Part shown: piece by piece, positions 1 to 44,497 of the stretch
Layout: each line of letters opens with the position of its first letter
Numbering within the stretch: the stretch's first letter is position 1
Program-made: the position numbers and the translations under genes
The notes under the pieces: generated by a model
The model's database searches: none
Seen by the model: the letters and a program-made list of their open reading frames with translations, nothing else
Told to the model about the DNA's origin: nothing
From: Burkholderiaceae bacterium
GTDB taxonomy: Bacteria; Pseudomonadota; Gammaproteobacteria; Burkholderiales; Burkholderiaceae_F
Direction of reading: 5' to 3'
NCBI GenBank assembly: GCA_035574095.1
Contig: DATLZG010000062.1
Location: 1-44,497, forward strand
Length of the DNA stretch: 44,497 nucleotides

Positions 1-80
1 CCGCCGGCGAGGGGCTGAGGACTGGGGCGCTTTGTATGGCCGCCCTCATCGGCGGGCGGCGGCCGGAACCCTCGCGGTAG

Positions 81-296
81 TCAGACCATCCAGTCGTCGT
101 CTGTGGGTCTCGCAGCTCCCCACGGCGGCAGAAGGTCAAGCTGGTACCGCTCGACATCGGCGGGTGTCACCTCTATTTCGGTGATCCGCAGGCCAGGTGC
201 CCCGGCCGCGTCTTTTTCCGCCTCTTCGCGGCTGAGAAACACATGGTCCCAGCCGAGGGAAAAGCCCTCCCTAGTGACCACTTCATACGCCTTCAT
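81..296 (-). CDS. hypothetical protein (71 aa)
   Basis: Track ORF. Its start overlaps the stop of the upstream ORF by 4 nt. No motif recognised. Confidence 0.5.
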   Translation of the reverse strand: MKAYEVVTREGFSLGWDHVFLSREEAEKDAAGAPGLRITEIEVTPADVERYQLDLLPPWGAARPTDDDWMV

Positions 297-553
297 AATT
301 GCCTCCTTTGCGCCCCTGAACCCCCGAGGCGCGGGTTGCCGGATTCCGCCTGCGCGGCAATGCCGGTAGCATCATTTAGCGCGTCGATTAGGTCTTGCCA
401 TCGGCGCGCGGGCGGCCCGAGCGTCGGCAGTGAATCGTCCAGGCGCACATGCCAGCCAATCTCGGATTTGACGAGGTCGCCTATGCGCCGGCCGTCGCGG
501 TAAAGCAGGCGGCGCCCCGGCGGGAGATGGCGTTGACGTTTTGTGTAATACAT
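293..553 (-). CDS. hypothetical protein (86 aa)
   Basis: Internal ATG (553) of the 134-aa track ORF, with GAGGAG about 10 nt upstream. The longer form would overlap the 568..789 gene. Confidence 0.45.
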   Translation of the reverse strand: MYYTKRQRHLPPGRRLLYRDGRRIGDLVKSEIGWHVRLDDSLPTLGPPARRWQDLIDALNDATGIAAQAESGNPRLGGSGAQRRQL

Positions 554-567
554 CACGCTACGGCTCC

Positions 568-789
568 TCAGCGCTTTAGGGTGCCGGAACCCGCCGGCGC
601 GGTAACCTCTAACTTCTTGGCCATCCGCCGTATCCGGCGGATGACCGATGGGGTAAGCGCGTGGCAAGTCGTATAACGACCTGCCACATTGTCCCAAACC
701 CGGACCGTGCCGTCATTATCGACGGCAACAGAACGGGTTTCGACGGGGAAGCTAGAAAAAAATTTCGCTCGAGCCTTAAAAATTTTCAT
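568..789 (-). CDS. hypothetical protein (73 aa)
   Basis: Track ORF with AGGAGAAAGG before the ATG. First gene of a three-gene minus-strand operon. Confidence 0.5.
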   Translation of the reverse strand: MKIFKARAKFFSSFPVETRSVAVDNDGTVRVWDNVAGRYTTCHALTPSVIRRIRRMAKKLEVTAPAGSGTLKR

Positions 790-870
790 GACCTTTCTCC
801 TGCGCCCTTACCTTCTTTCCTCTTGTACCCGATTCTGAATACAATGTATCACGTTATGAGGGAGAGCGTG

Positions 871-909
871 ATACCGTTCGTCTGATACTATGTACCATTC
901 ATCGGAAAG
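871..909. promoter_or_regulatory. Pair of 18-bp boxes (ATACCGTTCGTCTGATAC / GTACCATTCATCGGAAAG), putative operator
   Basis: Two direct copies 21 bp apart, upstream of the 789->81 operon. The same motif recurs at 1189-1228. Confidence 0.4.
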
Positions 910-911
910 TT

Positions 912-1112
912 CTAGGATCGATACCGCGAATCTGAGAGCCGATACTCCAGAAGATCGAGCAGCCGCTGAGGCATACGCCTAGCCGATTTGTTCGAGGTGG
1001 GCCGGCGCCAGGCGATGACGGCCCATACGCTGACGCCGAGCAGTTCCGCTACTCGCTGCGGACTGAGACTGTGACGGTCCATGAGGTCCTGGAGTCTGGA
1101 CTGTGTGCTCAT
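912..1112 (-). CDS. small helix-turn-helix DNA-binding protein (66 aa, XRE/Cro-like)
   Basis: The segment LSPQRVAELLGVSVWAVIAWRR looks like an HTH. ATG 1112 is preferred over the TTG at 1148. The gene is flanked by repeated boxes. Confidence 0.6.
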   Translation of the reverse strand: MSTQSRLQDLMDRHSLSPQRVAELLGVSVWAVIAWRRPTSNKSARRMPQRLLDLLEYRLSDSRYRS

Positions 1113-1188
1113 AGCCGAAATAGTACACTGTACCACCACGAAGCGCAAGCACGGCAGCGGCCGTTATAGAGTGGGTGAAATACGCTCA

Positions 1189-1228
1189 ATACCGTTCGTC
1201 GGATGACGTGGTACCGTTAGTCAGATGA
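1189..1228. promoter_or_regulatory. Pair of 18-bp boxes (ATACCGTTCGTCGGATGA / GTACCGTTAGTCAGATGA), putative operator
   Basis: Two direct copies 22 bp apart, upstream of the HTH gene. Same core as 871-909. Confidence 0.4.
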
Positions 1229-1247
1229 TTGTTCATAGGAAATTATG

Positions 1248-1319
1248 GTAACAATAGTAACAGTGGTAACATCCTAAGTTATTGATTCTTGGTCATGTTA
1301 CCACTGTTACTATTGTTAC
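1248..1319. repeat. Perfect 23-bp inverted repeat (GTAACAATAGTAACAGTGGTAAC ... GTTACCACTGTTACTATTGTTAC) with 26-nt spacer
   Basis: Arms at 1248-1270 and 1297-1319 are exact reverse complements. Each arm carries GTAAC three times at 9-bp spacing. Confidence 0.9.
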
Positions 1320-1418
1320 TACTTATCTATAGATGTACAGAATATATATATATGTACGCGCGCGCCTGCTATTCCCAGATCATTACGGGGTAATTACGGG
1401 ATAATATATAGACCCACG

Positions 1419-1453
1419 GTAACAGTTGTAACAGTAGTAACAACGCTCGTAAC
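1419..1453. repeat. GTAAC iteron-like array (four copies, spacing 9, 9, 12 bp)
   Basis: GGTAACAGTTGTAACAGTAGTAACAACGCTCGTAAC; same pentamer and phasing as the inverted repeat. Confidence 0.8.
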
Positions 1454-1622
1454 CCTCCGTGTAATAACAAAAAAATGTGTTACCTTCACATAACGGTTGC
1501 GTAGGGCGACCGCCGTTCAACGATTGTGCGACGCATGTATGGGGGTATAGGGGCTGTGTAAATAGTTCAGCCAGCACCAGCCTACGACTCTAGCGTGGTG
1601 GAATATTCCACGGCAGAGGGTG

Positions 1623-1651
1623 TTGAGATAATCACATCACCGGCGTATGGT
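1623..1651 (+). promoter_or_regulatory. sigma70-like promoter TTGAGA-N17-TATGGT
   Basis: Lies about 27 nt upstream of the first plus-strand gene (GGAG RBS, ATG 1678). Confidence 0.45.
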
Positions 1652-1677
1652 GACCACACCCGACTCTGGAGACTACT

Positions 1678-1986
1678 ATGAACGGTAACGGCGAGGCTGC
1701 GCGCGAGGAAGTCACACAGGGCGGAGACGCGCCGGCCGTGGCGGCACGCCGCCGTGCGATGGACGCGCAGCTCCCGTACGCCGCGCTGACGGCGGAGGAG
1801 CAGCTCGAACGCGTGCACCACGTGGTCGCGATGCTCGATCAGCGCGTCGCGATGCTGCAACAGCTCCTCGACGCGCTCACGCGCCACGCGCATGCGCCGG
1901 ACGGCACGCTGATGACGCCGCTCAAGCTCGCCATGGGCGCGATCCACGGACGGGCGCTTGGCGACAACCCCCAGGCCTGGTTCTGA
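1678..1986 (+). CDS. hypothetical protein (102 aa)
   Basis: Track ORF with GGAG 6 nt before the ATG and high GC3. Confidence 0.55.
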   Translation: MNGNGEAAREEVTQGGDAPAVAARRRAMDAQLPYAALTAEEQLERVHHVVAMLDQRVAMLQQLLDALTRHAHAPDGTLMTPLKLAMGAIHGRALGDNPQAWF

Positions 1987-2125
1987 CGCGCGATGGCGCG
2001 CGGGCACAAGCGGACCTCGAACCGCCATTTCGTGCCGGCCCCGCACCGGCGCCCCGACGCCCGGGCCGCCGCCGCCGCCGCCCTCGGCGCGCTCGACGTG
2101 GCACACCGCAGACGTCTACGCCGCG

Positions 2126-2362
2126 ATGCGCGCGCCCGCTGATCCCCGGTGCCCGCGCTGCGGCTCGCGCTGGCATCCAGACTGCGCCGATCCGGCCACC
2201 GCACGCGAGATGAGCCTCGCCGAACGCCTGGCGTGGGGGTTGGTGGTGCTCGCCCTCACCGTGGGGCTGCTCGCGCTCGTGGGGTGTGCTCACGTCAATT
2301 TCATGCTCGACGCCGGCGCGGACCGGGCGAACCAGTGGTCGGTTGGCTGGTGGCCACGATGA
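2126..2362 (+). CDS. hypothetical membrane protein (78 aa)
   Basis: Internal ATG of track ORF 1958..2362. Contains CPRC and the hydrophobic stretch LAWGLVVLALTVGLLALVG. The start is uncertain, and another frame (ATG 1993) also looks coding. Confidence 0.35.
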   Translation: MRAPADPRCPRCGSRWHPDCADPATAREMSLAERLAWGLVVLALTVGLLALVGCAHVNFMLDAGADRANQWSVGWWPR

Positions 2363-2562
2363 GCCGACTGCACGCCGCGGAGTTGTGTGACGCGCTGATC
2401 CGCGCTATCAACGCACGGCTGCACGCGCCGGCGCCGACGCCGCCGCGCCTGTTGGCGCTCGAGCAGCAGGCGCGCGCGGACTACGAAGCGGCGCTCTCGC
2501 GTTGGCTCGGCGGCCGGATCAGCGCGTTCCACGATGATGGCCGGCAGCCCCCGCAAGCGTGA
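2359..2562 (+). CDS. hypothetical protein (67 aa)
   Basis: ATGA overlap with the upstream stop; internal start of track ORF 2149..2562. Confidence 0.45.
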   Translation: MSRLHAAELCDALIRAINARLHAPAPTPPRLLALEQQARADYEAALSRWLGGRISAFHDDGRQPPQA

Positions 2563-3097
2563 GCGGCTCGACCGGCTCGCCGCACTCATCGGCGATCCGG
2601 CGACGTTGCGCGAGCTCTGCTGCCAGATCGCCGAGGGCACGACGGTGCTGGAGTGGTGCCGCGCGCACGACGTACCATACAGCGAGGTGAGCGCGTGGCT
2701 TGCGGCCGAGCCCGAACGGCGCGCGAAAGTCGATGCCGCGTTGCAGCTGCGCGGTGAGTATCTCTCGGAGATGGTCATCCGCAATCTGCGCTTGTACGCC
2801 GATGTCGACATCGCGCAGGCCTACGGGTCCGACGGTCAGCTGCTCCCGATCCAGCAGATGCCGGAGAGCGTCCGCCGCGCGATCCAGGCGTTCGAGGTCG
2901 TCGACCACGAAAACCCCGACGACGCGCCGTCACGCGGACCGACGCGCACGCGCAAGGTGAGACTCGTATCGCCCGAGCGCGCCGTGGAGCTGCTAGGCAA
3001 ATACCGGCGATTGTTCGTCGATCGCGTCGAGCACGGCGCCGACGAGTCGCTCGAGGAATTGCTGACGCGCTCGCGCGAACCGGAGCCGCCGGAGTGA
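2534..3097 (+). CDS. terminase small subunit
   Basis: 187 aa, directly upstream of the large terminase. The C-terminal ERAVELLGKYRRLF segment resembles the conserved Terminase_2 motif. Confidence 0.65.
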   Translation: MMAGSPRKRERLDRLAALIGDPATLRELCCQIAEGTTVLEWCRAHDVPYSEVSAWLAAEPERRAKVDAALQLRGEYLSEMVIRNLRLYADVDIAQAYGSDGQLLPIQQMPESVRRAIQAFEVVDHENPDDAPSRGPTRTRKVRLVSPERAVELLGKYRRLFVDRVEHGADESLEELLTRSREPEPPE

Positions 3098-3285
3098 CCT
3101 GCGTCAGCGTCACATTCGACCTGCGCGATGAGACTGCGCGCGTCGCGCTGCGCGCTTACTTGGCCGCAGCGCAGCGCCGCGGCGAAACCCTAACGGACGA
3201 ACTCGCGGCGTGTCAGGCGGAGCTAGACCGCCTGGACCGCGAACGGGTGGACGAAAAGCACCCGCCGTTGTTTCGTACGGTGTGA
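3094..3285 (+). CDS. hypothetical protein (63 aa)
   Basis: GTGA overlaps at both ends, with terS and terL. Confidence 0.45.
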   Translation: MTCVSVTFDLRDETARVALRAYLAAAQRRGETLTDELAACQAELDRLDRERVDEKHPPLFRTV

Positions 3286-4757
3286 ACCAACGCCGCGCCG
3301 ACGCCGCCCGCCGTCTTCGCGCTTGGCGCGAGAATCCCGTCCAGTTTGTCACCGAAGAGTTCAAGGTCGAGCCAGACGCCTGGCAGCGCGAACTCCTCAA
3401 GGTATTTCCGTCGCCGGATCCGGACAAGCGGCGCATCGCGCTACAATCGTGCGCCGGACCGGGCAAGACCGCGGCGCTCGCGTGGTGTGGGTGGAATTTC
3501 CTCGCGTGCTATGGCGAGCGCGGCGAGCACCCCAAGGGCGCGGCGGTGTCGATCACCGCCGAGAACCTGCACGACAACCTGTGGGCCGAGCTCGCCAAGT
3601 GGCGCGAGCGATCGGAATTTTTAACGCGCGCGTTCGAGTGGACCGGGAACCGTATCTTCGCGCGCGACCATCCCGAGACCTGGTTTATCAGCGCGCGCTC
3701 GTTCCCAAAAACCGCGAACGCCGAGGAACAGGGTCGCACGCTCTCGGGCCTGCATGCCAAATATGTGCTCTACCTGATCGACGAGTCCGGCGACATCGCG
3801 CCGGCGGTTCTGCGCGCGGCCGAGCAAGGACTCTCGCGCGTGGCGTGGGGCAAGATCCTGCAGGCGGGCAACGCGACAAGCCACGCCGGGATGCTGTACT
3901 TCGCGGCGGCGACGCAGCGCCAGCTGTGGCACGTCATCGAGATCACCGGCGACCCTGACGACCCGCAGCGCTCACCGCGCATCGACATCGAGTGGGCGCG
4001 TGCGCAGATAGCGACCTACGGACGCGACAATCCGTGGGTCATGGCGTACATCCTTGGCAAGTTCCCCCCGGGCGGCCTCAACCAGCTGATCGGCCCGGAC
4101 GAATGCCAAGCGGCGATGCGCCGGCACCTGCGCGAGACCGAGTACAACTGGGCCGCGAAGGTGCTCGGCGTCGACATCGCGCTCTACGGCGACGACCGCA
4201 CCGTGCTGTTCCCGCGCCAGGGCCTCGCCGCGTTCACGCCGGTCGTGCTGCGCAATGCCAAACCGACCGAGATAGCGGCGCGCATCGCGCGCGCGGCGGA
4301 GGCGTGGGACCCGGACGCGATACTGATGGACAACACGGCCGGCTGGGCCGCCGGCACGCTCGACCTGGTGCAGCAGGCGGGGTTGCGCGCGATCGGGATC
4401 GACTTCGGCGGCAAGGCGAGCGACAGCCGCTATTTCAACAAACGCGCGGAAATGGCGTTCGCCGCGTGCGAGTGGATCAAAAACGGCGGCGCGCTACCGC
4501 TGCTGCCCGAGTTCACGCGCGAGGCGACGGCGCACACGTACACGCTGATCGGCAGCAAGTTCATGATCGAGCCCAAAGAGAAGGTCAAGGAAAAATTGCA
4601 GGGTCACTCGCCCGACCTGTTCGACGGCTTCATCGTGACGTTCGGCCTGCCGATCGCGCCGCGCCGGCCGGCGTTGCTCGATCCCGTAACCGGTTTAGCG
4701 CTTGCCAACCCGCACACCACCGGCGATTACGATCCGTTCGACCCGAGCCGGTGGTAG
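3282..4757 (+). CDS. terminase large subunit
   Basis: Walker A-like CAGPGKTAALAW and Walker B-like VLYLIDESGD. The GTG at 3282 overlaps the upstream stop; the ATG at 3210 is an alternative start. Confidence 0.85.
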   Translation: MNQRRADAARRLRAWRENPVQFVTEEFKVEPDAWQRELLKVFPSPDPDKRRIALQSCAGPGKTAALAWCGWNFLACYGERGEHPKGAAVSITAENLHDNLWAELAKWRERSEFLTRAFEWTGNRIFARDHPETWFISARSFPKTANAEEQGRTLSGLHAKYVLYLIDESGDIAPAVLRAAEQGLSRVAWGKILQAGNATSHAGMLYFAAATQRQLWHVIEITGDPDDPQRSPRIDIEWARAQIATYGRDNPWVMAYILGKFPPGGLNQLIGPDECQAAMRRHLRETEYNWAAKVLGVDIALYGDDRTVLFPRQGLAAFTPVVLRNAKPTEIAARIARAAEAWDPDAILMDNTAGWAAGTLDLVQQAGLRAIGIDFGGKASDSRYFNKRAEMAFAACEWIKNGGALPLLPEFTREATAHTYTLIGSKFMIEPKEKVKEKLQGHSPDLFDGFIVTFGLPIAPRRPALLDPVTGLALANPHTTGDYDPFDPSRW

Positions 4758-4791
4758 ACCACGCCGGCGCCGCTGCACAGGCTCCGGGGTA

Positions 4792-4819
4792 TTGAGACTT
4801 CCCCGACACGTGGCATAGT
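4792..4819 (+). promoter_or_regulatory. promoter-like motif TTGAGACTTCCC-N10-CATAGTC
   Basis: TTGAGA, 16-nt spacer, CATAGT. A near-identical motif occurs at 23159-23186. It sits in the 70-bp gap before the GNAT gene. Confidence 0.4.
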
Positions 4820-4827
4820 CGCGCGCC

Positions 4828-5352
4828 GTGAATGCTGTACATCTGCCGGCCGACGAATTGGCGCTCGCCCGCGAGCGCGCGCCGGATCTGTGGCCGGAGA
4901 TCATGCCGCTGTTGCAGGCGCATTACCGCGAAATCGCCACGTTCCAGGACATTGCGCTCGACCCCGACGTAGACGCCTACAACACCGCCGAAGCGGCCGG
5001 CCTGTTGCGCTGCTTCACCGCGCGCCGCGGTGGTGTCATTGTCGGTTACGCGATTTTTTTAGTGCGCACGAGTGTGCACTACCGGCAATCGCTCCAAGCC
5101 GTGGAAGACGTGTTGTTCGTCGATCCCCGCTACCGCGGCACGCTGATCGGGTGGCGACTGGTGCGCTACGCCGAGCGCGCGCTTGCCGCCGAGGGCGTGC
5201 AAGTGGTCTCCCACCACGTGAAGCTCACGCATCCCGCGCTCGGCCAGCTTCTCGCGCGCTTGGGGTATATGCCGATCGAAACGATTTACGTCAAGCGACT
5301 CGATCGCGCCGTGACGGAGGAGCCGGAATTAGGAGATGCCCATGGGCCTTAG
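4828..5352 (+). CDS. GNAT-family N-acetyltransferase
   Basis: The segment VEDVLFVDPRYRGTLIGWRLVRYAERALAAEG fits the acetyl-CoA-binding motif A (Q/RxxGxG/A-like RGTLIG). The start could instead be ATG 4903 (GGAG upstream). Confidence 0.75.
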   Translation: MNAVHLPADELALARERAPDLWPEIMPLLQAHYREIATFQDIALDPDVDAYNTAEAAGLLRCFTARRGGVIVGYAIFLVRTSVHYRQSLQAVEDVLFVDPRYRGTLIGWRLVRYAERALAAEGVQVVSHHVKLTHPALGQLLARLGYMPIETIYVKRLDRAVTEEPELGDAHGP

Positions 5353-5671
5353 CGCGATGATCGGTATCGGCGGCGTCGGCTCAGGCATCGCGGCCGGAGA
5401 TTATGTCCTCGACCGGTTGGCCGAACCGCAACGCCGCGCGCAGGAGCAAATAAACGCGCAAATAGCCGCCGACCGTGCCGACCGTGAACGTACCGAACGC
5501 AATCGCCTCGCCCAAGAACAGGCCACGGCGCAACGTATCGCGCTCGCGCGCCAGCACGCTCAATTCGCTGCCCTGCGACGCGCCGTGGGGGCGCGCAGCA
5601 CCATCCTCACGACACCGCTCGGCGCGGTCGGTGAACCAACGGTGCAGCGGCAGACGGCGCTCGGGAGCTGA
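5336..5671 (+). CDS. hypothetical protein (111 aa), Gly-rich N-terminus and charged helical region
   Basis: Track ORF lying between the GNAT gene and the portal. Confidence 0.5.
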   Translation: MPMGLSAMIGIGGVGSGIAAGDYVLDRLAEPQRRAQEQINAQIAADRADRERTERNRLAQEQATAQRIALARQHAQFAALRRAVGARSTILTTPLGAVGEPTVQRQTALGS

Positions 5672-5676
5672 CGGCG

Positions 5677-7428
5677 ATGGCCACTCGCCCACCAGAGACC
5701 AAGCGCCAACGCTACGATCGCCTGTGGTCGTATCTGCTAAACGAGCTGAACAGTTCCTGGCGGCCACACTGGCAAGAGATCAACGACTACGTGAGCCCGC
5801 GGCGCGTGCGCTGGAACAACAGCACCGACCGCAACCGCGGCGAGCGCCGCAACCAGAAGATCATCGATGCGCACGGTTCGCTCGCCCTGCGCACCGCGAC
5901 GGCGGGGCTCATGGCCGGCGTCACGTCGCCCGCGCGCCCGTGGATGCGCCTCACCACGCCGGATCCGGATCTCGCCGAGTTCGGGCCCGTCAAGGAGTGG
6001 CTGTACACCGTCACGCGCCGCATGCTGGATGTGTTCGCTCGCAGTAATTTCTACAATACGCTGGGTCCGTTCTACCGCGATATGTTGGCGTTTGGCACGG
6101 CGGCGGAACTCTTACTCGAGGACGGCACCGACGTGTTGCGCGGATACGGGTTCCCGCTCGGGTCGTACGTGATTGCCACCGACGACACCGGACGCGTCGA
6201 CACGATCCTGCGCGAGTTCACGATGACCGTGCGCCAGATCGTCCGGCGCTACGGCCAACGCGATGACCGTACCGGCGCCGCGCGTTGGGACAACATCAGC
6301 CATCACGTACGCCAGCTATGGGACGGCGGTCACTACGAGAATCCGATCGAAGTCGTGCACGTCATCACGCCGAACGCGGACTACGACCCGCGTCGGCTGT
6401 CGGCGGCCTATAAGCGTTGGGCCTCGTGTTATTTCGAGAAAGCGTCGCGCGAATACATCGCCACAGACCGCGAAAAATTCCTCCGCGAAAGCGGTTTTGA
6501 CCGATTCCCGGCACTTGTCGGCCGGTGGGATCTGGCGTCGCACGACGACGTCTATGGATGGCCGTGTCCGGGAATGGACGCACTAGGGGACATCAAGTCC
6601 TTGCAGCTGTTGCAAAAGCGCAAGGCGCAAGCGATCGAGAAGGCGTATAACCCGCCGCTGACCGGGCCGGCGTCGCTGCGCACCACGCGCGTCAGCTCGC
6701 TCCCGGGCGACATCACGTACGAGGACGTGCGCGAAGGGCAAAAAGGCCTGCGCGCGATCTACGACGTGAAGCCGGACATCCAGGGTCTGCTGCTCGACAT
6801 CGACGACCACCACCAGCGCATTTCGCGGGCGTTCTTCGAGGACCTGTTCTTGCTGCTCACGCTGCGGCGCGACGACGACCCGCAGAAGACCGCGCGCGAG
6901 GTCGCCGAGTTGCACGAGGAAAAACTCATCATGCTTGGCCCCGTGCTCGACCGGCTGGACAACGAGGTGCTCGGGCCGGCGATCGATCTCACGTTCGACA
7001 TCATGCGCCGGTTCCCGGACCGCGAACTGATCCCCGCGCCGCCCGAGGAAATCGCCGGCGTTGACCTGCGCGTCGAGTACATCTCGGTGCTCGCCCAAGC
7101 GCAGAAGCTTATCGGGGTCGGGGCGATCGAGCGTTTCTGGACGAACGTGCGCATGATCGCCGACATCAGGCCCGACGCGGTCGACAAAGTCGACACCGAT
7201 CAGATGATCGACGAACTCGGCGATGAGATCGGCGTGCCGCCGCGCATCCTCGTGCCCGACGACAAAGTGGTCGCGATCCGCGACGCACGCGCGCAAGCCC
7301 AGGCCCGCGCCGAGAAGCTCGCCGTGCTCGCGCAGGCGGCCGCGACCGGCAAAACGCTCGCCGATACCGATACCGGTGGCAAGAATGCGCTGACCGATCT
7401 CGTGGCCGCGGCTGGGGGGAACGCGTGA
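5677..7428 (+). CDS. portal (head-tail connector) protein, T7/podovirus type
   Basis: 583 aa; position after the terminase; GGGAG RBS. The N-terminal pattern resembles the Head-tail_con family, from memory. Confidence 0.8.
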   Translation: MATRPPETKRQRYDRLWSYLLNELNSSWRPHWQEINDYVSPRRVRWNNSTDRNRGERRNQKIIDAHGSLALRTATAGLMAGVTSPARPWMRLTTPDPDLAEFGPVKEWLYTVTRRMLDVFARSNFYNTLGPFYRDMLAFGTAAELLLEDGTDVLRGYGFPLGSYVIATDDTGRVDTILREFTMTVRQIVRRYGQRDDRTGAARWDNISHHVRQLWDGGHYENPIEVVHVITPNADYDPRRLSAAYKRWASCYFEKASREYIATDREKFLRESGFDRFPALVGRWDLASHDDVYGWPCPGMDALGDIKSLQLLQKRKAQAIEKAYNPPLTGPASLRTTRVSSLPGDITYEDVREGQKGLRAIYDVKPDIQGLLLDIDDHHQRISRAFFEDLFLLLTLRRDDDPQKTAREVAELHEEKLIMLGPVLDRLDNEVLGPAIDLTFDIMRRFPDRELIPAPPEEIAGVDLRVEYISVLAQAQKLIGVGAIERFWTNVRMIADIRPDAVDKVDTDQMIDELGDEIGVPPRILVPDDKVVAIRDARAQAQARAEKLAVLAQAAATGKTLADTDTGGKNALTDLVAAAGGNA

Positions 7429-7766
7429 ACCGGCCACTAGTCGATCGGCCCCTGGTGCGTAACGCCGGCGACGCGAAACAGGTCGAGCGCGCGGGCGAGA
7501 AGGAGACGCGCCGCCACGAACGCGAGGCCGCGGATCTGACGGCTGTCATGAGCACGCCCGCCGGCCGGCGTTTCATCTGGCGCCTCATGCGCACCGCGAA
7601 CCCGGGCGTGCAGTTTACCCCCGACGCGCGCTACCAGGATTTTTTGCTCGGCAACGCCAATGTCGCGACCTGGCTCGAGGCCGACATCGAGCGTGTCTGC
7701 CCGGCCCTATACGACCTGATGCGCCAAGAGGCGCGCAAACGAACGGAGACCGACTATGTGGACTAA
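7425..7766 (+). CDS. conserved small head-module protein (113 aa)
   Basis: GTGA overlap with the portal stop. Possibly Bbp19-like, but that is recollection only. Confidence 0.55.
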   Translation: MNRPLVDRPLVRNAGDAKQVERAGEKETRRHEREAADLTAVMSTPAGRRFIWRLMRTANPGVQFTPDARYQDFLLGNANVATWLEADIERVCPALYDLMRQEARKRTETDYVD

Positions 7767-8421
7767 GCAAGATGAAGCGGGGACGGATGGCGCGGCCGCC
7801 GGCGCCGGCGGCAAGCCGGCCGGCGCGGCCCCCGCCGGGACCCCCGCGACCGATGGCGGGAAACCCGCCGACGGCAAACCCGCCGGAGAAGCAAAACCGG
7901 AAGGCAAACCGGCCGACGGCGCCAAACCGGCAGCTCCCGCCGTACCCGACAAGTACGAGCTCAAGCTGCCCGAGGGAGCGCTGCTGCAACCCGCCGCGAT
8001 CGAGAGGACAGCCGCCACCGCAAAGGCGCTGGGACTCTCCCAGGAGAACGCCCAAAAGGCGCTCGACTTCGCGCATGGGGAGGTCAAGGCCTACCACGAC
8101 AGTTTGCTCAACGACCACCAAGCACGCACCGCCCAGTGGGCCGCCGATGCCAAGGCCGACAAGGTGCTCGCTGGCGAGAAGGGCGATCAGTTCGAGCACC
8201 ACGTTCGCCTCGCCATGAACGCCTTCAAGCATTGGTTCGGCGACGCGCTGGTCAAGGAAATGGAAGCGACAGGTTTCGGCAACCACCCAGCGGTGCTACG
8301 CGGTTTCTTGAAAATCGCGCAAGCCATGGCCGACGACAAATTCGTCACCGGAAACCAGGGCGGCACGCCGCCCGCACGAGACGCCGCGACCGTACTGTAC
8401 GGCGGCGACTCGACCCCGTAA
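7756..8421 (+). CDS. scaffolding protein (putative)
   Basis: 221 aa between portal and capsid genes, with a Pro/Ala/Lys-rich low-complexity N-terminus and a helical charged remainder. Confidence 0.55.
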   Translation: MWTKQDEAGTDGAAAGAGGKPAGAAPAGTPATDGGKPADGKPAGEAKPEGKPADGAKPAAPAVPDKYELKLPEGALLQPAAIERTAATAKALGLSQENAQKALDFAHGEVKAYHDSLLNDHQARTAQWAADAKADKVLAGEKGDQFEHHVRLAMNAFKHWFGDALVKEMEATGFGNHPAVLRGFLKIAQAMADDKFVTGNQGGTPPARDAATVLYGGDSTP

Positions 8422-8442
8422 CCCAACGCAGGAGATCTGCAA

Positions 8443-9594
8443 ATGAAATGGCTACTGAATCCGCGTGCGCAGATGACGATATTTGTGCTCGTCGCGAGCG
8501 CGCTGACGTTCACCGGTCAGGCATTCGACCCGACCGGTCTCGGTATCTCTATCGGCATCCTCGGTGCCACGCTCGGCGCCACGGTCGCGACACTCGCCGA
8601 TTGGGCCAAGCGGCTCGATCCCGACGGCAAAGTCCCGACCATCGTCGAGCTGCTGTCGCAGACGAACGACATCCTGAAGGACATGTTGTACAAAGAGGGG
8701 AACTTGCCAACCGGCGAGCGCGTCACGGTGCGCACCGGCCTGCCGACCGTAGCGTGGCGGCTGCTCAACCAGGGCATCGCCACCAGCAAATCGACGACCG
8801 CGCAGGTCGACGAGCACGCCGGCATGCTCGAAGCGTTCAGCGAGGTCGACAAAGATCTCGCGGAGCTGAACGGCAACACCGAGGCGTTCCGACTCTCCGA
8901 GGCACAGGCGTTCATCGAAGCGATGAACCAGGAAATGGCCTCGACGCTGATCTACGGCAACAACGGCACGGCGCCGGAGGAGTTCCTAGGATTCGCACCG
9001 CGCTACGCGTCGCTCTCGGCAACCAACGCGCAGAATATCCTCTCCGCCGGCGGCGTCGGCAGCGATAACACGTCGGTGTGGCTGGTCGTCTGGGGCGCGA
9101 ACACCGTGTTCGGCGTGTTCCCGAAAGGGAGCAAAGCGGGCTTGGTGCACGAGAACCTCGGGCTGCAAACGGTGCAGACCGGCACCGGTATCGGCACCGG
9201 CCGCATGCGCGCCTACCAGGATCACTGGCAGTGGAAGAACGGCCTGGTGCTCAAGGATTGGCGCTACGCAGTGCGCATCGCCAACATCGACGTGTCCGAC
9301 CTCGTCGCCGCCACCGGCACGCAAGCGGGTTCGGCGTCGACCGAGCTGATCAAGCTCATGGCGCGCGCGATTGACCGCATCCCCGCGATGGGGATGGGCA
9401 AGCCGGTGTTCTACGCCAACCGCACCGTGATGTCGCACCTGCGCATTCAGGCGCTCAACAAGAGCAACAGCGCGGTCGCGTTCTCGGAAGCGATCAACCA
9501 GTTCGGCGAGCGTATCCAAACCGGTCTCACGTTCCTCGGCATCCCGGTGCGGATGGTCGATCAATTGTTAGAAACCGAAGCCGCCGTGACCTAA
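8443..9594 (+). CDS. major capsid protein
   Basis: 383 aa with a strong AGGAG RBS. Position and size fit. The motifs GNLPTG..RTGLP..WR and DWRY..RIANID are recalled from a podophage capsid family. Confidence 0.75.
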   Translation: MKWLLNPRAQMTIFVLVASALTFTGQAFDPTGLGISIGILGATLGATVATLADWAKRLDPDGKVPTIVELLSQTNDILKDMLYKEGNLPTGERVTVRTGLPTVAWRLLNQGIATSKSTTAQVDEHAGMLEAFSEVDKDLAELNGNTEAFRLSEAQAFIEAMNQEMASTLIYGNNGTAPEEFLGFAPRYASLSATNAQNILSAGGVGSDNTSVWLVVWGANTVFGVFPKGSKAGLVHENLGLQTVQTGTGIGTGRMRAYQDHWQWKNGLVLKDWRYAVRIANIDVSDLVAATGTQAGSASTELIKLMARAIDRIPAMGMGKPVFYANRTVMSHLRIQALNKSNSAVAFSEAINQFGERIQTGLTFLGIPVRMVDQLLETEAAVT

Positions 9595-9620
9595 CCGCTA
9601 AACAGCAAAGGAGATTGATC

Positions 9621-10160
9621 ATGAAGTACCTCAAAAATCGTACGGTGCAGCGGCTGGTGCTCGTCGCCGTGGTCGCCGCGGCCGCGGCTCTGGGCTACGA
9701 CTGGACCGCCGCCGGCATTCTGATCGTCGGCGCGATTCTCGATTCGCAGAACCTCTACTCGGATGCGCAAGCGTTGACCGCGACCGCTGTCTCGACCAAC
9801 GTCATCGATCACGGCGCCACCGAGCGGCGCCTGGGCAGCGGCGAGCCGATGGGGGTCCTTATTACGGTCGACGTCGCGCTGGCCGGAACCACGCCGACAT
9901 TCCAGGTTACGCTGCAGTCGGATTCGGCCGATACCTTCCCCTCGCCCGCGACGGTGGCGCAGACCGAGACGTTTTCGACGCTCGCCGCCGGTGCCCAGAT
10001 CGTGCTGCCGGTCCCGCCACGGAAGGCAACCGAGCGCTTCACGCGGCTCAACTACACGCTCGGGGGGACGACGCCGACGATCACCGTTACGGCGGCGCTC
10101 ATGCCGCTGTCGATGATCCCGACGGACGCGATCTACCCTGACGGGTTCGCGATTACGTAA
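9621..10160 (+). CDS. head decoration/cement protein (putative, Bbp16-like)
   Basis: 179 aa immediately after the capsid gene. AAAGGAG sits 7 nt before ATG 9621 (the track starts at TTG 9615). The LYSDAQALTATAVSTNVID segment is recalled from cement proteins. Confidence 0.5.
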   Translation: MKYLKNRTVQRLVLVAVVAAAAALGYDWTAAGILIVGAILDSQNLYSDAQALTATAVSTNVIDHGATERRLGSGEPMGVLITVDVALAGTTPTFQVTLQSDSADTFPSPATVAQTETFSTLAAGAQIVLPVPPRKATERFTRLNYTLGGTTPTITVTAALMPLSMIPTDAIYPDGFAIT

Positions 10161-10212
10161 TAACCGATATGTGGCGGCCAAGGACGGCCGCTGTGTGTTG
10201 AGGAGGTGAACG

Positions 10213-10542
10213 ATGCGAGTACGTGCCAAGGGCAACCCGACCGACGCGACGAAACGGTACGCCGGGTATTACAACTACGTCCGGCGCAAACCGGGCGATG
10301 TGTTCGATCTGCTCGATCCGAAACACTTTTCCGAGAAGTGGATGGAGCGGGTCGATCCGAACGAACCGAAGACGCCGGCGCCGGGCGAACCGACCGCCGC
10401 CGAGATCGCGGCCGAGCAGCGCGGCAAAGTCGAGCACGACCTAGACCGACAAGTGCCGCTCGCGCGTGCTGGCAGCCGCGCGAAATCTGTGGTCGGGCCG
10501 CCGCCGGTTGGCCCGCCGACCGGCAACCAAGAGGTGATCTGA
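10213..10542 (+). CDS. hypothetical protein (109 aa)
   Basis: GAGGAGG RBS; followed by a strong terminator. Confidence 0.55.
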   Translation: MRVRAKGNPTDATKRYAGYYNYVRRKPGDVFDLLDPKHFSEKWMERVDPNEPKTPAPGEPTAAEIAAEQRGKVEHDLDRQVPLARAGSRAKSVVGPPPVGPPTGNQEVI

Positions 10543-10556
10543 TAACGCCCCCGTTC

Positions 10557-10583
10557 GGGGCGGCACGCCGCCCCATTTTTTTT
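10557..10583 (+). terminator. Rho-independent terminator
   Basis: GGGGCGG-CACG-CCGCCCC (7-bp GC stem, 4-nt loop), then A and T8. Confidence 0.7.
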
Positions 10584-10596
10584 GAGGAGGTACACG

Positions 10597-10983
10597 ATGG
10601 GCAGCAAGCGCAAGGGCGGCGGGCGCCGCCGGCGGTACGGAACATGGACCTCAAAAACTGACATGGACCTCAAAAACATGCAGCTCTCGAAGGCCGAGAG
10701 CGAAACGATGCTGAGCCCATCGAAGCCGAGTGACGGCCCGCGCTACCCGTACGGTTTACAACTGCATTTGACGACCGAGGTGCTCGACAAACTCGCACTC
10801 GCCGGCCTGCCCGAGGTCGGCGCGACCGTAATGGTACACGCGCGCGCCACCGTCGTGAGCGTATCGCAGCGCGAGGAGCAGGACGGCGACAAGCAAAAGA
10901 CATGTGAGCTGCAGATCACCGATCTCGCGCTCGCGCCTGAGCCAAAGGACGGCGACCTGGCGCGCGCGCTCTACGGCGCATGA
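10597..10983 (+). CDS. hypothetical virion-module protein (128 aa)
   Basis: GAGGAGG 6 nt before ATG 10597. The track ORF begins 15 nt earlier. Confidence 0.55.
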   Translation: MGSKRKGGGRRRRYGTWTSKTDMDLKNMQLSKAESETMLSPSKPSDGPRYPYGLQLHLTTEVLDKLALAGLPEVGATVMVHARATVVSVSQREEQDGDKQKTCELQITDLALAPEPKDGDLARALYGA

Positions 10984-11570
10984 GCTCTGACGTCGACATC
11001 TGCAACATGGCCCTCGGCCATGTCGGCGTGTCGCGCGAGATTAACTCGCTCACCGAAGGCACGACCGAGGCCGATCAGTGCCGGCGCTATTATGCGCCGA
11101 CGCGCGACGCGATGTTCCGCGATCACGACTGGCCGTTCGCGCAACGCTACGTCACGCTCGGTCTCGTCGCCAATAACCCGAACGATGACTGGGGCTACGC
11201 GTACCGTTACCCGAGCAACTGCGTGCGGCTCGTCAAGTTCGTGCTCGGCGCGCGCGCCAACGTGACACGCGTGCCGTACGAACTCGCGCACGATGATGCC
11301 GGCAAGCTGATCTACACCGACCAGGCGGACGCCGTTGTTAAGATCATCGCGGTAGTCCAGAACAGCGAGCTCTACGATCCGGCGTTCGTGATCGCGTTGT
11401 CCTGGCGGCTCGGCGCCGAACTCGCCATCCCGTTGTCGCGCAGTGAGAAGGAGCGCGACTACGCCTATAAGCGTTACCTGACCGAGTTCGCGGTCGCGCG
11501 CGCCCTGGCCGGCAACGAAACCGGCGCCGACGCGCCGCCAGAGGCCGAGTCGATCCGGGCGAGGGAATAA
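10980..11570 (+). CDS. tail tubular protein A-like (gp11-like adaptor)
   Basis: 196 aa, which as I recall is the length of T7 gp11. ATGA overlap with the upstream gene. It precedes a gp12-sized gene. Confidence 0.55.
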   Translation: MSSDVDICNMALGHVGVSREINSLTEGTTEADQCRRYYAPTRDAMFRDHDWPFAQRYVTLGLVANNPNDDWGYAYRYPSNCVRLVKFVLGARANVTRVPYELAHDDAGKLIYTDQADAVVKIIAVVQNSELYDPAFVIALSWRLGAELAIPLSRSEKERDYAYKRYLTEFAVARALAGNETGADAPPEAESIRARE

Positions 11571-11608
11571 CGCATGTCATCCGGATCACGGCGCTCAGGA
11601 TTTCCGCG

Positions 11609-14062
11609 ATGCCATCCGTGATTCAACGTTCGTTCGCCGGCGGGGAGATCGCCCCGGCACTGCACGCGCGCGCCGATCAAGTCAAATACGCGACGGGGCT
11701 GCGCACTTGCCGAAACTTCGAGATCCAGAAGCACGGCGGAGTCGCGAATCGTTCCGGGTTCCAGTACGTCGCCACCACCGCGCTCAGCGGACGGCGCATA
11801 CGCTTGATCCCATTCGATTTCAGCGATACGCAGACCTATGTCCTCGAGTTCGGCAATTTATATGTTCGCTGGATCACCGCCGGCGCGCGTCTCGTCGTGT
11901 CCGGTGTACCCGCATGGAACAACGCGACGATTTATCAACCGGCCGATCTTGTCGTAAACAACGGCGTCAACTTCTATTGCCGGTTGACCAACATCGCTCA
12001 GCAGCCGCCGAACGCGCTGTATTGGTACCCCTTGCCCGGCAACATCTACGAGATACCGACGACGTATCCCGAGGCCGATCTGCAGGGGCTGCACTTCGTG
12101 CAGTCGGCCGACGTGTTAACCATTACGCACAGGAATCAGCCGCCTCAAGAGCTGCGACGCGAAGGTCATACACGATGGCGATTCGTTGGCATCGACACGA
12201 CCGTCGCCGGGATTGCCGCCCCGGCCACGCCCACGATTACAGCCGGCGCGGCCGGGAGCCTCGGATACGGATATCGGTTAACTGCCGTCGCCGCCAACTA
12301 CGAGGAATCACTGCCATCTGGTTTACAGACCGTGACCTCGGCGATACCAACCGAGTCGGCCCCGAACGTGATTAACTGGACCGCCGTCACCGGCGCGCAG
12401 CACTATCGGATTTACAAAAGCTACGGCGACACGCTGACCGGTTTCATCGGCATCGCGAACGGCACGAGTTTCAAGGACATCGGGCTATCGCCCGACTTCA
12501 GCGTCACCCCTCCGGTCGCCCAAACGCTGTTCAACCAGAGCGGCAACTATCCCGCGACGGTAGGCCAGTTTCAGCAACGCCGGCAGTTTGCGCGCGCCGA
12601 TACGGCGCCCGAGACAATTTGGAACAGCCGCTCCGGCCTGCGCAGCAACTTCACGCTCTCGTATCCGGCGCAGGACGACAATGCCATTACCTTCACGCTG
12701 AGCGGCCGGCGCGTCAACGAGATTCGGCATTTGTTGGAGCTCGATGCGCGTTTCCTCGTGCTCACGACGAACGGCGAATGGGAGATCGAGGGCGACGTCG
12801 ACGGCGTTCTCACACCGGCGCACATCAACCCGCGGCAGTTCGGCCACAACGGCGCGGCCACGGTAATCCCGGCCATCGTCGACGACACGGCGGTGTTCGT
12901 GCAAGCGCGCGGCAACCGCCTGCGCGATCTGCGTTACGAGGTGGTTGACACCGGCGGTAAAACCCAGAGTTACCGCGGGCGTGATCTGTCGGTCTACGCG
13001 GTGCACCTCTTCAAGCGCTACGCCATCACCGAGCTCGCCTACCAGCAACAGCCAAACTCCGTCGTCTGGGCCGTGCGCTCGGACGGCGCGCTGCTCGGTC
13101 TGACCTACGTGCGCGAGCACGACATTTGGGGCTGGCACCGGCACGACACCGACGGCACGGTAGAAAATATCTGCGTGGTGCCCGAAGGCGGGGAGGACGC
13201 GCTCTACGCCGTCATCGCGCGCTTGGTGCCGGCCATATCCCCGACAATCCCGCAGCGCTACATCGAGCGGCTGCACAACCGGCTCGTGACCAACATCGCA
13301 ATCGACGCGTTTTTCGTCGATTCGGGACTCACGTACGACGGTCGGCACACGGCCGGGAACGAGACCATGACGTTGTCCGGCGGCACGACGTGGGACGTCA
13401 CCGAAATCCTGACGCTCTCATGGAGCCCCGGCGCGTTCACCGCCAGCGATATCGGCAACGAGATCGTGTTGCGCGCCGGCGGTGATACATTGCGCCTCAA
13501 GATCGTCGGGTTTACGAGCTTCACGCAAGTTACGGTATCGCCTAGCAAGAACGTGCCGACGGCGTTTCGCAATGTAGCGATCACGAACTGGGGGCGCGCT
13601 GTCGATCGGTTAAGTGGCTTCGGCCACCTGGAGGGTAAGACGCTGGTCGCGCTCGGCGACGGCAGCGTGGAGACCGGCTTAGTCGTCACCGCCGGCGTGA
13701 TTACGCTGTCGCGGCCGTATGAGGTCATTCATGCGGGCCTGCCGTACACCGCCGACCTTGAAACGCTCGACCTCGAGGTCGTCAACGGCCAGACGCTCGC
13801 CGACAAGCAGAAGCGCATCAATCGCGTCACTGTGTTCACCGAGGAGGCGCGCCACCTCAAGGCCGGCGACGACGCCGATCACCTCAAGGAGCTGCCGATA
13901 CCGCCGGATCTATACGCCAGCACGAGCGCGGTGCTGCCCGGCAAGGTCGAGATCGTCCCGACCGCCAGCTGGAACAACCACGGGCGCGTGTTCATCCGCC
14001 ACGACGTGCCGCTGCCGCTGACGATCAACGCCATCGTGCCGACCGGGTTCGTCGGCGGGTGA
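11609..14062 (+). CDS. tail tubular protein B-like (gp12-like nozzle)
   Basis: 817 aa. The N-terminal RSFAGGEIAP...Y..GL..C.NF pattern is typical of podophage tubular B/stabilisation proteins. Confidence 0.6.
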   Translation: MPSVIQRSFAGGEIAPALHARADQVKYATGLRTCRNFEIQKHGGVANRSGFQYVATTALSGRRIRLIPFDFSDTQTYVLEFGNLYVRWITAGARLVVSGVPAWNNATIYQPADLVVNNGVNFYCRLTNIAQQPPNALYWYPLPGNIYEIPTTYPEADLQGLHFVQSADVLTITHRNQPPQELRREGHTRWRFVGIDTTVAGIAAPATPTITAGAAGSLGYGYRLTAVAANYEESLPSGLQTVTSAIPTESAPNVINWTAVTGAQHYRIYKSYGDTLTGFIGIANGTSFKDIGLSPDFSVTPPVAQTLFNQSGNYPATVGQFQQRRQFARADTAPETIWNSRSGLRSNFTLSYPAQDDNAITFTLSGRRVNEIRHLLELDARFLVLTTNGEWEIEGDVDGVLTPAHINPRQFGHNGAATVIPAIVDDTAVFVQARGNRLRDLRYEVVDTGGKTQSYRGRDLSVYAVHLFKRYAITELAYQQQPNSVVWAVRSDGALLGLTYVREHDIWGWHRHDTDGTVENICVVPEGGEDALYAVIARLVPAISPTIPQRYIERLHNRLVTNIAIDAFFVDSGLTYDGRHTAGNETMTLSGGTTWDVTEILTLSWSPGAFTASDIGNEIVLRAGGDTLRLKIVGFTSFTQVTVSPSKNVPTAFRNVAITNWGRAVDRLSGFGHLEGKTLVALGDGSVETGLVVTAGVITLSRPYEVIHAGLPYTADLETLDLEVVNGQTLADKQKRINRVTVFTEEARHLKAGDDADHLKELPIPPDLYASTSAVLPGKVEIVPTASWNNHGRVFIRHDVPLPLTINAIVPTGFVGG

Positions 14063-14080
14063 TTCTGACAGGAGCGTGAT

Positions 14081-14548
14081 ATGGCATTCTCGGCCGCGAT
14101 CGGGTTAACCGCCTTTAGCGGCATCTCCCAATACCAGGCGCAGCGCCGCGCTGGGCGCATGAATCAGCAGCTCGCCGAATACAACGCCGAGCTTGCCGAG
14201 GCAGATGCGCTCGAGGCGACGCGTCGCGGCGGCGAAGGCGCCGCCCGCGCGCAGAGTCAAGCACGGCGCATGATCGGCACCCAGCGTGCCCGCCTCGCGG
14301 CGCAGGGCATCGACATCGAGAGCGGCTCGGCGGCCGACATCCAAGCCGACACCGTGGCCATCAGCGAGATGGACGCGCTGACGCTCCAAAACAACGCCGT
14401 GCGCGAGGCCTTGGGCTACCGTACGAGAGCGCGTGGTTACCGCATTCAAGGCGCCCTGGATCGCGCACGCGGGGACACCGAGGCGCTCGGCACGTTGCTG
14501 ACCACCGGCGCCCGCGCGTTCGGGCTCGGTTACCGCGGTAATTCGTAA
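14081..14548 (+). CDS. internal virion protein (putative)
   Basis: 155 aa; AGGAG RBS; position after the tubular proteins. Confidence 0.5.
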   Translation: MAFSAAIGLTAFSGISQYQAQRRAGRMNQQLAEYNAELAEADALEATRRGGEGAARAQSQARRMIGTQRARLAAQGIDIESGSAADIQADTVAISEMDALTLQNNAVREALGYRTRARGYRIQGALDRARGDTEALGTLLTTGARAFGLGYRGNS

Positions 14549-16224
14549 TGCCGCGCGTCCCCATTGCCGAGCGCCAGATACAGCCGACGGGCCAAGCCGG
14601 GGCGCGGCTCGACGTGCGCGCGCCGGCACTGACGGGCATCGGCCAGGGGCTCGGCACTGTGGCCGAGGTGGCCGAGCGCATCGCCGAAGCCGAAAAGCGC
14701 AAAGGCGATCAGCTCGCCGTGCTCGAGGCCGACCGCCGGCTCGGGGGCATCGAGACGCAACTCCTCTACGACCCGGCACAGGGGGCGCTCACCAAGCGTG
14801 GCAAGGACGCCTTCGCGGCGCCGGAATCGGTGTTGCAGACCTTCGATGAGCAAGTAGGCGAGATTGAGCGCGGCCTCACGAATGACGCACAGCGCCTGGC
14901 GTTTCGCCGCACCGCGACCATGCGCCGCCTCACCATCGACCGCGCGTTGCAGCAGCACGTCGCTGCCGAGATCCGTGCGTACGACAGCGCCGAGACCAAC
15001 GCCTACCTCGCGAATGAGATCGACGCTGGCATTGCCGCTGCCGGTGACGCTGAGCGCATCGAGCTCGCGATCGGTCGTACCCGTGCGGCGATCGTCGACC
15101 ATGCGCGCCGCAACGGCCTGCCGCCCGAGTGGCAGCAGCAGAAAATCGCCGCGACGGCAAGCCAGATCCGCGCCGGCGTCGTCGAGCGGCTGCTCGCGGC
15201 CGGGTCCGATCGGGCGGCGAAAAGCTACTACGAGACGCACCAGGCGGAGATTCTCGGCGGCGAGCGCGCGAAACTGGAAAAAGCGCTCGAAGTCGGCAGT
15301 TTGCGCGGCGAGTCGCAGCGCCAGGCCGACGCGATTCTCCTCGAGCACGGCGAGCTGGCCTCAGCGGTTGAGGCGGCGCGCCAGATCAAAGACCCCGAGA
15401 TCCGCGACGCCGTGACGACGCGAGTGAAGGATTATTTCACCACACGCCGCGCCGCCGAAGAGGAAAAGCGCGCACGGACGTTTCGCGCCGCCGCGCAGGC
15501 GCTCGAGAGGAGCGGCGGGGACTTGCGGGTAGTTACGCCGGCCGATTGGGTGACGCTCGATCCCGGCGAGCGCCGCGCGCTCGAAATCCGCTCGCGCCAG
15601 ATCCGCGAGGGCGTCGAGCCCGTCACGAATTGGGACCGCTACTATGGGTTGCTGTCGATCGCGTCCGATGAGGCGACGCGCGCGCAGTTCCTGCGCCTCG
15701 ACTTGATGCAGTATCGGCATGAATTGTCGGATACCGAGTTCAAGGATCTCGCCGGCAAACAAGCGGCGCTGCGCCAGGGCAAGCAAATCGACGAAGCGCT
15801 CGACGGTTACCGGACCAAGAAACAAATCGTCGACGATGCGCTCAACGCGATCGGGATCGATCCGACGCCGAAGGACGGCACTAAGGACGCCCGGCGCGTG
15901 AACGAATTTCGCCGCCAAGTCGATGGGCATATCCTCGACCTGCAAGCGCGCACCGGGAAGAAAGCCACCACCAAAGAAGTACAGGAGATCGTCGATACGC
16001 TCCTCATCAAGGGCCGGATCCCAGGCAGTGGGTATATCTGGGATACGAGGAAGCGCCTGTATGAGCTCGCGCCGGGCGAGGCCTTCGACGTCGACGTCGA
16101 CGAAATCCCGCGCGCCGAACGGCAGAAGATCGAGGAGGCACTCAGGCGGGGTAATCGGCCGGTGACGCCGGCGGCCATCGTGGAGTTGTTCAAGCTGAAG
16201 CACGTGCGTGAGTCCGCGCCCTGA
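14548..16224 (+). CDS. internal virion protein (putative)
   Basis: 558 aa; TAATG overlap; highly helical and charged. Confidence 0.5.
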   Translation: MPRVPIAERQIQPTGQAGARLDVRAPALTGIGQGLGTVAEVAERIAEAEKRKGDQLAVLEADRRLGGIETQLLYDPAQGALTKRGKDAFAAPESVLQTFDEQVGEIERGLTNDAQRLAFRRTATMRRLTIDRALQQHVAAEIRAYDSAETNAYLANEIDAGIAAAGDAERIELAIGRTRAAIVDHARRNGLPPEWQQQKIAATASQIRAGVVERLLAAGSDRAAKSYYETHQAEILGGERAKLEKALEVGSLRGESQRQADAILLEHGELASAVEAARQIKDPEIRDAVTTRVKDYFTTRRAAEEEKRARTFRAAAQALERSGGDLRVVTPADWVTLDPGERRALEIRSRQIREGVEPVTNWDRYYGLLSIASDEATRAQFLRLDLMQYRHELSDTEFKDLAGKQAALRQGKQIDEALDGYRTKKQIVDDALNAIGIDPTPKDGTKDARRVNEFRRQVDGHILDLQARTGKKATTKEVQEIVDTLLIKGRIPGSGYIWDTRKRLYELAPGEAFDVDVDEIPRAERQKIEEALRRGNRPVTPAAIVELFKLKHVRESAP

Positions 16225-19200
16225 TGCCGCCGCTCAACGAATACGACGATATTCTTGCGCGCGGCCAGGCGCCGGCCGGCAATGAGTACGACGAGCTCTT
16301 GGCCGAGCAGCGCCGCGGCGAGATTTCCACACTGCGCCAATCATTTGCCGCGGCGGATCCCGACCGGCGCGCTAAGGCGCTCGCGCTGGCCGAGCGCACG
16401 CGCCTGCCGGCCGAGGTGGTTGAACGCAACCTCGAGCTCGTGCAGCAGCAGGACGCGATCGCGCGCAACGACTACGATGCGCTGCTCGACCGTATGCCGC
16501 GCACGGCCGAGTGGCTGATGGAATCGCCGGATAACGCGGCCGTGGCGCACGACGACCTCGACAACCTCGGCACGTTCGAGGCGCTGACGACGGCGATGAG
16601 CACCGGCTACCGCCACGGCCGCCAGACAACCGAGCTCGGTCGCCTCGGTTTCGCCCTGGCCGGCGGCAACCGCGACCCGACGCTTATTCGGCGCGTTGAG
16701 ACGCTCGAACGCGAGCTCGCTGCGGCACCTGGTGGTCGCGGCTTTTTGGCGCAGTGGGTGTATCCGGCCGCGAAGATCGTTGGGCAGATGCTCGATTCTG
16801 GTACCAAGGCCCTTGAAGGCGGCTTTGCCGGAGCGTCGGCCGGGGCAGCCGCGGCCGCGATCGCCGGGCAGATAGGGCCGCAGTTCTTTACGCCAGAGGA
16901 GATCGTTACAGTCCCGGTGGGCGCCGGCGCCGGTTTCGTTGCCGGTCTCGGCGCCGGTTTTTGGGGCGACGTCTATCAGGTGGAGGCCGGACATAGCTAC
17001 CTCACGCTTTCCGGGATTCGCGGCGCTGGCGGCGCGACCATCGCCGAGAGCACCAAGCGTGCGGCCGCGACGGCGGTCGGGCTCATCAACGCCACGCTCG
17101 AATCCGTGGGCGTGTATTTCGTCACGGCGCCGTTTAAAGCGGCCGCCAAAAAGTTTGTCACGGAAGGTACCAAGCAAGCGATCATGAAACCAACGGTCGC
17201 CGCGGCGGCGGCGAACTTCGCCAAGGCCTATGGCACGGCGGTCGCCGGCGAGGTCACGACCGAGGTCCTGCAGGAGTCGGCCAACATCATGGTCGAGGAG
17301 CTTGCCAAGCTCGCGACCGACGGTGATTTTGACACGCTGCTCAACAGCCCCGAGGAGCGCGATGCCGCGGTCGAGCGGCTGTTCGCGATTGCGTCGGAAA
17401 CCTTCCGCGGCATGGCGCTCGTGGGGTTGCCGGGCGCGACGGTCAATCTCGCGGCCGACGTGCGCAACGTCTCCCGCGCGCGCGAGAACCAGCAGTTCTT
17501 CGAAGCGCTCGGCGACACCGCGACCCGCTCGAAACTGCGCGAGCGCCTGCCGGCGAAACTGCAAGAGCTGCTCGAGCGCGTGACGCACGACGGGCCGGTC
17601 GAGAACGTCTACATCCCGGTCGAGCAGTTCGCGACGTACTTCCAGACCGCGCGCCTGGATCCGCGCGCCGTGGCCGCCGAGCTGCTCGGCGATCCCGCGG
17701 CGTATGACGCGGCGCTGCAAACGGGCGAGGACCTCAAGATCCCGACAGCCCGCTACGCTGCGACCCTGGCGGCGAGCGACCACCACAAGGCGCTCGTGCC
17801 GCACCTGCGGCTGCACCCGGACGAAATGACTCCAGCCGAGGCCGACGCGTTCGTCGAGTCGCTGAAACAGGAGGCGGCCGCGCCGGCCGACGTCACCGGC
17901 GAGTCCGCGCGCTCCGTGCGCGAGGACGTGCTCGGGCAGCTGCTGGGTTTAGGCTTCGAGCCGGGCACCGCCGAGGCCTACGCCGAGCTCTACGAATCGA
18001 CCTTCCGCACGCTGGGCCAACGCGCCGGCGTCGATCCGCACGCGCTGTATCAGCGTTACGGCCTGAAGATCGAGCGGCCGACCCCGGAGGTGTTGCGCCA
18101 GCACGGCGAAACCGACGCGCTCGACGTGATGATCGAGCGGCTGCGCAAAGGCGATCTGCCGACGGATCGCGACATCTTCGGCCCGTCGCTCGTCGACTTC
18201 CTGGTGAGCCGTGGGGGACTGCGCGAGCAGGGGGGCGAACTCGCCGCGCGCGACGCCAGACTCGCCCGCCGCGGGCTCGTGCGCGAGCAGGGCCTCGAGC
18301 TCGACCACGCCGCGGAACTCGCGGTTGAGGCCGGCTATCTCGCCGAGCGCGACCCGAACCAGCTCCTCGAGGCGATCGGCGCCGAGCTCGCCGGCGAACC
18401 GGTGTTCGCCCGGGGCCGCGCCAACACGCGGCTCCTCGACGTGCGCGGCGCGATCGAGGAGATCGGCACGCAACTGCGCGCGCTCGGTATCGATGTGCGC
18501 CAGGTCACTGACAACGAGCGCATCAAGCGGGCGCTGCGCACCGGCGAATCCATCGGCGGGCCGGTGCGGGAGCTGGCACAGCGGGTACGGGAGTTTTTCC
18601 AAGGACGGCCGGCGACAGCGCCGGCCGAGACGTTGGACCAATTTCTCTATCGGCGCGAGCAGGCGCGGCGCTCGCGTACGCGCGAGGCTGGCCTGGTTGT
18701 TGGCCTGCGCACTCAGGAAGGCGAAATTATCGCTGGCGAGCCGGGGCAGCTCCATTTTCAGTTGCTGCGAGCCTATCCCGAGGAAGCCCAAGGCGCGGAA
18801 TTTGGCTATGTGGACAAGAACGGGCGTTTCTATACGCGCGGCGAAGCGCACCAAGCCTTTCTCGTAACCGATGCGAGCCAACTCGCGGCCGTGCGGGACA
18901 CCGGGCTGTTTCAAGATATAATACCCGACCGTGAAACCTCGCCGATACAAGCGCCCGACGGAACGCCTTACCTGGGTGTATCCGAAGGACGAGGTCGCAC
19001 CGCCTTACGTGGCTACCCGATCTCGCGCGAAGAAGCCGACCGGCTCGCTGACTTCAATGTCGTTTTCCGGGTCGCCGTCAAAGGGCCGGCGGACACGACC
19101 GGCCTAGAAGGCTGGTTTCTCGACGCCCGCTTTACCCCCGACGCCCGCACCGCTTCTTACCGCCCAGCCGCCGCCGGCGCCAAGGTGGCGCTGTTCGACG

Positions 19201-22200
19201 ACGACACCCGCGAGCTGATCGAGGCGATCCATCGCCGCGGCGAACCGACGCAGTTCATCATCGACACCGCCCAGGACGTGCTCATCATCGCCAACGCGGA
19301 GGGCGAGAGCCGCGTGCCGCTGGGTGGGCGCCCGTACTACCAGCGCGACACCGACATCAAGCGCGGCGCCATCCGCATCGGCGCTGACCGGCAGATCAGC
19401 ATCCGGCTGCTCGAAAAGGCGGACCTATCGACCTTCCTGCACGAGACAGGGCACTTCTACCTCGAGGTGCTCGGCGACCTAGTGACCCAGGCCGACGCGC
19501 CGGCGGACCTCGTCAGCGACTATCAGACGATCCTCGACTGGCTCGGCGTCAAATCGCGCGAGGAGATCACGCCCGAGCACCACGAGCAGTTTGCGCGCGG
19601 CTTCGAGGCCTACCTCCTGGAGGGAAGCGCACCGAGCGCGGGCCTGCGCAGTGTGTTCGCCAAGTTCCGCGCCTGGCTCGTTGCTATTTACCGAACGATC
19701 GTTCGGCTCAACGTCACGCTGACGGACGACGTGCGCGGCGTGATGGACCGGCTGCTGGCGACCGAGGAGGAGATCGCCGCGGCCGAGCGCGAGGCCGAAA
19801 TCACGCCGATCTTCGCGACCGCGGCCGACGCCGGCATGAGCGAGACCGAGTTCGCCGCGTACCGTCACACGGTCGCGCAGGCCTCGGTCGCCGCGCGCGA
19901 GACGCTACAGCGGCAACTGCTCGCCGAGCAGCAGCGTGCGCACAAGCAATGGTACCGCAAGGCGCGCGCCGCCATCCGCGCCGAGGTCGCGGCCGAGGTC
20001 GACGCGCAGCCAGAGCAGCGCGCGGCCGCGCTCCTCGCGCTGGGCACGCTCCCCGACGGCTCGCCGCTGCCCGAGGGGATGCGCCCGTTCAAGCTCGATC
20101 GGCAGGCCATTGTAGACGTCTACGGCGCGGACTTCGCGAAACGGCTCCCGCGCAACATGCTGACGCGCGAGGGGGGTGTGGCGCCCGACCCGGCGGCCGA
20201 GGCGCTCGGCTATCCCACAGGCGAGCAGCTGCTGCTGGCGCTGGTGAACCTGCGCAAGCGCGACACGCTCATCGAGGCCGAGACCGACGCGCGTCTGCGC
20301 GAGCGTTACGGCGATCTGCTGCTTGACGGCACTGCGCTCACGGCCGCGGCGCAGCAGGCCGTCAACGGCCCCGAGCGCGCCAAGGTGATCGCGGCCGAGC
20401 TGGCGGCGCTGCGGCGCAAGGCGCGCGAGGTCCGTCCGTTCGTGCGTGCCGAACAGCAGCAGCAGGCGGCAAAACAGCGCGAGGGCCTCTCGACGCTGCG
20501 CGGGACGCAGCTGCCGGTCGGGCAGATCCGCGCCATGGCCGAGGGCATGATCGCGCAGAAGCGCGTGCGGGAGCTGAACCCGAACACCTACCTCGTCGCG
20601 GTCCGGCGCGCGGCCAAGCAGGCCGTCGAGGCTGCGGCCCAGGGCGCCTACGACGTCGCGGCGGCCGCGAAGCAGCGTGAGTTGCTGAACCTCGAGCTCT
20701 ACCGGGCGGCGGTCGCGGCGCACGAGGAGGTCGAGGCGATCGCCGATGACATGCAGCGCTTCGGCAAGACCAAGACCCGCGAGCGTATCGGGCGCGCCGG
20801 CGCCGACTACCTCGCGCAGATCGACGCGCTCCTCGATCGCTTCGAGTTCAAGCGCGTCTCCACGCGCGAGCTCGCGAACCGCCAGGCGCTCGCGGAGTGG
20901 ATCGCGCGTAAAGAAGCCGCCGGCGAGACGCTCGGCGAGGAGCTCGCGATACCGCCGCCCCTGATCGACGAGGCGCGGCGCACGAACTACCGCAACCTCA
21001 CGGTCGAGGAGCTGCGGGGACTGCGCGATGCGGTCAAGCAGATCGAGCACTTCGCGCGGCTCAAGAACAAACTCCTCGCCGCGAAGGTCGCGCGCGAGCG
21101 CGAGGAAGCACGCGCCGAGCTCCTCACAGCGATCGAGGCGAACCTTGCGGACCGCGGGCCACCGCCGATCAGCAAGAACGCGCTCTCGGCGACGCAGCGC
21201 CTCGGTGCCCGGGCGGCGGCGTTCGACGCCTCACTCCTCAAGATGGAGCAGCTCGTAGACTGGCTGGACGGCGGCAAGCTCGACGGGCCGTGGCACCGCT
21301 ACCTCTGGGACGGCGCGGCCGACGCCCAGGCGGCCGAGCTCGACTACACACAGCGAATCACGCGGCGCCTGGCGCAGGCGGTGCTCAACATCCCGCGCGA
21401 GATCACCAAGCGGATGCGCGAGCGCGTCGCCATTCCCGGCGTCGAGCGGACGATGACGCGCAAGGATCTGCTCGGCGTCGCGCTCAACGTCGGCAACGAT
21501 TCGAACTACCAGAAACTCCTCAAGGGCATGGGCTGGACCGAGTCGCAAGTCGAGCAGATGCTAGCGCGCCTGACGAAAGCCGAATGGGACTTCGTGCAGT
21601 CGGTGTGGGATACGCTCGAATCGCTCTGGCCCGACATCGCTAGGCTCCAGAAGGACCTGACTGGCCTCGAGCCGGAGAAGATCGCCCCGCGCCCGGTGCC
21701 GACGCGCTTCGGGCAGTACCGCGGCGGCTACTACCCGGTGATCTACGACCCGCTCGCCTCCGAACAGGGGGAGCTGCAGCTCGCCGCGCGCATCGGCAAC
21801 CTGGTGGAGGGCACCTACACGCGTGCGACGACGCCGAAGGGGCACACGAAGGCGCGTGTCGAGGAGTTCGCGCGGCCGTTCGACCTCGACATCGACAACC
21901 TGCCCGGGCACATCGCCGGCGTCGTCAAGGACCTGACGCACCGCAAGTGGCTCCTCGACGCGAACTGGATCGTCCACGACCGCGAACTGCGCGCGGCGCT
22001 GCGGCGCCACTTGGGCGACGAGTACGTTGGGCTCTTCGGAGACTGGGTGCGCCATGTGGTGAATGACCGCAATTTTGCCTCGCTGCGCTCGCTCGGGATC
22101 TGGCGCCGCACGATCGAGCAGCTGCGCTACAACGTGATGATTGCCGCGATGGGCTTCAAGGCGGCGACCATGATGACGCAGATCGCCGGCGCCGGGCCCG

Positions 22201-23144
22201 CGATCGAGGTGATCGGCGGCAAGGAGGGCGACGGGCGCAAGTATTTCCTGCGCGGGCTCGGGCAGTTCCTGCGCCGGCCACGCGCGACCTACGACTACGT
22301 GACCGGGCTCTCGGGCGAGATGCGCCACCGCGTGCAAACGCGCGACCGCGACCTACGCGACAAATTGCGACTCCTCCAGGGGCGCGAGGATTTTCTCGCC
22401 AAGGTGCAGGAATTCGCGATGCGCGGCATCGTCTACGCGGAGATGATCGTGTCGCTGCCGGCCTGGCTCGGGGCCTACCAGAAAGCCATCGAGGCGGGTG
22501 CAACGCCAGAGACGGCGATCCGCGCCGGCGATCGCGCCGTGCGGCTCTCCCAGGGCGCCGCCGGCGCGAAGGACCTGGCCGCCGTGATGGCGAAGAACGA
22601 TCTGTTCATGCGCACCATCACGATGTTCTATACGCCCTTCAACGCGCTCTACAACCGGCTGCGCGACGTCGGGCACTCGGTGCACGGGATCCGCGACGTG
22701 CCGCAGGCGGCGTTTCGCTTGTGGTGGGTATGGCTAATGCCCGCGGTGCTGGCCGAGCTCCTCGCCGGTCGCGGGCCCGGCGATGACGATGAAGGCGAGT
22801 GGTGGCTGCGCACGATACTGCTTTACCCGACGCTCGCGGTGCCGTTCCTGCGCGACCTCGCCGTCGGCACGTTCGGGGAGTTCGGCTACCAGCTCTCGCC
22901 CCTCGCACAGGTCGGCGAGGCCGTAACGCGTACCGTGCAGAAAGCCGGCAAAGTCGCCGCCGGCGATGCCGACCTTGAGGAGCTCGTGAAGCCGGCACTG
23001 CGCACGACCGGGTACCTGCTGGGGTTGCCGACCGGCCAGGTCGAGATTACGGGCGGCTATCTCTACGACTTGGCGCTCGGTGACGACCCCGAAGATCTCG
23101 GCGCGTTCGCCCATGACCTGCTGTACCGCCGCCGTGCGGAATGA
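16224..23144 (+). CDS. giant internal virion / ejection protein (2306 aa)
   Basis: Single uninterrupted ORF with a TGATG overlap. HETGH (HExxH) at aa 1073-1077 (nt 19440-19454). Several hydrophobic segments near the C-terminus. Occupies the position of T7 gp16. Confidence 0.75.
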   Translation: MPPLNEYDDILARGQAPAGNEYDELLAEQRRGEISTLRQSFAAADPDRRAKALALAERTRLPAEVVERNLELVQQQDAIARNDYDALLDRMPRTAEWLMESPDNAAVAHDDLDNLGTFEALTTAMSTGYRHGRQTTELGRLGFALAGGNRDPTLIRRVETLERELAAAPGGRGFLAQWVYPAAKIVGQMLDSGTKALEGGFAGASAGAAAAAIAGQIGPQFFTPEEIVTVPVGAGAGFVAGLGAGFWGDVYQVEAGHSYLTLSGIRGAGGATIAESTKRAAATAVGLINATLESVGVYFVTAPFKAAAKKFVTEGTKQAIMKPTVAAAAANFAKAYGTAVAGEVTTEVLQESANIMVEELAKLATDGDFDTLLNSPEERDAAVERLFAIASETFRGMALVGLPGATVNLAADVRNVSRARENQQFFEALGDTATRSKLRERLPAKLQELLERVTHDGPVENVYIPVEQFATYFQTARLDPRAVAAELLGDPAAYDAALQTGEDLKIPTARYAATLAASDHHKALVPHLRLHPDEMTPAEADAFVESLKQEAAAPADVTGESARSVREDVLGQLLGLGFEPGTAEAYAELYESTFRTLGQRAGVDPHALYQRYGLKIERPTPEVLRQHGETDALDVMIERLRKGDLPTDRDIFGPSLVDFLVSRGGLREQGGELAARDARLARRGLVREQGLELDHAAELAVEAGYLAERDPNQLLEAIGAELAGEPVFARGRANTRLLDVRGAIEEIGTQLRALGIDVRQVTDNERIKRALRTGESIGGPVRELAQRVREFFQGRPATAPAETLDQFLYRREQARRSRTREAGLVVGLRTQEGEIIAGEPGQLHFQLLRAYPEEAQGAEFGYVDKNGRFYTRGEAHQAFLVTDASQLAAVRDTGLFQDIIPDRETSPIQAPDGTPYLGVSEGRGRTALRGYPISREEADRLADFNVVFRVAVKGPADTTGLEGWFLDARFTPDARTASYRPAAAGAKVALFDDDTRELIEAIHRRGEPTQFIIDTAQDVLIIANAEGESRVPLGGRPYYQRDTDIKRGAIRIGADRQISIRLLEKADLSTFLHETGHFYLEVLGDLVTQADAPADLVSDYQTILDWLGVKSREEITPEHHEQFARGFEAYLLEGSAPSAGLRSVFAKFRAWLVAIYRTIVRLNVTLTDDVRGVMDRLLATEEEIAAAEREAEITPIFATAADAGMSETEFAAYRHTVAQASVAARETLQRQLLAEQQRAHKQWYRKARAAIRAEVAAEVDAQPEQRAAALLALGTLPDGSPLPEGMRPFKLDRQAIVDVYGADFAKRLPRNMLTREGGVAPDPAAEALGYPTGEQLLLALVNLRKRDTLIEAETDARLRERYGDLLLDGTALTAAAQQAVNGPERAKVIAAELAALRRKAREVRPFVRAEQQQQAAKQREGLSTLRGTQLPVGQIRAMAEGMIAQKRVRELNPNTYLVAVRRAAKQAVEAAAQGAYDVAAAAKQRELLNLELYRAAVAAHEEVEAIADDMQRFGKTKTRERIGRAGADYLAQIDALLDRFEFKRVSTRELANRQALAEWIARKEAAGETLGEELAIPPPLIDEARRTNYRNLTVEELRGLRDAVKQIEHFARLKNKLLAAKVAREREEARAELLTAIEANLADRGPPPISKNALSATQRLGARAAAFDASLLKMEQLVDWLDGGKLDGPWHRYLWDGAADAQAAELDYTQRITRRLAQAVLNIPREITKRMRERVAIPGVERTMTRKDLLGVALNVGNDSNYQKLLKGMGWTESQVEQMLARLTKAEWDFVQSVWDTLESLWPDIARLQKDLTGLEPEKIAPRPVPTRFGQYRGGYYPVIYDPLASEQGELQLAARIGNLVEGTYTRATTPKGHTKARVEEFARPFDLDIDNLPGHIAGVVKDLTHRKWLLDANWIVHDRELRAALRRHLGDEYVGLFGDWVRHVVNDRNFASLRSLGIWRRTIEQLRYNVMIAAMGFKAATMMTQIAGAGPAIEVIGGKEGDGRKYFLRGLGQFLRRPRATYDYVTGLSGEMRHRVQTRDRDLRDKLRLLQGREDFLAKVQEFAMRGIVYAEMIVSLPAWLGAYQKAIEAGATPETAIRAGDRAVRLSQGAAGAKDLAAVMAKNDLFMRTITMFYTPFNALYNRLRDVGHSVHGIRDVPQAAFRLWWVWLMPAVLAELLAGRGPGDDDEGEWWLRTILLYPTLAVPFLRDLAVGTFGEFGYQLSPLAQVGEAVTRTVQKAGKVAAGDADLEELVKPALRTTGYLLGLPTGQVEITGGYLYDLALGDDPEDLGAFAHDLLYRRRAE

Positions 23145-23158
23145 TCCGAGAATGAGTG

Positions 23159-23186
23159 TTGAGACTTCCCGCGCGGCCGCTATAGT
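23159..23186 (+). promoter_or_regulatory. promoter-like motif TTGAGACTTCCC-N10-TATAGTC
   Basis: TTGAGA, 16-nt spacer, TATAGT, in the 69-bp gap before the tail-fibre gene. Shares its first 12 nt exactly with 4792-4803. Confidence 0.45.
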
Positions 23187-23213
23187 CCGCGCGCAGGAGG
23201 AGGTTCCGCTCCG

Positions 23214-25703
23214 ATGACGGTTCCGGTCAGCTCGCGGCGCAACGACTACGTCGGCAACGGCGCGACGGCCACCTATTCCTACACGTTTCGGATCCTGGAC
23301 GACGACGACCTCATCGTCAGCGTCCAGGACACTAGCAACAACGTCACCAAGCTCACCAAAACCACCGACTATACCGTCCTCGGCGTCGGGCTGTTCTCGG
23401 GCGGCTCGATCACGTTCGTGAACGCGGGCCAGCCTTGGCTCACGGGGGGCAACCTCAAGACCAGCTACAAGCTTACCATCCGCGGCAAGCCGGTGCTCGA
23501 GCAGCCCTACGACGCGAAAAACCGCGGCGGCTTCTTCCCCGAGGACCACGAGACGGTGTTCGACCGCCTCGCACAGATTGACATCGGCCAGCAAGACGAG
23601 ATCAACCGCGCGCTGCGCTTCCCGGAAACCGACGGCGTAGCGCTGAACGCGGTGTTCCCGCCGGCCGCTGCGCGGGCGAACAAGTTTTGTGCGTTCGACG
23701 CCGCCGGCGGGGGGCCAGGCGCGGTGCCGGTATCGGCGTTCATGGAGACGGTGTTGGACGACACCGCTGAGGCGGCGGCACGTAAAACACTTAAAGCCCT
23801 TGGCTCTGAAATGAGTGACATTAAAACGGCCAGCTATACGGTTATCGCCGGCGATCACGGGAAAATTATACCTATGGACGCGTCTGGGGGATCGGTAACC
23901 GTAACGCTTCCGGATGCCGCGACAGTTGGAAACGGCTTTGCCGTGACTATCTGTAAAGCCGACCGTGGTCAAAACTCCAATGCCGTCAATATTACCGGCG
24001 TCAGCGGCCAACGTTTCGGTTATGACGGCCCGCAGTTCAACATCTCTGGTGCCGTTAATAATGGTTCCGGTCTTATCCGCCTAACAACATCCACCGATAA
24101 CCGAATTTTCACGACGGGCGAGCGTGTTGTGGTCGCCGGCGTCGTAGGGACGACGGAAGCGAACGGCACGTGGACCGTTACGCGTGTCAGTATGACCCAG
24201 GTCGATCTGCAAGGGTCAACGTTTACCAATGCGTATACGAGCGGCGGTACGATCACGCTTATTCGCGAAACAGTCAAACTGCGCGTCAGCGGGTCGTTTG
24301 TAACACTGGTTTCCGACGGCACGCGGTGGGTTCCGGTCAACGGCTCACCCGACATCCTGCATTGGGCGCGCGATGTGTTGTTTCACCATAACAACGCTTG
24401 GGCTGGTTTTGGCACAAATAATAGTGTGGCGGCACCTATCGACTTTTGGTGGGATGCCGGCGGGTTACGGCTGCACGCCCGGTCCTTCATCGCCTCGGAA
24501 ACGGGCGATGCACCAGAGTTGGCTATTCAACGCGCCGACGTGAATGCTAGTTCGACTTATCCAGACGGGCCGGGACTTCTGCGGCCAGCGGTTAATACGA
24601 ACATGGGGCTGATCCATTGGCGCGGCTGGGCTTCCGATGGTTCGCCTTCGTGGGCGAATCGCAGCGCGCAGTTGTACGTTCGGGCCGCCGAGAACATCGC
24701 GCAAGCCAACAATGGTGGTCGGCTCATTATCGCGACCACCCCGATTGGCACGAACGCGGGGGCGATAGATCGCTTGGAAATCGACGATCAGGGGCGGCAT
24801 CTAATTAATACGACGCGCAACAGTGCGCGAGTGACGGAAGATATTACCGGCGCCAGCGACATAGGATTAAACATTCGCGCGACCAACGGGGCTTACGCGG
24901 GGAACGTCGTGGAACTTGAATCAACCATCGCCGGCGCGGGCACGTTCTATTTCCTACGGGCGCGCAGCAACATAGGGGGAACCCTCGACGAAGAATTTTT
25001 GGTGCGCGGCGATGGCACGGTATTCTCGGACGCCGGCACGGCCATGTCTAGCCCCGCTGACTACGCAGAGATGGTACGCGAGTGGTGGGACGGGAATCCG
25101 AATCACGAAGATCGGAGTGGGTGCTCGGTGGTCCTGGTAGACGCGACCGACGGTCGCGTGATTAGGCCGGGCGATTCGGGACACGTGGATACGCGCATTC
25201 GGTTGGCTAATTCTCTACCGCACGTTCAACGCGAGGCCATCATCGGCGTCGTTTCCGCCAACCCCGCGGTGAAAGGCGCGGCGGCATGGAATCACTGGAT
25301 CGGTAAATATGAAAAAGACGCCTACGGCCGGTATGTGATGGAGCGGTGCGAATACGTAACATGGACAGAACACAACATAGAGTACCGGCGCGAACGCGGC
25401 CCGGACGGTGAATGGATCACGTTGCCATCGACGACGCGCGAAATTCATCACACCTACCCGATCGACCAAATACCGAAGGATATTGTCGTGCCGCCAGACG
25501 CCAAACGTGTCGCGGGATCACGGCGCAAGCTTAATCCGGCCTATGATCCGTCGCGGCCGTATATCCAGCGTGAAGATCGCCCGGAGTGGGATTACGTAGG
25601 TCTGCTTGGACGGTTACCCCTGCGCGCCGGAGAACCGACGCATCCGCGATGGGTTATGACCGGGCGATTAACAGATGAGGTCAACGAATGGTTGGTGCGC
25701 TGA
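23214..25703 (+). CDS. tail fibre/tailspike with C-terminal Peptidase_G2-like intramolecular chaperone domain
   Basis: The N-terminal YVGNGATATYSYTFRI..DDDLIV pattern is typical of a fibre adaptor. The C-terminal ADYAEMVREWWDGNPNHEDRSGCSVVL...IIGVVSANPAV...YIQREDRPEWDYVGLLGRLPLR segment matches the autoproteolytic IMC domain from memory. Confidence 0.8.
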   Translation: MTVPVSSRRNDYVGNGATATYSYTFRILDDDDLIVSVQDTSNNVTKLTKTTDYTVLGVGLFSGGSITFVNAGQPWLTGGNLKTSYKLTIRGKPVLEQPYDAKNRGGFFPEDHETVFDRLAQIDIGQQDEINRALRFPETDGVALNAVFPPAAARANKFCAFDAAGGGPGAVPVSAFMETVLDDTAEAAARKTLKALGSEMSDIKTASYTVIAGDHGKIIPMDASGGSVTVTLPDAATVGNGFAVTICKADRGQNSNAVNITGVSGQRFGYDGPQFNISGAVNNGSGLIRLTTSTDNRIFTTGERVVVAGVVGTTEANGTWTVTRVSMTQVDLQGSTFTNAYTSGGTITLIRETVKLRVSGSFVTLVSDGTRWVPVNGSPDILHWARDVLFHHNNAWAGFGTNNSVAAPIDFWWDAGGLRLHARSFIASETGDAPELAIQRADVNASSTYPDGPGLLRPAVNTNMGLIHWRGWASDGSPSWANRSAQLYVRAAENIAQANNGGRLIIATTPIGTNAGAIDRLEIDDQGRHLINTTRNSARVTEDITGASDIGLNIRATNGAYAGNVVELESTIAGAGTFYFLRARSNIGGTLDEEFLVRGDGTVFSDAGTAMSSPADYAEMVREWWDGNPNHEDRSGCSVVLVDATDGRVIRPGDSGHVDTRIRLANSLPHVQREAIIGVVSANPAVKGAAAWNHWIGKYEKDAYGRYVMERCEYVTWTEHNIEYRRERGPDGEWITLPSTTREIHHTYPIDQIPKDIVVPPDAKRVAGSRRKLNPAYDPSRPYIQREDRPEWDYVGLLGRLPLRAGEPTHPRWVMTGRLTDEVNEWLVR

Positions 25704-25977
25704 TGCGCCCTAGGATATTTCCGCCGGCGCGTTTAACGAACAGCTTCGCCGCTGTTTTAATGGCGAGGTCTTCGGCCGTCACGTGTTTGATGTTTCCGCC
25801 TTTGGTCTTTTTAATGGAGTCTTCAAATTTTTTTTCTAATTCTGTCTCGACGATTTTGCGCAACTCAATCGCAAGATCGACAACGTCTAAAACCGAAATA
25901 CAGCGATCCGGTGGGTGTTTGCTTAAAAGATTTAATGCCCCGGTTAGATATTTTTTGTTGGCGCGCCAATCGAACAT
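25681..25977 (-). CDS. hypothetical protein (98 aa), low-GC moron
   Basis: Antisense to the surrounding operon and visibly AT-rich. Amphipathic helical sequence. Possible TTGTTG-N17-TAAGAT promoter at 26012-25984. Confidence 0.5.
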   Translation of the reverse strand: MFDWRANKKYLTGALNLLSKHPPDRCISVLDVVDLAIELRKIVETELEKKFEDSIKKTKGGNIKHVTAEDLAIKTAAKLFVKRAGGNILGRISAPTIR

Positions 25978-26129
25978 GGCACAATCTTAACATGCAAGAC
26001 CAAGCACAACAACTCGCCCGCGCCACGGCGAGCGGAACGTTGATTCTGACATTTGAAGGGTTCTCGCATGGGAGCGATTCCACAATCGGCCCTGCGGGCT
26101 GCCAAGTTTACGGTTTGGTGTTCTAGCCG

Positions 26130-26378
26130 ATGGACGAGCAACAACTCTGCGCCGCCCTGCACCGCGTCCTCGACGAGCGCATCGAGCGCTCCGGCATTCC
26201 GCAGGAGGAGCACTATCTGCACCACATTTGGCTACGCAACAAAATCGGCTCCGACAAAGACGTGCGCGCGCTCATCCGCAACGCGGTGCTCGGCTTCGGT
26301 GTGCTGACCGTGCTCGGGTTCGTCGTCTGGGCGGTGTGGGAAGGCATCAAGATCAAGCTCGGCTGGGGTGGGCCGTGA
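26130..26378 (+). CDS. membrane protein, possible holin/antiholin (82 aa)
   Basis: One C-terminal TM segment (AVLGFGVLTVLGFVVWAVW). Its stop overlaps the endolysin start. Confidence 0.5.
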   Translation: MDEQQLCAALHRVLDERIERSGIPQEEHYLHHIWLRNKIGSDKDVRALIRNAVLGFGVLTVLGFVVWAVWEGIKIKLGWGGP

Positions 26379-26878
26379 ATCTGCTCGGCGGTGGGTGGGC
26401 CGTGACACTGACCGATGGGAAGCTGTCCGCGCACTTCGACCTCGAGGAGTTTCTCGTCTCGGAGATCGCCGCGCGCCGCGGCATCGACAACACGCCGACG
26501 CCCGAGATCGTCGAGAACTTGAAGCGCCTGGCGCTCGCGCTCGAAGACGTGCGCATGCTGCTGGGGCACCCGATCTATATCACGAGCGGCTACCGTTGCC
26601 CCGCGCTCAACGTGGCCGTCGGCGGGAGCGCGACGTCGGCGCACCCGTACGGGCTCGCGGCCGATTTCATTTGCCCGGGCTTCGGCGCGCCGCTCGATAT
26701 CTGTACCGCGATCGCGGCCGCCGGCATCGTTTTCGACCAACTCATCCACGAGTTCGGACGGTGGGTGCATTTCGGCCTTGCCATCGGCGCTGCCGAGCCG
26801 CGCCGCCAAGTGCTGACCGCACGCTTCGCCGACGGTAGCACGCTGTACGAACCCGGTCTGCTTAAGGTGGCCGCATGA
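26375..26878 (+). CDS. endolysin, peptidase M15A (L-alanyl-D-glutamate / D-Ala-D-Ala peptidase family)
   Basis: ITSGYRCPALNVAVGGSATSAHPYGLAADF is the classic M15 SxHxxGxAxD region. GTGA overlap with the upstream gene; GTG 26402 is an alternative start. Confidence 0.8.
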   Translation: MNLLGGGWAVTLTDGKLSAHFDLEEFLVSEIAARRGIDNTPTPEIVENLKRLALALEDVRMLLGHPIYITSGYRCPALNVAVGGSATSAHPYGLAADFICPGFGAPLDICTAIAAAGIVFDQLIHEFGRWVHFGLAIGAAEPRRQVLTARFADGSTLYEPGLLKVAA

Positions 26879-27204
26879 TCCAACTCATCCTCATCTGGAC
26901 CGTCGGGTTGTGGTTTCTGTACCGCATCGTGATGTGGCTCAAAAAGCGCCGCGACGCGATCAAGGCCCGTGGCCGGAGCTGGTACTGGGCCGCCTATCTC
27001 GTGGCCTTCGTCGGGGTCGTGCTCGACATCGTCTACAACGTCGTCGTCGGGACCGTCATGTTTGCCGATCTACCGCGCGAACTCACCTTCACCGCGCGGC
27101 TCAAGCGCTACCGGCGCGGCCCGCTGATCTGGCGCTGGCGTTTGGCGACGTGGTTTTGCGCGCGGCTGCTCAATCCCTACGACCCGAGCGGGGATCACTG
27201 CTGA
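26875..27204 (+). CDS. membrane protein (109 aa, 2 TM)
   Basis: Hydrophobic segments LILIWTVGLWFLYRIVMWL and WAAYLVAFVGVVLDIVYNVVVGTVMF. ATGA overlaps at both ends. Confidence 0.55.
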   Translation: MIQLILIWTVGLWFLYRIVMWLKKRRDAIKARGRSWYWAAYLVAFVGVVLDIVYNVVVGTVMFADLPRELTFTARLKRYRRGPLIWRWRLATWFCARLLNPYDPSGDHC

Positions 27205-27752
27205 TGGGCTGGACCGACACCATTCGAGCCGCCGCCCCCCTGCTCGGAACGCTCCTCGGCGGGCCGCTCGTGGGCACGGCGGTGCGGGTGCTCGGCGACA
27301 CGCTGCTCGGCAAACCGGACGCGACAGAGGCCGAGATCGAGCAGGTCGTCGCCGCCGGCCTGACACCGGAGCAGCTCGCGGCCCTCAAGCAGGCCGACGT
27401 GCGCCTCAAAGAGATCGGCCTCGAGGAGTTCCGGGTGGCCGCCGCCGATACCGCGCACGCGCGCGACGCGCACAAAGGCGACCGCGGCGTGTACTGGCTC
27501 GGAATCGCGGTGCTCGTCACATTCGCCGCCGTCATGACGGCGGCGATGTACGGGTCCTACCAAATTCTAGTTGGCGGGCTGCAAATCAAAGACGCCGGCG
27601 TCATCGCCGCCGTGTTCGGGTTTCTCGGCACCGTCGTCGGCTACGTCGCCGCGAACGCGCAACAGGTCGTGGCGTATTTCTTCGGGTCAAGCCGTGGCTC
27701 CAAGGAGAAAACCGACGCTATGGCCCAAGCCTTTACCAATCTGAGGAGGTGA
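27204..27752 (+). CDS. holin, GTA_holin_3TM-like (182 aa)
   Basis: Internal ATG of track ORF 26910..27752. Gly-rich N-terminus, charged middle and C-terminal TM segments resemble the PF11351 architecture, from memory. Confidence 0.55.
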   Translation: MGWTDTIRAAAPLLGTLLGGPLVGTAVRVLGDTLLGKPDATEAEIEQVVAAGLTPEQLAALKQADVRLKEIGLEEFRVAAADTAHARDAHKGDRGVYWLGIAVLVTFAAVMTAAMYGSYQILVGGLQIKDAGVIAAVFGFLGTVVGYVAANAQQVVAYFFGSSRGSKEKTDAMAQAFTNLRR

Positions 27753-27795
27753 CCGTGCCATGACCCAAGCGTTTGTTAATCTGAGGAGGTAACCG
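27720..27795 (+). repeat. Imperfect 36-nt direct duplication (period 40) of gene end plus RBS
   Basis: ATGGCCCAAGCCTTTACCAATCTGAGGAGGTGACCG versus ATGACCCAAGCGTTTGTTAATCTGAGGAGGTAACCG (30/36 identical). Confidence 0.9.
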
Positions 27796-28173
27796 ATGGC
27801 CGTTCGTAACTACGCGAAAACCGGCGTTCCACTCGGCGACGGCCGGTACGAGGTCGCGATCGTCACCTGGTCGGGACTGATCGCCACGCCCGAGCTCGAT
27901 ACCGGGCAACCGTTCGAGGCGCCGCACTTCGCCGATCGCAGCGTGCAGATCCTGGGTGTGCTCGGCGTGGGCGGCAATGTGGTGATCGAAGGATCGAACG
28001 ACGGCGTGAACTACGCGACGCTCACCGATCCGCAAGGCAACCCGCTCACGTTCAACGCCATCAACCGCCTCGAAGCCGTGACCGAGCTGACCCGGCATAT
28101 CCGCCCACGCGTCACCGCCGGCGACGGGTCGACCAGTTTCACCGTTGTCATGCTCGTGAGGTTGTCGCCATGA
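27796..28173 (+). CDS. hypothetical protein (125 aa)
   Basis: GAGGAGG RBS. First gene of a coupled eight-gene operon. Confidence 0.6.
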   Translation: MAVRNYAKTGVPLGDGRYEVAIVTWSGLIATPELDTGQPFEAPHFADRSVQILGVLGVGGNVVIEGSNDGVNYATLTDPQGNPLTFNAINRLEAVTELTRHIRPRVTAGDGSTSFTVVMLVRLSP

Positions 28174-28652
28174 GGCACATCGAGAATATCGGACTGCTCC
28201 GCAAGATGCGGCAAGAACTCGCCGCCGTCGATTCGCTGCTGACCGTGGTCGAGGAACTCGGCAACCTCGACCAGGCGCTGGCGGAGGCCAAGGCCTGCAT
28301 CACCAAAGCGCGCGATGAGGAGGCGGCGCTGCGCACGGCGGTGCAGGAGGCCACCGTCGAGCTCAACGACGTGCGCCGCGCCACCGAAGCGGCGCGCATC
28401 GCGTGCCGCGAGCTCGCCGCCAAGGCGGAGGATGAGGCACGCCAGATCCGCGCCGCCGCCGAGGCCGATGCCTCGGCCACGCGCCGCGCGGCCGAGGAAA
28501 TGCGCGCCGCCGCGCACGAAGAGGTGACACGGGCGCGCGCGGAGCTCGAGCGCGTGCAGCAAGCCATCACTGATGCTAACACCGAGCTTGCGGCCATCAA
28601 CGGACGCATCGAGAACGCCAAGGCGGCCGCCAGGGCGGCGTTTGGGGGCTGA
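28170..28652 (+). CDS. coiled-coil protein (160 aa, Ala/Glu/Arg-rich)
   Basis: ATGA overlap. Heptad-like, Ala/Glu/Arg-rich sequence. Confidence 0.6.
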   Translation: MRHIENIGLLRKMRQELAAVDSLLTVVEELGNLDQALAEAKACITKARDEEAALRTAVQEATVELNDVRRATEAARIACRELAAKAEDEARQIRAAAEADASATRRAAEEMRAAAHEEVTRARAELERVQQAITDANTELAAINGRIENAKAAARAAFGG

Positions 28653-28656
28653 CGAC

Positions 28657-29139
28657 ATGCTGCTCAAACGCCACTACCGCCGCGGGCCGGACGGCACACT
28701 GCTCGATCCGCCGCAGATCGAGGCCGTCGAGTGCAAAAATACCGGCTGGTCGCCAGCGCAGAACTTCTCCGAAGGCATCGTCGAGGTGGGGGTCACTGAA
28801 GGGTGGATGGTGATCGGTAAAGACACGATCACGCTGCGGGTGCGCCCGGAACCTCTGGTGTACACGATCCAGCGTATGCCCGGGCGTTACTGTCTGCATT
28901 GCGGGGAGAAACTCCCGGACGACGAGCGCGGGGTCTTCGCGCGTGCGCACCTGGCGCAGGCGCATCCCGAGCAGCCCTCCCCGGATCCCGCTGTGCCCGC
29001 CGGCTATGTGAAGGTCAACGCCTACGAGTGCGTGCTTGATTCCGCGCAGCACGCGAAGTACCGCGCGCGCACGATCGGAGAAGCGCGCCGGGAGGCGGCG
29101 CAATACTTCCGCGAGCATAAGGGGGCCTCCGGTGGCTGA
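28657..29139 (+). CDS. hypothetical protein with CxxC (160 aa)
   Basis: Internal ATG of track ORF 28573..29139, 5 nt after the upstream stop. Contains CLHCGEKL. Confidence 0.55.
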   Translation: MLLKRHYRRGPDGTLLDPPQIEAVECKNTGWSPAQNFSEGIVEVGVTEGWMVIGKDTITLRVRPEPLVYTIQRMPGRYCLHCGEKLPDDERGVFARAHLAQAHPEQPSPDPAVPAGYVKVNAYECVLDSAQHAKYRARTIGEARREAAQYFREHKGASGG

Positions 29140-29605
29140 TTTCGTGTTCAACATTGCGAAGGGCCGCGTCGCCGAACTGTATAACCGGGTCGATACGAAC
29201 GACCCGGCGAACTCGGCGCTGATTATCCTTATCCTTGCTACGGCCGGGATTGAGACCGACGCCGTGCTCAGAGATGTCGATACAGTCGCGGCCCTGCTCG
29301 CCGGCACGACAAACGAGGTGACCAATACGGGCTACGCGCGGCGCACGCTGACCGATGCCGATATCGTCGCGTTCGCGCCGGACGACGTTAACGACCGCGT
29401 GGACCTCGATATTCCCGACCAGACTTGGACGGCGGTGGCGGCGGGGGATGGCTGGAATGACATGGTGGTCGCCTACGATGCCGACACGACGGCCGGGACG
29501 GACGCGAACCTGGTGCCGCTGACGCAGCATGATTTTGTTGTCACGCCTGATGGCAGCGACATCACGGCTCAGATAGCCGCCGCTGGTTTTTACCGGGCTT
29601 CGTAA
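29132..29605 (+). CDS. hypothetical protein (157 aa)
   Basis: GTG 29132 lies 8 nt inside the upstream gene's end. In frame with track ORF 29036..29605. Confidence 0.55.
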   Translation: MADFVFNIAKGRVAELYNRVDTNDPANSALIILILATAGIETDAVLRDVDTVAALLAGTTNEVTNTGYARRTLTDADIVAFAPDDVNDRVDLDIPDQTWTAVAAGDGWNDMVVAYDADTTAGTDANLVPLTQHDFVVTPDGSDITAQIAAAGFYRAS

Positions 29606-29928
29606 TGGCAGCGCTATCCATCGCGGACCGGACGCGTGTTTGGCGTGCGCTGATGCGTCGCTGGTCCAATGAGCGCACGGCGTGCGCGTTCCTGCGGGCG
29701 CAGCTCTACGATCCGGCTGCCAACACCGGCGCGGTCGCGGAAACCGATGCCTGGGTCGATACCCACAGCGGCCTGACGACACCGGACACCATCGGCTACA
29801 ACGGCGCGCTGAACGTTACCATGCGGGCGGCGCTCTCGATCAATCAAAAAACGGACCTGTTCCTGGCCGTCGCCGCCATGCGCCGCGGCCCGGACTACGT
29901 GCGCAGTGTCTTTGGGGAGATCGACTAA
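29605..29928 (+). CDS. hypothetical protein (107 aa)
   Basis: TAATG overlap. Confidence 0.55.
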   Translation: MAALSIADRTRVWRALMRRWSNERTACAFLRAQLYDPAANTGAVAETDAWVDTHSGLTTPDTIGYNGALNVTMRAALSINQKTDLFLAVAAMRRGPDYVRSVFGEID

Positions 29929-30422
29929 TGGCCACGCGATGCGTTTGGAAACCCGAAGACTTCCGTCCGGCCGGAACCGATTTTCCCGACATCGTCCAGA
30001 CCGGCGCGGCCAACGACGAGGACCTGGTCGCGGCGCTCGATGCGACCACGTCGGAGGAGTTCGTCGTCGACGGTGTGGCGCCCCAGGGTCTCACCGGCGC
30101 GCTGACCCTCGTCGTGTATTACTGGATGGCATCCGCGACGACCGGCGGCGTCGCGGTCGGCGCCGCCGTGCAGGCCGTCACGCCGGGCGATGCGCTCAAC
30201 CGCAACACGACGGCGAGCTACGACACCGAGAATATCGGCACCGACACCGTGCCCGGCACCGCCGGCAACGAGGATTCGGTGTCGATCACGTTGACGACCG
30301 CCGACGGCATGGCCGCGGGCGACGACTTCAAGATCAAGGTGCGCCGCGCCGTGGAGAACGCGAGCGACACGGCGACGGGGGATCTCTACATCAGCCGCGT
30401 CGAGCTGCGAGACGCGGCGTAA
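29928..30422 (+). CDS. hypothetical protein (164 aa)
   Basis: TAATG overlap; internal start of track ORF 29682..30422. Confidence 0.55.
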   Translation: MATRCVWKPEDFRPAGTDFPDIVQTGAANDEDLVAALDATTSEEFVVDGVAPQGLTGALTLVVYYWMASATTGGVAVGAAVQAVTPGDALNRNTTASYDTENIGTDTVPGTAGNEDSVSITLTTADGMAAGDDFKIKVRRAVENASDTATGDLYISRVELRDAA

Positions 30423-31474
30423 TGGCCGCGAGGTTCGATAACACCGCGGATTTCCTGAGCCGTGCCACCGACCTGCCGAACCACAACGCGGCGTACACAT
30501 GGATGGGGCTGGTCAATCTGACGGCTAATGTCGCGTGGGATTGCTGTTTTTCGATCGGCACAAACGACACCACAAACACCAACGACGGCGCTTACGTCCG
30601 CGACAACAGCGCCAATATCGCGATCTACGTTAACGGCGCCGTCGGTACGCGAGCGGCGCTTACCTTTGGTACCGCGACGTGGCGCTGGGTGGTGGCGCGG
30701 CGAAATTCAGCGACCTCGATCATCATGCGGGTGTACGACCTCGGCGCGGCGACTTTCGCGGCTGAGGCCAGCAACACCACGGACGTCAGCGCGCGCGCGG
30801 CCGCCAATGCGATGCGCATCGGCCACCAGGTCAAGTCGAACTCCAACGACCGCATCGACGGTCGCATGGCGTACTCTAAGCTCTGGACCGTTGCGCTGAC
30901 CGACGCGCAGATCCTGAGGGAGATCCGCCGGTTCACCCCGTGGGTTAGAGAAAATCTGTACGGTGCCTGGCCGATCCTTACGGGATTAAGAACTCGGGAC
31001 TGGAGCGGTAGAGGCCGTCATTTAACTGAGAACGGCACGTTGACAGACGAACAAGGCCCGCCGGTTACGTTTCGCGGTGGCGGCTTGGTGGTGCCTTTCG
31101 TCACGGCGGCAGGCCAGACCATCCTTATCGGCCAAGTCACCGAGACCGACTTGGCGCAGCCACTGGTGCGGCGCAAGACACGTGCTATCGGCCAGGTGGT
31201 CGAGACCGACATAGCACAGGCATTAACGGCGCGCAAAACGCGAGTGCTGGGCCAAGTCACCGAGACCGACATAGCACAGGCACTGACACGGCGCAAAGCA
31301 CTGACGCTCGGCCAGGTGGTCGAGACCGACTTGGCGCAGCCGGTCCGCTGGGCACCGAAAAACCGTCTAATCGGCCAAGTGATCGAGATAGACCTGGCGC
31401 AGCCGATTACCGTCGGTGGCGTGACAGCGCCGATCAGCGAGTGGATCCTGCGCGCGCGCCGGCGCCGGCGCTGA
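30422..31474 (+). CDS. LamG/concanavalin-A-like domain protein with C-terminal 20-aa tandem repeats (350 aa)
   Basis: TAATG overlap. The pattern FDNTADFL...YTWMGLV...WRWVVARR...IIMRVY...MRIGH...DGRMAYSKLWTVALTDAQI fits Laminin_G_3. Five GQVxETDxAQ repeats follow. Confidence 0.7.
   Translation: MAARFDNTADFLSRATDLPNHNAAYTWMGLVNLTANVAWDCCFSIGTNDTTNTNDGAYVRDNSANIAIYVNGAVGTRAALTFGTATWRWVVARRNSATSIIMRVYDLGAATFAAEASNTTDVSARAAANAMRIGHQVKSNSNDRIDGRMAYSKLWTVALTDAQILREIRRFTPWVRENLYGAWPILTGLRTRDWSGRGRHLTENGTLTDEQGPPVTFRGGGLVVPFVTAAGQTILIGQVTETDLAQPLVRRKTRAIGQVVETDIAQALTARKTRVLGQVTETDIAQALTRRKALTLGQVVETDLAQPVRWAPKNRLIGQVIEIDLAQPITVGGVTAPISEWILRARRRRR
31130..31412 (+). repeat. In-frame tandem repeat, 60-bp unit, about 4.7 copies
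   Basis: GGCCA(A/G)GT..CGAGACCGAC recurs at 31130, 31190, 31250, 31310 and 31373. It encodes IGQVTETDLAQPLVRRKTRA-like units. Confidence 0.95.
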
Positions 31475-31484
31475 GGAGGGGACC

Positions 31485-31832
31485 ATGAGAATGATGACGT
31501 TCGTTGTACTTGCCACCGTCGCCGCGTCGAGCGTCGCGGCCGAGGCGGACTATACCAAGATGTGGTGTGCCGCCCAGAATGGCCGCGTTGAGGTAATGCT
31601 GGAGGACCGTACGCGCGCCGACTGCATCACGGCGACGCACGCCGTCGAGGTCGACTTCGCGCCGAAGTGGGCCGAGGCCATCGGCCAAGCGCTGCACTAT
31701 GCGCGTCTGACGGGCAAGCGGGCCGGGATCCTGCTCATCGTCGGCGCCGATGAGGCGCATCTGCTGGCGCGGCTGCGCGCGACAATCGCCGGCGCGTGCT
31801 TGCCGATCGACGTGTGGACCGTGCCGCGGTAG
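31485..31832 (+). CDS. secreted/periplasmic protein (115 aa)
   Basis: N-terminal signal-like MRMMTFVVLATVAASSVAAEA. Last gene before attP. Confidence 0.55.
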   Translation: MRMMTFVVLATVAASSVAAEADYTKMWCAAQNGRVEVMLEDRTRADCITATHAVEVDFAPKWAEAIGQALHYARLTGKRAGILLIVGADEAHLLARLRATIAGACLPIDVWTVPR

Positions 31833-31952
31833 CGCGAAAACGCGTTGCTAAGTCCTTGAACGCATTGACACGTGCCTGCACGCCCCCGACGTGGCCCAAA
31901 CTGGCGCTAAGTTGTTGGTAGGGCGTGGAAATCCTGGGTTTCGTACCGCTCA

Positions 31953-31997
31953 TTCGTAATCAGTAGGTCCGCAGTTCGAGTCTGCGCACCGGCACCA
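31953..31997 (+). other. attP core candidate: 3' 45 nt of a tRNA-Thr(CGU) gene
   Basis: Anticodon loop TTCGTAA, stem TCAGT, variable AGGTC, T-arm CGCAG-TTCGAGT-CTGCG, acceptor CACCGGC, A, CCA. No matching 5' acceptor or D-arm upstream. The integrase lies about 830 nt to the right. Confidence 0.7.
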
Positions 31998-32026
31998 AAA
32001 TCAAGAGGTTATGAGGCAACATATCC

Positions 32027-32194
32027 ATGCGCAAAAACTCCGCGAAAATTCAGCGAAAACTCATAGCAGCGATCGTGCTGATCGGAGGCGGCATTCTGCT
32101 CGCGCTGTACGCCGAGGGCGGTATCGCGGCCATCGGCGGGATTCTGATCGTGTACGGAGTCGTGCTCAGCACGGATGCTGGTCGAGGGGCTTGA
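32027..32194 (+). CDS. small two-TM membrane protein (55 aa), not in ORF track
   Basis: MRKNSAKIQRKLIAAIVLIGGGILLALYAEGGIAAIGGILIVYGVVLSTDAGRGA; GAGG about 9 nt upstream; GC3-rich. Confidence 0.5.
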   Translation: MRKNSAKIQRKLIAAIVLIGGGILLALYAEGGIAAIGGILIVYGVVLSTDAGRGA

Positions 32195-32339
32195 GTCCTT
32201 CCGGCGTGACGATCTGCGGCGGGTGATCGGGGGCGACGACGATGATGAGGTCACCGCATTTGACGAGCTCGGCGCTGAGCGGCAGTTCGGCGATGAACGT
32301 GAAGCCGGGATTGGGGTGGATCGGTTTGTCGTCTGTCAT
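32166..32339 (-). CDS. hypothetical protein (57 aa), not resolved in ORF track
   Basis: Internal ATG of track ORF 32166..32516. Very high GC3 from this ATG onward. Overlaps the convergent 55-aa ORF by 29 nt. Confidence 0.5.
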   Translation of the reverse strand: MTDDKPIHPNPGFTFIAELPLSAELVKCGDLIIVVAPDHPPQIVTPEGLKPLDQHPC

Positions 32340-32391
32340 AGCAGCTTGGTCGTGATGAATGCCGGCATGCCATGTGGAAGAACGAAGCTTT

Positions 32392-32772
32392 TCACTTGAA
32401 TATGCGATCATTAAAAGGCGTGAACTGTACCCCTCGGCTACTAGCGTGATTTTGCAAGTACCAAATGTACCGTCGCGCATCGTCGTAGGCTTGTAGTAAC
32501 TCATACCTGTCGCCAAGACTTTGCTCTATTTCATGCGCTGCATACGTCGCATAGCGGCGCACCATTTCCTGTGCAACTTCCCATATTCTGTCGTCCGCTA
32601 GTGCTGTAGGATTAATCTCTACCCGCAACGACAATTTTTCAACGCACATTCCTTTCAGCGCGTAACGCAAGGTGTCAAGCTCATTTTTCAGCGCCTTGGT
32701 TTCCTTGTCTGCGTGGACGTTCGTTCCAGTGCGAACGTTGGCTGGCCCATTTATTGTCTGAGCCGATTTCAA
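32392..32772 (-). CDS. hypothetical protein (126 aa), low-GC cargo gene downstream of int
   Basis: Track ORF with a TTG start (uncertain). AT-rich codon usage unlike its neighbours. Confidence 0.5.
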   Translation of the reverse strand: MKSAQTINGPANVRTGTNVHADKETKALKNELDTLRYALKGMCVEKLSLRVEINPTALADDRIWEVAQEMVRRYATYAAHEIEQSLGDRYELLQAYDDARRYIWYLQNHASSRGVQFTPFNDRIFK

Positions 32773-32823
32773 GCGCCGCGCTGAACGCGTCGCAGCATCT
32801 ATGGGTGATCGGCTTGTCGTTCG

Positions 32824-33993
32824 TCATTTCTGCTCCCGCAACACCGTCAAATTCCCGCGCACGCGTACCGGTATCCCGCCGACGACGTAATACTGCCGCA
32901 TCGCCTCGGTCTTGTGGCCGCCCTTGTTCGTTGCCGCGCCGACGAGGCGCGCCTCGTCGGTGAGCCCTTTCTTGCGCAGGTCGCGCGGCTGGTAGCGGCC
33001 GGCCAGCCCGGCCGCGGCCGCGGCCTCGGCAAAGCGGCGCGACAAGTAATCACGATTTATCGGCCGACCGACGTCGCGCCGGCGGCTGCCCTTCGGGAAT
33101 ACCACGAAGTACGGGCTCACGATCCCCTGGTCCTTCTTCCACTGGCGGAACCAGGCGAGCGTCGCCTCGATGCCGCCCGCGGTGCCGATGCGGTCGCGAA
33201 TCTCGACCGCCTGCTCGTTCTTCGTCGGCATGAATGAGACGACAACGTCGTCGCCCTCGTAGCGGATCCCGGGCGGCTCGTCTTTCAGCCGCAGCACGTC
33301 GCTTGGACGGTGCGAGATCAGGTAGATCAAGTCGCACGCGCGCGCTAGCCATTCGGGCAGCTTGTCCGTGATCGCGAGATAGTGATCCATCGGGACGTAC
33401 ACCATGCGCCGCCCAGTCGCCTGGCGGTCGACGTCGGCGATCGGGTTGGCGTCGAGGAGGCCTTCGGCGACGAGGTCTTGGCACAGGCGTGACAACACGG
33501 CCTTCTGGTAATTGTAGTAATTGGGCGAGCCGATCCAGCGCGCGAGGTACTGACGCAGGTGGCGCGTCGTCAGTCCTCCGACGGCGAGCGTCTGGAACGG
33601 TTCCCAGGCCTCGACGTGGTGCGCGAGCATCCGGCCGTAGTCGTCGCGCGTCTTCGGCGCGAGCGCTTTGCCGCCGCGCTTGGCGAGGAGTTTCGGCAGC
33701 CGCTCCTCGCGCCATTGTTTTGCGTACTGCGCGACGGTCAGGACATCGCCGCCACTGGCCGCTGTCTCGAGCTTGCCGAGAAGCTGCTCGGCTGCGGCCG
33801 CGGTCTGGGCGGCGTCCCACTTCGCGCGAAACGCCCAATAGATTTCAAGCGCGCGCTGACGCTCGCGGATCCCGTCGAGCGTGACAGCTTTCTTCATGCC
33901 GGCGAGCTTAATGTAGGCGTCGCGGCCGGCGTAGATGTAGAGCCCGGGCGGGAGGTCTTTTTGTCCGTCGTCGCGTGGGCGGCCCATGCTCAT
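32824..33993 (-). CDS. int: tyrosine integrase
   Basis: 389 aa. The SHRPSDVLRL (Arg) and GGHKTEAMRQYYV (His...Tyr) regions look like tyrosine-recombinase motifs. Adjacent to xis and the tRNA fragment. Confidence 0.85.
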   Translation of the reverse strand: MSMGRPRDDGQKDLPPGLYIYAGRDAYIKLAGMKKAVTLDGIRERQRALEIYWAFRAKWDAAQTAAAAEQLLGKLETAASGGDVLTVAQYAKQWREERLPKLLAKRGGKALAPKTRDDYGRMLAHHVEAWEPFQTLAVGGLTTRHLRQYLARWIGSPNYYNYQKAVLSRLCQDLVAEGLLDANPIADVDRQATGRRMVYVPMDHYLAITDKLPEWLARACDLIYLISHRPSDVLRLKDEPPGIRYEGDDVVVSFMPTKNEQAVEIRDRIGTAGGIEATLAWFRQWKKDQGIVSPYFVVFPKGSRRRDVGRPINRDYLSRRFAEAAAAAGLAGRYQPRDLRKKGLTDEARLVGAATNKGGHKTEAMRQYYVVGGIPVRVRGNLTVLREQK

Positions 33994-34229
33994 CAGTGTG
34001 CCCCCGGAGCCCGTAAGCCGGCAAGGATCGCCCGGGCAAGGGCGTCCGGGTCCTGTCCCCCCGCGGGTTTAGCGGGCTGCACCAGCGCGTCGAGGTCCAC
34101 GAACCACTTGCCGCCGATCTTGCGCGCCGGCAGGACCTGGTTGCGGCACCAGCGACGCAGCTCATCCGGCGGCCGCGGTGCGCTCCGAAAGCAGATTTTG
34201 TTGAGGTCGTCGAGGGGGACGAGGTTCAT
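33993..34229 (-). CDS. xis: excisionase / AlpA-like HTH protein (78 aa)
   Basis: MNLVPLDDLNKICF...RNQVLPARKIGGKWFVDLDAL matches the excisionase-family HTH. ATGA overlap with the int start. Confidence 0.7.
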   Translation of the reverse strand: MNLVPLDDLNKICFRSAPRPPDELRRWCRNQVLPARKIGGKWFVDLDALVQPAKPAGGQDPDALARAILAGLRAPGAH

Positions 34230-34465
34230 GATGGAGACACCCCAGCAGCCTGGCGCGTGTTCACGGATTCCGCCCCCCCCGACGATCGCGCGCAGCGCCA
34301 AGTACCAAGTCTGGAAACGTGGGCGCGTCGAGAATTTCGACCCGGTGAACCGCTGGCCGTGGGACCTATTGCCGAGCTGCCGTCGTTCGCGATTGTAGCG
34401 ACCCCGAGCACGTGGTTGCGGGACGGGTAAATGGCGCTCACGAGCTCGATGGTGACGAGGATCAT
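34226..34465 (-). CDS. hypothetical ORF (79 aa), possibly frameshifted
   Basis: ATGA overlaps at both ends. GC3 bias supports this frame only for about the first 31 codons, then moves to the xis frame. Confidence 0.3.
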   Translation of the reverse strand: MILVTIELVSAIYPSRNHVLGVATIANDGSSAIGPTASGSPGRNSRRAHVSRLGTWRCARSSGGAESVNTRQAAGVSPS

Positions 34466-34728
34466 CAGTGTCCGCCGCACTGCAAACAGGTGTCGCGGCC
34501 ATCTACCTTAAGTACGGCATTGCGCCCGCAGCGACGGCAGCGGCGGGTGTCGTGGTGGAATTTGTCGATCGACATGATGAACTCGCGCGCTTGCGTCCAG
34601 GCCTCGCGCCAGCCCATGCGGTGACCGGGATAGACGAGCATAACCTTGCGCGTGCGCATGTCGAACCGGTAGAGCGGCGACCAGCGCAGGCCGTAGAGAC
34701 CGATGGCGGTGAGGAGGTGGCGGATCAT
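34465..34728 (-). CDS. zinc-ribbon protein (87 aa)
   Basis: C-terminal CRRCG...CLQCG; good GC3. Confidence 0.6.
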   Translation of the reverse strand: MIRHLLTAIGLYGLRWSPLYRFDMRTRKVMLVYPGHRMGWREAWTQAREFIMSIDKFHHDTRRCRRCGRNAVLKVDGRDTCLQCGGH

Positions 34729-34755
34729 GACACCGGGTTACGAGTCGTCGTACGG

Positions 34756-34938
34756 CTAGCCGATCTCCTTCAAGCACCGCACCAAACGCAGCGTCTCGAG
34801 CACCGAGCCGAGGCAAGCGACCCGGCGGTCGGCCTCGGCTGGCGAGATCCGCCCGTCCTTAACCCACTTCGGGTAAACGCGTTTGCGCGTTTCGAGTTCG
34901 CGCTCGATTTCGATAATTTGTTCGGTGATGGTGGCCAT
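34756..34938 (-). CDS. hypothetical protein (60 aa)
   Basis: Track ORF, tightly packed in the operon. Confidence 0.55.
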   Translation of the reverse strand: MATITEQIIEIERELETRKRVYPKWVKDGRISPAEADRRVACLGSVLETLRLVRCLKEIG

Positions 34939-34939
34939 A

Positions 34940-35209
34940 TTAATGCGGCCACAAAATCGCCGGCCGCTCGTACGTGAGGTCGCGCACCGGCAGGATCGTG
35001 ACCTCGAATTTGTAATCGGATGCCGAGCCGCGCACCTGGCGCACGAGGTCCTCGGCGGTAGTGCGGTTCACCATCTGCGCCGCGAGCCCGCGGTTCTGCA
35101 CGTTTTGCACCGGCTCGAAGCCGGCCACCCCGCACCAGACGTACAGGCCGCCGTTCTGGCGGTGGGTGCCGATGACGAGGAAGCGGTTGGGCGGGTCGTT
35201 AAGCGCCAT
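34940..35209 (-). CDS. hypothetical protein (89 aa)
   Basis: Track ORF. Confidence 0.55.
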   Translation of the reverse strand: MALNDPPNRFLVIGTHRQNGGLYVWCGVAGFEPVQNVQNRGLAAQMVNRTTAEDLVRQVRGSASDYKFEVTILPVRDLTYERPAILWPH

Positions 35210-35217
35210 GGCGGACC

Positions 35218-35328
35218 TTAGAGCACCTCTTCGCCGACAAAGTCGAAAAGCTTCTCCTTAGCGCCTTCTTCGTCCTTGGCCTTGAAGTAAAGCGTGTCGC
35301 CATGGGCTTCAATCTTAAATATTTTCAT
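35218..35328 (-). CDS. small acidic protein (36 aa), not in ORF track
   Basis: MKIFKIEAHGDTLYFKAKDEEGAKEKLFDFVGEEVL. GGAGGA sits 6 nt before the ATG. Overlaps the csrA-like 3' end by 14 nt. Confidence 0.45.
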   Translation of the reverse strand: MKIFKIEAHGDTLYFKAKDEEGAKEKLFDFVGEEVL

Positions 35329-35494
35329 GATTTTCCTCCGATGTGGGCGGCAGGTTCTCGCCGCGTTGGATGGATACGTCGGGAGGCGCCTCGATGCCGA
35401 GTCGCACGATGGCGCCGCGCACGTACACCACCTGCACCGTGATGTCGCCGTCGATGACGATGGTTTCGCCGATGCGCCGCGTGATGAACAGCAT
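35315..35494 (-). CDS. csrA: CsrA/RsmA-family RNA-binding translational regulator (59 aa), not in ORF track
   Basis: MLFITRRIGETIVIDGDITVQVVYVRGAIVRLGIEAPPDVSIQRGENLPPTSEENHENI. About 23 of the first 48 residues are identical to E. coli CsrA by hand alignment (MLxxTRRxGET, VRxG, AP, VS, R44). GGGAGG lies 5 nt upstream. Confidence 0.85.
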   Translation of the reverse strand: MLFITRRIGETIVIDGDITVQVVYVRGAIVRLGIEAPPDVSIQRGENLPPTSEENHENI

Positions 35495-35508
35495 CGAGGC
35501 CTCCCGGA

Positions 35509-35721
35509 TCAGACGACCACGCGCACGTGCCCGTACCGCGCCGTGAGCGGCGGCAGACCGGTGCGCCGGCGCCAGGCGCGTGCCGCGCCGCGCTCGCGTT
35601 TGATCTGCCGTAGCGAGCGCGCGAGGCGGACCGCGCCGTGCGGAGTCAGCACCCGCACGAGCTGCGCGCCGTCGTACGTGGCCGGTTGATCGTCGATGGT
35701 GTGCATGTAGTACCTGTTCAC
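35509..35721 (-). CDS. hypothetical protein (70 aa)
   Basis: GTG start with AGGAGGG 4 nt upstream; high GC3. Confidence 0.6.
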   Translation of the reverse strand: MNRYYMHTIDDQPATYDGAQLVRVLTPHGAVRLARSLRQIKRERGAARAWRRRTGLPPLTARYGHVRVVV

Positions 35722-35754
35722 GATTCCCTCCTGTGCGTTCCCGGAGGGCTATTG

Positions 35755-36708
35755 TCAGATGATTTCCGGCGGCGGCGTTTGCTTCTCGGACGGCGGTTCC
35801 TCCGGCGGCGGCTCCGCGGCCGGATGCCCGGGCGGTGGATCGGTAACCGCGCCGGCCTGCTTGTCGACGACCTGCTGCAACCGCCGCGGGCGCTTGGGCT
35901 TGTCGGTGGCGGGCGCGGCCGGCTCGACCTGCGCGGCGCCCATGTCGCGCGCCTTGTTGAGGTTGTAGAGTTCGTCGTCGCGCTCGATGACGCGGCGGAT
36001 TTCATCCTCTTTGTCGGTCGACATGGGCAGGCGTTTTGAGAGGCGGCGGATCGCCGACTTGCGCGCCATTTCCGGCCACCAGTCCTCCCAGGGGCCGACC
36101 GGATTGCCGTCCTTGTCTTTGTTCGTGGACATCGCCATGACGTTGCGGATCTGCTCAAGCGTCATTACCTCGATGTACACCTCGCCGCCTTTCGTCTTCG
36201 CGAGCGCGTACACGAGCCGCGGTTGGCCGCGCTCGCCGTCGAGGAGCGGGCGGTGCGTGATGTGCTCGCCCTCGTCGTCGACCCAATAGCTGAACGTGTC
36301 TTTGTCATAGACGACGTTGGCCGTCAGCATCGCAAGTTCGCCGCTGTTGCGTACTTTTTTCGCGATGCCCCACACCATCGGCATGTAGCGCGCGACCTTG
36401 ATCCATTTGTCGCCCACCTTCTTGTTGGCGTCGATTAGTGCGGCCTCGCGTCCGTCCGGCACGAGGCCGTCCTGGGCGCACTTGACGCACTCCTGGTAGA
36501 GTGAGGCACGGTCGACGTTTTGCAGGCGCGGATTCTGCATGATCGCGGTGACGGCCACGCGGCGAAACTTGTCGACGCTGATGTGCGCGGGCAGCGCGGC
36601 TCTGAGCTGCTCGGCCATCGCCGGGCTCATCAAGACGCTGCGGATTTCCTCTATTGGTTTTAACTGCTTGCCGGGTTGCGCCGCCGGCGCGGGTTTCGTG
36701 TCGTTCAT
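35755..36708 (-). CDS. recT: RecT-family single-strand annealing protein
   Basis: 317 aa. The motifs SLYQECVKCAQDGLVPDG.EA and AMSTN...GPWEDWWPEMARKSAIRRLSKRLP are RecT-like. AGGAGA RBS. Paired with a YqaJ exonuclease. Confidence 0.85.
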   Translation of the reverse strand: MNDTKPAPAAQPGKQLKPIEEIRSVLMSPAMAEQLRAALPAHISVDKFRRVAVTAIMQNPRLQNVDRASLYQECVKCAQDGLVPDGREAALIDANKKVGDKWIKVARYMPMVWGIAKKVRNSGELAMLTANVVYDKDTFSYWVDDEGEHITHRPLLDGERGQPRLVYALAKTKGGEVYIEVMTLEQIRNVMAMSTNKDKDGNPVGPWEDWWPEMARKSAIRRLSKRLPMSTDKEDEIRRVIERDDELYNLNKARDMGAAQVEPAAPATDKPKRPRRLQQVVDKQAGAVTDPPPGHPAAEPPPEEPPSEKQTPPPEII

Positions 36709-36789
36709 GAGTTTCTCCTATGCAAAATGTCTGTCGTGGATCTGCTCGATCTTCTCGACCTGATTGGCGGTGAGGTCGGTGGTGACGTG

Positions 36790-37062
36790 CTAGGCATCGC
36801 GGTTGCCCTCCACAGGCGGCCCTGGCGGGTAGGGATTCACGCCGATCAACTCGACATCGCCGGTGATGACGGTGCGCATCGCGTCCTGCATAAGGCTCGT
36901 GAACCGCGCGGCGAGCGCCCTGTCGGACTCGCACGCGGCGCGGCGAATCGAGCCGAGCAGGGTGGCGCCGATCATCGTATTCGGTTGCGCGATGTAGGCG
37001 CTAATCCAGAGGCCTTCAGTGCGGATCGCGAGGCGCAGCGAATGGGCGGATTGGTTGCTCAT
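36790..37062 (-). CDS. hypothetical protein (90 aa)
   Basis: Internal ATG of track ORF 36790..37149, 2 nt after the upstream stop. Its TAG stop is followed by 23 in-frame sense codons. Confidence 0.5.
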   Translation of the reverse strand: MSNQSAHSLRLAIRTEGLWISAYIAQPNTMIGATLLGSIRRAACESDRALAARFTSLMQDAMRTVITGDVELIGVNPYPPGPPVEGNRDA

Positions 37063-37064
37063 GA

Positions 37065-37253
37065 TCAGCGGCAGACCGTGACGTCGGCACGCACCTCGCA
37101 GCGCGGCTGCGTGTTGAGCCAAATAGCGAGACCGACGGCGCCGAGGCACAGTATGGCCACCACGATCGCGATAGCAATCGCGTCCAGTTGGCTCCGCCGG
37201 CGCTGCTCGATGGGGCGCCAGCCGGGGTGGTCGCCAAAGGTTCTGATCTTCAC
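37065..37253 (-). CDS. small membrane protein (62 aa)
   Basis: TM segment AIAIAIVVAILCLGAVGLAIW; ATGA-type overlap with the exonuclease. Confidence 0.55.
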   Translation of the reverse strand: MKIRTFGDHPGWRPIEQRRRSQLDAIAIAIVVAILCLGAVGLAIWLNTQPRCEVRADVTVCR

Positions 37254-38239
37254 GCTGCCTCCTTGCCCTTCTTCGGCGTGATCTTGAAGTTGCGGTACCC
37301 CTCGCGCGTGTACTTAACCTCCGCGGGGCCGACGAGGCCGCACGAGATCGTGAACCCCTCGGCGATCACCTTCTCGGCATCGCCGATCAGCGTCAGCAGC
37401 TCGGCCTTGCGCGCCTGCTTCTCCTCGCGCGCGTTTTTCTCCGTGTCCGCCCACTGTGTGTATTGCGCGCACAGTGATGTGATGCGCTCATCACCGCGCG
37501 CGTCGAGCACTTTGCCGGGCTCGGCGAACCCGTAGAGCTTGGCGATGACGTTGGCGTCGAGTTTGAAATCCGGCGCCGGTTCGACGCCCGCAGTGACGCC
37601 GCGCCAAAATTCGTCCACCAGCGTGACGAGCTTCCGGCCGACCTCGCGATCGCGCCGGCGCGGCACCACAATCGGCCGATTGCCGCCGACTAGGGCCGCG
37701 ATCACGCCCCATTCGCGGTTGACGCATTCGAGTTGGTGCTGGAGTTGCACCTCGATATACACCGGGGCCTCGATCGAAACGGCGCCGTCGTCGTTTTTTT
37801 CGACGAGCCAGTCCTTGAGAAATACGAGCGCGTCGACGTTCTTGATCTCGAGCACGCCGGGGCCGTGGTCTTCGTAGAGATCGACGAGCTCGCTGATATA
37901 GGCGTTACGCCCGACACTGTCGATACCGACGATCTCGTAGTCGAACGAAGATCCCATGCGGCAGTCGTCATGGCGCGCATAATAGGAGGCACGCCTGACC
38001 TTGACGGCGTAGTCCTCGCCGACGCCGCGCGCGATCGCCTCCTCGAGGCGCGTGCCCCACTTGGTGCGTTCGGTGGCCTCGAACGCGACGTCGTAGCGGC
38101 CGGCCTTGCGCTGGTGCAGCTCGAACAGCGTGAGGCGCGGATGCAGGCCGAGTAGTGCGGCGGACTCAGTGCTGGTCACGTCCTGCGTGCGCAGGTCGAG
38201 CCAGTGCTGTTCGGATTCCGGGTAGATTATTTTCGGCAT
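37250..38239 (-). CDS. YqaJ-like (lambda Exo-type, PD-(D/E)XK) recombination exonuclease
   Basis: W..R....TSTESAALLG at the N-terminus, GSSFDYEI and VLEIKNVD core motifs, QLQHQ. Upstream partner of recT. Confidence 0.8.
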   Translation of the reverse strand: MPKIIYPESEQHWLDLRTQDVTSTESAALLGLHPRLTLFELHQRKAGRYDVAFEATERTKWGTRLEEAIARGVGEDYAVKVRRASYYARHDDCRMGSSFDYEIVGIDSVGRNAYISELVDLYEDHGPGVLEIKNVDALVFLKDWLVEKNDDGAVSIEAPVYIEVQLQHQLECVNREWGVIAALVGGNRPIVVPRRRDREVGRKLVTLVDEFWRGVTAGVEPAPDFKLDANVIAKLYGFAEPGKVLDARGDERITSLCAQYTQWADTEKNAREEKQARKAELLTLIGDAEKVIAEGFTISCGLVGPAEVKYTREGYRNFKITPKKGKEAA

Positions 38240-38280
38240 GGGTGGACTCCTGTCGGTTGCCTGACTTGCGGTATTAATTT

Positions 38281-38314
38281 GTTGAGCTTATCTCATCGTT
38301 GAGCTTATCTCATC
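38281..38314. promoter_or_regulatory. Two perfect tandem 17-bp operators GTTGAGCTTATCTCATC (OL-like)
   Basis: Copies at 38281-38297 and 38298-38314, between the cI stop and the start of the leftward early operon. Confidence 0.6.
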
Positions 38315-38351
38315 ATGGATAAAAGCGCAAGGGGCGCCGCGAACCGCTGTT

Positions 38352-38975
38352 TTACGGACGAATCCAGCGCACCGGCGCTGCCCAGTCTACTTTGCCAACG
38401 CAGAGCGGATGCCCGCCCAGCGCCGGCGCGACGGCGTACGTCATGCTGGACTCGCGCGCCAGGCGGCAGAGCCGCAGCGAGGCCTTGGTAGGCTTGGCGA
38501 TCACGAGCCGCCCGAGCAGGTCGCTCCCGATCCGGGTCGCCGGCCGGCCGGTGAAGAACACCCAGCCGTTAAGCGGCGTGAGCGGTCCGGACTCGGCAAT
38601 GCAGAGCAGCGCCAGGCCCTCGAGACTGAAGTCGGCCGGCGCGACAGTTTCGCCGACGGGCGGCTCTGATGACTTGGCCGTGAGATGCACAACCCCTTCG
38701 CCGTCAATATGGCCGGCGAGCGGTACGTGGAACTCAGCGACTCGGATCCCGGCGTGCCGGATCACCTCGATCAGTGAGACATTCAAGATCTCCGCGATGT
38801 ACTCGGCTTCGATGAGGCGCATCTCGCGCTTGCCGCTAAACGTGTGGTAAATCGACCAGACGTCGACCGCGAGCCGCCGACCGAGCTCGCACAGCGAGAT
38901 TCCGCGCTCCTTGAGGCGCTCCTCGAACCAGGTCTTGTCGACCTTGCCGGTGTCGTACTTCCGTTTGGTTGGCAT
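38352..38975 (-). CDS. cI-like repressor (207 aa): N-terminal HTH, C-terminal S24/LexA-like region (tentative)
   Basis: ISLCELGRRLAVDVWSIYHTFSGKR looks like an HTH. Divergent from the cro-like gene. ATG 38975 is chosen because an operator copy lies inside the longer form. Confidence 0.7.
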   Translation of the reverse strand: MPTKRKYDTGKVDKTWFEERLKERGISLCELGRRLAVDVWSIYHTFSGKREMRLIEAEYIAEILNVSLIEVIRHAGIRVAEFHVPLAGHIDGEGVVHLTAKSSEPPVGETVAPADFSLEGLALLCIAESGPLTPLNGWVFFTGRPATRIGSDLLGRLVIAKPTKASLRLCRLARESSMTYAVAPALGGHPLCVGKVDWAAPVRWIRP

Positions 38976-38986
38976 TTGCGGCGAGT

Positions 38987-39003
38987 GTTGATGAAATCTC
39001 ATC
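38987..39003. promoter_or_regulatory. Degenerate operator copy GTTGATGAAATCTCATC (13/17)
   Basis: Lies in the cI-cro intergenic region just upstream of the cI ATG. Confidence 0.4.
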
Positions 39004-39006
39004 ATC

Positions 39007-39035
39007 TTGCAACCGCACTTTCGTGCTGATAAAGT
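39007..39035 (+). promoter_or_regulatory. PR-like promoter TTGCAA-N17-TAAAGT
   Basis: Immediately followed by the operator at 39036-39052 and the cro-like ATG at 39066. Confidence 0.45.
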
Positions 39036-39052
39036 GTTGAGTTTATCTCATC
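39036..39052. promoter_or_regulatory. Operator GTTGAGTTTATCTCATC (16/17 to the OL copies)
   Basis: Abuts the -10 element of the rightward promoter. Confidence 0.6.
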
Positions 39053-39065
39053 ATCGATACCCGAC

Positions 39066-39329
39066 ATGGCAAAACCAAAAATGATCCGCCAGACCCCCGC
39101 CGAGGCGGTGATTGAGATTTTTGGCGGGGGGGCGGCCCTCGCGCAGCACCTGGGTTGCCACCGCACCCGAATTTACCGATGGACCATGCCGATCGATAAG
39201 CGCGGCACCGGCGGGCGGCTACCGGGCACGGTGCACGCGGATCTGCTCGCGCTCGCCGCGCGCCTCAAGAAGCCCGAGGTGACGCCCGAGCTGCTCATCA
39301 ACGGCCGGCTGGTTCGCGCGAAGCGATGA
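39066..39329 (+). CDS. Cro/Ner-like HTH regulator (87 aa)
   Basis: GGAALAQHLGCHRTRIYRW looks like an HTH. Divergent from cI. Confidence 0.6.
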   Translation: MAKPKMIRQTPAEAVIEIFGGGAALAQHLGCHRTRIYRWTMPIDKRGTGGRLPGTVHADLLALAARLKKPEVTPELLINGRLVRAKR

Positions 39330-39532
39330 CTTACGGATTAATCAACGGCCGCGGCGAGTGGCTCGCCTACCGGCACCGCGAGTACGGGATGCGGTTCGCT
39401 GCGTCGCCGCGCCTCGCGCGCATGTATGCGACGGAACGCAACGCGAAGATCGCGTGCGGCGTGTATCGCTACCTCGACCCGCTCCGCGAGTTGTCCGTTT
39501 CCCCGCTCAATGCGGAGGCGTGCCGCCGGTGA
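39326..39532 (+). CDS. hypothetical protein (68 aa)
   Basis: ATGA overlap. Confidence 0.5.
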   Translation: MTYGLINGRGEWLAYRHREYGMRFAASPRLARMYATERNAKIACGVYRYLDPLRELSVSPLNAEACRR

Positions 39533-39813
39533 CCATTCCATACCGCTGCACGCATAACGGCTGCCGTGCCCGCGTAACCTTGCGGCGACCAAGGATTCTG
39601 TACGTGCGGCCGCCGCGGTGCCCGTGGTGTGGTCGCACGCTCACCGGCCGACCCGACCGAGCGATGCGCCGGCGCGACAAGCGGCGCACGTGCCGCTGCG
39701 GCGGGCTCGCGTTCCCGCACCGCCGCGGCTCGAAGTGGTGCGACCACTACGCCGGGCGGTACAGCGACGCGGATTACGAGGCGCGGTACCGCGCGGCGCC
39801 GGTGCCGCGATGA
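39529..39813 (+). CDS. Cys-rich zinc-finger protein (94 aa)
   Basis: GTGA overlap. Contains CTHNGC, CPWCG, CRCGG and H..WCDH. Confidence 0.5.
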   Translation: MTIPYRCTHNGCRARVTLRRPRILYVRPPRCPWCGRTLTGRPDRAMRRRDKRRTCRCGGLAFPHRRGSKWCDHYAGRYSDADYEARYRAAPVPR

Positions 39814-41219
39814 GCTTCGCCCTGCGGCCCTACCAGGACGCCATCCTCGCGGAGGTCCGCGAGCACCTGCGCGCCGGTCGCCGCTCCATCCTGATTCAGG
39901 CGCCGACCGGCTCCGGTAAGACCGCGCTCACCGCGTACATGGCGGGCACCGCCGCCGAGCGCGGCCGCCGGGTCTGGTTCACCGTGCATCGCAGAGAATT
40001 GATCCGCCAGTCCATGCTCACCTTCGGCGAGGTCGGCATCGCGTACGGCGTCATCGCTGCCGGTTTCGCGCCAGATCCGCGCCGCCGGGTGCAGATCTGC
40101 GGGATCCAGACGCTCGGCCGCCGCGCCGAGCGGCTCAAGCGCCCCGACATCATTATCGTCGATGAGGCGCATCACATCGCGGCGAGCTCGTGGGCCGCGA
40201 TCCTCCAACAGTTTTCAGGCGCCATTGTCATCGGTCTCTCTGCCACGCCGGAACGGCTCGACGGGGCTGGGCTCTCAGCTCATTTCGAGGTCATGGTCTG
40301 CGGGCCGTCGACGGCGCAGCTGATCGCCGAGGGCTGGCTCGCGCCGTACCGCCTGTTCGCGCCGCGGCCGCCGGATCTCGCCGGCGTGCACACCAAGCTC
40401 GGCGATTTCGTGCGCGGCGAAGTATCGGCCGTGATGGACACGCCGCGCCTTACGGGAGACGCGATCCAGCATTACCTGCGCCTGGCGCGCGGCAAACGCG
40501 CGCTGGCGTTCGCCTGCTCGATCGAGCACAGCCGGCACATCGTCGAGCAGGCCCGAGCCGCCGGGATCCGCGCGGCGCACGTCGATGGAGAAACCCACCA
40601 TGTCGAACGAGACGCGGCCTTCCAAGCGTTCGCGCGCGGCGAAATCCAGTTCCTCAGCAACGTTGAGCTCGCGGGCGAAGGGGTCGATATCCCCGGTATC
40701 GAGGTTGCTATCCTCCTTCGCCCGACACAGTCCCTCGCCCTCTACCTGCAGCAAGTCGGCCGTTCTCTCAGACCCGCCGCCGGCAAAACCGAGGCCCTCA
40801 TCCTCGACCATGCCGGCAATGCGCTTCGCCACGGACTCCCCGACGACGAGCGGCTTTGGACGCTCGAGGGCCGCCGGCGCCGGCGCCTGGCTGACGCAGA
40901 AAATCAGGTTCCCATAAAAATATGCCCGCGCTGCTTCCTCGCGTGCGCATCGCCGGCAGCAGCGTGCAAGCACTGCGGATTCGTGTTTCCGGTCGAAGGC
41001 CGCCAAGTCGAAGAAGTCGCGGGCGAGCTGGTCGAGGTGGACCCCGACGTCGTGCGCGCGCAGCGTAAGCGTGAGGAGCGTCGGGCGTCGACGCTCGAGG
41101 ACCTGGTGGCGCTCGGCCGTGCCCGTGGCTACCGTTACCCCGAGCAGTGGGCGCAGTATGTCTACAGGGGGCGCAAGGCGGCGCGTGCGCGGTACGGGGC
41201 AGTGAGGTGGGGCACATGA
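39810..41219 (+). CDS. SF2 DEAD/DEAH-box helicase (469 aa) with C-terminal zinc ribbon
   Basis: Motifs: QAPTGSGKT, IIIVDEAHH, LSATPER, QQVGRSLR, CPRC...CKHCG. ATGA overlap; internal start of track ORF 39618..41219. Confidence 0.85.
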   Translation: MSFALRPYQDAILAEVREHLRAGRRSILIQAPTGSGKTALTAYMAGTAAERGRRVWFTVHRRELIRQSMLTFGEVGIAYGVIAAGFAPDPRRRVQICGIQTLGRRAERLKRPDIIIVDEAHHIAASSWAAILQQFSGAIVIGLSATPERLDGAGLSAHFEVMVCGPSTAQLIAEGWLAPYRLFAPRPPDLAGVHTKLGDFVRGEVSAVMDTPRLTGDAIQHYLRLARGKRALAFACSIEHSRHIVEQARAAGIRAAHVDGETHHVERDAAFQAFARGEIQFLSNVELAGEGVDIPGIEVAILLRPTQSLALYLQQVGRSLRPAAGKTEALILDHAGNALRHGLPDDERLWTLEGRRRRRLADAENQVPIKICPRCFLACASPAAACKHCGFVFPVEGRQVEEVAGELVEVDPDVVRAQRKREERRASTLEDLVALGRARGYRYPEQWAQYVYRGRKAARARYGAVRWGT

Positions 41220-41875
41220 GCGGGCCACACTGGAACCGTCGCGACATCCGTGTGCTGCGTAAGCTCTACCCGCACCGCCCGACACGGGAGGTTGCCGCGC
41301 GCTGCGGGCATTCGGTGTCCAGCACGTACAATATGGCGCGCCGTCTCGGGTGTAAGAAGTCCGCTGCCTACCTCGCGAGCCCGTACGCGTGCCGGTTGCG
41401 CCGCGGCGACAACGTCGGGGCCGCGTATCGCTTCCCCAAGGGCAACGTGCCGGCGAACAAAGGCCTGCGTCGCCCAGGCTGGCATTGCGGGCGCATGCGC
41501 GAGACATGGTTCAAGAAGGGCTGCCTTAACGGTGCGGCGCAAAAGAATTGGGTACCCATCAGTACCGAGGTCCTGGACGACGATGGATATCTGAAGCGCA
41601 AGGTCAGCGACGACCGCTCGAAGCCGGCGCGTTTCAATTGGCGCTACGTGCACGTGCTGCTCTGGGAAGCCGCCTATGGGCCGGTGCCACGTGGCTACGC
41701 CATAAAGTTCATCGACGGCGATCGGCGCCACGTCACGCTAAACAATCTTTGCATCGTCAGCCGCGCGGATCTCGCGCGGCTTAATAGCATGTGGAACCGC
41801 TACCCGCACGAACTCGCCGCGGTGATCCAGCTGCGCGGCGCACTCGTTCGACAAATCAATCGGAGACTACGATGA
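41216..41875 (+). CDS. HNH endonuclease (HNH_3-like, 219 aa)
   Basis: RYVHVLLWEAAYGPVPRGYAIKFIDGDRRHVTLNNL resembles the homing-type HNH core. ATGA overlap. Confidence 0.65.
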   Translation: MSGPHWNRRDIRVLRKLYPHRPTREVAARCGHSVSSTYNMARRLGCKKSAAYLASPYACRLRRGDNVGAAYRFPKGNVPANKGLRRPGWHCGRMRETWFKKGCLNGAAQKNWVPISTEVLDDDGYLKRKVSDDRSKPARFNWRYVHVLLWEAAYGPVPRGYAIKFIDGDRRHVTLNNLCIVSRADLARLNSMWNRYPHELAAVIQLRGALVRQINRRLR

Positions 41876-42147
41876 GAAACAAAATGCAGGATCTGCGTGA
41901 TCACCTGTTCGCAACACTCGAAGCGCTGCGTGATGGCGATAAGTCGATGTCGATCGATCGCGCCAAGGCGATCGCCGACGTGGCGCAGACGATCATTAAT
42001 TCGGCGACGGTCGAGGTTAAGTTCCTACAGGTGACGGGCGCGAAAAAGGGCACGGGTTTCATTCCGGAGGATGACGGCGCGCTGGCGATCGAAAGGACCT
42101 ACGCCGAGCGACGCGGCAAAGTCACTTACGTTCCGTCGTCGAAGTAA
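41872..42147 (+). CDS. hypothetical protein (91 aa)
   Basis: ATGA overlap. Confidence 0.5.
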   Translation: MRNKMQDLRDHLFATLEALRDGDKSMSIDRAKAIADVAQTIINSATVEVKFLQVTGAKKGTGFIPEDDGALAIERTYAERRGKVTYVPSSK

Positions 42148-42153
42148 CCTACG

Positions 42154-42537
42154 ATGGCGGAGTCGCGGCTATTGCGTGACATCCAGCTCGCGGCCGCGGA
42201 CCGCGGCGTGCGGCTGTTCCGCAATAACACCGGCAACGGCTACGTCGGCACGCTCGTGCGCCGGCTCCCGAGCGGCGAGGCGGTGCTGCGTGACTGGCGC
42301 CGGATCCAGTTCGGACTCTGTCCCGGCTCAGCGGACCTCATTGGCTGGCGCTCGCTCACCATTACGCCCGACATGGTCGGCAAACGGATAGCGCAGGTTG
42401 TCGCGATCGAGGCCAAGACCGGGGACACCCGGGCCACGGCCGAGCAGCTCGCGTTCCTGCGTGCCGTGCTCGAGGCGGGCGGTGTGAGCGGTATTGCGCG
42501 CTCGGTCGCTGCCGCGCGCGCCCTCATCTACGAGTAA
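42154..42537 (+). CDS. VRR-NUC domain nuclease
   Basis: GSADLIGW ... VVAIEAKTG...T..Q..F fits the PD-(D/E)XK VRR-NUC pattern. Confidence 0.75.
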   Translation: MAESRLLRDIQLAAADRGVRLFRNNTGNGYVGTLVRRLPSGEAVLRDWRRIQFGLCPGSADLIGWRSLTITPDMVGKRIAQVVAIEAKTGDTRATAEQLAFLRAVLEAGGVSGIARSVAAARALIYE

Positions 42538-42555
42538 CAATTCAGCGAGGGCCCA

Positions 42556-44497
42556 ATGGAAACACCGCACGCAGGTACCCGTATTAATTTCGAGGAACTC
42601 GCGGCGCGGCTCGCGTCGCGCGCGCACGAGCTCCTCCCGCAGTGGTTCCCCGCCGGCAAGTTTCGCGGTCATGAGTTCGTCGTCGGCAACCTCGCCGGCG
42701 ATCCGGGCGAGTCGCTGTCCGTCAACGTCGACACCGGTAAGTGGTGCGACTTCGCCACTGGCGAGAAGGGCGGCGACCTCATCAGCCTCTACGCCGCGCA
42801 GCACCGCGTCTCGCAGATCGAGGCGGCGCGCGCCCTGGCCGGCGATCCCGTCACCGCCGCGACCACGACGGCAAAACCGAAACCGGTCGAAAACTGGACG
42901 GCGATCCTGCCCGTCCCCGACAGCGCGCCGGCACCGCCCAACACGTACAGGCAGCAAATCGACGGCCAATGGCGCGCGCTCACCTTCGTTGCACGGTGGG
43001 CTTACCACGACACGCAAGGGCGACTCCTCGGCTACACGGTGCGCTTCACGGACGGCAAAGCGAAACAGATCGTTCCTCAAACCTTTTGCCGCAACGTCGC
43101 GGGGCGCGCCGAGTGGAAATGGAAATCCTTCCCAGTGCCGCGGCCGCTGTATGGGCTTGCGCGCCTCGCCGAGCGGCCCGAGGCGCCCGTGCTCGTCGTC
43201 GAGGGAGAAAAGTCGGCCGACGCCGCGCACACGCTGCTGGGCGACCGCTATGTGGTCGTCACCTGGCCCGGCGGCTGCAAGGCGCTGACATTCGCCGACT
43301 GGCGCTACTTGTACGGGCGTACCGTCCACCTGTGGCCAGACGCTGATGCCGAGGGGGTCGAGGCGATGCGCCGCTTGGGCGGCCTGCTGCATCCACACTG
43401 TCGCGACCTCAAGATTATCGACACGAGCGGCCAGCCGAGCGGCTGGGATCTCGCCGACGCTCAGGCCGAAGGCTGGGACTGGCCGCGCATCCGCGATTGG
43501 GGGCGCGCGCGCGCTAAGCCCTACGAGCCGGCCGACGTCGTCGATCTCAACGAGCACCGCCGCCGGCGGCCGCCGGCGGCGGTGCTGGACACAGCCGAGC
43601 GGCCGCGATTCGTCAGTCAACACCAGCTGTGGGACGAGTTCGGCCTCGATCTGAACGGCAACGGTATGCCGCTCGCGAACCTCAACAACGCGCTTAAGCT
43701 CTTCGAGCAACACGCCGAGCTTTCCGACTTGGTGCACTTCGATGAGTTCCACCAAAAATACTTCCACCGCGATGGGCGCGAGTGGCACGACGTCGACGAG
43801 CTCAATCTCGCCGCGTGGATGCAGCGCGCGATCGGCATCAGCCGCATGCCTGATGACCTCGTGCACAAGGCCGCCGTCATCGTCGCGCGCCGGCGGACGA
43901 GGAATGAGCCGCGCGACTGGTTCGACTCTCTCGCGTGGGACGGAACACCGCGGATCGACGCGTTTTTCTCCGACGCGCTCGGTGCCGACGACACCGACTA
44001 CACGCGTGCCGCGAGCCGCAACTTCTGGGTCGCGATAGCCGCGCGAATTTACCGCCCGGGCTGCCGCATGCGCAACGTTCCGGTGCTCGAGGGCCCACAG
44101 GAGCGTGGCAAGTCGAGTGCGCTCGCGCTGATCGGCGGGCCCTGGTACACCGAGGCCTCCGAGTCGGTGATGTCGAAGGATTTCCTGCAAGTGATCCAGG
44201 GCAAGCTTATCGTCGAGATCGCAGAGCTCGAGGCCTTCTCGCGCGCCGAGGTCGCGCGCATCAAGCAGGTGATCAGTAATCCGGTCGATCGGTTTCGGCC
44301 GCCCTACGCGCGCGCCCCGGGCGATTTTCGCCGCCAATGCGTTTTCGTCGCTACGACGAACTTGCACGAGTACCTGCGCGATACCACCGGCGGCACGCGG
44401 TTCTGGCCGATTCAGATAAGCGATATACGGCTCGATTTGATCGCGGACACCCGCACGCAGCTCTTCGCCGAGGCGGTGCACGCATTCAAGCATGGTG
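42556..44497 (+). CDS. DNA primase/helicase (Toprim + VirE/D5-like NTPase), 3'-truncated by window edge; not in ORF track
   Basis: I translated frame 1 from ATG 42556 to the window end and found no stop. Toprim motifs: VLVVEGEKSADAA ... LWPDADAEG. P-loop EGPQERGKSS and Walker B LIVEIAELE, then RFWPI. GAGGG RBS. Confidence 0.85.
   Translation, partial: METPHAGTRINFEELAARLASRAHELLPQWFPAGKFRGHEFVVGNLAGDPGESLSVNVDTGKWCDFATGEKGGDLISLYAAQHRVSQIEAARALAGDPVTAATTTAKPKPVENWTAILPVPDSAPAPPNTYRQQIDGQWRALTFVARWAYHDTQGRLLGYTVRFTDGKAKQIVPQTFCRNVAGRAEWKWKSFPVPRPLYGLARLAERPEAPVLVVEGEKSADAAHTLLGDRYVVVTWPGGCKALTFADWRYLYGRTVHLWPDADAEGVEAMRRLGGLLHPHCRDLKIIDTSGQPSGWDLADAQAEGWDWPRIRDWGRARAKPYEPADVVDLNEHRRRRPPAAVLDTAERPRFVSQHQLWDEFGLDLNGNGMPLANLNNALKLFEQHAELSDLVHFDEFHQKYFHRDGREWHDVDELNLAAWMQRAIGISRMPDDLVHKAAVIVARRRTRNEPRDWFDSLAWDGTPRIDAFFSDALGADDTDYTRAASRNFWVAIAARIYRPGCRMRNVPVLEGPQERGKSSALALIGGPWYTEASESVMSKDFLQVIQGKLIVEIAELEAFSRAEVARIKQVISNPVDRFRPPYARAPGDFRRQCVFVATTNLHEYLRDTTGGTRFWPIQISDIRLDLIADTRTQLFAEAVHAFKHG

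Follow-up and report, generated by a model that had tools for sequence, protein, structure and literature searches.

The 44.5-kb stretch of DNA that was analyzed (the window) appears to be a whole contig of an uncultured, temperate epsilon15/BPP-1-like podovirus. Its structural and packaging genes include those for the large terminase, portal, major head protein, and tail fiber, and it also encodes an integrase, an excisionase-like protein, RecT, and an exonuclease. The portal is 45% identical to those of epsilon15 and BPP-1. Searching PLSDB with the portal gave only matches of about 45% identity, and the best 120 portal homologues listed were mostly metagenomic sequences. No near-identical DNA to the window was found among GenBank phages. 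A candidate attachment site was located at the following position.

31945 to 31997, plus strand: 3' half of a tRNA-Thr(CGU) ending in CCA (partial ARAGORN call, sequence reading, and matches to annotated tRNA-Thr genes)

This tRNA-Thr(CGU) segment, some 800 bp away from the integrase gene, is the probable attP core. ARAGORN reported it as an atypical tRNA of 87 nt, the anticodon of which has 4 bases. The segment has no exact match in the phages or plasmids searched.

Two observations concern the structural genes. A 2,306-aa ORF of the structural module (positions 16224 to 23144, plus strand) begins with a domain of the LPD22 "large polyvalent protein" type (77 bits) and probably encodes an ejected or internal virion protein. 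The 829-aa tail-fiber/tailspike gene (positions 23214 to 25703, plus strand) matched known tail proteins over its N-terminal ~137 residues only and failed the coding filter (GC3 of at least 0.70) passed by most other large genes, which suggests that the receptor-binding part was exchanged recently.

Leftward gene run and location of the csrA-like gene

The csrA-like gene is the sixth of about eleven packed genes transcribed leftward in the order exo, orf, recT, orf, csrA, small orfs, xis, int. The intergenic gaps across this run are short, or the genes overlap. The relevant features are listed in the direction of transcription.

37250 to 38239, minus strand: first gene of the operon, YqaJ/RecE-type recombination exonuclease (Pfam YqaJ, 58.5 bits; phrog_434, 2.1e-50)

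35755 to 36708, minus strand: recT, single-strand annealing protein, upstream of csrA (Pfam RecT, 110.8 bits; phrog_148, 2.4e-54)

35509 to 35721, minus strand: 70-aa ORF between recT and csrA (GC3, 0.89)

35500 to 35505, minus strand: Shine-Dalgarno sequence GGGAGG of csrA, read directly from the sequence

35315 to 35494, minus strand: csrA-like gene, 59 aa, consisting of a minimal CsrA domain (residues 1 to 46) and a 13-residue acidic, proline-containing tail

35218 to 35328, minus strand: 36-aa ORF, uncertain gene (MKIFKIEAHGDTLYFKAKDEEGAKEKLFDFVGEEVL), the beginning of which shares 14 nt with the end of csrA

33993 to 34502, minus strand: excisionase-like gene, weak assignment (phrog_629, 2.8e-07; Pfam HTH_17, 21.3 bits, under the cutoff of 27)

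32824 to 33993, minus strand: integrase, last gene of the leftward operon (phrog_1, 3.9e-18)

The csrA-like gene had been placed between recT and xis in the original prediction. This placement agrees with the present analysis, recT being located upstream and the weakly matching xis-like gene downstream, followed by the integrase gene. Several small ORFs separate csrA from the excisionase-like gene. The 70-aa ORF, which has no family match in Pfam or PHROGs, ends 14 nt ahead of the csrA start codon. The 36-aa ORF lies in an unusually AT-rich patch and has no counterpart in the sister lineage described below, in which the slot is taken by a ParB_N gene, with start and stop codons overlapping as ATGA; this region looks like a mosaic junction.

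The csrA-like ORF comprises 59 codons plus a TAA stop, with an ATG start codon at positions 35494 to 35492 and the GGGAGG motif at positions 35505 to 35500, leaving a spacer of 5 nt. The ORF, the motif, and the spacing had been reported previously and were read again from the sequence, and the translation quoted at that time is identical to the one obtained here. The start codon and the strong Shine-Dalgarno sequence are both intact. The reading frame has a GC3 of 0.78 and a GC2 of 0.37 in a genome of 65% GC, values that are typical of the real genes of the window. The gene exemplifies how real regulators can be hidden by ORF cutoffs set at 60 aa.

Assignment to the CsrA/RsmA family

The 59-aa protein had been assigned to the CsrA/RsmA family by hand alignment, and the profile search proposed at the same time supports this assignment. 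Pfam PF02599 (CsrA) gave a score of 64.7 bits (E = 7.7e-18; gathering cutoff, 27 bits), with residues 1 to 46 aligned on positions 1 to 46 of the 53-position model. Among PHROGs, the protein matched phrog_9500 ("CsrA-like regulator"; 1.5e-16), phrog_5527 (1.5e-15), and phrog_8397 (also "CsrA-like regulator"). Nine distinct PDB sequences of CsrA, RsmA, and RsmE were matched with E values of 3e-10 to 2e-05. Comparison with E. coli CsrA by BLASTP revealed 23 identities in 46 gap-free positions (50% identity; 76% positives), close to the ~23 matches in 48 positions counted by hand. The NCBIfam equivalogs for housekeeping CsrA were missed, with scores of 61.4 for a cutoff of 73 (NF002469) and 58.7 for a cutoff of 70.1 (TIGR00202), indicating that the protein is a divergent member of the family rather than a copy of a host gene. 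Based on these profile scores, it should be named "CsrA family protein" and not a host-type carbon storage regulator.

The AlphaFold2 model of the protomer, obtained with 14 homologues as input, has a mean pLDDT of 76.7. Strands beta2 to beta4 are formed, and residues 1 to 10 and 36 to 44 are extended and unpaired, as expected for a domain-swapped dimer modeled as a monomer. The size and the fold agree with the small, single-domain protomer of five successive beta strands that is typical of the family. In a Foldseek search of the PDB, the best 15 matches were all CsrA-family chains (TM score of about 0.65 and rmsd of 1.6 to 1.7 Å over 44 residues), and the first match after these had an E value of >1. 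The best fold matches among the BFVD viral models were the phage CsrA-like proteins of Parlo, LASTA, and Pavtok.

Proteins of this family use beta1 of one subunit and beta5 of the other to bind RNA, L4 and R44 being especially critical (PMC7652899). The original prediction stated that the RNA-contact N terminus and the equivalent of R44 were retained, and residues L2, R6, R7, V40, R44, and E46 were indeed found to be identical to those of E. coli CsrA, with R6, R44, and E46 invariant across the 14 homologues aligned. Two changes are conservative (L4 to Ile and V42 to Ile). The replacement of I47, a contact residue in complexes of E. coli CsrA, by Asn is not. The beta core that builds the dimer interface is well conserved.

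Absence of the C-terminal helix

Downstream from R44, the protein ends with GENLPPTSEENHENI, which includes G45, P49, and P50 and is modeled as coil, with a pLDDT of <50 at residues 55 to 59. The usual C-terminal alpha-helix following beta5 is absent. The two closest homologues end in the same manner (...SIQRGE-x2-3-P), and this common ending, combined with the coil of the model, points to a subfamily without the usual helix. Tails of at most 16 residues or containing proline were present in 13 of the 85 CsrA homologues fetched, both viral and chromosomal, including copies from Planctomycetes. Helix loss is therefore not peculiar to this lineage, other viral and chromosomal homologues having short tails as well. 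The missing helix is a variant feature and does not provide grounds for excluding the protein from the CsrA family.

The border between the core and the helix of E. coli CsrA is at R44/E45, and CsrA(1-44) engineered as a linked dimer still assembles but no longer binds the antagonist CesT (PMC5864733). By analogy, helix loss in the phage protein could change its sensitivity to protein partners. Moreover, RNA affinity or specificity may differ from that of E. coli CsrA because of the absence of the helix and the replacement of I47 by Asn. A bolder proposal is that the helix-less, 59-residue "minimal CsrA" represents a phage-specific subfamily that escapes host antagonists or has an altered RNA specificity, acting as a phage-private switch of translation in a host lacking Csr or as a dominant partner poisoning host CsrA dimers. 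We regard this proposal as a long shot. If true, the fold would be used here through a mechanism distinct from those of Bci and RsmQ (see below). A natural "core-only" CsrA could in any case help to test the contribution of the C-terminal helix.

Conservation of csrA in a second phage lineage

Exhaustive scanning with HMMER identified 8,996 representative clusters of the CsrA family at an E value of 0.001 or less, the query representing its own 50%-identity cluster. The sequences closest to the 59-aa protein (P0002, P0003, and L086) are 65 to 67% identical to it. In the assembly collection, 32 blocks contain P0002, and gene order was constant in the 24 contigs read: the genes for a helicase, an HTH protein, and a cro-like protein are on one strand, and those for a repressor-like protein, a YqaJ exonuclease, small ORFs, RecT, a small ORF, and CsrA are on the other. 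In this sister lineage, the csrA homologue (65% identity) thus occupies the same slot following recT. Its Shine-Dalgarno sequence is GAGGAGG at the same spacing, and the gene is translationally coupled to the downstream gene, as in the window.

Proteins encoded by the neighboring genes of the window and of the sister lineage have diverged to similar extents, with identities of 72% for the exonuclease, 66% for RecT, 48% for the 70-aa ORF, and 74% for an 89-aa ORF (orf89). On the divergent side, identities are 55% for the helicase and 53% for the cro-like protein. The repressor, at 35% identity, has the same position in L001. The counterpart of the 70-aa ORF is in the same position in L001 and L004 and is absent in L086. 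The similar divergence of the neighbors and the common slot indicate that csrA was inherited with the module rather than recently inserted. The csrA gene is an accessory of the exo-recT module that has been stably kept in two lineages.

A search based on a RecT alignment recovered only three distant loci (33 to 41% identity), none with csrA within 5 kb, too few for statistics on the linkage between csrA and recT, and a RecT-only scan of viral contigs found no loci. Scanning GTDB genomes with a signature of the subfamily recovered chromosomal CsrAs only, at 61% identity or less.

The ratio dN/dS for csrA of the window in comparison to the L001 and L086 homologues is about 0.2 to 0.37, with dS near saturation. 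The ORF might alternatively be a decaying or chance frame without function, since it is very short and its expression is predicted from the sequence. Such a frame is barely conceivable in view of the Pfam E value, the intact start codon, the strong Shine-Dalgarno sequence, and the coding-type GC3. It is also at odds with a dN/dS ratio well under 1 and with the retention of the gene, in the same slot, by a lineage in which protein identity has fallen to about 65 to 70%. This explanation is already effectively refuted by the sequence comparisons, according to which the ORF at positions 35315 to 35494 is a real gene under purifying selection. The Pfam score, the fold match, the retained RNA-binding residues, purifying selection, and synteny lead to the same identification, and by these measures the 59-aa protein is a genuine but divergent member of the CsrA/RsmA family.

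Other domain architectures were encountered among the homologues. Two Planctomycete proteins of ~250 aa, encoded at positions 8001 to 8771 of L050 (chromosome of Schlesneria sp. T3-172) and 3971 to 4720 of L032 (a Gemmataceae MAG), combine an N-terminal CsrA domain (55 to 57 bits) with a C-terminal response-regulator receiver domain (66.6 bits), which suggests control of CsrA by phosphorylation. The CsrA proteins of L024 and L054 also have long tails. Many top HMMER matches, including P0135 (159 aa) and P0138 (303 aa), contain two to four tandem CsrA domains per chain, and Pfam confirmed 2 and 4 CsrA stretches in such proteins, which would be single-chain pseudo-dimers or pseudo-tetramers.

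Putative signals for early expression

The region upstream of the exonuclease gene contains the following elements.

38281 to 38314, minus strand: 17-nt operator-like motif, GATGAGATAAGCTCAAC, in two perfect tandem copies directly ahead of the exonuclease gene

38326 to 38341, minus strand: terminator-like hairpin after the repressor-like gene (consensus match only), separating this gene from the PL-like region

38352 to 39005, minus strand: putative immunity repressor, 217 aa, weak assignment (sub-threshold HTH_3 at residues 29 to 80, 14.8 bits for a cutoff of 23)

38985 to 39055, no strand assigned: OR-like region separating the repressor-like gene from the cro-like gene and containing two variants of the motif, GATGAGATAAACTCAAC and GATGAGATTTCATCAAC

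The repressor-like gene is divergent from an 87-aa gene with weak, sub-threshold similarity to Cro/YdaS. The tandem repeats probably correspond to OL/PL, and the layout of the operator motifs suggests a lambda-like arrangement of OL/PL and OR, the repressor being named by its position and its sub-threshold HTH. The 17-nt repeats also offer a probable OL/OR pair for a 217-aa repressor that is otherwise unrecognizable. The scan for promoters revealed no sigma-70 consensus in the gap ahead of the exonuclease gene, and no terminator-like site was found on the minus strand from position 38326 to the integrase gene. Based on the shared operator repeats, the tight packing of the genes, and the lack of a terminator, expression of csrA early, on infection or induction, is a reasonable inference. 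The assignment of csrA to a leftward early operon in the original prediction is in agreement with the repeats and the gene packing at this same level of confidence.

Candidate RNA targets

Rfam searches of the whole window at gathering thresholds detected no RNA family, including CsrB, RsmY, and RsmZ. On the coding strand, GGA motifs are most densely clustered at positions 35720 to 35839 (minus strand), where seven occur within 120 nt. This cluster covers the 3' end of recT, which is proline rich, as well as the Shine-Dalgarno sequence of the 70-aa ORF. The antisense stretch at positions 40617 to 40736 contains an equal number of motifs, indicating that the cluster is not significant on its own. 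In the predicted fold of the csrA leader, the Shine-Dalgarno sequence is in a stem rather than in a loop, and stability was no better than that of shuffled sequences (z = +0.88). Neither the csrA leader, nor the junction between csrA and the 36-aa ORF, nor the GGA cluster at the 3' end of recT gave folds more stable than shuffles.

These results bear on the possibility that the protein acts mainly on phage messages, controlling internal timing or the lysis-lysogeny switch, for example, by damping early genes (the 36-aa ORF, xis, and int) or late genes with AGGAGG sites. In both lineages, the gene following csrA is translationally coupled to it, with the GGAGG of that gene located within the 3' end of csrA (for the window, that of the 36-aa ORF within the end of the csrA coding sequence). 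AGGAG(G) sites are present at several structural genes (8443, major head; 10213; 10597; 14081; and 23214, tail fiber). In addition, CsrA paralogues carried by Legionella ICEs are tied to control of the transfer of the element itself, according to work cited in PMC7366521. On the other hand, a GGA is found in the Shine-Dalgarno window of only 20 of the 39 predicted starts, early and late genes alike, and the start regions of xis, int, and three of the small ORFs are devoid of GGA. With GGA-containing Shine-Dalgarno sequences in about half of the genes, early and late, no specific set of targets can be read from the sequence. Folds and GGA scans revealed no hairpin with a GGA in the loop and no paired-site architecture, and the phage and plasmid homologues that have been studied alter host traits (PMC7546807 and PMC9928087). 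We consider action mainly on phage messages unlikely.

Proposed function

We consider it highly probable that the csrA-like gene encodes a dimeric protein of the CsrA/RsmA family that binds GGA sites and exerts translational control early in infection. Leftward transcription from a repressor-controlled, PL-like promoter would lead to production of the protein on infection and on induction. By analogy with characterized members of the family, the 59-aa polypeptide would form an interleaved homodimer, in which beta1 and beta5 of opposite subunits would create two RNA-binding surfaces recognizing GGA in or near Shine-Dalgarno sequences. Binding would block translation or, occasionally, promote it. 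The most likely role would be an early retuning of the translation of host mRNAs, possibly extending to phage mRNAs, as for prophage Bci and plasmid RsmQ. We infer dimerization, GGA binding, the timing of expression, and all statements about targets.

The protein might instead act indirectly on the Csr/Rsm system of the host, either by soaking up CsrB, RsmY, or RsmZ, thereby freeing host CsrA, or by forming mixed dimers; without its helix, it may escape antagonists of the CesT type. There is a precedent in the plasmid-encoded RsmQ, which binds AnGGA hairpins and the host RsmY and RsmZ and heterodimerizes with host Rsm proteins, including RsmA and RsmE (PMC9928087). The conserved beta core of the dimer interface, the absence of a helix after R44 in the model, and the behavior of E. 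coli CsrA cut at R44 (see above) are also consistent with this mode of action. Against it, the host may lack both CsrA and decoy RNAs. Some csrA-positive phages infect hosts lacking a chromosomal csrA (PMC7366521). Furthermore, a tail that is short or without a helix is no hallmark of phage proteins, since such tails are also found in the chromosomal Planctomycete copies. On balance, indirect action through host Csr components seems quite unlikely.

A third function can be considered, namely, that the protein is an anti-defense factor repressing the translation of host immunity genes, such as those of CRISPR-Cas, in early infection. RsmA directly represses three CRISPR-Cas systems of Serratia, and exploitation of this control by phage homologues has been proposed (PMC8450108). 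Expression from an early operon would fit such a role. The proposal is, however, purely hypothetical even in the source paper, and no defense-system context was found here. We consider a dedicated anti-defense role very unlikely.

Comparison with known systems

The original prediction considered a csrA copy in a phage early operon to be poorly characterized or undescribed. This claim of novelty did not survive comparison with databases and the literature. In addition to the PHROG families, tblastn identified homologues in 80 deposited phage records, many of which are annotated as "carbon storage regulator". Sobrero and Valverde listed 30 csrA-positive phages in 2020, amounting to 1.2% of phage genomes and including F116, H66, phi297, AUS531phi, and Burkholderia and Ralstonia phages, some with hosts devoid of a chromosomal csrA (PMC7366521). 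In 2021, Campa et al. used PF02599 to survey GenBank and IMG/VR and put forward an anti-CRISPR function (PMC8450108). The csrA gene of F116 is downstream of a CI-like repressor gene and upstream of exonuclease genes, and that of AUS531phi is in one operon with genes for a PD-(D/E)XK nuclease and RecT. Deletion of bci from AUS531phi changed infection curves, motility, biofilm formation, and pyocyanin production (PMC7546807). The csrA genes associated with TldR belong to chromosomal loci (PMC13418256). Because phage csrA genes, their placement in early operons, and their phenotypes are already in the literature, the gene described here opens no new question.

In comparison to chromosomal E. coli CsrA, P. 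aeruginosa RsmA, and P. fluorescens RsmE (1Y00, 1VPZ, 2BTI, and 2JPP), the protein belongs to the same Pfam family and has the same protomer fold, with 50% identity over residues 1 to 46 and retention of the beta1 (L2, R6, and R7) and beta5 (V40 and R44) residues. It differs from these proteins in being phage encoded, in its sub-equivalog score, in the lack of the helix, and in the replacement of I47 by Asn and of L4 and V42 by Ile. No cognate decoy small RNA is encoded nearby, as judged by Rfam within the window.

The "RsmM"-type proteins Bci and F116p24 (AUS531phi, phi297, F116, and H66) are similarly encoded by temperate phages, in this case of Pseudomonas, in a leftward operon that follows a CI-type repressor gene and includes exonuclease and RecT genes. 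Identity with the window protein is 56% over the 46-residue core. Bci and F116p24 are 123 aa long, with a C-terminal extension of ~70 residues, and are encoded upstream of recombination genes, whereas the window protein is a bare 59-aa domain encoded directly downstream of recT in an epsilon15/BPP-1-like podovirus.

Phage-encoded proteins with the CsrA fold are also known from Burkholderia and Ralstonia podophages (Bcep22, BcepIL02, DC1, CSP3, and GP4) and from Parlo, Pavtok, and LASTA, which infect Serratia, Erwinia, and Klebsiella (PMC7366521 and PMC8450108). Homologues of the Bcep22 and Parlo groups are too divergent to be detected by tblastn with the window protein as the query. The csrA gene of CSP3 is part of the structural module, where it adjoins the gene for the major capsid protein (PMC10269572), in contrast to the location of the window gene in a recombination operon.

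RsmQ of plasmid pQBR103 and CsrT/LvrC of Legionella ICEs are likewise CsrA paralogues of mobile elements that join or override host translational control. Their carriers are a plasmid or ICEs, and their expression is constitutive or linked to transfer rather than phage-early. Homologues of regulators carried by mobile elements provide one route by which phages and plasmids control host physiology, CsrA being a regulator of motility, biofilm formation, metabolism, and even CRISPR-Cas. The window gene shows that csrA can be stably inherited together with an early RecT/exonuclease module. What is new in comparison to the known systems is the presence of a very divergent, minimal, helix-less CsrA in an epsilon15/BPP-1-like podovirus, a modest difference.
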